IMG/VR virus record: IMGVR_UViG_3300034045_000104
Strand: one strand, 5' to 3'
DNA length: 64,000 bases
Source: a virus
Taxonomy: Duplodnaviria; Heunggongvirae; Uroviricota; Caudoviricetes
Shown: positions 1-64,000 of the stretch, in pieces
Numbering within the stretch: the first letter of the stretch is position 1
Layout of the letters: each line of letters begins with the position of its first letter
Made by a program: the position numbers and the translations under genes
Notes under the pieces: generated by a model
The model's input: the letters and a program-made list of their open reading frames with translations, nothing else
Told to the model about the DNA's origin: nothing
The model's database searches: none

Positions 1-240
1 GCCAAAATTAAGCCGATCTTATCAAAAGATTTTAAATCATCGCGTTTCAAATTAGGAATAACTTCAAGTTCATTATCATCAAACCATTGATTTATAGCAC
101 TTTCATCCATGGCAAGAAAACCATCAGGTAAACCGCCTTTGAAATAAGGACACAAAACAGATCGTAAAAAAACCAGTTGCGTTGAATCAGCAAAAGTAAT
201 TTCACCAATATTAAATTCTTTAGAAAATGGATTAGACATA
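1..240 (-). CDS. hypothetical protein (5' end inside window, 3' part runs off left edge); paralog of 12679-13068 product
   Basis: Reverse-strand translation from ATG at 240 gives MSNPFSKEFNIGEITF...LCPYFKGGLPDGFLAMDESAINQWFDDNELEVIPNL. It shares the YF[KR]GGLP[DE]..(7)..I[NDQ]W[FY][DE]D..(4)..IPNL block with ORF 12679-13068. Confidence 0.4.
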
Positions 241-383
241 ATAGACCTCTATATTATTTGTATAAAACATTATAACTATGCTCTAAAATAGCACTACCAA
301 GGAGAAATCACATAGCCTAAGTTACGCACTGGCAACAACCCCAGTAAAATACAGATTGAACGCCACTCAATCCCAGACCCCGC

Positions 384-758
384 CTAGAACTTCTCACCAT
401 CAAACATAATAGACCGATTACCACAATCACTAGCTGTAATTTCATCAGGCATCTGCAAACCAGCTTTTTCTATTTCTTTCTTTAACGAAAAGTACTCCAG
501 ATAGATTCCAGAGCGATATAAGACCCTTGCAGCTAACAAACAAGACAATGATGGCACCTTGGCCATGAAGTAGAACAACGCTGCTTTCTTAGCTGCTAAC
601 AGCCCACTCAGGTTGTTGCTGTAATTACCATGATGGGCATATGGATAGGTTTTATCTAATGGATTATTATCCTTTAATACAATACCATCACTATTGGTGC
701 AAACTTTGATTTCAAAACCAAGATAGGTTTGAGATTTGATTTCATCATTCTTATTCAA
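384..758 (-). CDS. hypothetical protein
   Basis: 124-aa ORF in the ORF track with no recognisable motif. It lies in the co-directional gene array. Confidence 0.35.
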   Translation of the reverse strand: MNKNDEIKSQTYLGFEIKVCTNSDGIVLKDNNPLDKTYPYAHHGNYSNNLSGLLAAKKAALFYFMAKVPSLSCLLAARVLYRSGIYLEYFSLKKEIEKAGLQMPDEITASDCGNRSIMFDGEKF

Positions 759-812
759 TTTAATTCTCCAATACTGTTAATTATCATATAATAGCTCTGC
801 GAGAAAACCTGC

Positions 813-1169
813 TTACTTATGCCAATATAATCCCATACCGAAAAATATACTTGCTTCATTGGCATCATAAAAATCCGCAACACACACATCAAGACCATCA
901 TTAACTCGCTTATACATGCCAATATAGTCCACAACATCTGTTTCTAACGCTTGGCCACAATCAAGACCATCATCTTTAATCGCTCGAAGAGAATAGGGCG
1001 AACCTTTTTTAGCCGCACAATCATTGAGTATTTCAATACATTTAAAAAATTTCTTATTCACTAAAACAGGGGTATAAATGTCTTTAATTTCTGCTATTGC
1101 ATCCCGCAATTCAACTTTACTTAAGTTGTGCTTAACAATTCCTTCAGATGCTGGCGCAAAACCACTCAA
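813..1169 (-). CDS. hypothetical protein; ORF is in frame with a 33-codon upstream ORF (1277-1176) across a TAA at 1175-1173
   Basis: I back-translated 1141-1290 by hand. It reads ATG(1277) MKNYKNVISIGAGCIKTELTYCASACINPCNRWM, then TAA, then SLSGFAPASEGIV continuing in the same frame. The track start at 1169 is a TTG. Confidence 0.35.
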   Translation of the reverse strand: MSGFAPASEGIVKHNLSKVELRDAIAEIKDIYTPVLVNKKFFKCIEILNDCAAKKGSPYSLRAIKDDGLDCGQALETDVVDYIGMYKRVNDGLDVCVADFYDANEASIFFGMGLYWHK

Positions 1170-1320
1170 GCTTTACATCCATCGATTGCACGGATTAATG
1201 CAAGCACTGGCACAATAGGTCAATTCAGTCTTAATACAGCCAGCACCTATGCTGATTACATTTTTATAATTTTTCATAATATATGCTCTTGTTTTAATAT
1301 ATTCGCATTTTAGCTAGACG

Positions 1321-1356
1321 AGAAAAAACCACTGATCTGTAAAAATCAGTGGTTTA
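1321..1356 (-). terminator. rho-independent terminator downstream of RNR gene
   Basis: 10-bp perfect stem aaccactgat/atcagtggtt with an 8-nt loop. The minus-strand transcript reads hairpin followed by TTTTTTCTC. Confidence 0.6.
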
Positions 1357-1370
1357 ATTTTAGTAGCTAA

Positions 1371-3320
1371 TCAAATCTCGCAAGAGTCATTTGAACAGAA
1401 TCGGCTCTCATAACCATCAGAACCAGTAAAAGAACTCCAATCAATATGACCCAATGCTTTTTTGCGCTTGTCATACTCTGCTTTATCGATTCGTGAATAT
1501 GGCATTTGAGGATATTCGCCCTCATCGCTATGGGGCAACATGCTTACTGACTTAATTAAAGGTGCGAACTGAGCCAACATTCTTTCAACTTGCGGTCCTT
1601 CTTTTACCTTATCGAAGTAAACAGTACATGACACCATATTATCTGACCATTCTCTTTGAAGCTGTGCAAGTAATGCAAACTGCTCCCAAGCACTGACATC
1701 CGAAGCCTGTCGAGTATCACCTTGATCAATAGGAAACTCAAATACTTGAGTATTAGTACTAACAACATCAGGCTCATTTGGAACCCCTGCATCCATAAGG
1801 ACTTTACAAATCGGACTGTTTTGTGCAACTCGCATGCGTCTAATGGCATATTTAAAAGTCGGATAATGAAGCCCCGAAGAATTTCCTGAAAGCAAACTAA
1901 TCGTGCCTGAAGGTTTAACTGTAGTTACTCTAATCGAGGCAGGCACACCAGCCTCAGCAGCTAATTGTGCATTTATACGTCTAACCAACTTATAACCCTT
2001 TCTTAATCTTTTGGTTAACTCAGCTGCGCTTATAGTGACAAGATAATCAGCAATGCCCGACAAGCTTACGCCAATCCGTCTGTTTCTAGCAATAACAGCA
2101 TTAGTTTCTGCCCTATGACATGGTAACAAAGCAACAGTTGATGAATAATAGGTTGCAAACTCGATTGCCTTATAAAATATTTCCTCAGATTCACATCTTG
2201 TAGGAAAAACCTCAGCCAAATTACACAACTCCTTGTTCTCCAGACCAATCTCACCACACGGATTACATAAAGTAGCCTTATCAGGCATTTCCTGACCATA
2301 ACGGCCATATTTTTGCATATTGATTAAATTGCAAATTCCAGGCTCACCATTATCAACAATCCTTTTAGCTATTTTATCCAATCCTTCAAAATGTTCTGGT
2401 TTAGATAAAATGGCGGTATTATTACTAGTCCAGCCATAATTCATCCTCTCAGGATTGATTTCATAGTTTTTTAAATTTAGGAAAGTTTCATCATCTGGAC
2501 TGCCCAAACATATTTCTGCGCTTCTTCGTACCCCGCCAGAAATGATCATTACACCAACTTTATTACAGATATCTGCAGTAGTTCTAGATGCATCATATTT
2601 GCCCGTGCTGTAATCATCTAATGATTTTTCAATAGAAATATGGCAGTCAATCAATGGCTGAGGCCCACTCGCAATTCCACCAAATCCCTTAATAGGAGCA
2701 CCATAGGGCCTTATTGCAGAATAATCAAATTTATACCAGTCACCATGCTTTGTATAGCTCTCAATTAGCAACCTTACACTCTCAACCCAACCCTCTCTAG
2801 AATCAGGAATAACAAAGTCAATAGGCTTAGTTTTATCAACAGGATTAACCTCGCCTCGCCACGCTAAATTGAATCCTACACCGACCCCACACATAAGTCC
2901 ATCGCACAACCAATCTACTGCATCACTCAAGTCAGTAGTATCTACAGCCCCACAATTATTAAGAGCCATACTGCCTTTTTTATAAACCATCTCGGTACCC
3001 ATGGAATATAATCCGCGACCTGGTGGCAAGAACTCCATCCTAAACATTGAGGTTGCAAGTGCGCGAGCAAATGATTGCTTTTCACTATCAACAAATCCCA
3101 AGCCATTATTAAGATAATGATTTTTACGAATGGACATAACACCTTCGACAACTCTAATTATGGTATCTGCCCAACATTCCTGACCACCATCACTCCTTAA
3201 GCGGCTGTAGGTTCTATAATAAGTTGCCTCTCCAAAACCATCAAACCCAAATTTTACTTTTAGGCTATGCAAATATTCTTTTGTCTCATCTGACAATTTA
3301 AATCTGTGTTTAACTAACAT
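1371..3320 (-). CDS. nrdA: ribonucleotide reductase large (catalytic) subunit, class I alpha-like, no ATP-cone
   Basis: Carries the catalytic NxCxE motif (LCNPCGEIGLE) and a C-terminal redox cysteine pair (FCSNDSCEI, compare E. coli NrdA ...CESGACKI). FLPPGRGLY and glycine-rich blocks are typical of RNR alpha. A small-subunit gene is present at 46922-48106. Confidence 0.85.
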   Translation of the reverse strand: MLVKHRFKLSDETKEYLHSLKVKFGFDGFGEATYYRTYSRLRSDGGQECWADTIIRVVEGVMSIRKNHYLNNGLGFVDSEKQSFARALATSMFRMEFLPPGRGLYSMGTEMVYKKGSMALNNCGAVDTTDLSDAVDWLCDGLMCGVGVGFNLAWRGEVNPVDKTKPIDFVIPDSREGWVESVRLLIESYTKHGDWYKFDYSAIRPYGAPIKGFGGIASGPQPLIDCHISIEKSLDDYSTGKYDASRTTADICNKVGVMIISGGVRRSAEICLGSPDDETFLNLKNYEINPERMNYGWTSNNTAILSKPEHFEGLDKIAKRIVDNGEPGICNLINMQKYGRYGQEMPDKATLCNPCGEIGLENKELCNLAEVFPTRCESEEIFYKAIEFATYYSSTVALLPCHRAETNAVIARNRRIGVSLSGIADYLVTISAAELTKRLRKGYKLVRRINAQLAAEAGVPASIRVTTVKPSGTISLLSGNSSGLHYPTFKYAIRRMRVAQNSPICKVLMDAGVPNEPDVVSTNTQVFEFPIDQGDTRQASDVSAWEQFALLAQLQREWSDNMVSCTVYFDKVKEGPQVERMLAQFAPLIKSVSMLPHSDEGEYPQMPYSRIDKAEYDKRKKALGHIDWSSFTGSDGYESRFCSNDSCEI

Positions 3321-3384
3321 AATTATTTCCTCTAAATTAACAATCCATCATAAACCAACTACAAATTCACAGTAATGAGCCCGA

Positions 3385-3822
3385 CTACAAACGCTCAATA
3401 CAGCTCAAGCCATCGCTTTCACTCTTTAACCACGAATAAATCCCACCCCATTCATTAGCCCTCACTTTAAATAATTCTAAGTAACCATCTGAACTACACC
3501 TCTCAATATGCACCGCCCACCTACTTTTGCTTACCACACCATAAAACATCACCTCATCATCCTTGTGGGCCCGATATACAAACCCACAAAGCTTCATGGC
3601 AACTGACACCATAGCTTTACCTTGTTTAAAATCATTCTTAAGTAAGTAATCAGACACGAATTTCAATCTATCGACAAAATCCAACTCCATAAACACAGCA
3701 TTAAACGATTCATCGCCGCCATGTTCAAAGGTATGAACCAAATCAGAATAAAAATCTATTGGGAACTCAAAGCCACCCGATTCAACTCTGTTTTTGACAT
3801 CCAAGGTACTCACGCCGCGCAC
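3385..3822 (-). CDS. hypothetical protein
   Basis: 145-aa ORF with no family recognised. Confidence 0.35.
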   Translation of the reverse strand: MRGVSTLDVKNRVESGGFEFPIDFYSDLVHTFEHGGDESFNAVFMELDFVDRLKFVSDYLLKNDFKQGKAMVSVAMKLCGFVYRAHKDDEVMFYGVVSKSRWAVHIERCSSDGYLELFKVRANEWGGIYSWLKSESDGLSCIERL

Positions 3823-4109
3823 CTGTCAACATAAGTACTAGAATGAACACTTGGAGTGAATGATTTGGTCAAATAATTCGCTTGTTCTAGCTCGCTCAAT
3901 TCGTCTTCAGGAATGATCTGATAATCATAAACATCATCACTACTGAAAGTGAATCTTTTGGTGCCGTCACCGTTTTCGATATATTCATATTCATTTATAT
4001 CGGCTATTAAATCATTTCTGACATAGTGCGGTCCGTTATACATAGGCAAACGCATGATTTCGTTTGAAGGGGAGAGAACATAAAAAGCACTAGCCATAAC
4101 AATCACCAA
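3810..4109 (-). CDS. hypothetical acidic protein
   Basis: 99-aa ORF that overlaps the downstream gene by 13 bp, suggesting translational coupling. Confidence 0.35.
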   Translation of the reverse strand: MVIVMASAFYVLSPSNEIMRLPMYNGPHYVRNDLIADINEYEYIENGDGTKRFTFSSDDVYDYQIIPEDELSELEQANYLTKSFTPSVHSSTYVDRCAA

Positions 4110-4151
4110 ATTTAATAAGATGAAATATTATAGCTTTGCTCAGATTTGAGT

Positions 4152-5069
4152 TTATGCACCAACCAAAACAGGCGGAAGCCATTTATATATGAATTTACGT
4201 GGAATTTGCGTTTCGGTTTTTGAACCAGTCCAATATCCATGCCAATGAGCTTTGCGCACATGTGCTCTTTTTGTATGGGGTAAGGAATGTTTAGTCCCTG
4301 TACCGAGATTATTTTTAATTATTTGACCGATACCATCCCCAACATTATAGACAATAGGTTTTGGTGCTGGGAAAAATCTAAGACCTTTTTTGGTCTTTTT
4401 AGCAGCTGGCACCGATGGCTGTAAAGGCCCATAATCAGGCTCTTCACTGCACAAATACAGCACAAGATTCACCAACTGATTAATATCATGCGAGGATTGT
4501 TCTATGAAAGAAGAGGGCGCCTTGAAGGTTCCTTGGCTATTTTTAGATGCAATTCTAGAATATTTTTCAATGGCTTCAGTTATTGTCCAATCACCCAAAT
4601 GAATAACAGCAGTTGTTAGGGCGTCATAACTACCATCATCAATTAGAAAACGCAGCTCTATGCTGCCATTGTTCATATCTTGTTCGATGAAGACAAAAAA
4701 ACCAACAGCCTCTCGATTTAGGTAATTGAACTCGTGGGGGATATAGCAGCACCAATGCGGCAATCTGGTTAAAACATCACAGGGTAAGGCACCAGAAAAA
4801 GGGGTTTTAATCAATTCATTTTTAAGAATATCATCAAATTTGAATATGCCTTGAGTCATGCGCCAAGAGCCCAGGCCTGCAAGTTTACCTGCTTCACCAA
4901 TATCATCAAGTGTTGGATTATTTCCGCCACTAGCAATAGCAATCCAACCAGCAATTGGCAAAAAACAAAAGGGTTCCCAGTGCGGCATATCTGGATCACA
5001 GCGAAAACCTTCTGCTTGTTTCCAAGCATCAGGAAACCTCTTTTTTGCCTGTACTATGTATTCAATCAT
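4152..5069 (-). CDS. hypothetical protein
   Basis: 305-aa ORF with no recognisable motifs. Opposite-strand ORFs 4851-5099 and 4858-5073 are probably spurious. Confidence 0.45.
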   Translation of the reverse strand: MIEYIVQAKKRFPDAWKQAEGFRCDPDMPHWEPFCFLPIAGWIAIASGGNNPTLDDIGEAGKLAGLGSWRMTQGIFKFDDILKNELIKTPFSGALPCDVLTRLPHWCCYIPHEFNYLNREAVGFFVFIEQDMNNGSIELRFLIDDGSYDALTTAVIHLGDWTITEAIEKYSRIASKNSQGTFKAPSSFIEQSSHDINQLVNLVLYLCSEEPDYGPLQPSVPAAKKTKKGLRFFPAPKPIVYNVGDGIGQIIKNNLGTGTKHSLPHTKRAHVRKAHWHGYWTGSKTETQIPRKFIYKWLPPVLVGA

Positions 5070-5073
5070 CTGA

Positions 5074-5541
5074 TTAATTTAAAAATAAACTATTATTAAC
5101 CAGAGCTCTTTTATTATCAAGCCTTTGCGCTGCAGTAATAAGCCCACTTGATGAAATTGATTTCAGTTTCATTTCATTTCTATTACGTACAACAATCCTA
5201 TCAATATGCTTATTGATGTAGCCAGTCATGTCAATTGATTGTATATCACTAACATAGCAAGCAGATTTGTCTTCCAACGGATAACCAGCCTTTTCAAAAT
5301 TAACATGCATTGGTACAAATCCCGGTGGTAAAACCTGCATGCAGTCATGCCCAGAATCATCCCAATGAATATTAGTTATGGGCTTTAAGGCATTTTCTAC
5401 TTCCGTTTCGGAATTAAAAAAACCAATACGTTCATCCAAACACAACACCCATTTACTTGTATCATTGGCAGTTCTAAATGCCTGACAATGTTTATTTGTT
5501 AAACTCTTACTGTCACAGCCATTGTTTATTATTTTCATCAC
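5074..5541 (-). CDS. hypothetical protein
   Basis: 155-aa ORF tightly packed after the upstream gene. Confidence 0.4.
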   Translation of the reverse strand: MMKIINNGCDSKSLTNKHCQAFRTANDTSKWVLCLDERIGFFNSETEVENALKPITNIHWDDSGHDCMQVLPPGFVPMHVNFEKAGYPLEDKSACYVSDIQSIDMTGYINKHIDRIVVRNRNEMKLKSISSSGLITAAQRLDNKRALVNNSLFLN

Positions 5542-5547
5542 CGCCTC

Positions 5548-5760
5548 CTAATGCATAGTTACACTTGAGCGTTCAATGATCTGAACACCTGACAAATGAG
5601 GATTAACCAAATTCTTTTTCTGCAATCGACACTGGCCTTTATTCTCTCCCTTGTACTCACTGTAACCAACAAAATCAGTCACAGTTTCGCCAGTAACCAC
5701 CATCACCATTTTATTTGATAGCAGTCGCGTGCCAATCGTTATTTCATTTTCAATGTTCAT
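5548..5760 (-). CDS. hypothetical protein
   Basis: 70-aa ORF. Confidence 0.3.
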   Translation of the reverse strand: MNIENEITIGTRLLSNKMVMVVTGETVTDFVGYSEYKGENKGQCRLQKKNLVNPHLSGVQIIERSSVTMH

Positions 5761-5966
5761 TATTTACCTCTAATCCCATTACGTCTCTGATTATACGATG
5801 ACGAAAATCCCCTGGGCACAGGCACTGACCTTGATAACGATTTTACGCCCTTGCTAACACCAAATAACTTAACAGGTTTACACAACTTAACCAATTCACT
5901 AAAATCATACCTGTAATTATAAATATAAGCAGTAGACATCAAACCAATACAAATAGAATTCCTCAT
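5760..5966 (-). CDS. hypothetical basic protein
   Basis: 68-aa ORF. The conserved TATAATGGGTTTT-type motif sits about 25 bp upstream on the minus strand. Confidence 0.3.
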   Translation of the reverse strand: MRNSICIGLMSTAYIYNYRYDFSELVKLCKPVKLFGVSKGVKSLSRSVPVPRGFSSSYNQRRNGIRGK

Positions 5967-5988
5967 TGCAAAACCTCAATTTCATCAT

Positions 5989-6004
5989 AAAAACCCATTA
6001 TAGG
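5989..6004 (-). promoter_or_regulatory. conserved -10-like promoter motif (minus strand TATAATGGGTTTTT)
   Basis: Plus-strand aaaaacccattatagg. Near-identical copies occur at 61644-61660 and 63485-63500, with a related copy at 22665-22678. All lie just upstream of minus-strand gene starts. Confidence 0.4.
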
Positions 6005-6169
6005 TGTGCTAAATATTTAGTTAATTGAAACATTAATTTCAGACAAATGCTTATCAAGATTGGCAGACTCTTTTTTAAGTTCTTTATTTGTTGTAGAGCT
6101 ACAATCAGTGAGTATTTTTGTAAACTCTCTAACATTACAAATAAATCCAACAATTTAATGTGGCTAAAA

Positions 6170-8497
6170 TTATTGTGAAATCACTCCAAGTATTGTTTTT
6201 CGCTCCAAGACTTCATGTTGAGTACAGGCTCTTTTAAACGCAGCTTCTTCCCCCACAATATATGCCATTTGCCGTCCTCTAGTAAGCGATGTGTACATTA
6301 AACAGCTAGACAACATCTTAAAAAAACTCATACTTAAAGGAAGCAAAATTGATAAAAATCCAGAGCCTTGCGATTTATGGCAAGTGATTACGTGGCCCAA
6401 TGTTAGCATACTTTCAATGTCAGATTTGTCATATCTGACAACCACTTCTTCGGCCGGATAATACGCCCATAATTTGAACTCATCTATATCAACTTTAATA
6501 ACAGCACCAAGATATCCGTTGAATATTCTCTTTTTAGAATCATCAGGTACTTCTCTATTTGGTTCCTTGTTAAACTCATCAATTGACATAACAGGCATAT
6601 TAAAATTCTTTGTGTGTAAAACCTTATCCATCTTTTTAAAAAGAACCGTATTACCCATTGAATTAACAGAAAGTGCTACGCCTCCTGGGTTCAATGTATT
6701 CTGAATGGTTTGATTTAAATTATCCACTCCCAAAATACCTTTTTTCATTGGAACTATGACTTGAGTAGAATATAGAAACTTCTGAAAATCTCCTTTTTCA
6801 AATGCATCATTGAGCATCCCTTTTTTATTTTCAAATGCTTTTGCTACATGTAAGCAAATACGCATATTGTTATCATTTCTCTGATTAGCTCTAACGTCCT
6901 TATCTCTGGATGGATTATTAATATTAAATGGCGCAAATGCAAAATCAGCATGTCTTGTATGATATTCAGGCACTTGGCCATTTCTTATCTTTTCTGCGTG
7001 TAGGGCGATCACTGAGTTCTCAGACTGTCTGTGGATCGTTTTAAGTTCAAGCACTGGCACTAACTTATTTTTTATAACGTCAATAAACACAGCGCCTGCA
7101 GCAAGGGCGGGTAATTGAGATGGGTCCCCGACCAACACCAATCGCGCATCGGGATGAAGCTTACGCAATAACCGAGCAAATAAAACACTGTCCAACATAC
7201 TGCACTCGTCAATTACTAAAACTTTAAAAGGAATGGTAGCTTCCTGCTTATATTTAACAAGTATAGACATAATTGTACCACCATCAAAACCACTTGCATT
7301 TTTAATCTTATCAGCAGCAATACCAGATAACGCAGTAACATATACCGAATCACGCGTGTAATAAGTTGAAAGAAGCTCCAATATACCCCTGGTAGTAAAA
7401 GTCTTACCGGTTCCTGCATAACCCACAAGCGCCATTATTTTGCGCTCATTTATAGCACGTATAGCACGCACCTGATGAGAGTCATATTTATGCCCAGCTT
7501 TCTTTTCAAGACCAGCAATAAAATTATTCATTTTCTTTTCATTAAGCACAGGGAATATCATTTCATTACTGCGACTATTGAAAAACTCATATAAAAACAT
7601 TTCAGCATCATACAAACTTTTAAGACAATACATGTCGGCATTAAGACAGACAATCTTTTTTGTGTTTATCAATTTCTTAAGCGCAGCTTGGTAATCAAAA
7701 CAATCCCTTGATGTCGTGCCTTTTGCAAATCGAATTAATAAATCATCAAGAATCTTATAGAGATCTATTTTAGATACGATACTGTGCCCGTGCTCTTGAC
7801 CAATCTGCTTAAGGCCATATATGACAGCACTGGAAATTCTAAAGATGGAATTAGGTTCAACCATTCCAGACTCCAAGGCTACTTCATCCAAGCCAATAAA
7901 GCCAATTCCACGAACATCGGTCAATAGATAAATGTTTTCATTAATCCTTCTAGCAATCCCTTCAATATCCTCTAGATAGTGCATATAGACGTTATTAACC
8001 TGGATTGGGGAAAAGCCCAGGGGTAAAAGTAGTTCGGAAATCTCTCTCATAGCAATATGCCTGTGCCATGAAGCGCATATAGTGGCCACCAAGGCTTTGT
8101 TAAATCCTTTCACATGCAAAAGCTCGTGAGGGCGATTTGCTATCATATCAGCAATTTTATCAGCACCAAAATGATCTAATAAGTACAAAGTCTTTTTGGG
8201 CCCCAAACCTGTCACAACCTTGGTTAGAAAATAAAATATTGTGTCAGAACCAACAATCTCAATGGTTTGAATTTGTATTTGTAAATCTTTTGTTTTTTTA
8301 TTTTCAACCCAGTGGCCAGTGACAGAAACATTCTCACCTTTTACCTTGTCAATGTTGCCAAGAGTGTGTTGGCCAAGAATAACCGTACCATTTTTAAGTT
8401 TCAAAATAGCAAAGTTATCTTTTTTATAAATAATGGTTTCAACAACCCCTTTTTGTTTAACTGTTTTACCCATGCTTGATTTTATATTTTCAGACAT
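6170..8497 (-). CDS. recD2: RecD2-type ATP-dependent DNA helicase (SF1B, RecD-like) with N-terminal OB/HhH region
   Basis: Walker A GYAGTGKTF, Walker B LVIDECSML, motif LVGDPSQLPAL and TCHKSQGSGF are present. The N-terminal helix-hairpin-helix block ENIYLLTDVRGIGFIGLDEVA matches the RecD2 ENPYRL..DVxGIGFKTAD signature. Confidence 0.85.
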   Translation of the reverse strand: MSENIKSSMGKTVKQKGVVETIIYKKDNFAILKLKNGTVILGQHTLGNIDKVKGENVSVTGHWVENKKTKDLQIQIQTIEIVGSDTIFYFLTKVVTGLGPKKTLYLLDHFGADKIADMIANRPHELLHVKGFNKALVATICASWHRHIAMREISELLLPLGFSPIQVNNVYMHYLEDIEGIARRINENIYLLTDVRGIGFIGLDEVALESGMVEPNSIFRISSAVIYGLKQIGQEHGHSIVSKIDLYKILDDLLIRFAKGTTSRDCFDYQAALKKLINTKKIVCLNADMYCLKSLYDAEMFLYEFFNSRSNEMIFPVLNEKKMNNFIAGLEKKAGHKYDSHQVRAIRAINERKIMALVGYAGTGKTFTTRGILELLSTYYTRDSVYVTALSGIAADKIKNASGFDGGTIMSILVKYKQEATIPFKVLVIDECSMLDSVLFARLLRKLHPDARLVLVGDPSQLPALAAGAVFIDVIKNKLVPVLELKTIHRQSENSVIALHAEKIRNGQVPEYHTRHADFAFAPFNINNPSRDKDVRANQRNDNNMRICLHVAKAFENKKGMLNDAFEKGDFQKFLYSTQVIVPMKKGILGVDNLNQTIQNTLNPGGVALSVNSMGNTVLFKKMDKVLHTKNFNMPVMSIDEFNKEPNREVPDDSKKRIFNGYLGAVIKVDIDEFKLWAYYPAEEVVVRYDKSDIESMLTLGHVITCHKSQGSGFLSILLPLSMSFFKMLSSCLMYTSLTRGRQMAYIVGEEAAFKRACTQHEVLERKTILGVISQ

Positions 8498-8499
8498 AT

Positions 8500-8628
8500 C
8501 TCATTAACCCATTAAAGATGAAACAACCATTACCAATACACTTACAATAATGCAAACAGCAAACAGATCACTTTCAATCGCATCCACTATACCAAACATC
8601 AATTTACCAACCAAATTTAAAGTTTTCA
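8500..8628 (-). CDS. possible small membrane protein (42 aa), below ORF-track cutoff
   Basis: Reverse translation gives MKTLNLVGKLMFGIVDAIESDLFAVCIIVSVLVMVVSSLMG*, hydrophobic, immediately downstream of recD2. Confidence 0.2.
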
Positions 8629-8744
8629 TTCTAACCACCTTCAAAATTAACATTGAATAATTATAGACAGGCTCACATACCAAGGAACATCAATTGAAAT
8701 CACTCCACAAATAAACCTTATCAAAACCATAACCCCTTCAACAG

Positions 8745-9101
8745 TTAAAAAACAACGCTTAGAGAAACCCCGTTACTATCCTCAGGCGTTGTATAACGTG
8801 TAAACAGACCATTTCTTTTCGCCACATTCTCTTTAACCACGTTTGGCGTATAGAACATCACATGTTGAGAACTTACTAGATTTGTATATTGAAAAGAACT
8901 ATCAATACATTCATTATCTTCATTTCTAAATAAAAAATAACAAGCTTTCAATACACCACCATACTTATCAATATGGCACTCAATTCTCAATGGCAAGGAT
9001 TCCTTTGCCCAACGCGCATTAACACGCTCAACACCTTTTAAACTTCTCTTATATAGCTCATCGCTCTTGATTGATTCCAAAGTATTCATAACAATTCTCA
9101 T
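8745..9101 (-). CDS. hypothetical protein
   Basis: 118-aa ORF. Confidence 0.35.
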   Translation of the reverse strand: MRIVMNTLESIKSDELYKRSLKGVERVNARWAKESLPLRIECHIDKYGGVLKACYFLFRNEDNECIDSSFQYTNLVSSQHVMFYTPNVVKENVAKRNGLFTRYTTPEDSNGVSLSVVF

Positions 9102-9148
9102 TTTGTATTGTTAATTTTAAGCATGCTAAAGTTCCAACAAAGCATCAA

Positions 9149-9523
9149 TTAGATGCCGCCATTCTGGTAAAACTCAAAGTTTTTAAAACCCTCAGTCCAC
9201 CAATCAAATTCCTTTGAGCCTTTCTCAAAAGGACAACTTTTATCCATATAGTTGCCATCTGCAACCATCGCTCCTTTACCTCTATAATAGACAGCCTGCA
9301 CATCGATGTTTTCATTTAGAAAATCAACAAGCAACTCAGGCTTACCAAATTCAATTCCGTGATTCATTTTTATCGCCTTAAAAACCGCGACAGCCAAAGA
9401 GCAGGGGATAGCGCCATCATTATCACAAATCCATCTTCCTTTACCGTTACAAGCAATTAGATAATTATGGGGCATTAATCTTAATGTTTCACTTGACTCA
9501 TCATATTTTATAAATACTGCCAT
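9149..9523 (-). CDS. hypothetical protein
   Basis: 124-aa ORF. Confidence 0.35.
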   Translation of the reverse strand: MAVFIKYDESSETLRLMPHNYLIACNGKGRWICDNDGAIPCSLAVAVFKAIKMNHGIEFGKPELLVDFLNENIDVQAVYYRGKGAMVADGNYMDKSCPFEKGSKEFDWWTEGFKNFEFYQNGGI

Positions 9524-9575
9524 TTTGTAACCTCTTCAATTTATTATAATGAATTATAATTTAGCTAGAAATCCC

Positions 9576-9604
9576 AAAAAAAAAGGGTGCTAAAAACACC
9601 CTTT
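9576..9604. terminator. bidirectional rho-independent terminator
   Basis: A9 run, then hairpin gggtgctaaaaacaccc, then tttt. It lies downstream of minus-strand gene 9626-9964. Confidence 0.5.
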
Positions 9605-9625
9605 TAAGCTTTAGTATTTCAGGAA

Positions 9626-9964
9626 TTAGGCATCAGCGGGTAAATAGAAAGCAGCAAATTCGTATGTTTCACCACAATACTTGCCATCAACACTAGGATA
9701 AATAGCATCATTCCAGACTTTAAAGCTATGGAACACAGTCCTATAATCCGACTCTTTTCCCCCATCCATTACCTTGAAATCATCCTTAAAATCAAGTCCA
9801 GTAGAAGCATCAATATCGATATAATTAATAGAATTTTCTGAAATTAGCTTTTGCGCAGCTTTAATGCGCTTGATTTGGTCTTTACTTAGGTCAAATTCAA
9901 TATGCGTGATATCAAGATTTTCACCAGTTTCAAGATTTAAATTGTATTTCATGTGTTTCACCAT
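9626..9964 (-). CDS. hypothetical protein
   Basis: 112-aa ORF. Confidence 0.35.
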   Translation of the reverse strand: MVKHMKYNLNLETGENLDITHIEFDLSKDQIKRIKAAQKLISENSINYIDIDASTGLDFKDDFKVMDGGKESDYRTVFHSFKVWNDAIYPSVDGKYCGETYEFAAFYLPADA

Positions 9965-10005
9965 AGTTATTAGATTGATATATTTTAGTCCAACTCGATT
10001 TACGA

Positions 10006-10320
10006 CTATTGAGAATTGCGCATACCCTCAAACCAAACATCCAACCATTTTTCCCCATTTTTAGGGTTCGCATAATTAGCCACGGTTTCACAATCATCGA
10101 CCATCAAAGTGATGTAAGCAGCACCAACAACATGACCTTCAGAATTACTAAACCTAAGCTCACACTCATCAACTGATTCTATGGCCTCATGTATCTCTGA
10201 TTTCTTTTTAGAGCGAATAACCGCCCAATCTTCAGTATCGAACACAGAAACAAAAAAGCCCATTTTATCAATGGCATATTTTACTAGCGATTTGTATGCT
10301 TTCATTACATTTGACTCCAA
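10006..10320 (-). CDS. hypothetical protein
   Basis: 104-aa ORF. Confidence 0.35.
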   Translation of the reverse strand: MESNVMKAYKSLVKYAIDKMGFFVSVFDTEDWAVIRSKKKSEIHEAIESVDECELRFSNSEGHVVGAAYITLMVDDCETVANYANPKNGEKWLDVWFEGMRNSQ

Positions 10321-10360
10321 TTTGATTAATACTACATTCTAGGGTAACTACAAATACAGT

Positions 10361-10555
10361 TTATTTATGAACCCGATTTAACAAATCACACGCCTTTTGT
10401 TTTATCAACAACTCATCCCCATACATTTTATTGAACTCAGCATTGGAAACCCTTACCTTGATTGGGAAAGATGAATTATTTAAAACAGGGGTTAAAATCA
10501 CATCGCTAACACTATTTAACCACCCAACAGATCGAATATCAGAAACCTTAATCAT
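10361..10555 (-). CDS. hypothetical protein
   Basis: 64-aa ORF, the first gene downstream of the iteron array. Confidence 0.3.
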   Translation of the reverse strand: MIKVSDIRSVGWLNSVSDVILTPVLNNSSFPIKVRVSNAEFNKMYGDELLIKQKACDLLNRVHK

Positions 10556-10633
10556 GCATCACCTACAATAATTATTAATTAAAATATATTATACGAGTGC
10601 GAGAAAACACACATTAGAAAACCAACAACAAAA

Positions 10634-10830
10634 AATGTTCCTGATGTCCGAATGGAAATGTTCCTGATATCCGAGTGGAAATATCCCTGTTATCCGTTGA
10701 AATACTCTATGTTTAGTTGAAATGTTCCTGTTATCCAAGTGGAAATATCCCTGTTATCCGTTGAAATGTTCCTGTTATCCGAGTGGAAGTGTTCCTGATA
10801 TCCGAGTGGAATTACAGTTATCCACAGACC
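10634..10830. repeat. iteron-like tandem direct repeats (8-9 copies, 20-23 bp period), candidate origin or operator array
   Basis: Unit about aaTGTTCCTGWTATCCGAGTGGaa, repeated head-to-tail with mild degeneracy. The last unit is agTTATCCACAgacc. An AT-rich tract lies at 10561-10633. Confidence 0.75.
10818..10826 (+). promoter_or_regulatory. perfect DnaA box TTATCCACA at end of iteron array
   Basis: Exact match to the DnaA-box consensus TTATNCACA. Upstream iterons carry TTATCC cores with 2-3 mismatches in the last three positions. Confidence 0.5.
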
Positions 10831-10868
10831 AATACCAAACCATCTGGTACGAACATCCATAGGAATAT

Positions 10869-10905
10869 AAAAATAAAAAAACGGCATACATTTAAATGTA
10901 TGCCG
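10869..10905 (-). terminator. rho-independent terminator downstream of methyltransferase gene
   Basis: Perfect 9-bp stem cggcataca/tgtatgccg with loop tttaaa, preceded on the plus strand by an A-run (T-run on the minus transcript). Confidence 0.65.
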
Positions 10906-10967
10906 CTAAATTTCTATTGGCAACCAATTCACCAATAGACCCCTAAAAAACAAATTTCAAACAAGCC

Positions 10968-11729
10968 TTATTTTGAACACCTAGCTTTAATCACACTCTG
11001 CTCAGAAAAACAATCAACTTGTCTAATTTCATTATTAATCCTTTTCACACTCCCATCATAATAATCCCTATCATTTTCACAGGCATCAATCTTATAGCCT
11101 AACTTATTTGATGAGATGGACAAAGAACCCGAACCATGATGAGAATCAAAGATAGTCATGCCAGGGCTTATGTATTTATTTAAAATCCAGTCATACAAAG
11201 CAACGGGCTTCTGACATGGATGGATTCGCATCTCATTTAATTTTTTATTGCCATTTTGAACATGGCCATTAATAACACCAGAACCTTGCATCATCCCACG
11301 CCACATGAATCTAAACAAATCCACTCTTGATGTCATGGAGTTATAAGCAATTTCACAATTACTTTGATCACTCCCCTCGTTGCATTTATCCCAAATGATT
11401 CTGCCAGAACCAAAATATTCATTAAAGTAATTGCATCCAAATATTATTTGATGTTTTGTGACTCTGCGCAACTCTTTAAAATACAAGCTGCCCACAGGTT
11501 CATCATCCCACTGTTTTCTTTTATATCCACCATCTACAACAAAAACCTTACCACCGTTAGCTTGTTCAACCCATGTTGAACGAGATGTACCTCCATGCTG
11601 TTTCCTACCCCACTGCGGGTCAACAATGCCGACATCATAATGATTGTCTTTAAGACCAGCCATAAACTCCATACAATCTACAAAATACAAAGAGGAGGTG
11701 CCAAGTGTTGTTTTTTCAAAATCTTTCAT
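10968..11729 (-). CDS. DNA methyltransferase, beta-class (N6-adenine or N4-cytosine; motif IV before motif I)
   Basis: N-terminal DPQW (DPPY/W-like motif IV, VGIVDPQWG) and C-terminal AdoMet motif I IFDSHHGSGSLSISSNKLGYKIDACEND. This order is typical of Pfam N6_N4_Mtase-type enzymes. Confidence 0.7.
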   Translation of the reverse strand: MKDFEKTTLGTSSLYFVDCMEFMAGLKDNHYDVGIVDPQWGRKQHGGTSRSTWVEQANGGKVFVVDGGYKRKQWDDEPVGSLYFKELRRVTKHQIIFGCNYFNEYFGSGRIIWDKCNEGSDQSNCEIAYNSMTSRVDLFRFMWRGMMQGSGVINGHVQNGNKKLNEMRIHPCQKPVALYDWILNKYISPGMTIFDSHHGSGSLSISSNKLGYKIDACENDRDYYDGSVKRINNEIRQVDCFSEQSVIKARCSK

Positions 11730-11743
11730 AATATCGCCTTAAT

Positions 11744-12061
11744 TTATGCTGCCAATGCCAAACAAACCTTGTTTTTAAGCACTCGTATTCTGTCAATGAT
11801 CTCAGAACAAATGGATCCGCACAACAATTCACCATTTCTTAATTGAGATTCTAATTCTTTTTCAAGCTCTGAAACGCATTTGCCTTCGAGTATATCTTGA
11901 ATGTCACCAACTGGCTTTATTTTTAAATCTTCAAGCAATTCGATTAATGCCTGCTCATATGAATCATGATAGTCTGTTATCTCCTCACCAACATCTGTCA
12001 TACCTATATAAACCGACTTGCCTGATGCTCCAAATTCTTGAGTTACTGTAAATTTTGACAT
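11744..12061 (-). CDS. hypothetical acidic protein
   Basis: 105-aa ORF. Confidence 0.35.
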   Translation of the reverse strand: MSKFTVTQEFGASGKSVYIGMTDVGEEITDYHDSYEQALIELLEDLKIKPVGDIQDILEGKCVSELEKELESQLRNGELLCGSICSEIIDRIRVLKNKVCLALAA

Positions 12062-12117
12062 GTCGCTAAATCTCCGTAATTGTTAATTAATATATTATAC
12101 AAATACTAGAATTTAAA

Positions 12118-12264
12118 TCATTCCCAATCACTAATTTCAAAGCTTCCACAATCAGGGCATAATTTACACTCATCGTCCAATGAAGATGTTTCACTAACCA
12201 ATTCCCCATGTTCCCCAACCCACCCACAACTATCACATTCCAACAATTCATCTAGTTCATCCAT
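12118..12264 (-). CDS. small zinc-ribbon protein (48 aa, CxxC-x26-CxxC), below ORF-track cutoff
   Basis: Reverse translation gives MDELDELLECDSCGWVGEHGELVSETSSLDDECKLCPDCGSFEISDWE*. A GGAG lies 7 nt upstream of the ATG. It fills a gap between genes that is otherwise empty. Confidence 0.35.
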   Translation of the reverse strand: MDELDELLECDSCGWVGEHGELVSETSSLDDECKLCPDCGSFEISDWE

Positions 12265-12299
12265 ATCACACTCCACTTACAAAAAACATTATCAAGACT

Positions 12300-12614
12300 C
12301 TATTCACACTTAAACAATAACTTTGAATCAATTATTTCTGGCTTTACACCATCTGCCAAACCCGCTGAAACATACAGCAACTCACCATCCTGCTTTTTTA
12401 CAAAAACATAGAAACCATCTTCAAATCTTTCATTTGCCCCTTTCAGGAGAGCATAATCAGTAATAGGAATAACGTCATCTTGTAGCATATCAGAACACAT
12501 GCGTAAAACCGTTTCTTCATCAAATCCAAACTTCTCATAAGATGGGGTAGGGCGCTTATCAATACTGGCACACCCAACCACAAACAAAACCATTATCAAA
12601 CCAATAATTCTCAT
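12300..12614 (-). CDS. putative lipoprotein
   Basis: N-terminus MRIIGLIMVLFVVGCAS has a signal peptide with a lipobox-like VVGC. Confidence 0.45.
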   Translation of the reverse strand: MRIIGLIMVLFVVGCASIDKRPTPSYEKFGFDEETVLRMCSDMLQDDVIPITDYALLKGANERFEDGFYVFVKKQDGELLYVSAGLADGVKPEIIDSKLLFKCE

Positions 12615-12678
12615 ACAATCTCCAAAGCCTATTATTTAAACATCATTAAATACAATTCATTATAGAAGAGCCAAAACA

Positions 12679-13068
12679 TCAATCAACAAAAATAATGCAC
12701 TTGTGTATCATCGCTTCAAGCAGTCTAAAGACAAAACTAGCCATGCCATCACATGATATAATATTATTTCTACCGTCATCATACTCAATCACAATCTCAC
12801 AGTGATTATGTACATACAAGTTAATTGCATCAGATACACTTATCTTTTCAACCTCAGCCAAATCAACTGCGACAAGATTTGGTATATCTTCTTTTTCATG
12901 ATCCTCATACCAGTCGTTAATTTCTTTCTCGGTCATTTTAAACAGGTCTTCAGGCAAGCCACCGCGAAAATAGTCAGATAAGTGCCACTCTAGCATTACA
13001 TATTCTTCAGTTAAGGCAAGTTTATTTTCCTTCAAACCCAATTCATTTGAATAGATATCTAGCTTCAT
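12679..13068 (-). CDS. hypothetical protein; paralog of the left-edge ORF (1-240)
   Basis: Shares the DYFRGGLPEDLF...INDWYEDHEKEDIPNLV block with the edge ORF. Confidence 0.45.
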   Translation of the reverse strand: MKLDIYSNELGLKENKLALTEEYVMLEWHLSDYFRGGLPEDLFKMTEKEINDWYEDHEKEDIPNLVAVDLAEVEKISVSDAINLYVHNHCEIVIEYDDGRNNIISCDGMASFVFRLLEAMIHKCIIFVD

Positions 13069-13583
13069 AGAGATGCCACTCCGTCCTTATCAGCATCTAA
13101 AATATCCTCAACCCAATCGCTAACAAGCCTCGGAAGCTCATCGAAAGATGGCTTGAAAGGATATTCCTCCATAGGATAAAGATTTAGGTCATTATCACCA
13201 TCAAACCAAACCTCATTTAATTTATAAAACGCCTTTACGAATTTCTTTAACGCCTTTTTCTGTCTTTTCGTTAATCGCACATCCGAATCATCTGAATCCT
13301 TTTGTTTTAAAGCCTTCAAAGCATCCTCAGCAAACTTATCAACCTGAACATCCCAATTTGAGTCAACAAAGAATCCATTTCCATTTGTCACCGCAAGAAA
13401 ATCATTGGTAATACCCGTACAAAGCTCCATAACACCCATACATCCACCATTAACACTAACGTCCTTCAACGCCGCATTTGATTCAATAGCAGAATTAACA
13501 ATTCTTGTAACATGATAATTTATATCAAGAATATCTTTAGCACCAAAACCATTTATTATTTTATCACTCTTCGAGTTCTCCAA
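13065..13583 (-). CDS. hypothetical protein
   Basis: 172-aa ORF with a 4-bp overlap to the downstream gene. Confidence 0.4.
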   Translation of the reverse strand: MENSKSDKIINGFGAKDILDINYHVTRIVNSAIESNAALKDVSVNGGCMGVMELCTGITNDFLAVTNGNGFFVDSNWDVQVDKFAEDALKALKQKDSDDSDVRLTKRQKKALKKFVKAFYKLNEVWFDGDNDLNLYPMEEYPFKPSFDELPRLVSDWVEDILDADKDGVASL

Positions 13584-13682
13584 TTTATAATTTATTTAAT
13601 ACTAAAATATAACTTGGCTACAAATATGAATTTACAAAACAAAAGCACACAACAAAAATCATATTGATTAATACACACCCCA

Positions 13683-14130
13683 TTAATCAATCAACTTTAA
13701 GGCAGGGGATTGAGGTATTGAACTACAGCCAGATTCATAAGGAAACAAACCATCTGGATCAGGCCAAAACAACACTCTTGCAAAAAATATACCACCCTTG
13801 TAATAACGCTTACAAGCCAACATATATTCTCCCACCTTTTCATTGGCATCTTTCAAAACAATATTATAGCCGCCATCCAAAACACCAGATATAGGTAGAC
13901 CAACTTCAAGAGATTTACCTTCAGCTAGCATATCTACAACATTACTTATGATGTGATGTCTTCCCATCCAAACCAAATATAATCAGATCAGGAACCCCAT
14001 ATGTTTTATTTAAACCAATAGTATAGGCATAATCCACATCATTGCCATCGGGGTCAAAAATAGTCACAACCGACCACCCAAATTTCTCTATGTTTTCCTC
14101 AACCGTTTTACTTAAATCAAATTTACTCAT
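13683..14130 (-). pseudogene. DUF4262-like gene split by a +1 frameshift (ORFs 13942-14130 and 13683-13976)
   Basis: The upstream piece ends ...YAYTIGLNKTYGVPDLIIFGLDGKTSHHK*. The downstream piece, in a different frame, begins (TTG)VWMGRHHIISNVVDMLAEGKSLEVG. Joined they give about 159 aa with the YT[IV]GL...PE/DLI[IV]FGL...AG architecture. The frame change lies near the ccc/ggg run at about 13960-13970. Confidence 0.45.
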
Positions 14131-14163
14131 ATTTTCACACTGTCTCCAGTTTTTATTTATATT

Positions 14164-15060
14164 CTACAACCGCCCATTAACCTCAAGCAAGTACAAATAT
14201 GTCCACTCAAATACATTTAAAGTTTTTAAATACAAACGCTTAAAAGAATCAAAACTACCAACATAGCATATATCGCGATTCTCATCACGCTCTACAACCA
14301 TTGTAAAATCCTTGAACATGCCACCCCTAAAATTATTTTCCTTAGCTATGTATTCAACCAAAAACCTTCCATATTTAAAATCACCAAACACATAACCACC
14401 AGAGCGTGATTTACTATAAGTCCACTGTATTCTTTCAATACTTCTTAATTCTTCAAACCCACCAATATGATCTTTAAAAAACATATCATTAGGCTCGTCA
14501 ACATTAGAATATCCACCAACCCTGAATTCATTGCTTCCACATGTATCATTCAGCTTATAAAAAAACATTCGAACAACTGAATTAATTCTTCTTTTATCAG
14601 TTGTTGTTAAAGCACGGGTAACATGTTCGCTATAAGCATGTAAAGCATCAACTCTCGTTGTTTCAATCAGCTGAATTTCGCTTATCTTTTTGTCCATGTC
14701 TGCATTTGTTAGTCCTTGGGATTGAATACAATCAAATAACTTTCTATCATGTTCATAAATGGCCATATACAGCTCATCATGCTCAGATAAGCCCTTCATG
14801 GTATAGATGCGAACCTCGTTATACTTACCACCCTTATAAACATTAGAATAAAATTTACCAAAATTATTTTCATCAAACTGAGCACAAACAATAAACAGGT
14901 TGTCATAATTGGATTCTTGAGAGGCATCATCATAAAACTTACCAAATGCAAGTTCAACATACTCACCACTTTCATCACAACCATTATAATCTCTACTAGC
15001 ATCAATTGGCGTGATATCTAAAAACAAACTTACAGCTGACTTCAACATCCAAATCTCCAA
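14164..15060 (-). CDS. hypothetical protein
   Basis: 298-aa ORF. Opposite-strand and overlapping ORFs (14658-14846 and 14796-15005) are probably spurious. Confidence 0.45.
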   Translation of the reverse strand: MEIWMLKSAVSLFLDITPIDASRDYNGCDESGEYVELAFGKFYDDASQESNYDNLFIVCAQFDENNFGKFYSNVYKGGKYNEVRIYTMKGLSEHDELYMAIYEHDRKLFDCIQSQGLTNADMDKKISEIQLIETTRVDALHAYSEHVTRALTTTDKRRINSVVRMFFYKLNDTCGSNEFRVGGYSNVDEPNDMFFKDHIGGFEELRSIERIQWTYSKSRSGGYVFGDFKYGRFLVEYIAKENNFRGGMFKDFTMVVERDENRDICYVGSFDSFKRLYLKTLNVFEWTYLYLLEVNGRL

Positions 15061-15099
15061 TTATTAATACTATATTGTACGCACGCTAATAAATGGCGA

Positions 15100-15480
15100 T
15101 TAAGAATCATGATGTTGCAAAAACTCATAACCTACAGACTCAATGGCATCATAACAGGCAATAAGCCATTCAATAAATATATCCAAAGTTGTATTGGCAA
15201 CAAACTCACCATCGTTATAAGACAGGTCAAACCAAATTTTTTCACCTGCATCAGTCTCTATCCAATCACAAGTGTATTTACTCCAACAAATTCTTTCAGG
15301 TTTTTCCAATTTAGCCAAAAAAGAACCCGCACAATCCAATATTTTAATGCCCTTTTTATTCTCAACAACATCATATGGAGCCAGATCGATATTTATTACA
15401 GCCATTTTATTTGTCAGTAAATTTAGTTGATTAATAATAAGACAACGAGAAACCCAGAACTTACATAGTGACAACATCAC
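15100..15480 (-). CDS. hypothetical protein
   Basis: 126-aa ORF. The opposite-strand ORF 15109-15420 is probably spurious. Confidence 0.35.
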   Translation of the reverse strand: MMLSLCKFWVSRCLIINQLNLLTNKMAVINIDLAPYDVVENKKGIKILDCAGSFLAKLEKPERICWSKYTCDWIETDAGEKIWFDLSYNDGEFVANTTLDIFIEWLIACYDAIESVGYEFLQHHDS

Positions 15481-15589
15481 TTGGATTAAACTAACTTCAT
15501 TACCCCATACAAAACTTTAAAAAGGCCTTACCCCGCACATGAATGACAGGGTTTTACGCCTAAACGTGATAATGACCCTAATTTTCAAT

Positions 15590-15811
15590 TTAAGCCCAAC
15601 CTTCAATATAACCTTGAGCCTCAAGTTTTTTAATATAAGCCTTGAGCTTTAATTTATTTTTGAAAGTAGCAATCCCAAAAAAATCACTGCCGTCCTTATG
15701 CTTTTCCACTCCATCATGCTCATTTACTAGATACTTCACACTACCAACACCATACATGACGTTATAACGCTTAATGCCACGACTTTGTTTGCCACCATCC
15801 AATTTACCCAT
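15590..15811 (-). CDS. hypothetical protein
   Basis: 73-aa ORF. Confidence 0.3.
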   Translation of the reverse strand: MGKLDGGKQSRGIKRYNVMYGVGSVKYLVNEHDGVEKHKDGSDFFGIATFKNKLKLKAYIKKLEAQGYIEGWA

Positions 15812-15936
15812 GCCTTCACTCCAATTATTTATTTATGAAAAATTATAAACCAGCCAAAATTCCAGCCAATAAAAAAGCCAGAGAATAATTACATTCCCTG
15901 TATCCTTTTAAGACCAGCTCACTAGATAATCAGCTT

Positions 15937-16254
15937 TTAATACTCCTTTTTAATCACAACAAAGTCACTACCAATTTGTTTTAAACATTCCAAGACCAGT
16001 GCGTGACTCTCTTGTATATTTGCCATACTTAAACCACTCATTAACCCATCAATCAAAGGAGCTACACCATCACTCGATATTTCTATTTCCCATACAAGCT
16101 TTTTTATTACTGGCATCAGCCAATCCCAAGAAGATTTAAATTGAATTGGCGAGACAGTACCATCTAAATATTTTGGATTGGTACATTTATCACCATTAGG
16201 TGTTATTTCCAAACCCATAAAATTTACTATTAAAATATCTTCTTTATCACTCAC
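15937..16254 (-). CDS. hypothetical protein
   Basis: 105-aa ORF. Confidence 0.35.
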   Translation of the reverse strand: MSDKEDILIVNFMGLEITPNGDKCTNPKYLDGTVSPIQFKSSWDWLMPVIKKLVWEIEISSDGVAPLIDGLMSGLSMANIQESHALVLECLKQIGSDFVVIKKEY

Positions 16255-16316
16255 ACTATTTCTCCTTTGATTTATAACTTTAATACTTGATTATCACTTG
16301 CCTAAAATTTCAACGA

Positions 16317-17381
16317 TTAAAATGGGAGCTCGCATCGTTTCGACCAATCATCACCACCACTTGCTTTGCAGTATTTTTTAAAAACCTCAAACATCTTCTT
16401 AAATCCCCAATTTGCATCAAACTCAAAATTATTCTCTATTGCCATCCTTTTGGTATCTCGAAACGTCCTAGTTTTTTCATACCAATCATCATCATTAGAA
16501 ACCTTTGCATGAGTATCTGCCCACAATTTAGCATCATCTTCTGCGTATTCATCCCATACAACTCTTCGCACAATTGTAGTAGCTTTAAGTTGCATTATAA
16601 ATTTCAATCTGTCTAGTTGTAGTTCAAGCATATCTCCAGGAAAATTCTCAGGCTCGCCTTCCCGCAAAACTCTGCCACCTATACCAGAAAAACCATTACA
16701 ATTATTAATTACCATAACATCATCTAGCTCATCACCTATAAAAAAGTTTTGGTAAGGACCCGCCAGCACTAATCTTGGAAAAAGCGAGCAATCCAACATC
16801 ACTTTGGCAATCTTGATAGTCAAATACTGTTTTTTAGAGCTGATGTTTTCCCACTCATCCTGACTTAGTTTTGATTTAAGTTCGCTAGGCGATAGACCTG
16901 TTACCGCCACGATTGGAAGTAAGTTAAGATATTCACCCTTTAGATAGGCTTTTGTAACGATATCAAGATTAACCCACATACTCTCCAACAGAGCAGGGCA
17001 AATCTTGCCACCGACACGTATTCCCTGAGCAACCAACCTAGCCATAGGCTCAACAGGCTTCACCCAGTAGTCATAAGAGGCTTTAATTAACCGAGCGTAA
17101 AACTTTTTACCAAAATACTCATAGAAATATTTATGTGCTTCATCCAATATATGAACAAAATTTCTCACGTTGCCACGGAACTTTTCTGGAACATCAATAT
17201 TGTTACTTTTAAGAATATCAACTTTATATAGCGTATGATGCTCCTTAAGATGGACAACTGGCATAAAAAACCCCTGATGCTCCCAATTACCTATTTTTGT
17301 AACTATATTTTTTTCATCAAAACTTATATCAAAACTACAACTCTCGTTTATTTTACTCAAATCAAACATATATTTTCTCAA
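16317..17381 (-). CDS. hypothetical protein
   Basis: 354-aa ORF with no recognisable motif. Confidence 0.45.
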   Translation of the reverse strand: MRKYMFDLSKINESCSFDISFDEKNIVTKIGNWEHQGFFMPVVHLKEHHTLYKVDILKSNNIDVPEKFRGNVRNFVHILDEAHKYFYEYFGKKFYARLIKASYDYWVKPVEPMARLVAQGIRVGGKICPALLESMWVNLDIVTKAYLKGEYLNLLPIVAVTGLSPSELKSKLSQDEWENISSKKQYLTIKIAKVMLDCSLFPRLVLAGPYQNFFIGDELDDVMVINNCNGFSGIGGRVLREGEPENFPGDMLELQLDRLKFIMQLKATTIVRRVVWDEYAEDDAKLWADTHAKVSNDDDWYEKTRTFRDTKRMAIENNFEFDANWGFKKMFEVFKKYCKASGGDDWSKRCELPF

Positions 17382-17450
17382 AGTTATTTACATTGAAAAA
17401 TTATAACTAAACGGGAATCACAACCATTAACAGAACAATGACATAGCAGA

Positions 17451-17993
17451 CTAACCCGCCCTTTTCATTCCCTGTAAGAGCTCACCCTGAGTAGGGTTCC
17501 ATTCCTTTTTATCCATAGAATTAACATGTTCTATTAATTTACTGATAAAAACCCTGGCATCTTTGTAGTTCCAATATCTTTTGAGCGATTGTGCAAAATA
17601 GAAAGTACGATACCTCCTTCTTGTAAAGAACTTCATATCACGCCCAGTACCCATAGGACATTTCAAATAAACTTTTGATTTAGTGACATAAATATTAAAT
17701 ACATATAAACCCGTATCACTATCACGTTCAAAGCAATGCTTTATATCTGCAGGAATATCGACAAACCACTCTACAGAAAAAGTAAACCTAACATCTTGCT
17801 CATAGTTGATACTTATCCGATTATCAGTCATAGCCTGTGCTAGATTGAAATTCTCACAACCTGAGTTATTACCATCTAAATTATGACCATTGATCTCAAC
17901 GACTCCTACATCATCAATAAACTTAACTACTCTTTCATACAGTTTATCGAAAAACCCATAATCACTAACATCTACATTATCTAATTCACGCAT
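17451..17993 (-). CDS. hypothetical protein
   Basis: 180-aa ORF. Confidence 0.4.
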   Translation of the reverse strand: MRELDNVDVSDYGFFDKLYERVVKFIDDVGVVEINGHNLDGNNSGCENFNLAQAMTDNRISINYEQDVRFTFSVEWFVDIPADIKHCFERDSDTGLYVFNIYVTKSKVYLKCPMGTGRDMKFFTRRRYRTFYFAQSLKRYWNYKDARVFISKLIEHVNSMDKKEWNPTQGELLQGMKRAG

Positions 17994-18034
17994 TGCATAC
18001 TATCCAATTAATTCAATACACTATTATCAATAAA

Positions 18035-18343
18035 CTAAAAATTACACACCAAAGGCCCATCTAACATTTCTAATAAACCTAACATTTCATATTCATCACT
18101 ATCTACAATCATACAAGGCTGTTCCCAATACTTTGATTTAAGAAACCACTCCTTGCCCGTGCTGACAGATTTCAAACTTAACATTTCATCATCAACACCT
18201 ACCAAGTAGTAACAATCTGATTGACCAAGATGCTTAAGATGATTTAAAAACCCCGTGCCACCAAAAGCAATAATCTTACCAATCAAATCAGCAAGAGTAT
18301 CCTCGTCAACAAAAGGGAAGGGCATGTAATAAAGTATCATCAT
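18035..18343 (-). CDS. hypothetical protein
   Basis: 102-aa ORF. Confidence 0.35.
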   Translation of the reverse strand: MMILYYMPFPFVDEDTLADLIGKIIAFGGTGFLNHLKHLGQSDCYYLVGVDDEMLSLKSVSTGKEWFLKSKYWEQPCMIVDSDEYEMLGLLEMLDGPLVCNF

Positions 18344-18739
18344 GCATCAGCGTGGTTAAACACAACCCAATGATACCAACGCCTAACAAAATCAAGCGGA
18401 GCTACCCCCAACAAAACTCACCTTTTCATGATGATACTATGATGCTCAATATTGACTATATAAGTCAAAATAATACCAACCCATGATGAAACTCTATTCC
18501 TTGCTTACAATCCATGTAGACTGGAAATAAAGTATCATCGCCTTTAATAAAGTGTCATCCTCTAAATTAACAAATAACCATATACAGTTATTTGGTCAAA
18601 TTAATTCCAAATAATTAACTAATATCTGGAATTTTACGATGATACTTTAAATTTAAAATTTACTAAATTAAGCAAAAAACTAACCTATAATACCGTTTTA
18701 ACGATTAAACTTTATTTTCAATCTACAATCCATTAAACC
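18344..18739. promoter_or_regulatory. about 400-bp non-coding region with repeated AAAGTATCATC motifs and a conserved 17-mer
   Basis: TAAAGTATCATC or TAAAGTGTCATC appears at about 18335, 18527 and 18548, with inverted copies GATGATACT at about 18432 and 18638. The 17-mer cTcTATTCCTTGCTTACA at 18491-18508 recurs 17/18 identical at about 35346-35363. Confidence 0.4.
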
Positions 18740-19015
18740 TTAAACATATGGCATACAGGTTTCGTCTTTAGCAACATTGGCACAAAATCCTACAGCACCT
18801 TCATTTCTCAAATCAAAGCCCCTGGCATCGGTTATTTGAGTGTATTTAATAGCGGTATCTCGAATACTCCGCCAAAAATTCTGTTGCAGAGTTCTGTGCT
18901 CTTTGGCAACCACCTCAGCAATCGTCTGACCTACTGCATCAGCACCACCCATGATATTTAACTGTGACATCAACACACCAATAGCACTGGCAACCTTTTC
19001 TTTATCTATACTCAT
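18740..19015 (-). CDS. hypothetical protein
   Basis: 91-aa ORF. Confidence 0.35.
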   Translation of the reverse strand: MSIDKEKVASAIGVLMSQLNIMGGADAVGQTIAEVVAKEHRTLQQNFWRSIRDTAIKYTQITDARGFDLRNEGAVGFCANVAKDETCMPYV

Positions 19016-19071
19016 GACCTAAACCTCAAAATTAATAACAGTTAATGATAATTAGACTCAAAATCGATAAA

Positions 19072-19278
19072 TTAAACCATCTCAACAATTTTAAAAAACT
19101 TTACATCTTGAGATTTCAATTCATCTAACGAAGAACAACGGTCATCGCCAACACAGTTCTCATCCCCATAAAAAATAAGATCCTCATCAGGGTTACAACC
19201 ACTCATGCGAAACATTTGACCATCAATTGAAATAAACGCACTCTCCAACAACTTAAACCTCAACTCATCTTTATCCAT
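19072..19278 (-). CDS. hypothetical acidic protein
   Basis: 68-aa ORF. Confidence 0.3.
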   Translation of the reverse strand: MDKDELRFKLLESAFISIDGQMFRMSGCNPDEDLIFYGDENCVGDDRCSSLDELKSQDVKFFKIVEMV

Positions 19279-19336
19279 AATTACTCTCCAAAACTAAATA
19301 AAATAAAATAACCAACAAAGCACCAACGAATAATGC

Positions 19337-19561
19337 CTAGCAAGGTAAACCATATGAAAAACTCCATGCTCCAGAATAAGATGGAGACGAATCACTTTCA
19401 AAACACAATTCTCCAGAGGTAAAGCCACCCTTTCTCATCTCCATAATTCTTTCCTCTGCGTGCTCTTCTAACTGCTCAAGAACGTCATTCGGTATAGTTT
19501 CTTTACTCCCATCTGAACGCCACCAATTAAATTTTATATTTATTACACTTTCTATAGACAC
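19337..19561 (-). CDS. hypothetical protein
   Basis: 74-aa ORF. Confidence 0.3.
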   Translation of the reverse strand: MSIESVINIKFNWWRSDGSKETIPNDVLEQLEEHAEERIMEMRKGGFTSGELCFESDSSPSYSGAWSFSYGLPC

Positions 19562-19610
19562 TTTAATCTCCTACATTAATATCAATTTATAATAACTACA
19601 CTCAAAACCG

Positions 19611-20114
19611 TTACAAATAAATAACCAGATTTCCAGAAATTCTAGGATTAAAATCCCTTAGCTCCTTACTAACCTGATACAGTCCTTGTTTAATATCGTT
19701 GATTATAGAAATCACCTCACCGCCATGGTGAAAGGTGCGAAGCTCATGAGATGATTTAATCAAAGAGTTCAAAACATCATCATCACGGTACCCAGAAAAA
19801 ATACCTTCACTAATTTTCTTTTTCCATCTAATCACCAGGCTTGAGTATAACTCCCTGTATTGAGCTACTTTAGACAAATAATCTTGCTTATAATCAAGCA
19901 ACTGTTTTTTCATACCTGAGTTAAATTTCACTTCAATGCCATCCCTTGACTTAATCTCGTTGACCAAATTCCGTCTTAACGCCAACAAGCCATTAATATT
20001 CAATGGCTCAACATTAAAAGCACTGACAAAAATAGTATGCTCACTTGCCACATATATTCGTTCATCATTCACACACACATCGCTTAACTTAATTCTTTTA
20101 TTCATGCAACTCAC
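19611..20114 (-). CDS. hypothetical protein
   Basis: 167-aa ORF. Confidence 0.4.
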   Translation of the reverse strand: MSCMNKRIKLSDVCVNDERIYVASEHTIFVSAFNVEPLNINGLLALRRNLVNEIKSRDGIEVKFNSGMKKQLLDYKQDYLSKVAQYRELYSSLVIRWKKKISEGIFSGYRDDDVLNSLIKSSHELRTFHHGGEVISIINDIKQGLYQVSKELRDFNPRISGNLVIYL

Positions 20115-20152
20115 CGTTTAATCATAAACATATAATAACAACACTAAACATA

Positions 20153-20181
20153 CAAAAAGGCGCACAATGACGCCTTTTTAG
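20153..20181. terminator. bidirectional rho-independent terminator
   Basis: aaaaa, GGCG-cacaatga-CGCC, ttttt, immediately downstream of minus-strand gene 20203-21756. Confidence 0.55.
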
Positions 20182-20202
20182 TTCATTACATCAAGCCCTT
20201 AA

Positions 20203-21756
20203 CTAAGCTGCTTTTAATAAGTGTTTCTTACCATCAAACATCTCAACTTCGACCCCTTTTTCTGAGAGATTGATATTGGTAATATCAGTAGCCTTGCACC
20301 ACCCCAACATTTCGCGCACAGACTCCCAAACAAGAGAAACATCAATTGATTTATTGTATCGGTTCATAATGCTATCAAAATCAGCGTTATATGTATCTAG
20401 TTCACAATCAGGACAGTGGTTTTCCCATAGATACTGAACAAAATCCCCATCTACACAATCCGTATAAAATGCCGTGCCTCCCTCATCAATAAACCACTCA
20501 ATATCATCATCACCAATCTTTAATGATTCACACAAAGTCACACAGCTAAAACCAATATAATTATCAATAAAACCTTTAACAGATTTAAACTCAATATTTA
20601 TTTCAGAACGATATAAATCCAACACTCTCTTAGGAGCTTTCGTGCCCCCAATGACCAAAGACACCTTTTCAAAGCCACTGCCCAACCTACAAAGCTCTAG
20701 TTCGTCCTCGTGACCATTACATGATAGCTTTGTACTGTCATCATAAACCCCTCTTACACCAGCCAAAGACACATCCCTTATATAAGAAGAAGTCCCAATA
20801 TACCCAACCTTGACCTCGCCCCAAAAATCAAAGTGCTCAACCTGATAACTGCCTTTTAAGCAACGCAAATAATTCAAAATCCCACAACTGCCTTTGGATT
20901 CTAAAAAGACAGTATTTAATCGCTCTTCAAATATAGCCTCAAGTTTTCCATGAACGATAGCCAACTCATCTGCTGAATTACTAATAGACCGTCTATCTGG
21001 TAGAGTAGGGGAGATACAATCAGTACAGCCATTAACAACAATGGTAAAAGGTGCAATCTCTTTACAGGCTATATGCTTTCCATGCCAATACAATTCGCCC
21101 GAGCCCTGATTAGAAACTCCAATGACACAACCTTCAAAATCACCCGCACCCTTTTCACTAATTAGCCAATCATGCTCATCACGCCTTACTTTTACACCAT
21201 TAATTACAATATCGAGATTATAAAATCTATAGCCAGACAACCTGATATTATCCATTTCCTTAACACTATAAAAAACATGGTCTTTCAAAGATTCAATAAA
21301 ACCCTCTTTACAAACAAATTCACTGGTGAAGCCATCAACATAATCATCACACTCAAGCAAATCTTGATTGTCCAGTAACTCAACAACCTCTTGGCGATAA
21401 GTAGGCTCTGACCAAAATCTATCACAATCAATACTCAGTTGCTTATTGCCACTTCTAAAAGTAGCTTTTGTCGAGGCAGCAATCATCATGAAAACGCCCA
21501 TACCAGCTGGTTTCTGGTCAGAAACCATTTGCGCATCATAGCCAGTATCAGCCACTCTTAACAAGTGAGTGAAGTCAACAAGCACATCACCATCATTGTG
21601 ACACGTTATGATGCCGCTATCACCAAGCTCGATTTTGCAATTTTGGGCATGTGCGCGAACAGCATTTTCAATAAGCTCCTCGATAATCATGTTTTTATTA
21701 CCGATAAATTTCAAAACATCTGAAAAGAACCGTGACTCATTTATTAATTTACTCAT
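20203..21756 (-). CDS. GHKL (Bergerat-fold) ATPase-like protein
   Basis: The N-terminus has an N-box-like EELIENAVRAHA, a G1-like HNDGDV and a G2-like KPAGMGVF, in the order and spacing expected for the histidine-kinase/Hsp90/MutL ATPase fold. The rest of the protein is unassigned. Confidence 0.4.
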   Translation of the reverse strand: MSKLINESRFFSDVLKFIGNKNMIIEELIENAVRAHAQNCKIELGDSGIITCHNDGDVLVDFTHLLRVADTGYDAQMVSDQKPAGMGVFMMIAASTKATFRSGNKQLSIDCDRFWSEPTYRQEVVELLDNQDLLECDDYVDGFTSEFVCKEGFIESLKDHVFYSVKEMDNIRLSGYRFYNLDIVINGVKVRRDEHDWLISEKGAGDFEGCVIGVSNQGSGELYWHGKHIACKEIAPFTIVVNGCTDCISPTLPDRRSISNSADELAIVHGKLEAIFEERLNTVFLESKGSCGILNYLRCLKGSYQVEHFDFWGEVKVGYIGTSSYIRDVSLAGVRGVYDDSTKLSCNGHEDELELCRLGSGFEKVSLVIGGTKAPKRVLDLYRSEINIEFKSVKGFIDNYIGFSCVTLCESLKIGDDDIEWFIDEGGTAFYTDCVDGDFVQYLWENHCPDCELDTYNADFDSIMNRYNKSIDVSLVWESVREMLGWCKATDITNINLSEKGVEVEMFDGKKHLLKAA

Positions 21757-21821
21757 AAAACATTCCTATATTAACGAATTAAAAAACAATTATAAAACGA
21801 CTATAAATTCAAGCCATAAAA

Positions 21822-22640
21822 CTAAACAAGCCTTCCGTTTATATATCCCTTCAGTTCTACAATATCATTTGAAAATTCTCTATTGACTCTATCAATACAC
21901 TTAAGAGCATCACCTTTCTTTATAAACTTATGTCCAAAACTCCCATTCTCAGTGTATTTATAACCATTTTTCAAAAAACGAATAAAGAAACCCACATCCT
22001 TAATATAAACTTTAAAATAATCCAATACATCCACTCGCTCTTTAGGCTTTTTTACTACAGGAAAGAACCTGGACTTAATTTTTTTCATCACATCCTCATT
22101 TAGACCCGTTAGAGTAAGAAACACACAATCATTAATTGTGTAGCTCTTAACAAAGTCCAATAACTGCACGGTGGTTGAATAATATGTTGTGAATGGCTTT
22201 ATACCTCGCTGCTGTGCTTTATACCCCGTACTCACCTTGACACGAACTCCAGCGGTTGCTAACTGCTCAACAGTTAATGCTTTTTTACACCCAACCTTAA
22301 ACATATTGAGATAAGAACGAAATGTCATATTCCTTTGACCTTTGTGATAATAACCTTTTGAGCAGCCCCAACTGTCATCATCCCAACCCTCGCCATTTTT
22401 TTCATACCGTGCTTTTTCCTCGTCACGATATGCCTGTGCAACTAATTGCATTTCTTGCAAAGTTCCAGCAAAGCTCCCGCCAGTAAGATGCGGTCTTGCC
22501 TCCCAACTTCTGTCCATCTGCCATTTGCCAGTACGGTCATTAAAAGAAGTTCCACTACTACAGCCCTCCAACAAAACAGGAACACAACGACCATCACCAA
22601 GTTCGATGAATTGTTTATCAAATAAAATGTTATAGCTCAT
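21822..22640 (-). CDS. hypothetical protein
   Basis: 272-aa ORF. Confidence 0.4.
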   Translation of the reverse strand: MSYNILFDKQFIELGDGRCVPVLLEGCSSGTSFNDRTGKWQMDRSWEARPHLTGGSFAGTLQEMQLVAQAYRDEEKARYEKNGEGWDDDSWGCSKGYYHKGQRNMTFRSYLNMFKVGCKKALTVEQLATAGVRVKVSTGYKAQQRGIKPFTTYYSTTVQLLDFVKSYTINDCVFLTLTGLNEDVMKKIKSRFFPVVKKPKERVDVLDYFKVYIKDVGFFIRFLKNGYKYTENGSFGHKFIKKGDALKCIDRVNREFSNDIVELKGYINGRLV

Positions 22641-22735
22641 ATCAAAATCCTAAATAATCTAATTAAAACCATTATAGAAAGGCAAAAAAAAGAGCCGATT
22701 AAGACTCTTTTAAGAATTATACACCTTATTTAAAT

Positions 22736-23353
22736 TTACAAACCCCCATTTAAATACATTAATTTAACTGGGGACTTCCATACTCTTAAATCTGAAAGAT
22801 AGGTAATCACATCATTTATAGTGAGATAATCCCGCTTGGATTCCGCATCATTCCATACGTACATGGTTCCCTCATATCCATCAACGCCATACAAATGCGC
22901 AAAGACAACACCATCACAATCAAACAACTTGTATGACAACTCATTATAATTAAGAAACTCTATAGTGGAATACTCATCCAGAAACACGAAACCATCCCGT
23001 TTAATTGTATCTAACTCAAACAATACACCTCCAAATAAAATGTATTCCATATCATCAAAGTCATTCCATTCAGTAAAATAGCAATATTCTTGCTCATAGG
23101 CATCTTTTAAATTCTTGAAACCCTCACTCACAACTACTTTTAACGCATCTTTTTCTTGCGCAATATAACGACTGCCTTGAATTACAAAACCACTATTCAT
23201 GCCCTTGCCAGTAACAGAGCATTTACGTGCAAAAAGAATATCAACATCACGCACAATCTCTTTCTTTTTTTCAGAAATCGCAACAAAACAATCTGCGTCT
23301 TTACGCTCCTGAAGGGTGGCTAGTTCACCCATAAGCTCATTATATAAATTCAT
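22736..23353 (-). CDS. hypothetical protein
   Basis: 205-aa ORF. Confidence 0.4.
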   Translation of the reverse strand: MNLYNELMGELATLQERKDADCFVAISEKKKEIVRDVDILFARKCSVTGKGMNSGFVIQGSRYIAQEKDALKVVVSEGFKNLKDAYEQEYCYFTEWNDFDDMEYILFGGVLFELDTIKRDGFVFLDEYSTIEFLNYNELSYKLFDCDGVVFAHLYGVDGYEGTMYVWNDAESKRDYLTINDVITYLSDLRVWKSPVKLMYLNGGL

Positions 23354-23473
23354 ATCTCACCATTATTCTAATTATTAAGATTATAGAGTGACTATAAAGA
23401 CCAAGCCTTATTCACATAAAGCCATTTTCATAACCAACACCCCAAATAAAAATAAATAAAACATATTAGACAT

Positions 23474-24232
23474 TCACTTATTGCAATCAAAAAATGCTTT
23501 CGCAAAACCATTAGGTGTTACGCTCCTTAACATTTTCGTTCTTTCACTAGATCCGCCTAAAGATGTGTGCATCTTGCTACCAAGATGAGGAAATACACTC
23601 CTATCCTCACCAATATTGGCAACAGTCGGAGGAACAAACTTACCCCAAAGCCCCGTTTTCTTTGTGTAAGCCTCGCCTTCAAAGCCTTCGGCATAATCAC
23701 AAGGGTTGAAATAAAAGGGTTTAGAATTTAATTCAGGTATTAATTTAGCCATTCTACCAACTGGATTTTCTATCACCCAAAACTCTGGGTCATAAAGCTC
23801 AACTGTTCTTAAAGCTTGTCGTACTAAGTGTATTGCTTTTTGTGTACGCCCGCTTAAATCTTTTTGGGCGAACCAACGAGCACCAGAACAAGCGAACTCA
23901 GTACATGGGCAGGCAGCTAAAACCCCCCACACACCCTCAATACCAAGCTCCTCAAACAAATACTCACAACAAAAATCATTAATATCAATTCCGTGCTTCA
24001 AATCTAAATTAATAACATTGTATCCCGCATCCCAATATGGCTTTGCCCATTGCCCAGTAAAATCAAATAAACTCAGAATAGTTTTTGTACAATTACTATC
24101 ATTCCTTCGCTCACCGGCTTCTGCCAACCATTGCTCTTCAGACGATTCACTAACACTGCGTATAAACTCAGGATCGGCAAAATATTCTTGCCTAAGAAAA
24201 TCCAAACCCATTTGTAAATCATGCTTACTCAT
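23474..24232 (-). CDS. minimal C5-cytosine DNA methyltransferase-like protein (no obvious target-recognition domain)
   Basis: Motif I-like ILSLFDFTGQWAKPYWDAGYNVINLDLKH (compare LSLFSGIGG...AGFEVV), PC motif IV AACPCTEFACSG, ENV motif VI VIENPVG, and a motif X-like SVTPNGFAKAFF (compare TPRE..RLQGFPD). Only 252 aa. GxGG is degenerate, reading TGQW. Confidence 0.55.
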   Translation of the reverse strand: MSKHDLQMGLDFLRQEYFADPEFIRSVSESSEEQWLAEAGERRNDSNCTKTILSLFDFTGQWAKPYWDAGYNVINLDLKHGIDINDFCCEYLFEELGIEGVWGVLAACPCTEFACSGARWFAQKDLSGRTQKAIHLVRQALRTVELYDPEFWVIENPVGRMAKLIPELNSKPFYFNPCDYAEGFEGEAYTKKTGLWGKFVPPTVANIGEDRSVFPHLGSKMHTSLGGSSERTKMLRSVTPNGFAKAFFDCNK

Positions 24233-24341
24233 AAAATAGAACCAATTTTATTATTAATACATTACAATTATAGAAAGACACAACATACATATAATGAAAA
24301 AAGCATCCTTGCTCATATTTACACATCGCACAAAACAAAAT

Positions 24342-24695
24342 CTATTTGCCCTTGTTTTCCCATAATGAATTAATGCGGCGATGATGCATAACATTATGTT
24401 TAATATCATCATGACGTAAACCACGTATATGAGCTTCTGGCACCTCCCATGCATCCCATATTGCCAGATGAATTAAAGTGCTTGCATCAAAAACAATATA
24501 GTCAGCAGTTCCATCAGCAATGGGAAATTTAATAATATCTCCTGCAAACTCATAGCCGCTATTTGCCTTGCAATATTCTTGAACCTGCTTTGTGAAAACA
24601 TCAACCTCACGGACATAATCATCAACACATGAATCAGATGTAAAACCCAAATCTGGCACCTTAATTGATTTAGGTGGATTTATTGCTTTTGCCAT
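24342..24695 (-). CDS. hypothetical protein
   Basis: 117-aa ORF. The overlapping ORF 24254-24454 is probably spurious. Confidence 0.35.
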   Translation of the reverse strand: MAKAINPPKSIKVPDLGFTSDSCVDDYVREVDVFTKQVQEYCKANSGYEFAGDIIKFPIADGTADYIVFDASTLIHLAIWDAWEVPEAHIRGLRHDDIKHNVMHHRRINSLWENKGK

Positions 24696-24784
24696 AATTA
24701 ATTACCAACAGTTAAAAACATATTTTAATCACACTACAAATCAAATGAAGCATTACCAAACCCCAAAAAAATAAAAATAACATT

Positions 24785-24812
24785 AGTTACCAATGAAGCA
24801 TCTGATATAATA
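24785..24812 (+). promoter_or_regulatory. candidate sigma70-type promoter with extended -10 (TGaTATAAT) for plus-strand gene
   Basis: gttaccaatgaagcatcTGaTATAAT lies upstream of a strong SD (AAGGAG, 8 nt before ATG 24847). Confidence 0.35.
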
Positions 24813-24846
24813 AAGACTCATTAAAACTAGAAAAAGGAGAAACAAA

Positions 24847-25785
24847 ATGAAATATTTGATCATATTGACCACACTATTCATTTCAATATCAGCACAAGCA
24901 ATAAAACCAGTAGATGGCTTTTATTGGGACCCTACAAGTAGCGGGCGTGGCTTAACCATAGAGGTCCAAAAAAATACGCTCGTTGTTGCATTTTATGCCT
25001 ATGATGATTCAAATATAGGTAGATGGTATCTGGGAAGCGGGCCTTACGACTCAAACGCAAGCGTATTCAACGGCCACTGGGATGCATATGACGGAGGGCA
25101 ATGTGCAGGTTGCGCATATACATCACCTACAATAAATACAGGAGAATCAAAAGGAGCGTTCACAATAAATTTCTTAAGTTGGCAAAAAGCACGTATGACG
25201 TGGGCTGGCGGAACAACTAATCTTGAGAGATTTAATTTTTCATACCCTTCACCTAATTCTTACATTCAAGGAACATGGGTAACTACAGAATTCATAGACA
25301 CTTTAGCCATTGGAGAAAAAACTATTTTTATGGGGGAAACATTTATTAATGATGGAACCGAATTTGTCCAAGGAAGTCTTTTTGGCTCTTTAAGCCGTCC
25401 CGCAGTTGGTAGTTTAATCGAAGTTGATCCAGCAGATGGTGAAAATATATATGGTATTTTGTTAGATTCGTCATCAAGCTTTTATCGGTACTATGTTTAT
25501 AAAGCAAATAAAAATAAGTTTGCAGGCCTTTCTTACCTTTACCTTAAAACAGAACAACCAGGCTCTGGTTTACCAGTGATTGGGAGTAAAATTGGAGAAT
25601 ATCAACCAACAACAAAAAATTCTAAATCAGTGCCAGAAAATGAACGCCCACTTCAAGATGAAATTGATGCGCACGAGTATGCTTTACAGAAAGAGCATAG
25701 TACATCAAAGGGCGGGGTTGAGATAACCCAAATACAACTGGATACACTTATGAAATTACAGAATCAAATAGAAACTCAAAAATAA
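24847..25785 (+). CDS. secreted protein of unknown function (signal peptide)
   Basis: MKYLIILTTLFISISAQA followed by IKP is a classic Sec signal. It has a strong RBS, is the only plus-strand gene in a 48-kb minus-strand block, and is convergent with the Sir2 gene. Confidence 0.6.
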   Translation: MKYLIILTTLFISISAQAIKPVDGFYWDPTSSGRGLTIEVQKNTLVVAFYAYDDSNIGRWYLGSGPYDSNASVFNGHWDAYDGGQCAGCAYTSPTINTGESKGAFTINFLSWQKARMTWAGGTTNLERFNFSYPSPNSYIQGTWVTTEFIDTLAIGEKTIFMGETFINDGTEFVQGSLFGSLSRPAVGSLIEVDPADGENIYGILLDSSSSFYRYYVYKANKNKFAGLSYLYLKTEQPGSGLPVIGSKIGEYQPTTKNSKSVPENERPLQDEIDAHEYALQKEHSTSKGGVEITQIQLDTLMKLQNQIETQK

Positions 25786-25847
25786 ATTACTATGACTTTA
25801 ACCCAGATACTCTCTTTCTATGAAAGTATCTGGATTCATAACTTAAC

Positions 25848-26558
25848 TTATTTGTTAATATGCCTCTTTTCCTCATTAATTAGATAATTAACTAAATGAG
25901 GAACACCAGTTGTTGCCACAGATTTGTTTAAAGACATATTTGTAATTCCATTATTTTCAGCATTTGGATCAATATAATAACAAGGAGATATTCCTTTTTT
26001 GTAGTGCAAAAGACTAGCTGCAGGAAACACCTGCAAAGAAGTACCTACAACAATGAGAATATCAGCATTTTCCACAAGCTGTGCCGCATACCCAAACAAA
26101 GGCACTTCTTCACCAAACCATACAATATTAGGCCTTAATTGAAACCCGTCAACGCCACAATCACCTAAATTTAAGTCACTATAGCCAATATCATAAACAT
26201 CTTGCGAGTTAATATTAACACTTCTGGCTTGAGTTATCATTCCATGTAAGTGGACAACATTAGAAGAGCCTGAACGCTCATGTAAATCATCAATGTTTTG
26301 CGTAACAATTGCAACATCAAACAATTGCTCCAACCTCGCTAAAGCAACATGCGCCTTATTTGGGGCCGTGTTAGAAATCTCATTTCTTCTTTTATTATAA
26401 AACCCTAAAACCAAACCCGAATTTTCATTCCACCCATCTACACTTGCCACTGTGCGAACATCATGCTTAGCCCAAAGGCCATTTCCATCACGGAAAGTTT
26501 CAATCCCACTTTCGGCGCTAACACCCGCTCCAGTCAACACTACAATATTTTTTATCAT
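25848..26558 (-). CDS. Sir2-family NAD-dependent protein deacylase
   Basis: GAGVSAESGIETFRDGNGLW (Sir2 NAD-binding signature GAGISAESGIPTFRG) and TQNIDDLHERSG (compare TQNIDGLHQRAG). Only one Cys lies where the Zn-ribbon CxxC...CxxC is expected. Confidence 0.8.
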   Translation of the reverse strand: MIKNIVVLTGAGVSAESGIETFRDGNGLWAKHDVRTVASVDGWNENSGLVLGFYNKRRNEISNTAPNKAHVALARLEQLFDVAIVTQNIDDLHERSGSSNVVHLHGMITQARSVNINSQDVYDIGYSDLNLGDCGVDGFQLRPNIVWFGEEVPLFGYAAQLVENADILIVVGTSLQVFPAASLLHYKKGISPCYYIDPNAENNGITNMSLNKSVATTGVPHLVNYLINEEKRHINK

Positions 26559-26631
26559 AAGCCATTATACAAATACAAAAAAAGGGCTGCAACCTATCAA
26601 CCCTTTTAATTTGACACCATGTTTGTGGTAA

Positions 26632-27120
26632 TTAAAAAGGCTGATCCATATCTGAATCAAAATCATCAAAGCTAGGCGTTGAAGCTGGAGCTTGTGGAGC
26701 TTGTGGAGCTTGTGGCTGTGGAGCTTGTGGCTGTGGAGCTTGCTGATTACTACCACCTCTTGGCTGCCCACCTTGGGCTGAGCCATTGCCTGAATTACCA
26801 AGCATTTGCATCTCATTTGCCACAATTTCGGTAGTGTATCGATCAACACCATTTGCATCAGTCCATTTGCGGGTTTGATTTTTACCCTCAATTAGCACCT
26901 GACTTCCTTTTTTTAAATACTCTCCAGCAATCTCAGCCAACCTACCAAAAAACACAATTTTATGCCATTCGGTTTTAACCTTATCTTCACCGGTACTCTT
27001 ATCTTTCCACGACTCTGATGTTGCTACTGATATATTTGTGACCGCAGCGCCTGCCGCAGTATATCTCACCTTAGGATCTTCCCCTAAATTACCAACCACA
27101 ACTGTTTTAGAATAACTCAT
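26632..27120 (-). CDS. ssb: single-stranded DNA-binding protein
   Basis: OB-fold N-terminus (...[31 protein letters not shown]...RYTTEIVA), a Gly/Gln/Pro-rich linker with PQAPQ repeats, and an acidic C-terminal tail [12 protein letters not shown] (compare the DDDIPF tip). Confidence 0.85.
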
Positions 27121-27226
27121 ACAAACCTCTTTTTAAAATAATTAATAATTAAACAACTCTGAATTATAATGGCACTACATTCTGCACGAATATAATAAAC
27201 CTTTCAATTCAACTTTATAACCGCCA

Positions 27227-27235
27227 TTATCCACA
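27227..27235 (+). promoter_or_regulatory. perfect DnaA box TTATCCACA upstream of ssb
   Basis: Exact 9-mer in the 27121-27457 intergenic region, about 110 bp upstream of the ssb start. Confidence 0.3.
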
Positions 27236-27457
27236 TCCAAAACATAGGTGCACACATTACCTTTTATTTTTACAATAAAAGACTCAAGACCACTATGCAA
27301 TTGCACCATCTTTTTTACTACACAACCCAAACTCATCTGAATTGTAACTTTCACTACAAACCAAACCCGAAAACAACACCATCAAAACAATTAATATCTT
27401 CATGCCAGCCTCCAAATTATTTAAGTCATTTTAGTACAGCTAAAAAACTGCCTAGTA

Positions 27458-27946
27458 TTAAAAAGCAACTTGCTTTAAAACCACTTGATTTAAAAATCCT
27501 TTAATAGCCCGTTCATAAATTTCATAATGAGCTAATTCATAATCAATTTTTATTTGAGGATTATTAATATCCCCACCATATTCACCATCAAGCAACTGAT
27601 GAGCCCCATCGCCATCATCAAACTGCTCTTCCACCAGCTTGCTTAAATCATTCGCATGAGCTATATCATCACAATGATCATAATCAGGATAAAATTTCTC
27701 TACAAAATCCCATTCACTTAAATAGGTTGCCTGGCTTTTTATTCGGAACTTAACAATGAAATCAACAACCAATGGGTCATGCCTATATGGACTATCAAAA
27801 AATACTACCTTAAGCGTATCCAGACAAAGCATAGCAACTGTTAAAACAGTATTTTCTGCATCATCAAAAAAAACATTAACCCTTTGATAATTATCATCAT
27901 TAACAATACCCAGCTTCACACATCCAATCTTCTTTTTCATACTCAA
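27458..27946 (-). CDS. hypothetical protein
   Basis: 162-aa ORF. Confidence 0.4.
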   Translation of the reverse strand: MSMKKKIGCVKLGIVNDDNYQRVNVFFDDAENTVLTVAMLCLDTLKVVFFDSPYRHDPLVVDFIVKFRIKSQATYLSEWDFVEKFYPDYDHCDDIAHANDLSKLVEEQFDDGDGAHQLLDGEYGGDINNPQIKIDYELAHYEIYERAIKGFLNQVVLKQVAF

Positions 27947-27984
27947 TATTCTGTTTAATTATGACATAATAACAAGACTAAAAA

Positions 27985-28266
27985 TTAGTAAATCCAAGTT
28001 TCATAAATCCGAATATTAACTTCAACGTCCTCGTTAGGAACATCAGACTCAAGACCAACACAAACATCTCTAAAAGCCACATCATCAAACAACACAATAT
28101 CAGGCATCTTTACTACGAATTGATCAAAATGCTCGGCCAACATCCTTTTAAGACGTAAATAAAATGATTTCTTGCCCGCCTTGTCATCATAGACATTTTT
28201 AACAACGCCAATGACAGGCGTTTCACCACGATCTTTGTCCATTACCACAAAACTCTTTATAGCCAT
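27985..28266 (-). CDS. hypothetical protein
   Basis: 93-aa ORF. Confidence 0.35.
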   Translation of the reverse strand: MAIKSFVVMDKDRGETPVIGVVKNVYDDKAGKKSFYLRLKRMLAEHFDQFVVKMPDIVLFDDVAFRDVCVGLESDVPNEDVEVNIRIYETWIY

Positions 28267-28305
28267 TCTAACTCTCCAAATTTACGATAAATAATTATAT
28301 TGCAC

Positions 28306-29202
28306 CTACAAATCCACCGAAACATGACCGCCTAAAATACCAACATCAGAAACAGATTGTACGTTTTTCAATTGGTCGTCAAAAAAAATATCTGCCCCAA
28401 AAGCTTTTACAAACTCACCTTTATCTAAGCCACCCAAAAACACAGATTCATCCATCCTTAAACCCCAATGCCTTATAGTTTTTAGAACCCTTTTGTGGGT
28501 TGGGCTACAGCGAGCCGTTATCATACAAGTACGAATTGGCACATCATCAATCCCAAAACAAGATTGAATATCATGCAAACCAGACAAAAAACCTTTAAAC
28601 AAACCATCTTCTAATGGCACGTTTTCATTTGCGACTTCGTGTTCTGTAAAGGCTTTTAATCCACCTGACTTAAAAAGACTTTCAGAAGCACTAGAGAACA
28701 ATACAGCATCACCATCAAAACCAATTCTCAAGGGCTCATCATCACACTCATTAGAAACAAAAGACCCATCAACACGTAAATGCGCTGCCGCTATACCATT
28801 ATCAAGACAGCTTTTAACTTCCTTGGCATGGGCTGACAAAAACAAATCAACACCATAAGCTTTAATGTATTCACTTCTTGAACCACCTTTAGTAAAAGCA
28901 CCTTTTTGAATATTAAGTCCATAATGTTCAATTGAATTAAAAATCCGTAAACCAACATCACCATGATTCCTAGAAACCATCACCACTTCAACTAAGGCAT
29001 CCCCAGTAACAGGGCTTTTAATATTTAGAAGTTTTTCCACAATCCCAAATGCAACTCCCTTTTTGAGAATTTTAGTTTCGTTTTGAATTTGATAATCCCG
29101 ATATTCATCCACTCCTTTGGATAAAAATAATTGATGTTCACTATCAAGATTAAATAAAACCCTTGAACTTACCGCTATTACCAATTTTGACATAATATTC
29201 AC
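28306..29202 (-). CDS. hypothetical protein; possible HAD-like phosphatase or nucleotidase
   Basis: 298-aa protein with an internal IGFDGDAVLF (DxDx[TV]-like HAD motif I). The assignment is weak. Confidence 0.3.
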   Translation of the reverse strand: MNIMSKLVIAVSSRVLFNLDSEHQLFLSKGVDEYRDYQIQNETKILKKGVAFGIVEKLLNIKSPVTGDALVEVVMVSRNHGDVGLRIFNSIEHYGLNIQKGAFTKGGSRSEYIKAYGVDLFLSAHAKEVKSCLDNGIAAAHLRVDGSFVSNECDDEPLRIGFDGDAVLFSSASESLFKSGGLKAFTEHEVANENVPLEDGLFKGFLSGLHDIQSCFGIDDVPIRTCMITARCSPTHKRVLKTIRHWGLRMDESVFLGGLDKGEFVKAFGADIFFDDQLKNVQSVSDVGILGGHVSVDL

Positions 29203-29213
29203 CTATACTTGAT

Positions 29214-29726
29214 TTAAGATATTATATGAATGCCAAGAATCCGCATCAAATGCAAGGCTTGAGATTTAGCATCATTCAAAGCATTATGCTTTTCCCCATA
29301 CATTTCAAATTCTTCATCAAGCATCAACTTACAAGCAGTTCGATAACAACAATTATTATGATAGTCCCAAGGAACAACTAACCCCAATTGTTCATAGGAG
29401 TTTCTTAGTATTACGTTGTCAAAATCAGCGCCATTACCCCACAACTCATCAATATCTCCAGCCCAAACAGAAAACTCAACCAAGGCATCCTTAAGGCTCT
29501 TAGGTTTATCAAATAAAGCATTGCGAACACAATCATTTTGCTCCATCCAAAATTGGATACACTTACCATCAATTTGCGAACCTGATTCTAAAGAGCTGCT
29601 CAAATCCACATTAATATAAAATTCATCAAGAACGTTCGTTGAATCAAATTTCACAGCTCCGATTGAAACAATAGCGGCATTACTCTTTGTGCTAAAAGTC
29701 TCCAAGTCCAACATTATTTTATTCAT
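29214..29726 (-). CDS. DEDDh-family 3'-5' exonuclease (DnaQ/epsilon-like)
   Basis: Exo I MLDLETFS (DxE), Exo II WGNGADFD, Exo III HNALNDA (H-x4-D). Confidence 0.6.
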   Translation of the reverse strand: MNKIMLDLETFSTKSNAAIVSIGAVKFDSTNVLDEFYINVDLSSSLESGSQIDGKCIQFWMEQNDCVRNALFDKPKSLKDALVEFSVWAGDIDELWGNGADFDNVILRNSYEQLGLVVPWDYHNNCCYRTACKLMLDEEFEMYGEKHNALNDAKSQALHLMRILGIHIIS

Positions 29727-29776
29727 TCACATTACCAAATTAAGATAATAGAATTATATACAAACGATGATTTGAA

Positions 29777-30625
29777 TTATGAAGCCCTGGCTATTGGTTC
29801 CCAATTTTCCAGATCCTCTTTAACTGCATCAAACTGAAAACCCCTGACTCTCCTTAACCCTGAAACATTATAAGTGGTTTTAAGATATTCCAGAAAATAA
29901 ATCCTATCAGGCAATTTAAGAAATATAGCATTTAACTCTTTTACCTTTTTAGGTGTTAACACATCCCATTCTTCATCTGTATATTCATGCAACTCACCAG
30001 AATAGCACTCAGGCATATCTACAAACACATTAAGAACACTGCCAGCCAATACATCTTTTTTAGCTTTAGTGGTGGCAGCAAACACACACTTATCAATGGT
30101 TAGCTGAGTATCTTTAATACTACAAGAAACAACCAATGATGGTTTCGATGCAACAGTAATATTTCCACCCAATTTATGCGAAATATTCATATTTACTTGT
30201 ATTTGCTTCAAACCAGTTTTTTCATCAACTTTTGATTCAATGCTCGTAAAGCTAAAGTATAAATCATGTTCAACTAATTTTTTTACAACTGCTTTTTTTA
30301 CATCTTGATATCTTGTGTGATAAACCAATTCAGGCCTTCCTTTTGCCACGTACTCCAATCTAGCACTACATGGCACAATCAATGGATTTGCATTAAAATC
30401 AAGGATCGCTTGATTAAGTGCCATTTTTTGAACCTGGCTGACCTGGTGAACGCTATACTCTTTTTTCTTCATTAACTGATTAATGATAGATTCATAGTTC
30501 ATCGGGCCACAATCATCAGTTGTAGCAACATCGTCCAATACAGGCACAGCTGCAAATTTTGGTTTACTAGGACCACGATAATATTTCTTACCACGATACT
30601 TTCTATTATTTTTTGATTTTGGCAT
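29777..30625 (-). CDS. hypothetical protein with basic N-terminus
   Basis: 282-aa ORF beginning MPKSKNNRKYRGKKYYRGPSKPK. Confidence 0.4.
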   Translation of the reverse strand: MPKSKNNRKYRGKKYYRGPSKPKFAAVPVLDDVATTDDCGPMNYESIINQLMKKKEYSVHQVSQVQKMALNQAILDFNANPLIVPCSARLEYVAKGRPELVYHTRYQDVKKAVVKKLVEHDLYFSFTSIESKVDEKTGLKQIQVNMNISHKLGGNITVASKPSLVVSCSIKDTQLTIDKCVFAATTKAKKDVLAGSVLNVFVDMPECYSGELHEYTDEEWDVLTPKKVKELNAIFLKLPDRIYFLEYLKTTYNVSGLRRVRGFQFDAVKEDLENWEPIARAS

Positions 30626-30652
30626 AACTTACTCCTATTTATTCAACATCAA

Positions 30653-30934
30653 CTAACTACAAACAAGCGTTTGTTCTAACTCATCTTCACTAAGAACCTC
30701 AAAAGGGTGCTTCATTTTTTCATTGTCCCATGAAACACAACACGTTCTCTTAACTCCGAAAGCCTTAAGCTCTAACTCTTTTTTTCTAACATCAATGATT
30801 TTATAAAAATCATTAGATTTTATAGATCCCTTTAATTCCTCAACATCAGTTGCAAATCGGACCCATTTTCCAATACTGGACTTAATAACACTTATTGACT
30901 CACAAACCTTGTTACCGACCACAACGACCTCCAA
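30653..30934 (-). CDS. hypothetical protein
   Basis: 93-aa ORF. Confidence 0.35.
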   Translation of the reverse strand: MEVVVVGNKVCESISVIKSSIGKWVRFATDVEELKGSIKSNDFYKIIDVRKKELELKAFGVKRTCCVSWDNEKMKHPFEVLSEDELEQTLVCS

Positions 30935-30970
30935 AACTATTTATTAACGAATTATAATGAGGCGTTAATA

Positions 30971-31165
30971 TCACAAATCAGAAACACCAGTAAGTGCATA
31001 TTCATCAATCCAATTCTCGCCACATGACTCACACTCGCACTCACTAGTTGCACCCATAGATTCTGCCTGAATACGCCCAGCACTTATGTCTTCAGATTTA
31101 CAAAAAGGGCAACAACTTGGAGCTACCAGATAACTTGCTTTTTGCTTACTTGTTAATATACCCAT
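30971..31165 (-). CDS. small Cys-rich zinc-ribbon-like protein
   Basis: CCPFC...CECESC pattern in a 64-aa ORF. Confidence 0.35.
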   Translation of the reverse strand: MGILTSKQKASYLVAPSCCPFCKSEDISAGRIQAESMGATSECECESCGENWIDEYALTGVSDL

Positions 31166-31296
31166 TTATTTCTCTACTACAGTTCAGTTTATACATTTTA
31201 TAGATGCTAAAAAAAAAGCAGACCATTACAGCCCGCTTTAAAGGATCACTTTTTATTATTATTATCGACCCACACCCACTAAAATTATTATTATTA

Positions 31297-31512
31297 TTAT
31301 TTATCTTCCTTTATACAAAACCTATAAATCACCAAAAACAAATTCAGCACATTTATAATAACGTCCACAGTACTTGCCACCAAGCCCTGTGATCCAACCA
31401 ACCCAGAAACATCCTTTAATCGCTGTATATCATCAGCACTTAATTCAATCTCTATTTGCTCCAATCCATCAGGCACATTACTTTCAATTACATCCAATGC
31501 AAACATTTGCAT
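31297..31512 (-). CDS. hypothetical acidic protein
   Basis: 71-aa ORF. Confidence 0.3.
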   Translation of the reverse strand: MQMFALDVIESNVPDGLEQIEIELSADDIQRLKDVSGLVGSQGLVASTVDVIINVLNLFLVIYRFCIKEDK

Positions 31513-31583
31513 AAAATATCACCTGTTTAACCTAAAAAACATATTATAGACCGACTATTAATTCAGAATAAAGCCATTAAAAA

Positions 31584-32399
31584 TCAATCCTTAAGGGTTT
31601 TAACCAGAGGTATGCCATTAGCTCCTGATGGTATGTATACGGTTGTATGATTAGGGGAATCCGCCATAGCTCTCTGAGCCAAAATCGCTTCATGCTGGAG
31701 GTACTTTAAAGAGAGGGTAGAGTTAATAATCTTCTGTGCTTCAGCAATACCACGAGCTTCTTCAATTCTGATTTCAGCATCCTTTTTAGCAATTTGTCTT
31801 TGAGTTTCTTTTTCATCGAGCAATTGTTTGGCTGCTAACTTTTTTTCAACCGCTTGGGTCACTACTTTCGGATAATCAATGTTTCCTACAACTCCAGATA
31901 TTGCAACAAAAGGCGTTCCTTTTAAATACCCTCTAAGTTCCACCATAACAGCTTCTGCTATTTCACTGCGCATTTCCTTAACTTGTCTTGAATCTAGTTT
32001 TTGGACATGTTTTCTGACCATCGCACGCAAAGGCTCTCTGATAAATCTGGGATAAAAATTCAATCCAGCATATTCCTCAACAACATCCTTAATCGCACCT
32101 TTCTTGACTTTTATAATGGATTGAAACCTAAAATAAATATTCAGCTCATCTTTTGCTAAAATATTAAATTCCTCAGGATAGGTCTGGGGACGAATATCAA
32201 TGTTCAAAACTTCATTACGGTATAAACTTACACCATAGTTTGAAGGCCCGGTCATAACCCCTCGAAAACCACCTGTGCCAAACATTCTTGGATTCTCAAT
32301 CACATATCCTTCAGATCCTGGAGGCGTCATTGGATTACTACACGCTCCCAAACTAAATAAACCCACAAGAACCAAAATTCTTAAAATTACTTTTTTCAT
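31584..32399 (-). CDS. SPFH/Band-7 (prohibitin/HflC-like) family lipoprotein
   Basis: Signal and lipobox LFSLGAC. The central region (...YPRFIREPLRAMVRKHV...VAISGVVGNIDYPKVVTQAVEKKLAAKQLLDEKETQRQIAKKDAEIRIEEARG...) is typical of the SPFH domain and its coiled-coil tail. Confidence 0.6.
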   Translation of the reverse strand: MKKVILRILVLVGLFSLGACSNPMTPPGSEGYVIENPRMFGTGGFRGVMTGPSNYGVSLYRNEVLNIDIRPQTYPEEFNILAKDELNIYFRFQSIIKVKKGAIKDVVEEYAGLNFYPRFIREPLRAMVRKHVQKLDSRQVKEMRSEIAEAVMVELRGYLKGTPFVAISGVVGNIDYPKVVTQAVEKKLAAKQLLDEKETQRQIAKKDAEIRIEEARGIAEAQKIINSTLSLKYLQHEAILAQRAMADSPNHTTVYIPSGANGIPLVKTLKD

Positions 32400-32444
32400 A
32401 TTTACACCCCTACTTTACATTAATAAAAATCAAATTAATTTATT

Positions 32445-32687
32445 TTAACTTGAAAAACCTACCATAGCACCGGCAATCAAAGCCGCTGCCTGACCAGAAC
32501 TCAACGAACACGTTCTTGGTTCATTAGCTCGCTTAATAGCCCTCTGCAACCTCTGTTGCGCCTCATCTAAACGAACTTGGGCACGCCTTATATCTTCCTT
32601 GGCAGACAAAACCCTTTTTTCAAGCATCCCAATCATCCTAATTTGATTAGAACTACCAACCTTTTCAACATTCACTTTCATGGCCAC
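32445..32687 (-). CDS. hypothetical protein
   Basis: 80-aa ORF with coiled-coil-like content. Confidence 0.3.
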   Translation of the reverse strand: MAMKVNVEKVGSSNQIRMIGMLEKRVLSAKEDIRRAQVRLDEAQQRLQRAIKRANEPRTCSLSSGQAAALIAGAMVGFSS

Positions 32688-32741
32688 AACCTTCTCCTAA
32701 AATCATAAAGAACAATAATCCATTGTAATAACACTAAATAC

Positions 32742-33098
32742 TTAACAAATATATTTCCTTTGGGTCTTATCTGCAACCTGTACATCTAAACCAATTTTAG
32801 AAGCATCAGCTTTACCGTTTTTATATGCATCAAATTGCTCTTTACTTACAAGTTTACGCGACTGCACTTTAGACTCCTGCATCCCAAAATGCACCTCAAC
32901 AAGCTCCTTTTTAATTACAACCAAATCTGTTCCCGTTAACGATTCCAAATCCGCCTTGCGCTTTTCCATTTCCTCCTCAATACGGCGATTTAACTCAACA
33001 GCAGCTCCACACTTATAACTATTAGCCATCACACCCTTGTAACCACCTTCCTTACGTAATCTCTCAACCGTTTCAACCAAATACTCATGGGTATACAA
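32742..33098 (-). CDS. hypothetical protein
   Basis: 118-aa ORF. Confidence 0.35.
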   Translation of the reverse strand: MYTHEYLVETVERLRKEGGYKGVMANSYKCGAAVELNRRIEEEMEKRKADLESLTGTDLVVIKKELVEVHFGMQESKVQSRKLVSKEQFDAYKNGKADASKIGLDVQVADKTQRKYIC

Positions 33099-33141
33099 AG
33101 CAATAATTGCATCGGCCTCAAACCCCTTAAACTCAACAACC

Positions 33142-33429
33142 CTAGACCTTCCAGGCCCACAAACACCCTACTAATCCACAAACACAATCATTCCACTTAG
33201 CAACTATAAGTGCTATTGACTGAATCCAAACTGGCCAACGCGCTTTAGCAGTTGAATTAGAAGACGTGCCAAAGGATGTCTTTTCTCCGATGTCAGATTC
33301 TTCTATCTGGTGCTTATCCATTAAAGACCTAGCCATTTTTGCAGCAACAACGGCTTCTTTAGGAGAGCCAGCACAATTAGCCATTGCCAATAGCTTGCGA
33401 ATCTTATCAATTACTTTCTTATTACCCAT
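33142..33429 (-). CDS. hypothetical protein
   Basis: 95-aa ORF. Confidence 0.3.
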   Translation of the reverse strand: MGNKKVIDKIRKLLAMANCAGSPKEAVVAAKMARSLMDKHQIEESDIGEKTSFGTSSNSTAKARWPVWIQSIALIVAKWNDCVCGLVGCLWAWKV

Positions 33430-33718
33430 TTATCAACGCCTCTATAAAATTAACATTATCTTTTAAATATTCCTTTAAATAAGCCAAAGTTCGACCTTTT
33501 AAAAACTCCAGTCCAAATGGTGCATCAATCACCTTTTGAGCTTTAGAGATACCGTTATACACTAAATCAGTAATAACAAAGTGAAGAGGATAGAAGAACC
33601 ATCTTGAACCCATATCACCACTTAAATCCCAAACATCATCTTTGGTATGGTTTTTATTTCCACCTTCAATCTGATAATCATCTCCATCTGGTGTAACTAG
33701 TAACAACTTATACGACAT
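33422..33718 (-). CDS. hypothetical protein
   Basis: 98-aa ORF with an 8-bp overlap to the downstream gene. Confidence 0.35.
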   Translation of the reverse strand: MSYKLLLVTPDGDDYQIEGGNKNHTKDDVWDLSGDMGSRWFFYPLHFVITDLVYNGISKAQKVIDAPFGLEFLKGRTLAYLKEYLKDNVNFIEALING

Positions 33719-33773
33719 CTCATCACCTTAATATTTTAATTAAGACATTATAATTTTGCTAAAAATACACAAA

Positions 33774-34538
33774 TCAGGCCACCTTTAATTTAATTGATTC
33801 TATTTCACACATTAACCCACATGAAATATTTGGTTCTTTCAATATATTCCCTGCATTCGGTTCTAATTCATCTAAATATATAGATACTCTGCCATGTTTT
33901 GTTTCTTTTCTAATAATTGAAATACCAATATCGCGTTCCACACTGGCCATTCTATTGAAAACACTTGGAAAATGTTCCCTGATCAAGTTCCAATAACCCA
34001 TCCCGCCTTTTGGACACCCAATACAATTATTATTTAAAAATCCCAACGTATACATTACTGGAATTTCAATACCTGCCTTTTTCAACATTCCCAAACAGTC
34101 ATCTTTAGTTAACCACTTCTCAATCAATATGGTTCTAATCATTCTTTCGGGATTGTGTTCTTTGAATCTAGCAACTCTGTGCTTTTCTTCAATCGTGTAT
34201 CCAAAATACTCAACATCCCCAAACTCAATATATCTTCGTGCAACCAGCTTTTTTAGCTCAGTAGTGCATCTAGCCCCACTAGGCCCAACAAGATATTTAG
34301 TTTTACTGAATACATCCCATATATCAGTATACTTATCAGATTTTAAAATTAATATTTTCTTACCGAACCATTTCTCACAATCCTTTAAAAATCTAATATT
34401 ATCAGGATGCTCTGAACCTGTATCTTGATATATAATCTCAATATTAGGGTTTTCTTGTAGTAGTAGCTTGGTAGCAACAGCACTCGCCGCCCCACATGAG
34501 AACCAAGCTATAGTTTTATTATCATCCACAATACCCAC
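33774..34538 (-). CDS. phosphoadenosine-phosphosulfate reductase family (PP-loop ATP pyrophosphatase) protein
   Basis: PP-loop-like WFSCGAASAV near the N-terminus. The overall layout (...KILILKSDKY...C..C cluster CIGCP) resembles the PAPS reductase/DndC-like family common in phages. Confidence 0.6.
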   Translation of the reverse strand: MGIVDDNKTIAWFSCGAASAVATKLLLQENPNIEIIYQDTGSEHPDNIRFLKDCEKWFGKKILILKSDKYTDIWDVFSKTKYLVGPSGARCTTELKKLVARRYIEFGDVEYFGYTIEEKHRVARFKEHNPERMIRTILIEKWLTKDDCLGMLKKAGIEIPVMYTLGFLNNNCIGCPKGGMGYWNLIREHFPSVFNRMASVERDIGISIIRKETKHGRVSIYLDELEPNAGNILKEPNISCGLMCEIESIKLKVA

Positions 34539-34895
34539 CTATAGAAATCTAAAAGACTTAATTAATGATCCACAAACACTGCCACCACCTGTAGAATTGC
34601 TTTGCTTAATCTCAAGATGACAAGGTATCCAGCCTGTAGAGCGCCCAATGTAAAATCTAGCACTACTTCCATCATGATAAAAAACCTCAACACGCCTACC
34701 TTCATGCCCAATAAACGGCTGATACAATCCTGTTTTACTCTTAAAACCACTATTTAAATGCCGCTCCTTAACGACATTAACAACATTATTGTATTCACTT
34801 AACATCTTCATAGTGCCCCTATACTTAGAAACAACACTCAAACCAAGCTCAGTGGCCAATTTATTAAGTCGCTCATAAACAACATCAAAACCCAA
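34539..34895 (-). CDS. hypothetical protein
   Basis: 118-aa ORF abutting the PAPS-reductase-like gene with a 0-bp gap. Confidence 0.35.
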   Translation of the reverse strand: MGFDVVYERLNKLATELGLSVVSKYRGTMKMLSEYNNVVNVVKERHLNSGFKSKTGLYQPFIGHEGRRVEVFYHDGSSARFYIGRSTGWIPCHLEIKQSNSTGGGSVCGSLIKSFRFL

Positions 34896-35026
34896 ACAAC
34901 AAACAATCCTCTTCCTTTATATACATAACATCTTTTATATTTAATATATTCATATATAACTCACTTTTATTAATACAACCATTGCCTTACACCTCAAGTA
35001 TAACTCAACGAAAAACCACACAACCC

Positions 35027-35326
35027 TCAATTATTTCTGATAGCCGACTCTGCTTTTTCTATGACACCAGACTCTAGACCGCTGAACCACAAAGACCAAT
35101 AGAGTTTTGTTTCATCATTAGCATGTTCCAAGCCAATTGCCACAAGCTTCTCTATGTCTTGCTTATATGCATCAGTATCAGACATAAGCATTTCAGCTAT
35201 TGCATTATTTAAGTGATTGTGACCAGCCTGTTTTATTTGCTTTGAACCCATCATTATCTCCACGATATTTAATTTATGATTAATCATAATCACACTCAAA
35301 TTAAAAAGGTAATAACATTCACTCAC
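35027..35326 (-). CDS. hypothetical protein
   Basis: 99-aa ORF. The true start may be the internal MINHK. Confidence 0.3.
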   Translation of the reverse strand: MSECYYLFNLSVIMINHKLNIVEIMMGSKQIKQAGHNHLNNAIAEMLMSDTDAYKQDIEKLVAIGLEHANDETKLYWSLWFSGLESGVIEKAESAIRNN

Positions 35327-35443
35327 TAGCTCGAATATTTATGTATACATTAACTTTATTCCTTGCTTACAGAACAAATCAACGAGCGAGTGAGTCACAA
35401 CGCTATTTCCATACTTTCAACTGAATTTGATTTTAAGGTCAGG

Positions 35444-35755
35444 TTAGTCAGAAACACTACAACGCGGTAAAAAGCAATCCCTCAATTTAAGTTCATCACG
35501 GTCAAAACACCACTTTATCCCCAATACATCATGACGAAAATCATCAGAATTGGACGTATAGAGTTTTCTGAAATCCAATCCAATATCATGGTTATTAACC
35601 AAGGAAAGGTCCATTACAACATCCATAAACAGGTCCTCAGATACTAAACGCATTGAAACAGAGCGATTAGCACACTTAGACACAAGCTTTGCATCACCCA
35701 AACATAAATCAAAATTCTTTTCTTTCATAAAAACTCCAAAATTAAAAATAATCAC
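35444..35755 (-). CDS. hypothetical protein
   Basis: 103-aa ORF. Confidence 0.35.
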   Translation of the reverse strand: MIIFNFGVFMKEKNFDLCLGDAKLVSKCANRSVSMRLVSEDLFMDVVMDLSLVNNHDIGLDFRKLYTSNSDDFRHDVLGIKWCFDRDELKLRDCFLPRCSVSD

Positions 35756-36068
35756 TAGATATACTAGATAACCAACGATCCTTAATAGAGTCCCTTAACT
35801 TAAGTCGCCCAACATAAGCAGTAAGTCTTTTCTTGGCAGCATCCAACTCATCACGCTTGCCAATTTCAACTGCAGAATTAGGACATTTGCCAAACCCGGC
35901 AATTGATTCACGCATCATGTTAGGAGAAAACTCAACCACACAACCGCACTCAAATTCTCTTTTCTCATTCCAGTGCCCATTGATATGTTTATTTCTCCTG
36001 CTTTCAGAACAACACGGGCTCCCACAATCTGGGCACAATTTACTTGTTATATCTTTTAATAAACTCAT
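35742..36068 (-). CDS. Cys-rich zinc-finger-like protein
   Basis: 108-aa ORF carrying CPDCGSPCC...HINGHW...CGC...C. Confidence 0.35.
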   Translation of the reverse strand: MSLLKDITSKLCPDCGSPCCSESRRNKHINGHWNEKREFECGCVVEFSPNMMRESIAGFGKCPNSAVEIGKRDELDAAKKRLTAYVGRLKLRDSIKDRWLSSISSDYF

Positions 36069-36115
36069 TTTAATTCCTTCAAATAGTTAATAATTACAAT
36101 TACACTATAAACACA

Positions 36116-36829
36116 CTAAACAACAGTCTCATAATCAGCCAACATAAATGCCTTGCTATCATAAGACACGCCATTAATACGATTGACTAGAGACAAGCAA
36201 AACCTATCCTTGTAGACCTTTAACAAAGACTTGCCCTCTGGGAATGCATCACTTGCAGAATGTTTGTATATAATTTGATGTGAACACGCAGGTACAAGTA
36301 CAGAAACAAGCTTATTGCTATCTATAATTTCTACTATTGTTCTTATTTGGTTTAATACGTATGCATTTAATATCAGCTCAATAGATTCAATATGACACAA
36401 ATATTCTGAAACCGCATCCATTTCTCTTCTACCAAGAAGATAGCCAGAGATAGAGTAGGGATATTTGTCTACATCAAACAACACAAGTTGCTTTTCAAAT
36501 CCGTTAAACATAACAGTACCGCCATCTTCTTGGATATCCGAATACTCAACATAAAAGCCACTACCGTCTAAGCTACAAGTAAGCCTAAAAAACCGAGTAT
36601 GTTCATATTTAAAAAACTGGTTACGAACCACTTCATCAAAATCATTATCAGTACCACCAACGTCCGTAAGAAACTTATCCAAAATATCATAATCTTCAAT
36701 ACAAATGTCTTTAGCATCTACAACATAGATAGCACCATCATCACTAATGACGCCCTTCTGAACTAAAACCAAATTCCATTCTTCAGAATCAAAATTATCC
36801 TTATCAAAAGCATATACCTTATTACTCAC
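36116..36829 (-). CDS. hypothetical protein
   Basis: 237-aa ORF. Confidence 0.4.
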   Translation of the reverse strand: MSNKVYAFDKDNFDSEEWNLVLVQKGVISDDGAIYVVDAKDICIEDYDILDKFLTDVGGTDNDFDEVVRNQFFKYEHTRFFRLTCSLDGSGFYVEYSDIQEDGGTVMFNGFEKQLVLFDVDKYPYSISGYLLGRREMDAVSEYLCHIESIELILNAYVLNQIRTIVEIIDSNKLVSVLVPACSHQIIYKHSASDAFPEGKSLLKVYKDRFCLSLVNRINGVSYDSKAFMLADYETVV

Positions 36830-36928
36830 AACAACACCTCGAATTAAATTATTAATAAAATATTATAGCTAAAAGAGAAATCCAACAATACAGACAAGCA
36901 TAGTTGGATTTTCATTTACAATTTAGGA

Positions 36929-37207
36929 TTAAGCTCTATAAACCTCATAAGAGGTAATGGTAAAATCCTCACCGCTAGAATCACCTAATTGGATCAATGA
37001 CTTTATTGCCCTCTCATCCAATCCAAAAAAGAAAATATCCTCATCCACAAAGGTATCACCATCATCTAAGTCCAATTCTTCATAAATAAGCGATCCCTTA
37101 AAATAATCACAATCAGAATTTGCTGGTTTAAAATAACCATCAACTTGAAAAATCTTTGGCAGGGTAATATCTGTTAATTTAGGCAGCTCACTTTTCACAT
37201 CATTCAT
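36929..37207 (-). CDS. hypothetical acidic protein
   Basis: 92-aa ORF. Confidence 0.3.
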   Translation of the reverse strand: MNDVKSELPKLTDITLPKIFQVDGYFKPANSDCDYFKGSLIYEELDLDDGDTFVDEDIFFFGLDERAIKSLIQLGDSSGEDFTITSYEVYRA

Positions 37208-37287
37208 AAAACACTCCGATTAATTTATTAATTATAAAAACACTACAAAACACAATATTTATCAATGCCCGTGCATGGCATAGAAGA

Positions 37288-37806
37288 TTAATCCTTAAAA
37301 AACATCAGCTCAGATGATAAAAAATCACTAAAACAAATTCCCACAGCATCAATTAAAGATTCTGTTTCACGCTGAAAACCATCCATTGATACTTGCCACA
37401 CGCCATCCTTGAATAGAAAACCAATTTGAACTCCATCCATTCCAGTTATGGCATTTTTAGAACTAGAAATCATCTCTATAAAAGATATAGAAAGTGTAAC
37501 TATATTAATTTCAGAACAAATGTTCTGCATATGCCGTATAAACATTTTTTTTAGTGAAGTAATTTCCTTTGAGAAAAGCGACATAAGAACAATTTTACCA
37601 ATTGAATAATGATCTATGTAAGGACTTTCAGATAGAACGATAGGGACATGGCTACTTTTTGCATTTGAACCCGTACCACCCTTAACATCCAATAAAGCAC
37701 AACAATCCGCCTCGCCAGATAAATTCGTTACTGAAATATCAGAATGACAATCATTTGTAGAAATACTTAATTTATAATTATTCATATGTTTCCTCAAATA
37801 AAACAT
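37288..37806 (-). CDS. hypothetical protein
   Basis: 172-aa ORF. Confidence 0.4.
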   Translation of the reverse strand: MFYLRKHMNNYKLSISTNDCHSDISVTNLSGEADCCALLDVKGGTGSNAKSSHVPIVLSESPYIDHYSIGKIVLMSLFSKEITSLKKMFIRHMQNICSEINIVTLSISFIEMISSSKNAITGMDGVQIGFLFKDGVWQVSMDGFQRETESLIDAVGICFSDFLSSELMFFKD

Positions 37807-38012
37807 TTTAAAGAGGCTAAATAACCATGAATTAGGGCAAAATACACCAATGAATAAAAAATGGGTGAAACCAATGAAAATAAGGGGGTAAAAGAGAAAT
37901 TAGACGTTGATTTAAACAAGTCCAACCCCCACAATTAAGAGGAGAAGGGGACAATAATTTCAGTAGATTCCGAAGTCAAGCAAATGAGTCTTCTTCTTAA
38001 CTTTAAAACCTA

Positions 38013-38264
38013 TCAATTATTAGCGTTAATAACATCTTTTACCTCATGCAAGCAAAGCCAGTCCTTTAATTTAGAATAATTGCGTGGAATACTCTGCGTG
38101 ATAATAGCAAAAGCATGGCGCTCAAAGACTGGGTTAGAAAGGCTGCAGCCACTAGCAGGGGTCAAAAACGCTCCACTTGTTAGAACATATCGCTTGTTAC
38201 ACAACATGGGTTTATGTAAAGGCTCATTCTTCGCGATAATATCTTTGTCCATGAATCTCTGCAA
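38013..38264 (-). CDS. hypothetical protein
   Basis: 83-aa ORF. It overlaps the end of the hydrolase gene by 41 bp, so its coding status is uncertain. Confidence 0.25.
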   Translation of the reverse strand: MQRFMDKDIIAKNEPLHKPMLCNKRYVLTSGAFLTPASGCSLSNPVFERHAFAIITQSIPRNYSKLKDWLCLHEVKDVINANN

Positions 38265-38736
38265 GAAAAATCACTTTATCACTCTTAACCCACCAAGGAA
38301 CAATATCCGGGTCAGTGTAGGGCGCAACTTTAGTGCTATAGTACAATGTAGCCCCAACCAATTGAGAAATGAACGGGGGATTATTAGAGAGCATAAGCTT
38401 AGCTACATTAACGTCCTCAAACCAAGAATCGCGCTGGAATTTTGATTTAAGTTCTATTTCGTTAGATTTATCATCACACTGCCAAGTAAAAGCACAGCCT
38501 TTGACGTTCTTGCCTTTTTGTACTACTTGACAGATATCATTTGAATATCTGCGGTCAGCAACACGCTCTAAGACAATCTGTGATACTGCAATTTTAGATA
38601 TCAAGGCTTCACCGCCAACCTCGAAATGCACATTTACAGCAAGGCAAATTACATCTCTTGAATAAACATCATAATCACCAGACCTACAAACAGGTGAAAA
38701 CCCCACCAACAAAAAAGCAATAAAAACAAACTTCAT
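38224..38736 (-). CDS. SleB-family cell-wall hydrolase with N-terminal signal peptide (candidate endolysin)
   Basis: MKFVFIAFLLVGFSPVCRSG signal. The LAVNVHFEVGGEALISKIAVSQIVLERVADRRYSNDICQVVQKGK...AFTWQCD block matches the Hydrolase_2/SleB pattern (EARGE...QIAVAQVVLNRV...CGVV). Confidence 0.65.
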   Translation of the reverse strand: MKFVFIAFLLVGFSPVCRSGDYDVYSRDVICLAVNVHFEVGGEALISKIAVSQIVLERVADRRYSNDICQVVQKGKNVKGCAFTWQCDDKSNEIELKSKFQRDSWFEDVNVAKLMLSNNPPFISQLVGATLYYSTKVAPYTDPDIVPWWVKSDKVIFLAEIHGQRYYREE

Positions 38737-39015
38737 TTACATGCCCGGTGATGGTCCACTGCTTTGCGCCACAGGAGCAGGTGTGTTATTGTTATCCATT
38801 TCAAACGCACTATTTAAATCAGCTGCCGCCTGATTTGGATCAAATGCAACCGGCTCATTACCGGGGCTATTATGAGACAAAGTAAGCTGATGAACCATAT
38901 TGTCAACAGGTATCGTTCCTTGTCCACTAGCTCTATTGTAAAAAGCAGCTTCAATATTATCAGGTGCTTCATAAGCATCAGCAAAAGCATTTACATCTAC
39001 GTAGTTATCGGTCAT
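38737..39015 (-). CDS. hypothetical protein ending ...SGPSPGM
   Basis: 92-aa ORF. Its C-terminal GP.PGM tail resembles the tails of the two acidic paralogs upstream. Confidence 0.35.
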   Translation of the reverse strand: MTDNYVDVNAFADAYEAPDNIEAAFYNRASGQGTIPVDNMVHQLTLSHNSPGNEPVAFDPNQAAADLNSAFEMDNNNTPAPVAQSSGPSPGM

Positions 39016-39038
39016 TTTAGTTCCTCTGTGTATATATT

Positions 39039-41270
39039 TTAAAAATTCAAATCTAATGTGGTTTGCACATTATTTGTATTACTGTGATTGTTTTCGGTTG
39101 TTACACCATTTTCTAAACTCAAATCATTTATTTCTTGATGCACGAAACTAGAATTCAGTTCAGAAGCAACATCAATTCTAGCTTTTAAAACATCTAAAGA
39201 TGCAATCGTGTGACTTGTTCTATTTCGCAATGCTATATTTTCATTTTCATAACTCATCAAATTAATATCTGAAACATCAATACTACCCTGGGTCTCATAT
39301 CCTAAATCACCAATGTTGGACGCATTACTAGATTTAAATTCCATAAAATCAACATCAGTAACACCATCAAGACAATCCTTTACGTCACAAACATCTATTT
39401 TGACTCCAGATTTAACAACAACTCCAATAAAATCTTTAAGAGATGATAAATCAGCCAACAATACATCTGATACATCCTTAGCACTAACCACATCTCCATC
39501 GATTTTATTAGGTGCATTTTTACAAACAACAATAGCATCTTTAACATAAGCTATTGAATCTATTGTATCTGAACTCAAAAAAGACAATTCTTTAAGTTTT
39601 AATTTTGCATTCCCTGAAATTAGTTCAATTCGTTTCTCAGAGAGACCACCTGATAATTTGCCTTCATCTATGTTAAATTCATTCATGTAAGAATCAATAA
39701 CAGCAGAGTTAACACCAATATTAGAAAGCCGAGAAACGACATCAAGGAAACCAGGTTTTTCTCCCATTAATGGATCAGTAAAACTAATGGATATTTGCTC
39801 AATTGGCTCAAGTAAAGAAATTCTAGATGTTAAAAATGCTTTTTGTAAAACCTCCATCTCATCTTGCTCCCAATCAGTAGTAATCCCGCCCTCCACAAAA
39901 TCCATTTTCGTAGCCTCCCCATCATCCCCCATGGTATCGTTAAGTGAAGATGTATTTAGATTTGAATAAGCTGCGTCAAGTTTAATAACTTTATCAAAAG
40001 ACAGGTCGAGCGCATCAGCAATATCAGTATCACTTGGCTTTTTTTGAAACCGCGAATAATATTCTCTTTTATACTTCTTAATCTTAAGTATATCAATCCT
40101 GTCCTTTTCTGGCACTACAACAGTATTAAACATGTTATTAGATGCATTTCTTATAAATAATTCAGCGTAATGAGTAGCGTAAGCATTGAGTCTATTCCCA
40201 TTGGCAACCCTGTATCTTTCTATGCCTTGGGTATATCCAAGAACAGCAGCAGAAGATAATTCATTGCGAATATCGTTAGAAGGATGGGGAAAGTTTTTAA
40301 CGCGCTTATTTACAATGGTATAGATCCAATTAATATTTGCTTTTAGTAGTGTCTCAACATTCTTTTTATTAGCCCTATCAAAAGAGTTCAACTCCATAAT
40401 ATGTGATTGAATTTGAGAATAGGACATATTAAATTTGTTACCTAATGCTTGTTTAAGATTATAGACTTTTAAAGCCGCTTCACTTGTTGTTTTTGTTAAA
40501 ACGCTCCCAGAAACACGCTCTAAAGAGCTTTTAAATTCATCAAGTTTTTTATCAATCGGATTATCTTTTTGTTCAATATATGTTCTAAATTGTGGACCAG
40601 ATAAATTACAATCATCAACCAATAATGTTCTCAATTCCAGTCCGAAAACAGCCATGTCTCGTGCCACAAGGTCTGAATTAACTTTAAAAGCACTTAATGC
40701 ATCCTTAGAAAAAATTAGGCTTCTTGATTTTGCTCCTATTTGCTTAGATATTTTTTTCATACTGTCTAGATCACCTGTTAACCGGGATTTCATGTGTTTG
40801 TGATATAAACGATCTATTTCCATAAATGCCTTGGATAAAACACTTACATCAACATCATTACTTTCATACTTATCTACATTCTCTAAAGCCACATCACTTG
40901 GCTCGTCCGTTTCCCTTTTATTGCTTATAAATTTTAGCTCAGTATCTGGATAAGTGCCGCTTATTACATCGGCGTAGTTAATTTCTTTATTGTGAATTTG
41001 TACTATGCGCCTATGTAACAAATCAACATTACGTGGCACCGAAAAATATTCAGAAACTGTGTCTCTCTTAATATTGCGCATATCAATAAAAACATTGAAT
41101 TCAGCCTCCGCACTTAAATAGTTGGCATTAGTCTTTTTAACAGCTAATGGCACATATTCTTTATCATTGGTTTTGAAAAATTCATCGGCAAGTTCATCAG
41201 ACTCATCTTTAAACAAGTCATCACTCATTATTGCATCAAATTCCAAATCTACTTCAGCTTTATCATTCAT
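39039..41270 (-). CDS. RNA polymerase sigma-70 family factor (RpoD-like) with long acidic N- and C-terminal extensions
   Basis: Residues about 300-470 align colinearly with E. coli RpoD regions 2-3. ANINWIYTIVNKR matches ANLRLVISIAKKY. GNRLNAYATHYAELFIRNA matches GYKFSTYATWWIRQAITRS. VVVPEKDRIDILKIKKYKREYYSRFQKKPSDTDIADALDLSFDKVIKL...DTMGDDGEATKMDFVEG matches [48 protein letters not shown]...PIGDDEDSHLGDFIED. A weaker region-4-like stretch follows. Confidence 0.7.
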   Translation of the reverse strand: MNDKAEVDLEFDAIMSDDLFKDESDELADEFFKTNDKEYVPLAVKKTNANYLSAEAEFNVFIDMRNIKRDTVSEYFSVPRNVDLLHRRIVQIHNKEINYADVISGTYPDTELKFISNKRETDEPSDVALENVDKYESNDVDVSVLSKAFMEIDRLYHKHMKSRLTGDLDSMKKISKQIGAKSRSLIFSKDALSAFKVNSDLVARDMAVFGLELRTLLVDDCNLSGPQFRTYIEQKDNPIDKKLDEFKSSLERVSGSVLTKTTSEAALKVYNLKQALGNKFNMSYSQIQSHIMELNSFDRANKKNVETLLKANINWIYTIVNKRVKNFPHPSNDIRNELSSAAVLGYTQGIERYRVANGNRLNAYATHYAELFIRNASNNMFNTVVVPEKDRIDILKIKKYKREYYSRFQKKPSDTDIADALDLSFDKVIKLDAAYSNLNTSSLNDTMGDDGEATKMDFVEGGITTDWEQDEMEVLQKAFLTSRISLLEPIEQISISFTDPLMGEKPGFLDVVSRLSNIGVNSAVIDSYMNEFNIDEGKLSGGLSEKRIELISGNAKLKLKELSFLSSDTIDSIAYVKDAIVVCKNAPNKIDGDVVSAKDVSDVLLADLSSLKDFIGVVVKSGVKIDVCDVKDCLDGVTDVDFMEFKSSNASNIGDLGYETQGSIDVSDINLMSYENENIALRNRTSHTIASLDVLKARIDVASELNSSFVHQEINDLSLENGVTTENNHSNTNNVQTTLDLNF

Positions 41271-41272
41271 AA

Positions 41273-42706
41273 CTACATTCCTGGACCCGTAGGTTTATCA
41301 TCGGGTGATTCATCATCAGACTCGTCATCTGATGGCCCTTTAACAGAATTATCATTTGTGTCCTTTTCATAGGCTTCAATTAATTCTTCTGACAATACAT
41401 TTATATCTTGTTCTTTCTCAACTACACCAGCAGAAATATTAAACACTTGTGATAAATTGATCCCCGTTAAATCTACAACATCTCCATCAACGGGTTCAAC
41501 ATCATCTGCATTAGGTGTTATTTCGTCATGGGTTTCAGCATTCAAACTATGCCCACCCCCATCCATTATTAAGGCGTTATCTAACTCTGCAACATTATAT
41601 AAATCAGCATTAATATTATTTGAAGTATCTTTATACTGCTCATTTATAGATTTAACCTCATCTGCTAAATTAGGACTATCTAAATCCAATACAGGGCCAT
41701 TCCTTTTGTCCGTTTCATATGCATTAATTAATTCAGCGGCATTTATAACCCCTGTATTATCAACTCTCGCCTCATCTTCATGTTCAGATTCTATGTAAGC
41801 GGGTGCAGAAATGAGGATTTTATGTAAATTGTTTTCACTCAAATCAAGTTTATTATATAGAGCATCCCACTCTATGCGTTTTTTATCCATTTCAAAACGC
41901 ATCATGGGTTCATCACTGGCCTGAACATCTGTATTTAATTTATCGAAATCATCTCTAGACAAATCATTAACATTAAAAGCGAAAAACACCAAATCATGGG
42001 GATGGGCCTTATCATTGTTTATTAATGCATCGGTTAATATACTTATATTTGCATGAGGCATATTAGCCAGATCTGTGTATTTCATAATTGAATAATTATT
42101 AAATGGTATTTTTACCACATCACTTATCAACTCATTAACATCAACACCTGTTACACTAGCAAATCCTACAAGCTGATTTGATAAAACTGGGTTTTTATGA
42201 TTAGAAACATCATAACCGCTAATTAATGATTTCTGTATAGAACCTAAATCTACACCATTTTTTGTTTTAGCAAATTCCAAAACCTTATCTGGAGCGTTTT
42301 CTAACAAAATCTTGTGCTGCTCACAAATTAGAGATAAAACGCTTGTTGCACCTTTTGCGTGTTCCAAAAATTTGACATATTTAGGTAGGCCAGCATCATC
42401 ACCATACTTAACATTAAGTTCGTTTGCTTGATGCAATCTTAAGTCTTCATCAGTTGTGTGAGCTATATCCATAAGGTTTTTTTGAGAATCGGCCATTTTA
42501 AACAAAACAGCTTTGTTCACCATGAAGTCATTATTAGGATTGTTGACTATGAAGTAAAAATTATCTTCAAATGTTCCAATTTCGGCAATTCTATCTCTTA
42601 TGCCAGGATAATCAAAACCTTCGACATTAGCACTAAAAACAAGCAAATCATGACCAGAGCCAGTTTTAAGTAAATTTAATTCTTCTTGATATTCTTGTTC
42701 GTTCAT
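41273..42706 (-). CDS. acidic hypothetical protein, paralog A (N-term KTGSGHDLLVFS, C-term ...KPTGPGM)
   Basis: 477-aa, Asp/Asn-rich. Shares N- and C-terminal motifs with 42711-43940. A 2-bp gap to the sigma gene suggests an operon. Confidence 0.5.
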   Translation of the reverse strand: MNEQEYQEELNLLKTGSGHDLLVFSANVEGFDYPGIRDRIAEIGTFEDNFYFIVNNPNNDFMVNKAVLFKMADSQKNLMDIAHTTDEDLRLHQANELNVKYGDDAGLPKYVKFLEHAKGATSVLSLICEQHKILLENAPDKVLEFAKTKNGVDLGSIQKSLISGYDVSNHKNPVLSNQLVGFASVTGVDVNELISDVVKIPFNNYSIMKYTDLANMPHANISILTDALINNDKAHPHDLVFFAFNVNDLSRDDFDKLNTDVQASDEPMMRFEMDKKRIEWDALYNKLDLSENNLHKILISAPAYIESEHEDEARVDNTGVINAAELINAYETDKRNGPVLDLDSPNLADEVKSINEQYKDTSNNINADLYNVAELDNALIMDGGGHSLNAETHDEITPNADDVEPVDGDVVDLTGINLSQVFNISAGVVEKEQDINVLSEELIEAYEKDTNDNSVKGPSDDESDDESPDDKPTGPGM

Positions 42707-42710
42707 AATA

Positions 42711-43940
42711 TTAACTTACACCAGGTCCAGTATTAGTCGGTTTATCGCCTTGTTTAAGTTCTGCCTGTTTAGCTTCTTCATTCTCAACATCTTTATTTAG
42801 GGATTCTTGCAATTCTTCATGAACATAAGGGGAATCCATTTTCATTTGGCGCTCAATAGAACTTATAACTTCCAATTTGGGTTGGGAATTACTCATTGCT
42901 TGCATATCCTTATCCAAAGCCCCCATTAATTCATCGGCGTCATAAGGAGTGTCTGGATTTTGTAGAGCATCTTCCAAATAAACGAGATTGCTGGTAAATG
43001 GAAATTTACCATCAGTTGCCTCAGCAACATAATTTAATGTCTCAACCAAAGTTTTATCACCACCGTCATAATGTTGCATTAAGCTACTATAAAGCTTAAT
43101 ATTATTCATCTCACCAAAAATATCTTGCTCTATGGCATAAGCAATAGTAAATGACATAGAATGTGCATCATAACTAGCTTTTCCACCTGACAAAACATAC
43201 TGATTATTAAAAGAATCTATCAAATGATTTAAACCAAGATTTTGAATGCTTAAATCGGGTTTTAATTCTTCAATTAAAGATAGTAAATTATTATTAAAAA
43301 AAGGAAGGTATACGTGACTATTAACGTTATCTACCTTTTCATCTGAATTCTTAACTGCGTTTAAAATATCAACAGCAGAAGCTAGAACAGGTTCAAACCC
43401 TAAAGTTGGATCTATATTCTGTAAATCCTCAATTGCAACATGAGCATTATCAAAATCATAATTAATGCCTGATATGTTAATATTTAAATCATCTAGAGGT
43501 TGAAAAAAACGTGATGCATAATTAACCAAGGTTTTATGGGCTTTATGTAAATCCACACCAGGAACAAAACGTATAAATTCACGCATCAACAATGCAGCAC
43601 CTGGTCTATTTTCAAGATGCTTCTCAAAATGCCCAGAAACCAAATCAAGCACATTATTTGGATTAACATTTAGGTTAGATACCAAGTTATTAAAAAAAGA
43701 GGCGCTAGAATAAAAAGCTGCTCTATCTTCACGGTCTTGTCCATCATGATAAAATTCCAACAATTCAACACATTGCTTATTTATTTGGGGAAGTACATCA
43801 TCACCAGATTTGTTTATTCTTTCAATTAATTTACCGACCATGGCTTGACCACCATGCTCACGTATAAAAACCATGCAATCAGGTCCTGATCCACTTGCTA
43901 TAAGCTTGTTTTGCCTTTTAAAAAATTCAGGATTTGCCAT
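42711..43940 (-). CDS. acidic hypothetical protein, paralog B (N-term ASGSGPDCMVFI, C-term ...KPTNTGPGVS)
   Basis: 409-aa ORF, tandem to paralog A with a 4-bp gap. Confidence 0.5.
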   Translation of the reverse strand: MANPEFFKRQNKLIASGSGPDCMVFIREHGGQAMVGKLIERINKSGDDVLPQINKQCVELLEFYHDGQDREDRAAFYSSASFFNNLVSNLNVNPNNVLDLVSGHFEKHLENRPGAALLMREFIRFVPGVDLHKAHKTLVNYASRFFQPLDDLNINISGINYDFDNAHVAIEDLQNIDPTLGFEPVLASAVDILNAVKNSDEKVDNVNSHVYLPFFNNNLLSLIEELKPDLSIQNLGLNHLIDSFNNQYVLSGGKASYDAHSMSFTIAYAIEQDIFGEMNNIKLYSSLMQHYDGGDKTLVETLNYVAEATDGKFPFTSNLVYLEDALQNPDTPYDADELMGALDKDMQAMSNSQPKLEVISSIERQMKMDSPYVHEELQESLNKDVENEEAKQAELKQGDKPTNTGPGVS

Positions 43941-43942
43941 AA

Positions 43943-45433
43943 TTAACTCATGCTCGGTGCTGATGTTGGAACCGCTGGAATAACTTGAGGAACCTCAGAG
44001 AACTCAGCTTTCATTTCAGCTTGAATTTCTGGAACCTCTTCTTTGATAAATTTTACAGCCTCTACAAGCCCAATCTGGATTTTTTTATGGAACGATTCCG
44101 TTTCCTCACCGGGCAAACTTTGTATTGCTGCAAGTGGTGTATTCTCATCATGTTGCGCTAATTTCTTTGCAAACATGGATAGGGTAGGGATGCCTTTATT
44201 CTTACCTTTTAAACCACCCATCAATGCAAGTTTGTCAATAGCACCTTCTGAATTTTTGGTGGTTGCTCTTGCATACCAAACCATCGCCTTTGAAACAACA
44301 GTTCCTTTATTAATTAAATTAGAAAGATGCTCATTATTGTTTTCCAAACAACCCAAAACCTTAGAACATTTCCCAGCTATCGACCACAAAGCAGCAGCAC
44401 TTGATTCTGCATCCCCAATATAAGACATTATGTTTTGAGCACTGGTATCCAATTCCACATTTTCAAAACCAAGTGCTGATGTAAGCATAACAGCTCCACT
44501 TTCAGCAATTATATCTTCAAAATTATTATCATCATTATCCATGGCACTATGCAACCTGTTATCTCGCTTGAAACCACCTGTTGCTTTTATGAATTCTCTT
44601 GCTTGTATTGAAGTGTATTCCAAGATTGCCTGCTTATCTTTATCTTCAATATTAGATGAATCTATTCCAAATTCAATAGGATCACGAATAAGCAATTTAT
44701 CATTTACAGCATCATATTTACCAAGATGAGCTGATTGTTTAAGTAAGTCAACATCAACACCATTGTCAGCAATTAATTCCACTAATGCTTTATGGCTTTC
44801 ATTTAAAGGCACTTCGTTAATAGAAGGAATAATCATCATGTCAGCGGGCAATCCTGCAAATTCAGCGGCATTGAAAACCGTATACTCTCTAAATTTACCA
44901 GGGACTATTTGACTTACAGTATCTCTATCTGGGTTATAAGACATGCCATTAATGCTTTCAGGCTCTCCCTTAACCCTTGCATTTCTTAAATCTTCTTCAG
45001 TAACATCTTCAAAACCTTTAACCTTTAATCTGAATTTCTGAATTATAGAAAGTTTTTCCATTTCAACATTGAAAGATAAAGGGAAAAAAGAAGGGCAGCC
45101 CATGTTATCACCTGGCTCAATCGGTACACCATTTTTATTGGAGTAGTAACCACCAGCAGCTTTTGCTTGAGAAAGAGTTAAGAATACATTTGAAACTTTA
45201 TTACCATGACCTTTGACCGTAGACAGCCATTTAGAATATATCTTCATAAACATGCTATTTCTAGATGAAAAGTGCGCCTTGTTATCACGAAGATAACCAC
45301 CAATTATATTGCCAGCAAAAGAATGTGTAAGAGGATGAGAGCCAGTTGCGGTGATCTCATTCATTTTTAATACGATACCATCAAGCGCCTCATCAATTCC
45401 TGCGCCTAAATTAGCGTTTTTGTGTGTTGTCAT
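43943..45433 (-). CDS. hypothetical protein (about 496 aa from internal Met)
   Basis: The ORF track starts at 45565, but the first 44 codons translate the A/T-rich terminator region. A plausible start is MTTHKNANLG at 45433, preceded by agaagagaaaaaata. Confidence 0.45.
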   Translation of the reverse strand: MTTHKNANLGAGIDEALDGIVLKMNEITATGSHPLTHSFAGNIIGGYLRDNKAHFSSRNSMFMKIYSKWLSTVKGHGNKVSNVFLTLSQAKAAGGYYSNKNGVPIEPGDNMGCPSFFPLSFNVEMEKLSIIQKFRLKVKGFEDVTEEDLRNARVKGEPESINGMSYNPDRDTVSQIVPGKFREYTVFNAAEFAGLPADMMIIPSINEVPLNESHKALVELIADNGVDVDLLKQSAHLGKYDAVNDKLLIRDPIEFGIDSSNIEDKDKQAILEYTSIQAREFIKATGGFKRDNRLHSAMDNDDNNFEDIIAESGAVMLTSALGFENVELDTSAQNIMSYIGDAESSAAALWSIAGKCSKVLGCLENNNEHLSNLINKGTVVSKAMVWYARATTKNSEGAIDKLALMGGLKGKNKGIPTLSMFAKKLAQHDENTPLAAIQSLPGEETESFHKKIQIGLVEAVKFIKEEVPEIQAEMKAEFSEVPQVIPAVPTSAPSMS

Positions 45434-45502
45434 TATTTTTTCTCTTCTACAGTAAGCCTTATGCTTTGAGTCGAGTTTAATACAAAAGTATAAAAAACAA
45501 AA

Positions 45503-45556
45503 GAAAAAAAAGGGTTGAAAATTAAAAGTTATTAAAAATAACCAAATTTCAACCCC
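45503..45556 (-). terminator. rho-independent terminator separating the gene at 45575 from the sigma operon
   Basis: aaaaaaaa, aGGGTTGAAA...(20-nt loop)...TTTCAACCCt. The minus transcript reads hairpin followed by T8. Confidence 0.5.
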
Positions 45557-45574
45557 TGATGCCAAATAAAAATA

Positions 45575-45796
45575 CTAATGTAAAGTTTTTGGTATGTCTA
45601 AATCAACATTAACTTCACCAAATTTGTTTTTGAAAAACATATGAGTACCATCACTTAGCATAATCAGTTTTATTAATGCAGCAGAGACTGCTGTTACCGC
45701 CTCCTCTTTTGACATACCAATTACAGCACTATTAATTGCCTCATAAATATTAGATCCACCCATCGAACCTCCTTTTATATTATTATCAACAATCAT
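45575..45796 (-). CDS. hypothetical small protein
   Basis: The track ORF 45575-45928 overlaps the upstream gene by 125 bp. An internal Met (MIVDNNIKGGSMGG...) at 45796 gives a 73-aa product that abuts the upstream stop. Confidence 0.3.
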   Translation of the reverse strand: MIVDNNIKGGSMGGSNIYEAINSAVIGMSKEEAVTAVSAALIKLIMLSDGTHMFFKNKFGEVNVDLDIPKTLH

Positions 45797-45803
45797 AGTT
45801 CGG

Positions 45804-46772
45804 CTATTTTTCCGAAGCCTTAATGTCGGCGCGTGAAATATTATTTTTATCATTAACAAACGCACAAGGCATGTACTCAGCATTAATATGTGATGGACCA
45901 CAAACCTGCATAGACCAAAAAGACTCATTACTTTTATTGGTCACATACTCTAACAAATAAACAGACTCGCGATAAAACTCAACACCGTTATGAGTGTACA
46001 AATCACTTGTTTTAGCGGTCTTTGCTATTCTTTTATGTGGAATAAAAGTATCAAGAGTAGGGGCAACAACTACTTTAATAGAATCATTTGCCCACATATC
46101 TTTTTCTTGCATATGATTAATAATGCCAACAAATACCTCACTATTTACAATGTTTTTAATGGCTTCGCCAATATTGTCATTCAAAGTGGATGAATAAAAA
46201 CCGATATTATATCCAACACAATTTTTGTCATTCTGAATTACCTGGACCAAAACACCGTATGAACCAAGCAAACCTTTTTTCTTGGCATCATCAGCAATTC
46301 CAGCAATGTTGTCTAACAAAGAATCTTTTGTGACACATACCATTTGGTTTTCTGATTTAACCAAAGTGATTCTTTGTGATTTCTTACCCTTGTTATCAAC
46401 TGGTGCATGAACTATGGCTGGAGACTTTCCCACTACACATTTTTTAATATCTCTACAAGCAATATTGCCCCATCTGTATTCGTATAAACCACTAACCATC
46501 GATGCCCCTTGAATATAATAGACATTGCCTATATCCAATCTTGCCATATGACTAGAATCACGTATATCAGCAAAAGTTGCTCTAGATGCTGACATACCAA
46601 ATGTACTCAGCTTAAATCCAAGTTGCTCACCAACCGGAGCCCTACCTTCAATGCGCCTGCCCAAAATTAATTGATTAGCATCATCAAACCCATCAACCAA
46701 TATAAAAATATTTTCACCAAAAACGCCAGAAGAACTTTTAAGCCCTCTTAACCCACTTAATAAATCACTCAT
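45804..46772 (-). CDS. hypothetical protein
   Basis: 322-aa ORF. Confidence 0.45.
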   Translation of the reverse strand: MSDLLSGLRGLKSSSGVFGENIFILVDGFDDANQLILGRRIEGRAPVGEQLGFKLSTFGMSASRATFADIRDSSHMARLDIGNVYYIQGASMVSGLYEYRWGNIACRDIKKCVVGKSPAIVHAPVDNKGKKSQRITLVKSENQMVCVTKDSLLDNIAGIADDAKKKGLLGSYGVLVQVIQNDKNCVGYNIGFYSSTLNDNIGEAIKNIVNSEVFVGIINHMQEKDMWANDSIKVVVAPTLDTFIPHKRIAKTAKTSDLYTHNGVEFYRESVYLLEYVTNKSNESFWSMQVCGPSHINAEYMPCAFVNDKNNISRADIKASEK

Positions 46773-46921
46773 TTCTTACTCCAAATATAAAATTACAAAT
46801 CATTATATTCCTGCGAGATAACAAAAAAAATGACGTGAATTGACACTTGAAATGGCGATAAATCTCACTCTTGTTGACAGAAATCTCAATCTTGTTGGCA
46901 ATTCACGGGATGAAAAATGTG

Positions 46922-48106
46922 TTAATCCCATTTTAGTGCCGTTTTGGAATAGTCGATTACGGTCGTCTCAAAAAAATTTTTCTCCTTACGAAGATTGGCC
47001 TGTTCATCAAGCCACGGTAAAGCACACTGCGCCCCAGGGAAAGGTTCAGAAAATCCCAAGCTTCTTGCTCTTCTATTGGCTATATATCTAGATTGTTCAA
47101 TATGCTCTAAAGCTGAATAGCCTAAAATCGGTTTTTTTAAAATAAAATGGGCATAAGCAGACTCAGCAGCATCTGATTCTTCCCACATGTTTTTAAGTGC
47201 TTTAGGCTCAAGTTTGATGTCATTTTCAATGAATATTTGTTTAATAACACGTATACCAAAAGATGCATGCATGACTTCATCACGCATAATATATTGAAAT
47301 TGCTGGCCTGTGGCTGCCATCATTCCCCTTCTTTGAAGAGAAAATATAGGAGAGAATCCGTTATAGAACCAGGTTCCTTCGAAGATAGCAGCAAAAAATA
47401 TATAGGCCATAATAAATTCATGAAGATCATCTTTATTAGTTAGATCCATATTAGATTTCAATACAGAATCAAGTCTACGATTAGCAATTTGAATTTTTCC
47501 ATTTATAGCTGGCACAACTCGATAACGGTTGTAAATCTCTCCCTGGTCTAGTCCGATGGTTTCGATACAATGTTGATAGGTCCATGTATGTAACGCTTCT
47601 TCATAGACTTGACGTGCTTGATAAATTTGAAGTTCTGGAGCAGTCATTTTTTCCATAACAGCCAAACCAATATTGCGCATAGCTAAAATATCAGACGTGG
47701 TAAGATATGACAGAACATTTTCATAAACATGTCGCTCATCATCATTAAGCTTATGGTAAAAATCAGAAACATCTCCAGACATTTGAATATCTAAAGGGGT
47801 CCAGTGATTTGAATTACTATTGAGAAAATACTTCCATGCCCAAGGATATTTAAATGGGGCTAATTGGTTAATATCAGATGTTCCCCCAACAACTCTTTTG
47901 TCATCAGGATTAATGGGTACTACTCCTCCTTCAACAGAACTCCTTTTATTTGCATCCTTAAATTTATCAGGAATTTCTGTAATAACATCAACATTCTTTT
48001 CAGGTGCGTCTTTTATATTTTGTTTTGGAGGTTCAATATTGTTTTCAGTCTGAGGCTTATTTAATCCTTTTCCTAAAGGATCTGCCCATGTTTTAGTTAG
48101 GTTCAT
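46922..48106 (-). CDS. nrdB: ribonucleotide reductase small subunit (ferritin-like di-iron R2)
   Basis: ...PFKYPWAWKYF..., iron-ligand helices (EALHTWTY ... FEGTWFYNGFSPIF ... RDEVMHASFG) and a C-terminal tail typical of NrdB/R2. Confidence 0.85.
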   Translation of the reverse strand: MNLTKTWADPLGKGLNKPQTENNIEPPKQNIKDAPEKNVDVITEIPDKFKDANKRSSVEGGVVPINPDDKRVVGGTSDINQLAPFKYPWAWKYFLNSNSNHWTPLDIQMSGDVSDFYHKLNDDERHVYENVLSYLTTSDILAMRNIGLAVMEKMTAPELQIYQARQVYEEALHTWTYQHCIETIGLDQGEIYNRYRVVPAINGKIQIANRRLDSVLKSNMDLTNKDDLHEFIMAYIFFAAIFEGTWFYNGFSPIFSLQRRGMMAATGQQFQYIMRDEVMHASFGIRVIKQIFIENDIKLEPKALKNMWEESDAAESAYAHFILKKPILGYSALEHIEQSRYIANRRARSLGFSEPFPGAQCALPWLDEQANLRKEKNFFETTVIDYSKTALKWD

Positions 48107-48306
48107 TTTATCTCTCTCTAATTGAGATAATAATAAACTCTCAATTATTAATTGCTATATATTAATACAGTGAAGCAATGACGTGCATTCTTCTTGAAAT
48201 GAAAGATAACACAATAAAGCCAATAATGCATTAAAAACATAAAATGAAAAAATAGTTTAATTTAAAAATAGAATAATAAAATTAATGAAGATGGAAAAGT
48301 AGGGGT

Positions 48307-48609
48307 CTAACTAATATAAAAACCATTATTAGAATTTTCTTTAAACACAAGTATAATAATTACATTATTTCTTAGCCTTAACTCCAACTCATGAATTTTA
48401 AGAAATTTATTTACATTGTATGAAATAATTTCAGCATCAATTAAATTATGAGATTTGCTGTCATGCAAAAAAGGAGTCCCATCTTTATATGAAATTGTAG
48501 CATCAAGAATAATTGAGTAATTATCCTCTAAAAGCAATTGTGTTACATTCCCACCAATTGTTTCAATAGAAACAATGGAATCACCTATCAAAGAAAAACC
48601 ATCAGACAT
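48307..48609 (-). CDS. hypothetical protein
   Basis: 100-aa ORF, AT-rich, isolated between non-coding tracts. Confidence 0.25.
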   Translation of the reverse strand: MSDGFSLIGDSIVSIETIGGNVTQLLLEDNYSIILDATISYKDGTPFLHDSKSHNLIDAEIISYNVNKFLKIHELELRLRNNVIIILVFKENSNNGFYIS

Positions 48610-48711
48610 AAAATAAATATTTAATATAAAAATGTATTATAAATCAAATAATGAAACAACTATATAAAATACCAATATAGGTTAATAATAACATAAGAAA
48701 CTACCAAGATG

Positions 48712-49466
48712 GCCTCCTCACCAGAATACTAAAACTGTGTCAGAACCTCACCAAATAGTAAAATTGTGTCAGAACCTCACCAGAATAGCAAAACTGTGTC
48801 AGAACCTCACCAAATAGCAAAACTGTGCCAGAACCTCACCAAAATAATGAAATATACAAAAAAAACAAAGAAAACAGTGCGGTATTAACACGTTCTAGCA
48901 TAAGATTAGAGTTATATAGCATTAAAGCTCCCGAATATATGTAACTTCAACACACTAAATTGGGACTATTACGAGGTTCTGGTGAGGTTCTGACACAGTG
49001 TTTTGGGGTTATTGCGTGAATCTGGTGAGGTTCTGACACAGTATTTTGGGGTTATTGCGTGAATCTGGTGAGGTTTTAACACACTAAACTGGGACTATTA
49101 CGAGGTTCTGGTGAGGTTCTGACACAGTATTTTGGGGTTATTGCGTGAATATGGTGAGGTTTTAACACACTAAATTGGGACTATTACGAGGTTCTGGTGA
49201 GGTTTTAACACAGTGTTTTGGCGCTATTGCGTGAATCAAGTGAGGTTCTGACACGCTAATTAGGTGCTATTACGTGAATCTAATGAGGTTTCAACACACT
49301 AAATTGGGACTATAAACCGGTTCTGGTGAGGTTTTAACACAGTGTTCTGGGACTATTACGAGGTTCTGGTGAGGTTTTAACACAATTTTGGTGAGGTTTT
49401 AAAACAGCATGGTGAGGTTGTGAAACAACGTGGTGAGGTTGTGAAACAGTAAAAATATTTAAAACG
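48712..49466. repeat. large iteron-like repeat region with TGTGTCAGAACCTCACCA 18-mers in opposite orientations (4-5 copies left, about 13 right)
   Basis: The left array (48716-48848) has 32-33-bp units cctcaccaRaataSYaaaaYtgtgYcagaa. The right array (48961-49450) has alternating about 43-bp units, tggtgaggttctgacacagtRttttggggttattgcgtgaat and tggtgaggttttaacacactaaaYtgggactattacgaggttc, that decay to about 21-bp units (tggtgaggttgtgaaaca). An AT-rich tract follows at 49466-49556. Confidence 0.8.
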
Positions 49467-49556
49467 TATATACCACGCCGTCTATAGAGCTAAATATTTA
49501 GTTATATAATAATGTATTAATAATAATGTATTCTAACTAATGTTTAAAAACATTAA

Positions 49557-51215
49557 ATGATGAAAAAAAAAGATAAAAGGAAAAAAATGTTAAGCAAAGA
49601 AGAAGAAGAAAAAGAACGCATTAAAGAAAAGCTTAAAAAGCAATATTTAGAATCAGCGGAAACTGAGTATGATGATAATGAAAAAGTATCTAACAGTCTT
49701 CTTGATACTCCTTCCATGATAAATGCTCAAGCAAATAATATAAATGAACAAACCAAATTTGATGACGTAGACATTGATGATTTATGTGAGATAGGTGAAT
49801 CCAAAAACTTAAATTTAGATGATTACGAAATAATCACAGATACTACAGCATACGAAGATTATGGAATAAAACCATTTGAACATTTCGGGAATAAAAAAGT
49901 TGCTATAACAGAAGAAATTATAAACAAAAACAGATTGATCCAAACCGAAAGGAGTATAGAAAGGTATGTAGGGCAAATCTTTCCATCAAATAAATCAGAA
50001 AGATTAAACAAGGAATACAGCAAGCAATGGCCAGTAAAGGCAAGACATAAAATTTCTGGAAAAGTCATAACTGTGGGAACCCAAGGAATAAAGATAAAAC
50101 CATCGCTTGATAAACTTCGGTATACCACAGAGACATTGAAAATATATTGGGCACTAATATTTTTGTGGAACGCAAATGGCTGTCCAGAAGCTAATGTTGA
50201 GATTGAAAGCAATTTAAGTGATCTTTGTAAAATACTAACCATCGAAAAAAATGGGGAAGTATATAAAAGGCTAATCAAAGAATTATATTGCCTTAAGGAG
50301 ACAAGTTTAGAATTCTTGCGCTCGTTTGAAGTAAAGGGCGGGGAAAAATACAAATCCAGAAACATAAATATATTAACTGAATTCAATCACAATTATCGTG
50401 AGAAAACACAAAATAAATACGAAAAAGCATTAGAATTAGACAAAGAACACCAAAGCAAACAAAAATTTTCTTTTAAATTCAATTCTGACATTATTGAAAA
50501 CCTCAAAAACAAAGTAACAATCCCGGTTAACCTAAAAGTATTGAATTCAATTCGGTCATCTATTGCTCAAAGCATGTACACAAAAACCAACAAAATATTA
50601 ATGTGGCGGTATAAAGAAGCACTGAGAGGGGGGATAGTAGACTATGAAAATACAGCGCGAAGAATTGTTGGAGAAATAGGATTAAAACAAAAAAACTATA
50701 AATACCCATCAAGAAGAAAAGCATTAATAAATTTAATAGTCAAGGCTCTTGATGGAAAAGAATTAACACAACCAGGCTACACAATAAAAGCAGAATTATT
50801 TGATGCTGCAAACATGGATTACAAAGTAAGATTTACTTTGGTTGTGGATAAAACTAAAATAAAAAAATCAAATAGGCCAAAAGTTATTAATACTGATCCT
50901 GATGTAATAAGGACAATTATAGATAGAATCAAGGAATACATTCAACCAAAAACTAACAAAGATGATGACGCATATAAGATTTATGCACAAGTTTATTCTT
51001 ATGATCTTATTAATGTAGCTGTTGGCCAAGCTAGAGAAAAAGAAGAATATTTAAAAACAATAGGCAATGAAGTAACTAATAGAGGCGGCTGGTTTTCTAA
51101 TACACTTCACCAAGAAGTTCATAAAAAAAGGCTTAAATGGATTGATGGATGTGATGATAACAATGAAAGTTGTCCAATTTTAAAAAGATTAAAAAATGAA
51201 GGTTACATAGTCTAA
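49557..51215 (+). CDS. Lys-rich protein adjacent to the repeat array; candidate replication initiator or partition/centromere-binding protein
   Basis: 552-aa plus-strand ORF starting within 100 bp of the repeat and AT-rich region. It has a highly basic N-terminus and no recognisable catalytic motif. Confidence 0.45.
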   Translation: MMKKKDKRKKMLSKEEEEKERIKEKLKKQYLESAETEYDDNEKVSNSLLDTPSMINAQANNINEQTKFDDVDIDDLCEIGESKNLNLDDYEIITDTTAYEDYGIKPFEHFGNKKVAITEEIINKNRLIQTERSIERYVGQIFPSNKSERLNKEYSKQWPVKARHKISGKVITVGTQGIKIKPSLDKLRYTTETLKIYWALIFLWNANGCPEANVEIESNLSDLCKILTIEKNGEVYKRLIKELYCLKETSLEFLRSFEVKGGEKYKSRNINILTEFNHNYREKTQNKYEKALELDKEHQSKQKFSFKFNSDIIENLKNKVTIPVNLKVLNSIRSSIAQSMYTKTNKILMWRYKEALRGGIVDYENTARRIVGEIGLKQKNYKYPSRRKALINLIVKALDGKELTQPGYTIKAELFDAANMDYKVRFTLVVDKTKIKKSNRPKVINTDPDVIRTIIDRIKEYIQPKTNKDDDAYKIYAQVYSYDLINVAVGQAREKEEYLKTIGNEVTNRGGWFSNTLHQEVHKKRLKWIDGCDDNNESCPILKRLKNEGYIV

Positions 51216-51226
51216 ACAATAAGTAA

Positions 51227-51565
51227 TTATGTTGTTGTCTTAATGGGGTCAAATTTAAGACAATATTTAACAGTATCAGGAATAGGGGTGTTGTTTCGCA
51301 GCTTGCAAAAAGTTAGTGATCCACCACTACCAGAAAAGGCAACAATATCTGCATGCTTACAAACGGCGCATTTATTTGTTTGGCTCAAGATTTTGAATAG
51401 ATCAGCAAAGTGTCTGGATTTATAGTCAGGATCAAGTGAGGAGTCTTTTTTATTTTTAGTATAAATAGAAATCAAATCACTGACAGAATGCTTTTCACCA
51501 GTCGAAGAGATTAAGGAAGAAACGCCAATATTATTTAAGTGTAAAAGAAAACCGATATAATTCAT
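51227..51565 (-). CDS. hypothetical protein
   Basis: 112-aa ORF. Confidence 0.3.
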   Translation of the reverse strand: MNYIGFLLHLNNIGVSSLISSTGEKHSVSDLISIYTKNKKDSSLDPDYKSRHFADLFKILSQTNKCAVCKHADIVAFSGSGGSLTFCKLRNNTPIPDTVKYCLKFDPIKTTT

Positions 51566-51692
51566 AAATTAATCCCTCAAGAAAAGTTTGCACTGGCAGT
51601 AATGGCATAGACTGATAAAAACACAACAACCAGACCAACATTGTATAAAACCCGGTTATCATTGTCAATCACCTCCCAAAGCTAGAACCCAA

Positions 51693-52181
51693 TACTCAAT
51701 ATTAGGTATTGTACTATACACAAAGCACCACCAAACAAAGCCAAGAACCTACTAAACCATACCCAAGCATAGGTATTGCACTAGACCATAACACCTACCA
51801 CCCCATACAATCCCAAACTATATGCCCCGAGATCTTCCTGAAATAGCAATTTATTCCAGCCACCTTGTGCCATTAAGTAAGGCATATTTATGTTTATCTT
51901 TTGTATGTATGGGTATTTTAAGTTGAGCTTTTACATGTCCAGCTTGTTAATGTTTGGCTTATAATATGTCAATCATATTCATGTTAGCCTTAAATACGTT
52001 TGGCTTATAACAAGTTTGTCATGAGTCAGTATGGCACTTTTTAGTTTATATTATTATGTTATGGGGATTGGAGGAACGCTTAAGGTAAGTACAATACCTA
52101 ATAGTAAGTATTGTATAGAAAAGCTTTAGTTACAGGAGTCAAGCTTGAAAGGGGAGGGAATGTTGAGTACAATACCTACCG
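51693..52181. promoter_or_regulatory. structured non-coding region: four copies of 13-mer TAGGTATTGTACT (two direct, two inverted) flanking degenerate about 15-bp periodic repeats
   Basis: taggtattgtact at 51703 and taggtattgcact at 51770 on the plus strand. agtacaataccta at 52089 and agtacaatacctacc at 52166 are the reverse complement. Between them (51885-52025) lie about 9 imperfect repeats resembling nnATGTTTGGCTTAt. Confidence 0.45.
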
Positions 52182-52204
52182 TAAGGTATCTTAGGAGTTA
52201 AACT

Positions 52205-53017
52205 ATGAAAGCAGATGTAATATTTAGAAAAGCATATGATTATGAAAGAACCATTCTGGCACGCATGGCTAAGTGGGAATCCTCAGGACAAGCTGTTGCG
52301 TTGTTTGTTGATGAGCAGTATCCTGCAGCTTATGTCACCCAACTGTTGCCCCCAGCTTTCATTCGCAGGGTAGTGGCCGTAAAAGATGCTCAAGATTTCG
52401 CACAGATTACTGACCTAGTTCATGAAATGAATAAATACTACAAGATGGCAGTTATTGCAGATCATGATGGCGATGAAAAGGCCTACAAAGGGCCAATGAA
52501 TCGATTTGCTGTGTGTGTTAAAGATGTGTTGTATGCAAGACATGTGCTCAAACAAAGCTGGGAGTCTATCAACGACTTTAAAAAGAGCCCCTTTGATTAC
52601 ATTCCTCTTATTTCAGTGAAAACTAAATGGGACCAAACACTTACCAATCTACAAAAGGAAGAAAAACTTTGTGAGTACGGTACCGTGCTATTAGCCAATG
52701 GCATCCAAAATGAATTCAAACATGGTACCTTGTATGGCCAAATAGATGGCATCAGAAAATATGGTAATGCACCAGGGCTTATAATTAGATCTCCAACTGG
52801 CACCCATCATAAAATGCACCTTAAATTTAAAGACCCTGAGTTAAAAACTAAAACCCTGGCTTGTGGCTATATTATTAGTAACGGTGAATTTGATGTTTTT
52901 AAAACAAAGCCAAGGACAAGGAAAAGACAGATTCAAGATATTCGAGAACAAATCAATCTGCCTATTTATACAGCCAATAGAACATTTTGGAAGGCAAAAG
53001 CCAATGAAATGAGCTGA
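52205..53017 (+). CDS. hypothetical protein
   Basis: 270-aa plus-strand ORF with no motifs. SD-like aggag lies upstream. Confidence 0.45.
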   Translation: MKADVIFRKAYDYERTILARMAKWESSGQAVALFVDEQYPAAYVTQLLPPAFIRRVVAVKDAQDFAQITDLVHEMNKYYKMAVIADHDGDEKAYKGPMNRFAVCVKDVLYARHVLKQSWESINDFKKSPFDYIPLISVKTKWDQTLTNLQKEEKLCEYGTVLLANGIQNEFKHGTLYGQIDGIRKYGNAPGLIIRSPTGTHHKMHLKFKDPELKTKTLACGYIISNGEFDVFKTKPRTRKRQIQDIREQINLPIYTANRTFWKAKANEMS

Positions 53018-53052
53018 TATGCTCCCATAGATAAATGAATTGGCGTATACAA

Positions 53053-53973
53053 TTACATATCTAAAATTTGTGCAAGCTGGTCATTTATATAAATTGGATC
53101 AACAAGCCCGATTTTTGCCTTTTTAACTGCATCATCAACGTAAGATAAACCCGTGTGCCCATCTGAACACTTGGAGCTGCACCAAAATTCAGAAGCTCCA
53201 ATAAAATCACCTTTTTGGATATAAGACAAATATTCATCAGTCGGAATTAATATTTCAAAAACACCAGTTCTACCAACAATACCATTTATACAATGCTCAC
53301 AACCACTTTCATTAACAAACCTTAAGTTCATCATGTCCTGTGCAAACATATTTTTAATTACGACATGATATTTAGGACTTATAAACTTTTTAGCCTGAAC
53401 AAAATTTAATCTACAATGCTTACATAAAACATTAACAAGCCTTTGTGATATAACAGCTTTAACAGCGTTGTGCTTAATCATATCATTAATAGGTATATTA
53501 ATATCTGAAATCATTCTAGGAAATAAATGAGAGGCGTTTATTGAGTGTAGAGAAGATAACACCATATGTTTTTCGTCAATTAACCTAAACACTGCATTTG
53601 CAGTATTTAAATCACGTATCTCGCTAACCAATATTACATCAATTCCCTTTTTTGAAACAATGTTAATAGCATTGGAATAATTGACGTTTCTTTTATTTAC
53701 ACCATCACCAATGCCATGTAAAACCTGATTTTGCCTAACCCCATCAATATTATATTCTATAGGATCTTCTATAGAGCAAATTATTTTATTTGCTTGGTGA
53801 TAGTTATCAATGAATTCAAGCATTACTTTTAGTGTTGTGCTTTTTCCTGAGCCAGTTGGACCCACCACAAAAATACCACCATCTGAGGATTTCAAAATCG
53901 GTTTTAAAACAGCAATAACATCATTGCTAAAACCTATGTTTGTTAATTTAAATGAATTTGTAAACATCACCAT
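53053..53973 (-). CDS. GspE/PilB-family secretion ATPase, C-terminal ATPase domain only (no N-terminal domains)
   Basis: Walker A GPTGSGKSTTL, Asp box IEDPIEY, Walker B DVILVSEIRD, His box HMVLSSLHS, and the GspE-type tetracysteine Zn site CKHC...GCEHCINGIVGRTGVFEIL (compare GCxxCxxTGYxGRxGIxELL). Only about 35 residues precede Walker A. Confidence 0.75.
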   Translation of the reverse strand: MVMFTNSFKLTNIGFSNDVIAVLKPILKSSDGGIFVVGPTGSGKSTTLKVMLEFIDNYHQANKIICSIEDPIEYNIDGVRQNQVLHGIGDGVNKRNVNYSNAINIVSKKGIDVILVSEIRDLNTANAVFRLIDEKHMVLSSLHSINASHLFPRMISDINIPINDMIKHNAVKAVISQRLVNVLCKHCRLNFVQAKKFISPKYHVVIKNMFAQDMMNLRFVNESGCEHCINGIVGRTGVFEILIPTDEYLSYIQKGDFIGASEFWCSSKCSDGHTGLSYVDDAVKKAKIGLVDPIYINDQLAQILDM

Positions 53974-53986
53974 AATTATATTCTAT

Positions 53987-54187
53987 TTATAATTTACCAT
54001 TTACAGTTTGAGGTTTGTCAAAAAATAGAACAACCAGCCATGACATAATTACCAATAAAACAATATTTAAAATATCGAGCAAAAGGTTATTAAAAATGAA
54101 GATTACTGCCAACACCATATAAAGTAATGATGTTTTAGCTGCAATTTTATAAATACGTTTTTCACTATGTTTCGCTTCTTTAGTCAT
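53987..54187 (-). CDS. small membrane protein (2 predicted TM helices)
   Basis: 66-aa ORF with hydrophobic stretches LLYMVLAVIFIF and IVLLVIMSWLVVLFF. Confidence 0.4.
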   Translation of the reverse strand: MTKEAKHSEKRIYKIAAKTSLLYMVLAVIFIFNNLLLDILNIVLLVIMSWLVVLFFDKPQTVNGKL

Positions 54188-54228
54188 ATTAATTTCCTTT
54201 GAATTTGTAATAATGCCAGTTATTTTGG

Positions 54229-54510
54229 CTAAACCTTTACAGTGCCATAAGCCAAATATTGTAAGCTATAACCGCTAGTAATGGTAAAAAATAAAGACAT
54301 CAAATAATCAATCGCTAGCTGTCCAAATAAAATAACATTTGCTACAATAAAAACTGTAGATGTTAAATTAATTAACAGTTCCTTTGTAAAAGAAACGTCA
54401 AATCCGTTAACAGCGGCATAAATAGCCAAAAACAAACCGGATAAAACAAATATATATATTGTAAGAACCAATACATCAACAATATATTTAAAAAACACTT
54501 TTAACTTCAT
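54229..54510 (-). CDS. small membrane protein (about 3 TM)
   Basis: 93-aa hydrophobic ORF. Confidence 0.4.
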   Translation of the reverse strand: MKLKVFFKYIVDVLVLTIYIFVLSGLFLAIYAAVNGFDVSFTKELLINLTSTVFIVANVILFGQLAIDYLMSLFFTITSGYSLQYLAYGTVKV

Positions 54511-54543
54511 GATTTAATTCTCCTAGTGGGTTAGTGATTTCAT

Positions 54544-54792
54544 TTATTTTGGTTCAATCACGTCATTCTGTATTTCTTTGTGTAATTTATCTTTATTCAA
54601 ATTAAAATGAACAAAGTCAAACAACGTATATAAAAAAAATAATGCGCAATACACCATAAATACTATGATTGATGCATATATATAATGGTCATAAATATTG
54701 TCTTTATTTAAGACTATATCTAATGCACCCAAAAAGAGAAAAACCGTAAGGCACATTTGAAGTACCATTTTTAGATTAATCTTTGAATTCAC
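54544..54792 (-). CDS. small membrane protein (2 TM)
   Basis: 82-aa hydrophobic ORF. Confidence 0.4.
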   Translation of the reverse strand: MNSKINLKMVLQMCLTVFLFLGALDIVLNKDNIYDHYIYASIIVFMVYCALFFLYTLFDFVHFNLNKDKLHKEIQNDVIEPK

Positions 54793-55024
54793 GTTCTTCT
54801 CCTTCTTTTAGTTTATTTAATGTTCGTGCGTACAAACGACTTCTTATCACTTTTAATCCCTTATCCCTAGCATTCCTCATTGAAGAAAAAAATTCATTTG
54901 TTAAAACTATTTTTTCACCCGTTGGTTTGTGGACACACTTAACGTACCATATGATCCTACTCATACCCGTAAAATCATTTAAGAACCCAGAAATTACATC
55001 TACATCTGTTATTTTATATTTCAT
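54776..55024 (-). CDS. small basic soluble protein
   Basis: 82-aa ORF with a 17-bp overlap to the downstream membrane protein gene. Confidence 0.35.
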   Translation of the reverse strand: MKYKITDVDVISGFLNDFTGMSRIIWYVKCVHKPTGEKIVLTNEFFSSMRNARDKGLKVIRSRLYARTLNKLKEGEEREFKD

Positions 55025-55173
55025 TAGAATAATCTCATAATACGTTATTTTAACTCAAGAAACCATTTCCAATGCTCCGGCTTCCATAAATTAGGATTGT
55101 TAACGTCTTCACTGTCTGTTGGTGGATATTGAACGCCCAGGCCAACAATGGCCTTGTTAATATGTTTTCTATG

Positions 55174-55437
55174 TCAATCAAGCAACGTATTTGCTTTAAT
55201 GCTCTGTTGCTCTGTTAATAATGATTGGTCCATTGTTGAAACATTTTTTAATTTACGACCTTGTAATATCCACTGGTCTTTAGTTACCCCTCTCTCATAC
55301 TTAGATGACCCACACATTGAAATAGCTTTGTCTTGACCAGAAAGGTAATTTAAAAACCCATTAAATAGTTTAATAAAGCACCAGCCTATAAAAACTCCCA
55401 GAGCTATTGTAAATATTAAAATTATATCAATATTCAT
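55174..55437 (-). CDS. small membrane protein (N-terminal TM anchor)
   Basis: 87-aa ORF beginning MNIDIILIFTIALGVFIGWCFIKLF. Confidence 0.35.
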   Translation of the reverse strand: MNIDIILIFTIALGVFIGWCFIKLFNGFLNYLSGQDKAISMCGSSKYERGVTKDQWILQGRKLKNVSTMDQSLLTEQQSIKANTLLD

Positions 55438-55650
55438 AATTTATTCCTCCTTACTTTCAATCTTAGCCTTTAAATATTCACTTGCATCTTTAATTTCAAA
55501 AATAACGAAAGGTACAAAGAGAATGCTAAATACAATTGCTATAAACAGAGATGCGATTCCTAAATCATGTGGCATATATAAATTCCTATTATTGTGATAG
55601 ATTTGTTTTTCATAAAAACACTTTAATTAATTTAGCCCTATTGTATTGAT

Positions 55651-56016
55651 TTACCAATAATAATAAAAATAGGGCACAATAAATAACAACACAGCAAATC
55701 CTGCCTGTAACAGACCTAGATTATTGATTCTTTTTACATACCTTAAATACAGCGACCTGACTAAAAGAACAACACCACCAAAAGCAAGAAGCTTAAGGGC
55801 AAGTTGACCCAAGGCCATTCTTGCTTCGTATACCCTATCATAATTTAATGGCATAGGCGCACCATCATCAAATATAGATAGAAAGCCAATTATAACCAGT
55901 ATCAAAAAGACAGTAAAACCCACACCCAACATTAAACCTATTAATGTATCCACTACTTTGTTTTTCTTTTTTATAACTTTAGTTTTTCCCATAACAACCT
56001 CAATTTGGTTCATCAC
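55651..56016 (-). CDS. membrane protein (about 3 TM)
   Basis: 121-aa hydrophobic ORF. Confidence 0.4.
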   Translation of the reverse strand: MMNQIEVVMGKTKVIKKKNKVVDTLIGLMLGVGFTVFLILVIIGFLSIFDDGAPMPLNYDRVYEARMALGQLALKLLAFGGVVLLVRSLYLRYVKRINNLGLLQAGFAVLLFIVPYFYYYW

Positions 56017-56052
56017 TTTTCATATGACTACAGCCATAATTCTACAATACTT

Positions 56053-56676
56053 CTAACCCCAAACAATGGCAACCTCTATACCTAAAATAAGCTGATCATC
56101 GTGCTGCTCATCTGCTTCAACCGCAGACTTACCCTTGGCCTTTTTAACAGGCTTTGGGGCAAGCACCTCATACTTTTCATACATATCCTGTTGGCCAGGA
56201 CGCTGTTCCACAGGAACACATTCAACATATTCCTTGCGCTGCTTATTCATAATATTAGGTGTTGCAGAAATCCGCAATACAGGATTTAACTCTAATTTAT
56301 TTAAATGATCATATAATCGTTTTAAATTACCACATAAATCCCGCTGGTACCGCTCTGCCAACAAAGGGGTATGTACAATGGAACCATCTACTCCTCGATG
56401 AAACTCTGTTCGCAGCATTCTTTTAATGCGCGAATTTTCCATACCTTTTAGTAACTCAACACTGCCGTCAGAACCAAACCACCCAACCACCAAGGATGGT
56501 AAATAGGATGCTGCGAATTCCAAGCGTGGCCTCAACTCTGAAATCATGTATTTAAACTCACGTTCCAATTTGTTTTGTTGATCTTTTTTGCGCTGCTTTT
56601 CAAGTGCTATGCCCTGCTGTTCTTGTTGCTTAACAGCAGCCCCATAAATGTTCTTAAGCGAATCTAAATCTATCAT
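56053..56676 (-). CDS. hypothetical protein
   Basis: 207-aa ORF, soluble, with a charged coiled-coil-like N-terminus. Confidence 0.4.
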   Translation of the reverse strand: MIDLDSLKNIYGAAVKQQEQQGIALEKQRKKDQQNKLEREFKYMISELRPRLEFAASYLPSLVVGWFGSDGSVELLKGMENSRIKRMLRTEFHRGVDGSIVHTPLLAERYQRDLCGNLKRLYDHLNKLELNPVLRISATPNIMNKQRKEYVECVPVEQRPGQQDMYEKYEVLAPKPVKKAKGKSAVEADEQHDDQLILGIEVAIVWG

Positions 56677-56763
56677 ATGCTTTTCTCTAATTATCTATTT
56701 ATACATTGTGTCCTAGCCACAACCCATATAATAACATCCAGATGATAGATGCTCAAGACCCAA

Positions 56764-57183
56764 TCAACCATTCAAAGCCAAAAGACAAGGCATAACATCG
56801 ACAAGACGATAATAACCCTTACACTCAAATTCGAGTCCATCACTGCTGTATGCCTGGAATACGAACTCATTACCATTATCACCATCTGGAAGCTCTCTAT
56901 CTGTCATATCAATTGGCAGATGTAAAGCAGGCGGTGTGGATGTAGCATTTTCAAACATAACCTCTAAACACTCAATGTCATCCATTTGCCCTCTGGAGAC
57001 AATTACATGTTCACATTTTTTCATAGCCTCAATGTCATAAAGTTTTGAATCTGGGATAAACAATCTCCCAAAACCCGGACGCCAAGACAAATACGCACGG
57101 CCAGCTGCAGCATGTGCTGTACTAAAATAATTTGTACTCAAAAACTGCGAGCCCTTTGTTTTTATTGTTATCAACTCACTCAT
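56764..57183 (-). CDS. hypothetical protein
   Basis: 139-aa ORF. Confidence 0.4.
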   Translation of the reverse strand: MSELITIKTKGSQFLSTNYFSTAHAAAGRAYLSWRPGFGRLFIPDSKLYDIEAMKKCEHVIVSRGQMDDIECLEVMFENATSTPPALHLPIDMTDRELPDGDNGNEFVFQAYSSDGLEFECKGYYRLVDVMPCLLALNG

Positions 57184-57347
57184 AAAATATCCTCATTTTT
57201 ACTAATTATATAAACGATACCAATCCTGATACCGGCATAAATTTTAAAAAGTTTCATGCTCACTTAAAACCCTACATTGCATCATTCACAAACAATCCAT
57301 GCCCGTGCCAGGATAACACCAACAAAGCTATTACCAATACTACCAAG

Positions 57348-57686
57348 TCAAACCGAGCTATAAGCTAAACTAATTAACAATGGTCCCAACTTTGAAATAG
57401 AAATAATTGTTGAAAAGATAAAAAAGAATAACCAGAGATTCACTATATTTTTAAAATACTCCTTTTGCACACCATCACGAAACAACAATTTAGTAGCTAA
57501 AGATAAAGGAATAGCTACAGTAACACCAAGAAGCCAGTAAAACAGATATTTAAAATTTCCAATATTCCAATATGAAAAATGCGATAAAAAGTAATATGTA
57601 TATGACAATGTAATTATTAATATTATAAATGTCCAAACAAACATATAGAAGCCATTCTTCTCAAAATTGTTATTAGTCATCATCAC
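57348..57686 (-). CDS. membrane protein (about 4 TM)
   Basis: 112-aa hydrophobic ORF that overlaps the upstream gene by 14 bp. Confidence 0.4.
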   Translation of the reverse strand: MMMTNNNFEKNGFYMFVWTFIILIITLSYTYYFLSHFSYWNIGNFKYLFYWLLGVTVAIPLSLATKLLFRDGVQKEYFKNIVNLWLFFFIFSTIISISKLGPLLISLAYSSV

Positions 57687-58383
57687 ACTCCTTAATCACA
57701 TCATTAGATTTATTTACAACACCACCTGATATTCGTTTAACATACATACTCTCTACACCTTTAACAACCCCTTCAAATCCAATCGGCTTTAAACATAGAT
57801 CTAGATGTTTACTTTTTTCCATCTCTCTTCTTTTTTGTTCAATATCAAGCAATGATTGCCTATACCTTTTAAATTCATCCCCAACAAATACAGCGTATTT
57901 CGCCCTAAAAACACAATTAGCTCTTCCTGCAACCATGAAAATATCAACATTCCTTGAATTGACCATATATGGCTTTGGAAAAGCTTTATTCATTAAATCT
58001 TGAAAGTATTCAATTTCATTATCATTATAATAGGAGCATAGTTTATTTAGTCCAGTTTCATCAGTTGTATCTTCACTTAGATAATCGCTAGGATCACTCC
58101 TAAACTCAGTAGGCCTCTCCTCTATAATTTTATAAAGAGCATTATCATCTTGCTCTTTGGTTGACGTAAAATACAACTTTATTCCACGTACATTTGTCTC
58201 AGGAAACACATAATTAAACTCAGGATTAACCCGTAAAAACGTTTTTAATGCCTTAGCTATTATGCCAACATCATTCTCAACAACAGATTTCCTAACATGG
58301 GTTGTATCAAACCAGTAAAAGAAACTAAAAACGACCAGCAGCCAAAACGCATTTAAATAACCTATATATTTGTTCTTTTTCAT
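57673..58383 (-). CDS. membrane-anchored protein (N-terminal TM plus about 200-aa extracytoplasmic or soluble domain)
   Basis: 236-aa ORF beginning MKKNKYIGYLNAFWLLVVFSFFYWF. Confidence 0.4.
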   Translation of the reverse strand: MKKNKYIGYLNAFWLLVVFSFFYWFDTTHVRKSVVENDVGIIAKALKTFLRVNPEFNYVFPETNVRGIKLYFTSTKEQDDNALYKIIEERPTEFRSDPSDYLSEDTTDETGLNKLCSYYNDNEIEYFQDLMNKAFPKPYMVNSRNVDIFMVAGRANCVFRAKYAVFVGDEFKRYRQSLLDIEQKRREMEKSKHLDLCLKPIGFEGVVKGVESMYVKRISGGVVNKSNDVIKECDDD

Positions 58384-58521
58384 TAACTCACTCTCTCATA
58401 TAACAACATAAACCACACCACCTAAAATATTATATCACACAATTACAAACACTAGCATTGCTGACATATTGCCAGGTTGCATATCGATATATTCACCCAA
58501 AGCGCCAACATTAAAACCCTA

Positions 58522-59037
58522 TTAAATCAAATCTTGCAGCAGCGTGACCGCATCTTGTCCAAAGCGTACATTAATCGCATCAAGCAAGCTCTGTCCATCA
58601 TCAGGACAAACAGCCTCATCCAATGCTATAACATCAACACAAACCTTACCCACCATCAACATAACACGATCTAATTGCACCGGCAATCCCGTCATCTTTT
58701 TAAACAAACTTAAGCACTGTTGACTATTTGTGCGTTGTTGAAATTCATTAACATGCTCATTAACCGGCACATAACTTTGTATATTTTCAACAAATATCTT
58801 TTGCCCAACTTTATTAATCAACTTAATTAATTCTTTTTTAGCAGACAAAACATTATCAACGTACAACACGGTACGCCCGCAATATTCTTCAGTTATAAAA
58901 TACTTACCCCGGCGCTGGCCATTAACAAACTCAGACTCATGAAGATTAAATACCAACTCATTGCCTCCAAGAAAAATCTGCACGCATTTAACAACCTGGA
59001 CTTCCTTAATTTCATCATCAACAATAATTTTGGCCAT
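58522..59037 (-). CDS. hypothetical protein
   Basis: 171-aa ORF. Confidence 0.4.
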   Translation of the reverse strand: MAKIIVDDEIKEVQVVKCVQIFLGGNELVFNLHESEFVNGQRRGKYFITEEYCGRTVLYVDNVLSAKKELIKLINKVGQKIFVENIQSYVPVNEHVNEFQQRTNSQQCLSLFKKMTGLPVQLDRVMLMVGKVCVDVIALDEAVCPDDGQSLLDAINVRFGQDAVTLLQDLI

Positions 59038-59261
59038 TACATCGCCTCCACAGCTGTTAATTCAGTAGTCTTCGCTCCATGTGCATAATAGCCATTAAAA
59101 TATGTATTCTCATCATGAACCTTAGTATCTAGATAAATCGTTTTACGCCCATCCATACACTCCACACCTAAAACACCAACCACCTCAACAGATGAAGACC
59201 CGCTAGAAGACAACATCACACACCCATCGCCCATTACAACATCATAAGTCATAAAAACCAC
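59037..59261 (-). CDS. hypothetical protein
   Basis: 74-aa ORF sharing a start/stop overlap with the downstream gene. Confidence 0.3.
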   Translation of the reverse strand: MVFMTYDVVMGDGCVMLSSSGSSSVEVVGVLGVECMDGRKTIYLDTKVHDENTYFNGYYAHGAKTTELTAVEAM

Positions 59262-59297
59262 CTTTTTAAAACAAGCCCTTTACCACAGCTTAATACA

Positions 59298-59759
59298 TTA
59301 CCCATTAGAACCAATAAGGACATAATGAAAATACCTATCACCACATTGACCAGTAAACTCTGTCCCACCATCATAATCATCAACATCACACTCAAGAAAA
59401 TTACCCTTTTTAATAATATTACCAAGTTCGGTAAGTCCAACATCAACCTGATCATAAACCCCCAATAATTCAACCCTGCAAACCATAGGTTCTATCCGTA
59501 TCAAAGTATAGTCACAAACCAAAGGCAGAGCATAAACCGCAGCATTACAAGCATCTCCGTAATTAAACATAACCTTCTTCATGTCACCAACATTGAAACT
59601 TAATAGCGCACATGTGCGACTATAGGCATTTACATAACCAGATACCTTATCCTCAAGATGCTGCTGGCTTACAACCTCAACATCAGGACATGAATAACCA
59701 TCACCATTAAATGAATTGATAATAGCAAAACAAGCTGGTTCATTAATAATTTCAAACAT
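59298..59759 (-). CDS. hypothetical protein
   Basis: 153-aa ORF. The overlapping ORF 59249-59473 is probably spurious. Confidence 0.4.
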   Translation of the reverse strand: MFEIINEPACFAIINSFNGDGYSCPDVEVVSQQHLEDKVSGYVNAYSRTCALLSFNVGDMKKVMFNYGDACNAAVYALPLVCDYTLIRIEPMVCRVELLGVYDQVDVGLTELGNIIKKGNFLECDVDDYDGGTEFTGQCGDRYFHYVLIGSNG

Positions 59760-59804
59760 AATCCACCTTCAGTCTGCAATAAGAGCTGCAGCCACACTCA
59801 ACAA

Positions 59805-60173
59805 CTAAAACCCAACCGCAGGCTTGAACAAAGAAACAATCCTAAGGCCAGAACCATATTCAGGCTCAATTGCCTGAAACAATAATTCTAAAACATCAAC
59901 ACTCCACTGATCAAACCCGATTTTTAATGGGGGTGAGTAACTTTTAAGCTCGCACAATCCTTTATAGATCGATGAACGCGCCCCAGAGTGATAATACAAA
60001 TCTCTTTTTAAAAAACCACCAGAAAACACCAGGTTAAACTGCCACACTCCATATTCAGTATAGGTCCACCAGTAGGCGACATTAATGCTCACATCATTAA
60101 CCTCGAAGCCGGCATTAAATGTCTTTTCACTTCCTCTACTCTCAACATCCAATTGGAATTTATATTTATCCAT
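59805..60173 (-). CDS. hypothetical protein
   Basis: 122-aa ORF. Confidence 0.35.
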   Translation of the reverse strand: MDKYKFQLDVESRGSEKTFNAGFEVNDVSINVAYWWTYTEYGVWQFNLVFSGGFLKRDLYYHSGARSSIYKGLCELKSYSPPLKIGFDQWSVDVLELLFQAIEPEYGSGLRIVSLFKPAVGF

Positions 60174-60176
60174 TTG

Positions 60177-60611
60177 CTACTCCAAACTCAATTTTTCAAC
60201 AAAGAAGCGCTCAATTCCACGTTTTGCCAAAAGCTCGTCTTTATCAATATCATCATCTGCATTTTTTACAGATTGCTCGATCTCTCTGAATACCAAAAGA
60301 ACATCGACCATAGACTCATATCCTTTAGCCTCATAAAGACCGGCAAACTCACTATCACCATCCACCTCAACAATTAAGGTGCCTGGCGCATTAGGTTGGA
60401 TTACACCAATCAACCCATCTTTGACTTTCTCAACTTCACTAGAATCAACCTTTTGCGCACCTAGAACCTGAAACGAATCACTAAGATAATCCTCACCCAA
60501 CATCGTAAAATCAACCTCTCCTGCAGCATCCATAGCACCTTGACCATCATCGGCCTTAACAATAATTTTCTTTATATAGGTTTCTTGAACCTCTACTTCA
60601 TATAATCCCAT
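60177..60611 (-). CDS. hypothetical acidic protein
   Basis: 144-aa ORF. Confidence 0.4.
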   Translation of the reverse strand: MGLYEVEVQETYIKKIIVKADDGQGAMDAAGEVDFTMLGEDYLSDSFQVLGAQKVDSSEVEKVKDGLIGVIQPNAPGTLIVEVDGDSEFAGLYEAKGYESMVDVLLVFREIEQSVKNADDDIDKDELLAKRGIERFFVEKLSLE

Positions 60612-60698
60612 AACTACCTCTATATTAATTAACTATAAACATAATAATATTACTAAAAACCCAGACGCTATCAGCATCAGATAACGCCCAATTTTAGA

Positions 60699-61268
60699 TT
60701 AGGCTGCCAGTGGCTTAACCTCATATTCGTTAATATATTCTTCAGCTCCCGCAATGGCATCCTCCTGACTAAAATAACCACCATACCCTTCATCGGTAAC
60801 AGTAATATCAAATCTATAGACATCGCCATTACACCAAGACGAATATGTAACCAATGCGCTTTCTGCCAATTTAATAGCTTGCGCTTTTCGTTTAGCAGAC
60901 CATCTTGACCAACCCATTTCATCACGATCTATTAACAACCAACCCATTTGGCCAGAATCCCATCTACAAGAAAAAGGCACTGTTGAATAGGCAACACCAC
61001 TATGCTCAAACTTATACAAAGGCAAAACCAAATAACGTGAATTATTGCGCATGAAAGTTTCAATCTTTTCAATATCCTCATCACGATCTTCATAATCCAA
61101 CTCATAGCCGGCAAGCTCAAAAGGATCTGTTTTAGAACCATTCATACTTCTTGTGTAAGAATTTGAAACAACATAAAATAGCTCATCATGCTCCAAAGGA
61201 GATTCAGAATCACTATCCATACTTATGCAATACTTAACGCCCTTAAAGGTTTCTTCACTTACTTTCAT
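60699..61268 (-). CDS. hypothetical protein
   Basis: 189-aa ORF. Overlapping ORFs 60677-60925 and 60932-61141 are probably spurious. Confidence 0.4.
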   Translation of the reverse strand: MKVSEETFKGVKYCISMDSDSESPLEHDELFYVVSNSYTRSMNGSKTDPFELAGYELDYEDRDEDIEKIETFMRNNSRYLVLPLYKFEHSGVAYSTVPFSCRWDSGQMGWLLIDRDEMGWSRWSAKRKAQAIKLAESALVTYSSWCNGDVYRFDITVTDEGYGGYFSQEDAIAGAEEYINEYEVKPLAA

Positions 61269-61396
61269 AATCTTATCTCTTATAAAAATTCATTATAAAA
61301 ACACTAAAATCTGCCAAACTTCACCAGATTGTAAAAACTTGTTACCCCATACAATCTTAACTGCATGAGATAACATACAACTACCAGGATTAATTT

Positions 61397-61636
61397 CTAA
61401 ACTTCAGTCCAAACAATACACACGCTTTTGCCGTTACCTTCAAAATAACCATCACTCAAACAGTCATCAAGCTCAGCTTCGGCCATCCCAATTCGTACCG
61501 CACATTCCTTAAATAAATTCTCAGCATCTGCAACCTCATTAGGCAATACGCCTTCTGACACACCAAAGGATTGCGCATCTCCAACCACTCCATCATTAAC
61601 TGTAATCACATTAACTATTCGCATAATATTGCTCAC
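61397..61636 (-). CDS. hypothetical protein
   Basis: 79-aa ORF. The conserved TATAATGGGTTTT motif lies just upstream (61644-61660). Confidence 0.3.
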   Translation of the reverse strand: MSNIMRIVNVITVNDGVVGDAQSFGVSEGVLPNEVADAENLFKECAVRIGMAEAELDDCLSDGYFEGNGKSVCIVWTEV

Positions 61637-61944
61637 TAAATATAAAACCCATTATAAAAATACGAGAATATGTATATATTGCAGGCACAATTTAACCCAA
61701 TGCTCAAGTTTTGCATAAATTGGTTTACTGGTTAATATTGGGTCCTGCAGGAGGGACAAATAAGATTAGCTTATTGTCACGCACAATTTTAAAATGGAGA
61801 GTAGGGCGTGCGATTGCTCGAACAGCAGATGTCCCATTAAGCGCAACAACAATCTCATGGGATTTATAGAAAACCACCCAATCCAACTTAAAACCTTTCA
61901 CATACCGAAAAGCATTGGATTGGATATTCTTTATTTAACTCATA

Positions 61945-62223
61945 TTAAAGGCTGGATTTTATTCTTTTAATCTGCACATTATTCGCCATAATGTTAATTT
62001 CAGCAAACTCAGTACCGCTAATTTTTCCATCCTTCAACGCACTGTTTACTAAAGCACCGATCTCTGGATATTTTTCCTTTAAATTATCAACATATGCATA
62101 ATCTCGCACAGATATTTCATTTACCGCAAAACCAACTTGGCTTATTATCACCACCACAACAATAACAACAAACGCCGCCATCACATATAGACCAAACCCA
62201 CTACTACCTTGCTTTTTAGACAT
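61945..62223 (-). CDS. small membrane protein
   Basis: 92-aa ORF with a central TM segment FGLYVMAAFVVIVVVVIISQVGFAV. Confidence 0.35.
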   Translation of the reverse strand: MSKKQGSSGFGLYVMAAFVVIVVVVIISQVGFAVNEISVRDYAYVDNLKEKYPEIGALVNSALKDGKISGTEFAEINIMANNVQIKRIKSSL

Positions 62224-62258
62224 ATTTACTTACAACTCCCATAATATAACCATACTCA

Positions 62259-63113
62259 TTAACAACAATATTGCTTCTTATTGGCCAAAACATCAATTAA
62301 CATATCTTTTGCATACTTGTTTACATATATTGCTATACGGTTAAAATCAGCATGTTCAAATGATAAAGTAAAGTGCTCTTTAAAAACCTTTAGCTTGATA
62401 CCATTAACCACCATCCCATCCCCTGGCTTTGTTTTTGACTCCAAAAACTTATCAAGGGCAAGGACACTCAAAGTGGATCCGCCATGTAAAAGTCCAGCAC
62501 GCAGACCCATGTACTGAGCTTTAGAACGAAACTCATCAGTGACACCAAAACCATAATCATTATTATTCCACAAACCCTTGACTACCACATATCTTGATGA
62601 CTTGGTAATGTTTGAAAAGGCAATAGCAGCATTTTGCGCATTACATTCATGATATTTAGAATTTATTTTACTGGGGTTAAATATCTTAATCAAGGAACAC
62701 CAACAATCCCTAACACAAAACCACTTCAAAAAATCTTCACAACTTGGCACATCATCAAAACTAGCACCTGAATACCGGTACACATCTTCAAAAGAAAATC
62801 CCTTAAAACCATCCATATCTAATAGATGCTTGAACGACCCTACAAACAACGAATTAAGCTCATTAAAAACATTCAATCTAAGGCCGCACATCAGTTCATT
62901 AACAGGCCTATCCAAATCAATATAATCATGGCCACTAATATCCATGATTCTACTTATGCCATCAATTGCACCAGCAACCTTGTTTTCGATTTCTTTCAAT
63001 GTCAAATCTAATGGAGAATCTTTCAATATTGGTGTAGCTACCAAAGCATCCACCGACAAATCATCACCAATGTAAAGCAAACTCGTTGCTGTATTAGCCA
63101 TCATCACTTTCAC
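62259..63113 (-). CDS. hypothetical protein
   Basis: 284-aa ORF. Confidence 0.45.
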   Translation of the reverse strand: MKVMMANTATSLLYIGDDLSVDALVATPILKDSPLDLTLKEIENKVAGAIDGISRIMDISGHDYIDLDRPVNELMCGLRLNVFNELNSLFVGSFKHLLDMDGFKGFSFEDVYRYSGASFDDVPSCEDFLKWFCVRDCWCSLIKIFNPSKINSKYHECNAQNAAIAFSNITKSSRYVVVKGLWNNNDYGFGVTDEFRSKAQYMGLRAGLLHGGSTLSVLALDKFLESKTKPGDGMVVNGIKLKVFKEHFTLSFEHADFNRIAIYVNKYAKDMLIDVLANKKQYCC

Positions 63114-63468
63114 CTGTCAAATCTTCAATATTACAATCTTCCAATTTAATGCCAGAGCTTTGCGCATACACTTCTAATGCCGCACGAGATGAAATTTCAG
63201 ATATATAACGCAATTCATTAAGCCCACACCTAACACGATACAGACAATCATTGTCTTTACCATTATGTCCCACCTCATATCCAACTATAATCTTATCACT
63301 TACAAGTTCAATTGATTCAATCTCATACTCAGATGATTTTTCACTAAGCACACGGTTAGCAGCAGCATCAGTTGCATATTGGGTTGCCTGAGTCATATTC
63401 TCAGCCTCAATATCTAAAACAACATGAGAATACCCAATTCTGGTGACATCTACTTTATACATCGGCAT
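63094..63468 (-). CDS. hypothetical acidic protein
   Basis: 124-aa ORF. Confidence 0.35.
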   Translation of the reverse strand: MPMYKVDVTRIGYSHVVLDIEAENMTQATQYATDAAANRVLSEKSSEYEIESIELVSDKIIVGYEVGHNGKDNDCLYRVRCGLNELRYISEISSRAALEVYAQSSGIKLEDCNIEDLTGESDDG

Positions 63469-63511
63469 ATCTATTTACTCCTATAAAAACCCATTATAAT
63501 GATGCTATAAA

Positions 63512-63967
63512 TTACGAAGAGCGAATCAACTCTAGTAATTTTTCTAACAATAATTGTTTTAACTCACCCTTCATTTCATCTGGGGGAACATTATGTAAAT
63601 GTTCACAAGCCTCAATAATTTGCTCACAAAGCATATGCTTCAAAGTATATCTCTCTCGTAAATAGCACCCACCTTCAACTTGAGACTGAAAACCAGCATC
63701 TAGTTTTAACTTTTCAAATTCACTCCAAAAATAATCTGATTTTTCTGTACCCGCTCTAAAATAGTTGTACATACTTCTATAGGCTTCTTCAGATAAAACA
63801 TAGGCCAATCCATTGCTGCTACCAAAGCGTTGCTCGACCATGGCCAAGGATTTGTTTTTCAATTCGATAAGGACGGGCAGGGCACGGCTTATGTCGTTAA
63901 GACACCTATCATAATCATAAACCATGCGCTCAAGCTTACTTGAAATACTAGGAAGCACACCTAACAT
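63512..63967 (-). CDS. hypothetical protein
   Basis: 151-aa ORF. Confidence 0.4.
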   Translation of the reverse strand: MLGVLPSISSKLERMVYDYDRCLNDISRALPVLIELKNKSLAMVEQRFGSSNGLAYVLSEEAYRSMYNYFRAGTEKSDYFWSEFEKLKLDAGFQSQVEGGCYLRERYTLKHMLCEQIIEACEHLHNVPPDEMKGELKQLLLEKLLELIRSS

Positions 63968-64000
63968 TAGTTCACCATTTCACTTTTAATATTATCGACA

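What the first reader, a model, noticed from the sequence alone, without database searches (positions are those of the whole stretch)
48712..51215. About 750-bp iteron-like array (18-mer TGTGTCAGAACCTCACCA in both orientations) plus AT-rich tract next to the largest plus-strand gene: candidate replicon or partition module
Four to five direct copies of a 32-33-bp unit sit on the left. About 13 copies of the reverse-complement 18-mer (TGGTGAGGTTCTGACACA), spaced at about 43 then about 21 bp, sit on the right. They are separated by a non-repetitive core of about 130 bp and followed by a 90-bp AT-rich tract. A 552-aa Lys-rich plus-strand ORF begins immediately after the AT-rich tract. Repeats, an AT-rich unwinding element and an adjacent divergent gene form the canonical layout of iteron-controlled plasmid or phage origins (RepA/pi type). 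It could equally be a parS/parC centromere with its binding protein. The 552-aa protein has no recognisable family, so it is a candidate novel initiator or centromere-binding protein. The alternating two-subtype organisation of the 43-bp units is unusual.
Basis: partly seen in the sequence, partly recalled or inferred. Interest (0 to 1): 0.85.

Follow-up and report, generated by a model that had tools for sequence, protein, structure and literature searches.

The report
Iteron replication origin with divergent Rep initiator
This is most likely the replication origin and initiator gene of a rare, large plasmid-like element: a known kind of module, but with an unusually large two-part repeat array and an unannotated, very divergent initiator protein.

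Summary
The 18-mer TGGTGAGGTTCTGACACA (up to 3 mismatches) occurs 16 times in the 64-kb window, all within 48736-49448, against 0.03 expected. Four copies lie in one orientation at 29-30 bp spacing. Ten 43-bp units and four 21-22-bp units (the last 43-bp unit counted in both) lie in the other orientation. The two least stable 80-bp duplex segments of the whole window bracket the array.

Homologues elsewhere sit on plasmid-like contigs, each beside its own, different repeat array. In the one related element found, flanking genes are 55-74% identical. Its rep is only 30% identical, its iterons are unrelated, and the array-plus-rep block is inverted, so the block behaves as one exchangeable cassette.

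No ParA or ParB gene is present, so the partition reading is not supported.

Verdict: an iteron-controlled replicon, a new member of a known kind. Function was not tested here.

The parts
48609..48688 (.). Left AT-rich tract, candidate DNA-unwinding element (DUE-L). Contains about 2.7 copies of a 13-bp unit, TAATATAAAAATG (48609-48643).
   Evidence: GC 13-15%. It is the least stable 80-bp duplex segment of the whole 64-kb window by nearest-neighbour free energy, -77.6 against a mean of -100.0 (sd 5.8) kcal/mol. TRF row.
48712..48841 (-). Left iteron block: a partial copy at 48712-48724, then four 18-mers (48736, 48765, 48795, 48824) at 29-30 bp spacing. Each is followed on its own strand by GTTTTGCTATT, a shortened A-type linker. 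The block points towards DUE-L.
48842..48936 (.). Non-repetitive, A-rich core between the two oppositely oriented blocks.
   Evidence: Sequence. GC 28-33%. Duplex stability is unremarkable.
48937..49384 (+). Right block of long units. A degenerate first unit (linker only, 48955-48979) is followed by ten 43-bp units, each an 18-mer plus a 25-bp linker. Linker subtype A is GTRTTTTGGGGTTATTGCGTGAATC and subtype B is CTAAAYTGGGACTATTACGAGGTTC. Units at 49238 and 49281 are degenerate.
   Evidence: TRF period 43, 10.1 copies, with higher-order periods of 86 and 129. Register table..
49367..49448 (+). Four closely packed short iterons at 21-22 bp (two helical turns), nearest to the rep gene and pointing towards DUE-R. 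The first is shared with the last 43-bp unit.
   Evidence: TRF period 21, 3.9 copies..
49449..49556 (.). Right AT-rich tract, candidate DUE-R. It must also hold the rep promoter. Contains a perfect 14-bp x 2 repeat, ATAATAATGTATTA (49506-49532).
   Evidence: GC 13-28%. Segment 49491-49570 is the second least stable 80-bp segment of the window, -78.6 kcal/mol. TRF row. No convincing sigma-70 consensus promoter was found.
49557..51215 (+). rep gene, 552 aa (or 542 aa from Met11 at 49587). Predicted iteron-binding initiator.
49557..49910 (+). N-terminal extension absent from relatives: a K/E-rich long helix (aa 2-37) followed by an acidic, low-confidence linker (aa 41-118, pI 4.1).
   Evidence: Relatives align only from about aa 115-125. 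Model. Composition.
49911..50891 (+). Tandem winged-helix (WH1-WH2) core, aa 119-445, pI 9.8.
50892..51215 (+). C-terminal helical domain, aa 446-552, carrying the conserved motif F513, H518, H522, W528, C532, C539. This may be an HHCC metal site.
   Evidence: Alignments. H/H/C/C are present in 51-55 of 80 family members. No structural match for this part was identified. The metal site is inference.
51227..51565 (-). Conserved 112-aa flanking gene, which marks one border of the exchangeable cassette.
   Evidence: 55% identical to L002 4387-4731. No Pfam or PHROG family.
46922..48106 (-). Ribonucleotide reductase small subunit, the conserved flank on the other border of the cassette. The 100-aa ORF at 48307-48609 lies between it and DUE-L and is absent from L002.
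   Evidence: Pfam PF00268, E 8e-59. 67% identical to the L002 7470-7919 product.

Best explanation
The region 48.6-51.2 kb is an iteron-type (theta) replicon: an origin plus the gene for its own initiator.

The 552-aa protein is a tandem winged-helix Rep initiator. As monomers it would bind the approximately 18-bp iterons, as RepE, pi and RctB do. Cooperative binding to the in-phase iterons (21-22 bp and 43 bp, that is two and four helical turns) would bend the DNA and melt an adjacent AT-rich tract. The host helicase and replisome are then loaded there.

Because the short iterons lie just upstream of rep, the same binding should repress the rep promoter (autoregulation). The large surplus of sites, ten long units plus an inverted block of four, most plausibly sets copy number by titration or by pairing of arrays ('handcuffing'). 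This is what the incA and incC iterons of P1 and F, or the incII region of Vibrio chromosome 2, do. It would suit a low-copy element of at least 143 kb.

Shown here: the repeats, their phasing and locus specificity; the flanking minima of duplex stability; the Rep fold and family link; the recurrence of 'rep plus private repeat array plus AT tract' among homologues; and the co-divergence of rep and array as one cassette.

Inferred: actual binding, melting, autoregulation, copy control, which AT tract is the DUE, and whether this is the element's only origin.
For: 1. Repeats: 16 matches against 0.03 expected, all in one 740-bp non-coding stretch.

2. Family: exhaustive phmmer finds 180 relatives with E up to 1e-3 that cover aa 120-540. 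Of 80 aligned relatives, 19 hit Pfam PF10134 RPA (best E 3.9e-11), 12 hit Rep3_N and 4 hit Rep3_C. P0006 is related to the query at E 1.3e-26 and scores 36.3 bits on RPA, above the gathering cut-off of 27. P0006 also matches an annotated 'replication initiator protein A' on a Paenibacillus plasmid, E 3e-8.

4. Comparative: each homologue locus with at least about 160 bp of flank next to the gene, other than L003, has its own clear repeat array beside rep.
- L002: 13 copies
- L005: 5 copies
- L006: 5 copies at 22 bp
- L007: 5 copies
- L009: 5 copies
- L130: 3 copies at 22 bp
The repeat sequences are all different. L003 has only loosely scattered copies. In 5 of 6 loci tested, the least stable or second least stable 80-bp segment abuts or lies within the array. 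Contexts are plasmid-like, with ParA, toxin-antitoxin genes, TrwC or Replic_Relax relaxases and a coupling protein.

5. Duplex stability: the two least stable 80-bp segments of the window flank the array.

6. Cassette: in the related element L002, flanking genes are 55-74% identical. Its rep is 30% identical, its iterons are unrelated, and the array-plus-rep block is inverted. Of the genes next to the array, only rep has diverged as far as the repeats have.
Against: - The query itself has no direct Pfam, PHROG or NCBIfam hit. An A1 profile search against PDB sequences finds nothing significant. The family link is therefore transitive plus structural.
- No DnaA box lies in the intergenic region, and boxes are not enriched in the window.
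- No clear sigma-70 promoter lies upstream of rep.
- GC skew shows no sign switch at the locus beyond what the local change of gene strand explains. Cumulative skew keeps falling on both sides. Skew therefore gives no independent support for a bidirectional origin. It would fit unidirectional replication or a pure coding-strand bias.
- Only 64 kb of a contig of at least 143 kb was seen, so another origin could exist and the element type (plasmid, phage-plasmid or other) is not established.
- Nothing was tested functionally.
Confidence: 0.8

Rival explanations
1. The array is a partition centromere (parS, parC or sopC-like). The 552-aa protein would be its centromere-binding protein, or the array would be bound by another protein.
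For: The ten tandem 43-bp units recall F sopC, which has twelve 43-bp repeats (from my own knowledge, not checked here). In some homologue loci ParA genes lie close to rep: L007, L009 and L130. The arrays that lie downstream of rep in L007 and L009 could in principle be centromeres.
Confidence: 0.05
2. It is a Rep/iteron module, but not the working or main origin of this element. It could be a secondary, silent or remnant replicon picked up by cassette exchange. Alternatively, the Rep homologue could act mainly as a transcription or copy-number regulator, while replication starts elsewhere in the contig of at least 143 kb.
For: Large plasmids are often multi-replicon. A second, unrelated repeat array with a perfect DnaA box lies at 10633-10826. 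GC skew shows no switch at the locus. Less than half of the contig was seen.
Against: The ORF is intact and 15 of 17 iterons are well conserved, which argues against decay. The same position holds a complete but different rep-plus-array cassette in the related element L002, which suggests the slot is kept functional. No other Rep-like gene was found in the 64 kb.
Confidence: 0.12
3. It is a phage-type origin of a large phage or phage-plasmid. The Rep would work like lambda O or P1 RepA during lysogenic (plasmid-prophage) maintenance.
For: Several window genes hit PHROG families: SSB, exonucleases, methyltransferases, RNR, a sigma factor and phrog_6160. Relatives of one gene occur in many phages. 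P1-type prophages use iteron replicons (established knowledge).
Against: No capsid, portal, terminase or tail family was found in 64 kb. Rep has no hit in 50,697 phage records and no significant match among predicted viral structures. The T2SSE-type ATPase next door matches 4146 plasmid records and 22 phage records. Homologues sit on plasmid-like contigs. The initiation mechanism would be the same in any case.
Confidence: 0.1

Closest known systems
RctB with ori2/incII of Vibrio cholerae chromosome 2
   Different: No sequence-level similarity to RctB, and only 10-11% identity in the structural alignment. RctB iterons carry a GATC site whose methylation is needed for binding (PMC3401445). There is no GATC anywhere in 48600-49560. 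Here the long units contain the full short iteron. It is untested whether they act as inhibitors as the 39-mers do. The extra domains have not been shown to be homologous.
Plasmid Rep_3-type initiators and their iteron origins (RepE of mini-F, pi of R6K, RepA of pPS10 and P1)
   Different: The protein is about twice as long, 552 aa against 214-252 residues in the matched PDB chains. It has an N-terminal helix plus acidic linker and a C-terminal HHCC-motif domain. The locus has 17-18 sites in one place, more than I recall for the classic mini-replicons (own knowledge). It also has two opposed blocks, composite 43-bp units with two co-varying subtypes, and AT-rich minima on both sides. No DnaA boxes were found.
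Pfam PF10134 'RPA' (Replication initiator protein A) family
   Same: This is the nearest sequence family. 19 of 80 relatives hit it, and P0006 passes its gathering threshold. P0006 also matches a PGAP-annotated 'replication initiator protein A' on a Paenibacillus plasmid.
   Different: The query and its closest relatives (P0002, P0003, P0005) do not reach any Pfam model. Only the N-terminal (WH1) part of the relatives aligns to the RPA model. Members found in public data are all named 'hypothetical protein'.
TrfA with oriV of RK2
   Same: An iteron initiator with a third DNA-binding domain besides WH1 and WH2 (PMC8034659). As I recall it (own knowledge, not checked here), oriV has several iteron clusters, including an inverted one, next to AT-rich 13-mers. 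Here 13- and 14-bp tandem repeats lie in both AT-rich tracts.
   Different: No TrfA structure or sequence appeared among the matches. The position and sequence of the extra domains differ. oriV has DnaA boxes; none are seen here.
F plasmid sopC centromere
   Same: Tandem 43-bp units in a long array (from my own knowledge, not checked here).
   Different: As I recall it, each sopC unit carries an inverted repeat bound by the ParB-type protein SopB, and sopC lies beside sopAB. Here the repeat is asymmetric, no ParA or ParB gene is present, and the neighbouring gene is a Rep.

Membership tests
Iteron-type replicon (Rep_3 / RPA winged-helix initiator superfamily) | The initiator matches the family's sequence models directly. 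| tested here: not met
   The query has no Pfam, PHROG or NCBIfam hit. The A1 profile finds no Rep among PDB sequences.
Iteron-type replicon (Rep_3 / RPA winged-helix initiator superfamily) | Homology to family members through intermediate sequences. | tested here: met
   The query is related to P0006 at E 1.3e-26 over about 410 aa. P0006 scores 36.3 bits on PF10134, above the gathering score of 27. Of 80 relatives, 19 hit RPA, 12 hit Rep3_N and 4 hit Rep3_C. P0006 matches an annotated plasmid 'replication initiator protein A' at E 3e-8.
Iteron-type replicon (Rep_3 / RPA winged-helix initiator superfamily) | Tandem WH1-WH2 fold. | tested here: met
Iteron-type replicon (Rep_3 / RPA winged-helix initiator superfamily) | Directly repeated, locus-specific binding sites (iterons) next to rep, phased with the DNA helix. 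| tested here: met
   17-18 copies at 21-22, 29-30 and 43 bp spacing, and nowhere else in the window. No similar DNA in the plasmid or phage collections.
Iteron-type replicon (Rep_3 / RPA winged-helix initiator superfamily) | AT-rich DNA-unwinding element adjacent to the iterons. | tested here: met
   The two least stable 80-bp segments of the 64 kb flank the array, and each carries 13- or 14-bp tandem repeats. Actual melting was not tested.
Iteron-type replicon (Rep_3 / RPA winged-helix initiator superfamily) | Rep and its iterons co-vary: a private site sequence for each Rep. | tested here: met
   Seven homologue loci carry seven different repeat sequences. In the related element L002, rep (30% identity) and the iterons diverged together while the flanks stayed at 55-74%.
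Iteron-type replicon (Rep_3 / RPA winged-helix initiator superfamily) | DnaA boxes in the origin (common in this family but not universal). | tested here: not met
   TTWTNCACA does not occur in 48600-49556. The window total of 11 is below the 14.2 expected.
Iteron-type replicon (Rep_3 / RPA winged-helix initiator superfamily) | Rep binds the iterons, and the fragment supports autonomous replication. | not testable with these tools
   This needs EMSA or footprinting and a mini-replicon test.
RctB family (Vibrionaceae chromosome 2 initiator) | Sequence homology to RctB, including its domains 1 and 4. | tested here: not met
   No RctB chain appears in the profile search of PDB sequences. Only domains 2-3 match, by structure and at 10-11% identity.
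RctB family (Vibrionaceae chromosome 2 initiator) | Iterons with an internal GATC site (methylation-dependent binding). | tested here: not met
   No GATC in 48600-49560. The feature is described in PMC3401445.
RctB family (Vibrionaceae chromosome 2 initiator) | Two classes of initiator site with opposite effects (iterons and 39-mers). | tested here: inconclusive
   Two length classes exist: 21-22-bp units, and 29-43-bp composite units with conserved linkers. Their effects cannot be tested here.
ParABS / SopABC-type partition locus | Adjacent ParA-type ATPase and centromere-binding protein genes. | tested here: not met
   No ParA, CbiA, AAA_31 or ParBc hit among the window's ORFs.
ParABS / SopABC-type partition locus | Centromere repeats that contain an inverted repeat for a dimeric binder. 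| tested here: not met
   The 18-mer and its reverse complement do not match when read directly from the sequence.
CRISPR array | Identical repeats separated by unique spacers, usually with cas genes. | tested here: not met
   The 25-bp 'spacers' are themselves repeated in two subtypes. No Cas family was seen in the scans.

The most novel reading that the evidence does not exclude
The origin may use two functional classes of Rep site, as only Vibrio chromosome 2 is known to do. Short 21-bp iterons next to an unwinding element would fire initiation. Long composite units of 29-43 bp (iteron plus conserved linker, in two co-varying subtypes and in two opposed blocks) would act as dedicated negative-control or pairing sites. 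These would be read with the help of the extra N-terminal helix and the C-terminal HHCC domain of an enlarged Rep.

With unwinding-prone tracts mirrored on both sides, the locus might even be a twin origin firing in both directions. The whole unit would be an exchangeable, invertible 'replicon cassette' in a rare lineage of large extrachromosomal elements.
Probability: 0.2. Interest if true: 0.6.

Novelty: new member of a known kind. Interest (0 to 1): 0.4.

Why it matters
It locates the likely origin and initiator of a rare mobile element of at least 143 kb. Only two representatives of this lineage turned up in 5.8 billion proteins.

It gives a functional label to a sizeable family of 'hypothetical proteins'. 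The family has 180 cluster representatives at 50% identity, spread over environmental plasmids, and current Pfam, PHROG and NCBIfam models mostly miss it.

Practical uses are replicon typing and host-range prediction for uncultured plasmids, and a possible new replicon for vectors.

The enlarged Rep and the composite arrays offer a natural comparison with RctB for how plasmid initiators acquire extra control layers when replicons grow large.

The kind of system itself is textbook, so the general surprise is modest.

Tried and rejected
- Direct family searches of the 552-aa protein found nothing: Pfam, PHROGs and NCBIfam, and tblastn against phages and plasmids.
- The word-indexed protein search returned only the query itself, both with the single sequence and with the profile. 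Lys-rich low-complexity words probably flood the candidate list.
- The single-sequence AlphaFold model was useless, pLDDT 35.
- The A1 profile against PDB sequences gave no significant hit.
It found no relatives in viral contigs or metagenome contigs.
- A DNA pattern scan of metagenome contigs for paired iteron cores gave at least 120 loci, and none carries the full iteron. These are chance or coding repeats, so the scan was wasted.
- The 18-mer in IMG/VR gave one single-copy hit, which is chance level.
- Exact look-ups of the window's own proteins found no contig on record. The rest of the 143-kb contig, its circularity and its sample could therefore not be examined.
- The afdb50 fold library was unavailable.
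- GC skew is uninformative because it follows gene strand.
- The sigma-70 promoter scan was no better than shuffles.
- A CRISPR reading was considered and rejected because the 'spacers' repeat.
- A protein-coding repeat was rejected because only ORFs of 40 aa or less cross the array.
- A structured RNA was rejected because there is no Rfam match.
Full report
**1. What is in the sequence**

The repeat array is real and highly non-random. The 18-mer TGGTGAGGTTCTGACACA, allowing three mismatches, occurs 16 times in the 64-kb window. All 16 lie between 48736 and 49448. Dinucleotide-preserving shuffles give 0.03 matches, and none of 100 reaches 16. One more degenerate copy lies at 49281.

The locus has a clear anatomy:
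- A left block of four full copies and one partial copy on the minus strand, at 29-30 bp spacing (48712-48841).
- A non-repetitive A-rich core (48842 to about 48936).
- A right block on the plus strand of ten 43-bp units (18-mers at 48980 to 49367), preceded by a linker-only remnant.
- Four tightly packed 21-22-bp units (49367-49448), the first of which is also the last 43-bp unit.

Each 43-bp unit is the 18-mer plus a 25-bp linker. The linker comes in two subtypes that co-vary with the 18-mer variant. CTGACACA goes with GTRTTTTGGGGTTATTGCGTGAATC, and TTAACACA goes with CTAAAYTGGGACTATTACGAGGTTC. The order is a mosaic with recombinant units, not a strict alternation. TRF accordingly reports higher-order periods of 86 and 129 bp. 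The left-block units carry a shortened A-type linker (GTTTTGCTATT). The conserved element is therefore longer than 18 bp in the long units, and only the four gene-proximal units are 'bare' iterons.

The array is non-coding; only ORFs of 40 aa or less cross it. It matches no Rfam family. It has no similar DNA in 72,556 plasmid or 50,697 phage records.

**2. AT-rich flanks**

There is a second one on the far side. I computed nearest-neighbour duplex free energy in 80-bp windows over all 64 kb. The two least stable segments of the entire window are 48609-48688 (-77.6 kcal/mol) and 49491-49570 (-78.6), against a mean of -100.0 and sd of 5.8. They bracket the array exactly.

Each iteron block points outwards, ACACA end first, towards its own AT tract. 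Both tracts contain short tandem repeats: a 13-bp unit x 2.7 on the left and a perfect 14-bp unit x 2 on the right. This recalls the 13-mers of known unwinding elements.

No DnaA box (TTWTNCACA) lies in the intergenic region. No GATC occurs in it.

**3. The 552-aa protein**

The ORF 49557-51215 is the longest plus-strand ORF. It is 13.4% Lys with pI 9.1. Met11 at 49587 has the better ribosome-binding context.

Direct searches fail:
- Pfam, PHROGs and NCBIfam.
- tblastn against phages and plasmids.
- The word-indexed protein database, which returns only the protein itself, on a JGI metagenome contig of 143,161 bp.

An exhaustive phmmer search of 1.84 billion representatives found 180 relatives with E up to 1e-3, and 58 with E up to 1e-10. 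Most are 400-450 aa and align to residues about 120-540 of the query. The first 115 residues or so are therefore an extension peculiar to this protein.

Of 80 aligned relatives (A1), 19 match Pfam PF10134 'Replication initiator protein A' (best E 3.9e-11), 12 match Rep3_N (WH1) and 4 match Rep3_C (WH2). P0006 is related to the query at E 1.3e-26. It scores 36.3 bits on PF10134, above the gathering score of 27. It also matches a PGAP-annotated 'replication initiator protein A' on a Paenibacillus crassostreae plasmid.

With alignment A1, AlphaFold2 gives a confident model: pLDDT 85.5, pTM 0.73, with most of residues 120-550 above 90. The single-sequence model was useless.
- Foldseek against the PDB returns 47 hits up to E 1.8e-3. 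All are RctB domains 2-3 (best E 5.6e-8) or RepE, several in complex with iteron DNA. The next hit has E 0.29.
- Nothing significant turns up among predicted viral structures.

The protein therefore has four parts:
- An N-terminal K/E-rich helix (aa 2-37).
- An acidic, poorly predicted linker (aa 41-118, pI 4.1).
- A basic WH1-WH2 core (aa 119-445, pI 9.8).
- A helical C-terminal domain (aa 446-552) with the conserved pattern F513, H518, H522, W528, C532, C539. The H/H/C/C residues are present in 51-55 of 80 relatives. A metal site there is my inference.

**4. Evidence from relatives elsewhere**

I fetched nine loci that encode eight of the homologues. Each locus with at least about 160 bp of flank next to the gene, apart from L003, carries a clear private repeat array directly beside the rep gene:
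- L002: 13 copies of GTTAGACTACCTGTGTAA spread over about 1 kb upstream, including 20-21-bp and 40-bp spacings.
- L005: 5 copies at 33-45 bp.
- L006: 5 copies at exactly 22 bp.
- L007: 5 copies downstream, mostly at 22 bp.
- L009: 5 copies downstream at 23-32 bp.
- L130: 3 copies, two of them a 22-bp tandem pair, followed by an AT-rich stretch.
- L003: only loosely scattered copies.

L131 is cut at the contig end just upstream of rep, and L004 yielded no array.

No two loci share a repeat sequence. In 5 of 6 loci tested, the least stable or second least stable 80-bp segment abuts or lies inside the array. The four loci with substantial context are plasmid-like, with ParA, ParE/ParD toxin-antitoxin genes, TrwC or Replic_Relax relaxases, a TraG/TrwB coupling protein and recombinases. 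One contig of about 20 kb recurs in several samples. Public names for family members are all 'hypothetical protein'.

**5. A related element shows that rep and array travel together**

L002 is a 10.5-kb contig from a sequencing-run assembly, and it is a fragment of a relative of the window's element. Its products match window genes as follows:

| Window gene | Identity to L002 product |
|---|---|
| 56764-57183 | 64% |
| 56053-56676 | 62.5% |
| 52205-53017 | 74% |
| 51227-51565 | 55% |
| RNR small subunit, 46922-48106 | 67% |
| Rep, 49557-51215 | 30% |

The two iteron sequences do not cross-occur, even at three mismatches. The block 'array plus rep' is also inverted relative to the conserved flanks:
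- L002 reads: 114-aa gene, array, rep, RNR, all on one strand.
- The window, read on its minus strand, has: 112-aa gene, rep (opposite strand, 3' end first), array, a 100-aa ORF, RNR.

The array and rep therefore behave as one exchangeable, invertible cassette at a fixed slot. Of the genes that adjoin the array, only rep has diverged as far as the repeats. This is what is expected of a site-specific binder and its sites. It argues against the conserved 270-aa and 112-aa neighbours being the binders. This lineage is rare: the 270-aa neighbour has just these two versions in the 5.8-billion-protein collection.

**6. What kind of element**

Nearly all genes in the window are on the minus strand, with strong GC skew. 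Recognisable functions are:
- Class II-type RNR large subunit and RNR small subunit.
- RecD2-like helicase.
- SSB.
- Exonucleases.
- Several DNA methyltransferases.
- An anti-restriction-like protein.
- Sir2.
- PAPS reductase.
- 5'-nucleotidase.
- A large sigma-factor-like protein.
- A cell-wall hydrolase.
- A T2SS/T4SS-type ATPase.

No capsid, portal, terminase or tail family was found, and no ParA or ParB. The secretion-type ATPase matches 4146 plasmid records, mostly conjugative, against 22 phage records. I therefore regard the element as plasmid-like. However, I saw only 45% of the contig and could not retrieve the rest, so a phage-plasmid is not excluded.

**7. Mechanism**

The best-supported reading is an iteron-controlled theta replicon.

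By analogy with RepE, pi, TrfA and RctB (PMC4980987, PMC10602881, PMC5397143, PMC3401445), Rep monomers would bind the helically phased iterons, distort the DNA and open an adjacent AT-rich tract. The right tract, next to the four short iterons, is the simplest candidate. Host helicase and replisome are then loaded. The lack of DnaA boxes suggests little or no dependence on DnaA, or a host whose boxes I did not model.

Binding to the rep-proximal iterons should also repress rep. The surplus of sites, ten long units plus the inverted block, fits copy-number control by titration and array pairing ('handcuffing'), as expected for a large low-copy replicon.

Every step beyond 'Rep-fold protein next to private phased repeats and unwinding-prone DNA' is inference.

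GC skew neither supports nor contradicts this. The sign does not switch at the locus except where gene strand changes. That is compatible with unidirectional replication or with a coding-strand effect.

**8. Comparison with known systems and novelty**

The locus works like a classical iteron replicon and passes the testable membership criteria of the RPA/Rep_3 superfamily. These are transitive sequence homology, WH1-WH2 fold, private phased iterons, an adjacent unwinding-prone tract, and Rep-iteron co-variation. It fails direct model matching and lacks DnaA boxes.

It is not a member of the RctB family. It has no sequence homology and no GATC iterons. RctB is nonetheless the best structural match and the closest analogue for an enlarged initiator with two size classes of site.

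The partition (sopC or parS) reading fails its defining features.

What is unusual:
- The size of the array, 17-18 sites over 740 bp.
- The composite 43-bp units with two co-varying subtypes.
- The opposed blocks, each facing its own AT-rich minimum.
- The N-terminal extension and the HHCC C-terminal domain.
- The cassette exchange and inversion between related elements.

I rate it a new member of a known kind: a divergent, unannotated Rep subfamily with an elaborate origin.

Noticed in passing
window 10633-10826: A second, unrelated repeat array. It has about 8 units of 21-23 bp (AAATGTTCCTGWTATCCGAGTGG), with 5 matches at up to 3 mismatches against 0.00 expected. It is followed at once by a perfect DnaA-box consensus, TTATCCACA (10818-10826). 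The array lies between two minus-strand genes, downstream of a perfect 24-bp palindrome with a T-run that looks like a terminator (about 10874-10897). The upstream gene, 10968-11729, is a DNA methylase, and the downstream 104-aa ORF has no family. It could be a second origin, a centromere or an operator array.
   Followed up: partly
L002 (whole locus) against window 46922-57183: L002 is a fragment of a sister element with 55-74% identical flanking proteins. Relative to it, the window carries about 3 kb extra between the 270-aa and 207-aa genes (53053-56016), including the T2SS/T4SS-type ATPase (53053-53973) and a 121-aa membrane-like ORF. It also carries an extra 100-aa ORF (48307-48609) between the origin and the RNR gene.
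   Followed up: partly
window 51093-51176 (Rep aa 513-539): A conserved F-x4-H-x3-H-x5-W-x3-C-x6-C pattern lies at the C-terminus of Rep. The H/H/C/C residues are present in about 64% of 80 family members. It may be a zinc site in an initiator family where I know of none being described.
   Followed up: partly
window 1-64000: Almost all genes are on the minus strand, with persistently strong negative GC skew (-0.15 to -0.41) and no switch across 64 kb. This is compatible with unidirectional replication or with a strong coding-strand bias.
   Followed up: no
window 39039-41270 (-): A 743-aa protein with a Sigma70 region 3 match and a PHROG 'RNA polymerase sigma factor' match only in its middle (aa 269-473). 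Its distant relatives are in jumbo and cyanophages. It is an unusually large sigma-like protein for a plasmid-like element.
   Followed up: partly
window 1371-3320 (-) and 46922-48106 (-): The element encodes a B12-type (class II-like) ribonucleotide reductase large chain and, 45 kb away, a class I-type RNR small subunit. This is an odd pairing that I did not examine.
   Followed up: no
L130 7872-7898 and L131 about 88-125: In two distant homologue loci, short repeats of about 11 bp containing TTAGA(C/T) lie between the iterons and rep: GATACTTCTTA x 2.5 in L130 and CTTCTTAGACATTCTTTTAGACCTTTTTAGACACA in L131. This may be a shared accessory site or an unwinding-element motif.
   Followed up: no
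window 26686-26742: A 15-bp tandem repeat (TGGAGCTTGTGGCTG x 3.6) lies inside overlapping minus-strand ORFs. It is probably a coding repeat.
   Followed up: no

What the first reader, a model, noticed from the sequence alone, without database searches (positions are those of the whole stretch)
53053..58383. Truncated GspE/PilB-type ATPase (C-terminal domain only, Zn tetracysteine intact) followed by a run of small multi-TM proteins: possible novel minimal membrane machine
The 306-aa protein keeps every catalytic signature of type II secretion and type IV pilus assembly ATPases, including the GspE-specific CxxC...CxxC zinc site, but lacks the N1/N2 domains that couple it to the inner-membrane platform. 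Directly downstream on the same strand are six ORFs of 66-121 aa with 1-3 predicted TM helices each. Three further membrane proteins follow (57348-58383, 61945-62223). None resembles pilins or PilC/GspF. A phage- or plasmid-borne stand-alone secretion-ATPase core with its own set of tiny membrane partners is not a described arrangement. Functions could include DNA or protein export, host takeover of pilus machinery, superinfection exclusion, or a lysis-related system.
Basis: partly seen in the sequence, partly recalled or inferred. Interest (0 to 1): 0.75.

Follow-up and report, generated by a model that had tools for sequence, protein, structure and literature searches.

The report
Orphan C-terminal half of pilus ATPase
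A large plasmid-like element carries only the C-terminal half of a conjugative-pilus assembly ATPase; it still folds but lacks parts needed to work as a motor, so it is more likely a decoy or altered binding protein than the core of a new membrane machine.

Summary
The 306-aa ORF 53053-53973 (-) is a real, confidently folded C-terminal domain (CTD) of a GspE/PilB-family ATPase. The Walker A, Asp box, catalytic Glu, both His-box histidines and the CxxC-x37-CxxC zinc site are intact. No N1 or N2 domain is encoded anywhere in the window, and an in-frame stop lies 4 codons upstream of the start.

It does not keep every catalytic signature. Both universally conserved arginine fingers lie in the missing N2 domain. 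The protein is also the only exception at three positions that are 100% conserved in 60 homologues (R108K, P111I, G135K).

Its closest relative (46% identity) is a full-length 564-aa PilQ-type ATPase in a canonical R64-like type IVb pilus/transfer locus. The window protein is therefore a truncated derivative of a conjugative-pilus ATPase.

The small membrane ORFs are real by coding score and ribosome-binding sites, and they are tightly clustered. They lie upstream of the ATPase, not downstream. All are database singletons, so nothing links them functionally to the ATPase.

An iteron array with a putative Rep gene 3.6 kb away marks a plasmid-like replicon.

My best guess (about 0.35) is a hexamer-poisoning decoy against full-length pilus or secretion ATPases. 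A new minimal machine is not excluded but is disfavoured (about 0.1).

The parts
53053..53973 (-). 306-aa CTD-only GspE/PilB-family ATPase of the PilQ/BfpD type IVb clade. Features: Walker A 38-46, Asp box E69-E73, Walker B/catalytic E118-R120-D121, His box H136 and H143, zinc site C184/C187/C225/C228, and a subfamily-specific C-terminal tail 255-306.
   Evidence: No SD motif. The ATG lies 13 nt after the stop of the upstream ORF.
53987..54187 (-). 66-aa ORF with 2 predicted TM helices, immediately upstream of the ATPase.
   Evidence: Singleton in the protein collection.
54229..54510 (-). 93-aa ORF with 2 predicted TM helices.
54544..54792 (-). 82-aa ORF with 2 TM helices and a GTG start. Overlaps the upstream gene by 17 nt.
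54776..55024 (-). 82-aa soluble basic protein. It is an RF-1 (release-factor GGQ-domain) like fragment; my manual alignment finds no GGQ motif.
   Evidence: Pfam RF-1 E=0.048. NCBIfam prfA E=0.0024. JGI names it 'protein subunit release factor A'.
55174..55437 (-). 87-aa ORF with an N-terminal TM anchor. It ends in TGA, and the same frame stays open for 42 more codons, to about 55048.
55441..55575 (-). 44-aa ORF with 1 TM helix.
55651..55992 (-). 113-aa ORF with 3 TM helices. The likely start is ATG 55992, preceded by GAGG. The longest ORF begins at 56016.
56053..56676 (-). 207-aa soluble orphan protein. The N-terminal long helix is the only part predicted with moderate confidence (blocks 1-30 at pLDDT 84-87).
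   Evidence: AF2 pLDDT 45, unusable.
56764..57183 (-). 139-aa acidic protein homologous to a hypothetical protein found on 1135 plasmid records. The listed examples of about 82-101 kb are Enterobacteriaceae plasmids; the one record inspected is IncI-gamma/K1, MPF_I. There the gene lies next to a site-specific integrase.
57348..57686 (-). 112-aa ORF with 3 TM helices.
57673..58383 (-). 236-aa ORF with an N-terminal TM or signal anchor.
48716..49461 (.). Context: iteron-like arrays. There are 4.3 copies of a 29-nt unit at 48716-48843. About 10 copies of a 43-nt unit at 48960-49391 carry the same core motif inverted (TGGTGAGGTTCTGACAC).
49557..51215 (+). Context: 552-aa orphan ORF directly after the iterons. 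It is a putative replication initiator.

Best explanation
IDENTITY (shown). The gene encodes the isolated C-terminal ATPase domain of a PilQ/BfpD-type (type IVb pilus) assembly ATPase. It was cut exactly at the N2D-CTD linker. It sits on a large, AT-rich, iteron-type plasmid-like element.

STATE OF THE PROTEIN (shown). The ORF is intact and the predicted fold is confident. The protein evolves at the same overall rate as its full-length relative. It keeps the nucleotide- and zinc-binding residues. It lacks both N2D arginine fingers. It has uniquely replaced several near-universal residues around Walker B and the His box.

MECHANISM (inferred).
- The protein cannot build the N2D(n)-CTD(n+1) packing units of a homo-hexameric motor.
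- It most likely acts by binding. As a free CTD it could dock onto the N2 domain of a full-length assembly ATPase, either the host's T4P/T2SS PilB/GspE or a co-resident plasmid's PilQ.
- Having no N2D of its own, it would cap or poison that hexamer.
- The outcome would be blocked pilus assembly. That could mean exclusion of pilus-dependent phages or plasmids, or fertility inhibition. It would resemble phage Tip and Aqs1 in effect, but use a self-derived decoy.

MEMBRANE GENES. The upstream small membrane genes are real and probably co-transcribed with the ATPase. Their connection to it is unproven. They may be independent membrane cargo of the exclusion or immunity type.
For: - Family placement. 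PDB sequence hits rank BfpD 1.9e-25, then GspE, PilF and PilB, well above PilT, and PilT above DotB. NCBIfam gives GspE 142 bits, PilB 136, PilT 92, TraJ 67, VirB11 23.
- Closest relative. P0129 is 564 aa, 46% identical over residues 10-305 including the C-terminal tail. It lies between PilO and T2SSF/PilS-pilin genes, with a secretin, a TrbI-like gene and a second TraJ-like ATPase nearby.
- Missing parts. The N2D columns with near-invariant Arg are absent. Walker A T40 minus 41-43 residues places the R286 equivalent before Met1.
- Unique substitutions: R108K, P111I and G135K (each 100% conserved elsewhere), D110G, G117S, T134E, T141S and E123N.
- Not decaying. At family-consensus sites (50% or more), the window protein has 18 unique deviations and P0129 has 16. 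At sites conserved 90% or more, the counts are 7 and 0, p=0.016.
- The coding score is positive only in frame. GC3 matches that of the element. AF2 pLDDT is 91.8.
- Literature. Defective EpsE variants are dominant-negative through competition or mixed oligomers (PMC5061722). Phage proteins Tip and Aqs1 disable PilB by binding N2D and destabilising the hexamer (PMC11656802; PMC13436744).
Against: - There is no direct evidence of any interaction or phenotype.
- No full-length target ATPase is visible in the 64-kb window, and the host is unknown.
- The ATPase has no recognisable ribosome-binding site, so expression may be low or depend on translational coupling.
- Substitutions near the His box could also weaken CTD-N2D docking.
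- The element is a singleton, so purifying selection cannot be measured by comparison with orthologues.
- The tight cluster of membrane genes next to the ATPase is left unexplained by this model.
Confidence: 0.35

Rival explanations
1. New minimal membrane machine. The CTD is recruited to the membrane by one or more of the co-transcribed small TM proteins. These would replace N1/N2 and the PilC/GspL platform, and the assembly would power export, uptake or lysis.
For: - All five multi-TM proteins of the window lie within 3.7 kb directly upstream of the ATPase.
- Intergenic gaps are short, and the ATPase start lies 13 nt after the 66-aa TM ORF, which is compatible with translational coupling.
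- The core nucleotide- and zinc-binding residues are intact.
- The ORFs are coding by frame score.
Against: - Both arginine fingers and the whole hexamer-forming N2D are absent.
- The pore residue equivalent to PilB E400 is Asn. The T411 equivalent is Glu.
- The TM proteins are singletons, with no conservation, no paralogy and no family hits.
- The run is interrupted by an RF-like fragment, a 207-aa orphan and a plasmid-backbone gene unrelated to secretion.
- The nearest relative works in a conventional pilus locus.
Confidence: 0.1
2. Functionless relic. The gene is a leftover 3' fragment of a pilQ gene whose operon was destroyed by rearrangement near the replication module. It still happens to be open.
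For: - The gene sits at the junction between the minus-strand gene block and the plus-strand Rep module.
- It is the only gene in the cluster with no ribosome-binding site.
- It has lost residues that are invariant elsewhere.
- No other pil genes are found in the window.
Against: - The 306-codon ORF is open in 65% A+T DNA despite about 55% amino-acid divergence from its nearest relative.
- Its overall rate equals that of the full-length relative.
- 38 of 46 near-invariant CTD columns are kept, and all columns fully invariant across the 61 aligned sequences include it.
- The truncation falls exactly at the domain boundary, with an ATG.
- Codon usage is ameliorated to that of the element.
- The predicted fold is confident.
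Confidence: 0.2
3. Exapted nucleotide- and zinc-binding protein with a role unrelated to pili. Examples would be a regulator or a plasmid-maintenance or anti-defence factor. The membrane genes would be unrelated cargo.
For: - The surrounding region is a collection of orphan and accessory genes: SSB, methylases, Sir2, DUF2786, an anti-restriction-like protein and RNRs.
- The substitution pattern fits retained ligand binding with lost cooperative catalysis.
Against: - There is no precedent or positive evidence.
- There are no PADLOC defence hits beyond generic P-loop matches.
- The subfamily-specific C-terminal tail shared with PilQ-type P0129 is conserved. This suggests that pilus-related interaction surfaces are retained.
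Confidence: 0.25
4. Artefact. The N-terminal half is hidden by an assembly error, a frameshift or a wrong start.
For: Three of the four short T2SSE proteins looked up in the databases are exactly this kind of artefact.
Against: - No N1 or N2 coding potential exists in any frame of the window.
- An in-frame stop lies 4 codons upstream, and the upstream ORF is a well-scoring TM gene.
- The same protein and the same neighbours are recorded on two contigs.
Confidence: 0.03

Closest known systems
PilQ of IncI1 plasmid R64 and BfpD of EPEC: type IVb pilus assembly ATPases (GspE/PilB superfamily, Pfam PF00437)
   Same: - Best PDB sequence hit is BfpD.
- The closest database relative, P0129 (46% identity), occupies the PilQ position in an R64-like locus ordered secretin, PilO, ATPase, T2SSF, PilS.
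- E. coli plasmid tblastn hits annotated 'ATPase, T2SS/T4P/T4SS family'/tadA cover residues 12-306 at about 31% identity.
- Shared features are Walker A, Asp box, catalytic Glu, His-box histidines and the CxxC-x37-CxxC zinc site. The spacing is within the family range of 21-40 (PMC5061722).
- The C-terminal tail motif TG(V/L)SYVDDA is also shared.
   Different: - It lacks the first 250 or so residues, i.e. N1 and N2, and so both arginine fingers.
- It has unique substitutions at R108, P111, G135, T134, D110 and G117.
- There is no platform, pilin, secretin or peptidase gene nearby.
- It scores far below the NCBIfam equivalog cut-offs (142 against 617-675 bits).
Phage-encoded PilB inhibitors Tip (D3112) and Aqs1 (DMS3)
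   Same: The proposed outcome is the same: a mobile element disables an assembly ATPase by engaging its N2 domain and disrupting the hexamer (PMC11656802; PMC13436744).
   Different: Tip and Aqs1 are small unrelated proteins. Here the putative inhibitor is a fragment of the target family itself. No experiment supports the analogy.
Engineered dominant-negative EpsE/GspE variants
   Same: Defective family members interfere with wild-type machines through competition or mixed oligomers (PMC5061722).
   Different: Those are laboratory constructs that keep N1 and N2. A natural N-less CTD has not been tested.
Frameshift-split PilB/GspE genes in metagenome assemblies
   Same: They also yield CTD-only gene calls of about 260-330 aa (P0104, P0060, P0028).
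   Different: They have the N-terminal half immediately upstream, and a T2SSF-type gene downstream where annotated. The window gene has neither.

Membership tests
GspE/PilB/PilT secretion ATPase superfamily (PF00437 T2SSE) | P-loop CTD with Walker A, Asp box, atypical Walker B with catalytic Glu, and His box | tested here: met
   Pfam E=2e-44. G38-K44, E69/D70/P71/E73, E118/R120/D121, H136 and H143 fall in invariant columns. Foldseek TM to PilB/BfpD CTD is 0.78-0.85. The flanks deviate: G117S and TG134-135EK.
GspE/PilB/PilT secretion ATPase superfamily (PF00437 T2SSE) | N-terminal (N2) domain carrying two conserved arginine fingers and forming N2D-CTD packing units | tested here: not met
   The protein starts at the N2D-CTD linker. 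The near-invariant N2D Arg columns are absent. No N2D is found in the window. The definition of the feature comes from PMC5424180.
GspE/PilB assembly-ATPase clade (as against PilT, VirB11 and DotB) | Tetracysteine zinc-binding CM subdomain, CxxC-x21-40-CxxC | tested here: met
   C184-x2-C187-x37-C225-x2-C228, all in invariant columns. Scores rank GspE and PilB well above PilT, TraJ, DotB and VirB11.
GspE/PilB assembly-ATPase clade | N1 (GSPII/MshEN) domain that binds the GspL/PilM platform | tested here: not met
   Absent.
GspE (TIGR02533/NF007755) or PilB (TIGR02538) equivalogs | Score above the curated whole-protein cut-off | tested here: not met
   142 bits for GspE and 136 bits for PilB, against cut-offs of 617-675 bits.
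Type IVb pilus (R64 pil / BFP / TCP) system | ATPase encoded together with a PilC/T2SSF platform, type IVb prepilin, prepilin peptidase and secretin | tested here: not met
   None of these is found among the window ORFs scanned. Only the ATPase is shared with locus L005. The rest of the 143-kb source contig could not be examined.
PilQ-like subfamily defined by P0129 and P0134 | Highest sequence similarity and a shared C-terminal tail (…EFW/EYW…TG[VL]SYVDDA[VI]xKAK…) | tested here: met
   46-48% identity, against 37% or less to all others. A degenerate DNA pattern for the tail found only the P0129 element in the metagenome collection, and nothing in the genome or viral collections.
Functional hexameric motor | Hexamerisation and cooperative ATP hydrolysis | not testable with these tools
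   Needs biochemistry. The sequence argues against the canonical mechanism.
Known anti-phage defence systems (PADLOC) | A specific model hit for the ATPase or its neighbours | tested here: not met
   Only generic P-loop matches, E of 2.5e-5 or weaker, and no hits for the neighbours.

The most novel reading that the evidence does not exclude
The CTD-only ATPase and the co-transcribed set of tiny 1-3-TM proteins form a previously undescribed minimal membrane-associated ATPase apparatus. The membrane proteins would replace N1/N2 and the PilC/GspL platform. A slightly less radical version is a natural self-derived decoy domain that a mobile element uses to poison type IV pilus or type II secretion motors.
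Probability: 0.1. Interest if true: 0.8.

Novelty: new variant of a known kind. Interest (0 to 1): 0.38.

Why it matters
If the free CTD is active, it would be a natural experiment in the domain logic of secretion ATPases. Specifically, it would be a CTD that retains nucleotide and zinc binding but has shed the arginine fingers and the hexamer-forming domain.

If it is a decoy, it would add a new, self-derived class to the known ways mobile elements disarm type IV filaments (Tip, Aqs1). It would also offer a template for dominant-negative inhibitors of T4P and T2SS motors.

If it is only a relic, it is of little consequence. At present the evidence shows an unusual but explicable truncated family member, not a new system.

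Tried and rejected
- Source and close relatives. Exact look-ups for the ATPase, in its 306-aa form and as P0001 (304 aa), found no contig. Scans of IMG/VR and JGI metagenomes with the ATPase, the 540-aa protein and the 743-aa protein found nothing. Megablast against plasmids and phages found nothing.
- Rep candidate. The homologue search returned only the protein itself.
- N-domain elsewhere in the window. tblastn and a profile HMM were both negative.
- Lysis-cassette idea. One window ORF matches an endolysin PHROG and one a cell-wall-hydrolase Pfam family. None of the ORFs near the cluster that I scanned individually matched them.
- Pilin idea. None of the small proteins has a G-1/E+5 class III signal. 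The 92-aa ORF 61945-62223 has 'SSG|FGLYV' but no Glu5. This was by inspection of the sequences.
- Paralogy among the TM proteins: none.
- Fusion of the 66-aa TM ORF to the CTD by frameshift: rejected. Both frames carry stops before the ATG.
- Defence-system membership: negative.
- Alternative genetic code (prompted by Gracilibacteria hits): rejected. Coding density is 88% under code 11, and TGA is used as a stop in 16 of 108 ORFs.
- AF2 of the 207-aa neighbour, tested as a possible N2D supplied in trans: pLDDT 45, unusable.
- RNA elements. Rfam found nothing in the window. The 55030-55200 spacer folds no better than shuffled sequence, z=-1.0.
- Promoter and terminator scans: not above shuffled expectation.

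Full report
**What is there.** Almost every gene in the window, about 100 of 108 ORFs, is on the minus strand. Coding density is 88% under the standard code and GC is about 35%. The flagged ORF 53053-53973 (-) encodes 306 aa. It matches Pfam T2SSE at E=2e-44, but only over profile positions 118-333 of 370. Walker A (GPTGSGKST) begins at residue 38, whereas most full-length homologues have it at about residue 150-330. With a 61-sequence alignment, AlphaFold2 gives mean pLDDT 91.8 and pTM 0.90. Foldseek aligns essentially the whole model to the C-terminal domains of PilB, PilF, BfpD and GspE. TM is 0.78-0.85 normalised to the query and about 0.6 normalised to the N2D+CTD targets, which is what a missing N2 domain would give.

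**Is the truncation real?** Yes.
- An in-frame TAG lies four codons upstream of the ATG. The next ORF upstream is a well-scoring 66-aa two-TM gene that ends 13 nt before the ATG, in another frame.
- tblastn with the N-terminal regions of the full-length homologues (Walker A beyond residue 150) finds nothing in the window. A 231-position profile HMM of those regions also finds nothing; its best E is 0.16, on an unrelated fragment.
- The same 304-aa protein and its neighbours are recorded on two JGI contigs, the longer 143,161 bp.
- By contrast, three other short T2SSE proteins I looked up (P0104, P0060, P0028) are frameshift-split genes. Each has the N-terminal half immediately upstream, and a T2SSF-type gene downstream where annotated. 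P0037 (316 aa) sits next to a giant pilin-like protein.

**Which family?** PDB sequence hits rank BfpD (1.9e-25), then GspE, PilF and PilB, far above PilT, and PilT above DotB. NCBIfam ranks GspE (142 bits), PilB (136) and TfpB (120) far above PilT (92), ComGA, TraJ, FlaI, DotB and VirB11. All are far below the equivalog cut-offs. The exhaustive HMMER search of 1.84 billion cluster representatives found one clearly closer relative. P0129 is 564 aa and 46% identical over residues 10-305, including the unusual C-terminal tail. A fragment, P0134, is 48% identical. Everything else is 40% identical or less. P0129 is full length. Its N2 domain carries the ASDIH, RxRVDG, LRFSS and VLRLL motifs.

P0129 lies in a textbook R64-like thin-pilus and transfer locus. 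The order is secretin, PilO, P0129 (the PilQ position), T2SSF (PilR), PilS-type prepilins, and a second 333-aa TraJ-like ATPase. A TrbI/DotG-like gene lies upstream. The DNA is 31.6% GC. The window protein is therefore an N-terminally truncated member of the PilQ/BfpD type IVb assembly-ATPase lineage. Only the ATPase is shared between that locus and the window.

**Does it keep every catalytic signature?** No. The following are kept, all in invariant columns of the 61-sequence alignment:
- Walker A, G38 to K44.
- Asp box: E69, D70, P71, E73.
- Catalytic E118, with R120 and D121.
- H136 and H143.
- All four cysteines, arranged C184-x2-C187-x37-C225-x2-C228. This spacing is within the 21-40 range given for the family (PMC5061722).

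According to the PilB structures (PMC5424180), the hexamer is held together by N2D(n)-CTD(n+1) packing units burying about 1,600 Å². Two arginine fingers conserved throughout the family (R271, R286) reach the nucleotide from the adjacent packing unit. In PilB, R286 lies 41 residues before the Walker A Thr327; in P0129 the spacing is 43. In the window protein that position falls before Met1, so both fingers are absent.

Within the CTD, the protein deviates at 8 of 46 columns that are at least 90% conserved. That is the highest count in the alignment, where the median is 1. It is the only exception at R108 (now K), P111 (now I) and G135 (now K), each 100% conserved in 60 homologues. It also has D110G, G117S, T134E, T141S and E123N. 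T134 corresponds to PilB T411, which mediates inter-packing-unit contact next to the His box. E123 corresponds to the pore residue E400.

**Is it decaying?** Probably not.
- The 306-codon ORF is open in 65% A+T DNA despite about 55% amino-acid divergence from its nearest relative.
- Its coding score is positive only in frame, and its GC3 matches that of the element.
- In a relative-rate comparison against the family consensus, it shows 18 unique deviations and P0129 shows 16 at sites conserved 50% or more. At sites conserved 90% or more the counts are 7 and 0, binomial p=0.016.

This pattern is general constraint with selective loss at a few of the most conserved positions. It points to a changed function, not a pseudogene. 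One caveat: it is the only gene in the cluster without a Shine-Dalgarno-like motif.

**The small membrane genes.** In transcription order, the run leading to the ATPase is:
- 236 aa, N-terminal anchor.
- 112 aa, 3 TM.
- 139 aa, soluble.
- 207 aa, soluble.
- 113 aa, 3 TM.
- 44 aa, 1 TM.
- 87 aa, 1 TM.
- 82 aa, soluble and RF-1-like.
- 82 aa, 2 TM.
- 93 aa, 2 TM.
- 66 aa, 2 TM.
- The ATPase.

Each ORF scores best in its own frame out of six, and each has an SD-like motif. All five multi-TM proteins of the 64-kb window fall within 53987-57686, so the clustering is real. The TM calls rest on a hydropathy window only.

None of the membrane proteins has a Pfam, NCBIfam or PADLOC hit of note; PHROGs was run only on the 207-aa and 236-aa neighbours, also without hits. 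None looks like a pilin. They are not paralogues of each other. Each ORF that could be looked up is a singleton cluster among about 15 billion proteins. tblastn against 72,556 plasmid records and 50,697 phage records finds nothing for them. The only conserved gene in the run is the 139-aa ORF, which has homologues on 1135 plasmid records. The record I inspected is an IncI-gamma/K1, MPF_I plasmid, where the gene sits next to a site-specific integrase in the maintenance region. Co-conservation of the ATPase with the membrane genes therefore cannot be tested. Adjacency is the only link.

**What kind of element?**
- About 3.6 kb from the ATPase lies an iteron-like region. It has 4.3 copies of a 29-nt unit, then about 10 copies of a 43-nt unit carrying the same core inverted. 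It sits directly upstream of a 552-aa orphan + strand ORF, in the most AT-rich part of the window. This is the layout of an iteron-type plasmid or phage-plasmid replicon.
- The rest of the window encodes class II RNR, an RNR small subunit, a RecD2-like helicase, SSB, several DNA methylases, Sir2, a PAPS-reductase-like protein, DUF2786, an anti-restriction-like 540-aa protein, a 743-aa sigma-70-like protein, a 5'-nucleotidase, a Band 7 protein and a cell-wall hydrolase.
- Among the window ORFs I scanned I found no phage structural genes and no conjugation genes.
- I read it as a large plasmid-like element. A phage-plasmid is not excluded.

**Most likely mechanism.**

Shown:
- An isolated, confidently folded CTD of a PilQ-type ATPase.
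- Nucleotide- and zinc-binding residues intact.
- Arginine fingers and the hexamer-forming domain missing.
- Substitutions at coupling and pore positions.

Inferred:
- It cannot run the canonical hexameric motor cycle on its own.
- The simplest activity left to it is binding. A free CTD is the natural ligand of an N2 domain. It could therefore occupy the N2D of a full-length PilQ, PilB or GspE subunit. Having no N2D itself, it would terminate or distort ring assembly.

Precedent:
- Defective EpsE variants are dominant-negative through competition or mixed oligomers (PMC5061722).
- Mobile elements are already known to disarm PilB by targeting N2D and destabilising the hexamer, as Tip and Aqs1 do (PMC11656802, PMC13436744).

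I put this decoy reading at about 0.35. The other readings:
- An exapted binding protein with a role unrelated to pili: 0.25.
- A functionless relic: 0.2.
- An assembly or annotation artefact: 0.03.

**Novelty and score.** I found no described natural CTD-only GspE/PilB-family protein that appears to be under constraint, so this one is unusual. It is nonetheless a truncated variant of a well-known family with a clear full-length relative. There is no positive evidence for a new system, and the singleton status of the element blocks comparative tests. I rate it a new variant of a known kind, interest about 0.38.

Noticed in passing
window 48716-49461 and 49557-51215 (+): Iteron-like arrays directly upstream of a 552-aa orphan ORF, in the most AT-rich part of the window. 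There are 4.3 copies of a 29-nt unit, then about 10 copies of a 43-nt unit carrying the inverted core TGGTGAGGTTCTGACAC. This is probably an iteron origin plus a novel Rep initiator with no detectable homologue in 5.8 billion protein clusters.
   Followed up: partly
window 55048-55437 (-): The 87-aa TM ORF ends in TGA. The same frame then continues for 42 sense codons (HRKHINKAIVGLGVQYPPTDSEDVNNPNLWKPEHWKWFLELK) with a positive coding score, and a GGCCATTGTTGGCC hairpin lies about 20 nt after the TGA. This could be readthrough, a sequencing error, or a non-canonical start. The fold is not better than shuffled sequence.
   Followed up: partly
window 54776-55024 (-): An 82-aa protein resembling the release-factor RF-1 (GGQ) domain. 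By manual alignment, TGM stands where GGQ would be. JGI annotates it as 'protein subunit release factor A'. It lies immediately downstream of the TGA-interrupted ORF.
   Followed up: no
proteins P0130-P0144: A set of proteins of about 980-1050 aa with two T2SSE ATPase stretches each, i.e. tandem-duplicated GspE-like ATPases. They rank just below the closest relative in the exhaustive search.
   Followed up: no
window 56764-57183 (-); L008 7007-7420: A 139-aa acidic protein, 33-39% identical to a hypothetical protein found on 1135 plasmid records, mostly Escherichia and Salmonella. In the IncI-gamma/K1 record inspected it lies directly upstream of a site-specific integrase gene.
   Followed up: partly
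window 51679-52113: A 26-nt inverted repeat, 92% complementary, with arms at 51690-51715 and 52088-52113. A 41-nt direct repeat lies at 51679 and 51746. Both are in the non-coding stretch between the Rep candidate and the 270-aa + strand orphan gene 52205-53017. They could be a partition or regulatory site.
   Followed up: no
window 1371-3320, 46922-48106, 39039-41270, 28306-29202: The element carries a class II (B12-type) ribonucleotide reductase and a class I RNR small subunit with no large subunit among the ORFs scanned. It also carries a 743-aa protein with only sigma-70 region 3 recognisable, and a 5'-nucleotidase.
   Followed up: no
window 60699-61268 (-): A 189-aa acidic protein that matches phrog_6186 (E=1.5e-14). 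It has homologues on 44 plasmid records from Roseobacter-group bacteria, Pseudomonas and Firmicutes, all annotated hypothetical.
   Followed up: no
L005 16192-17250 and window 24847-25785 (+): Apart from the ATPase, this is the only similarity between the P0129 pilus/transfer locus and the window. A 352-aa protein in L005 is 26% identical over 170 aa (E=7e-7) to the 312-aa + strand ORF, whose N-terminal 19 residues are hydrophobic by hydropathy.
   Followed up: no
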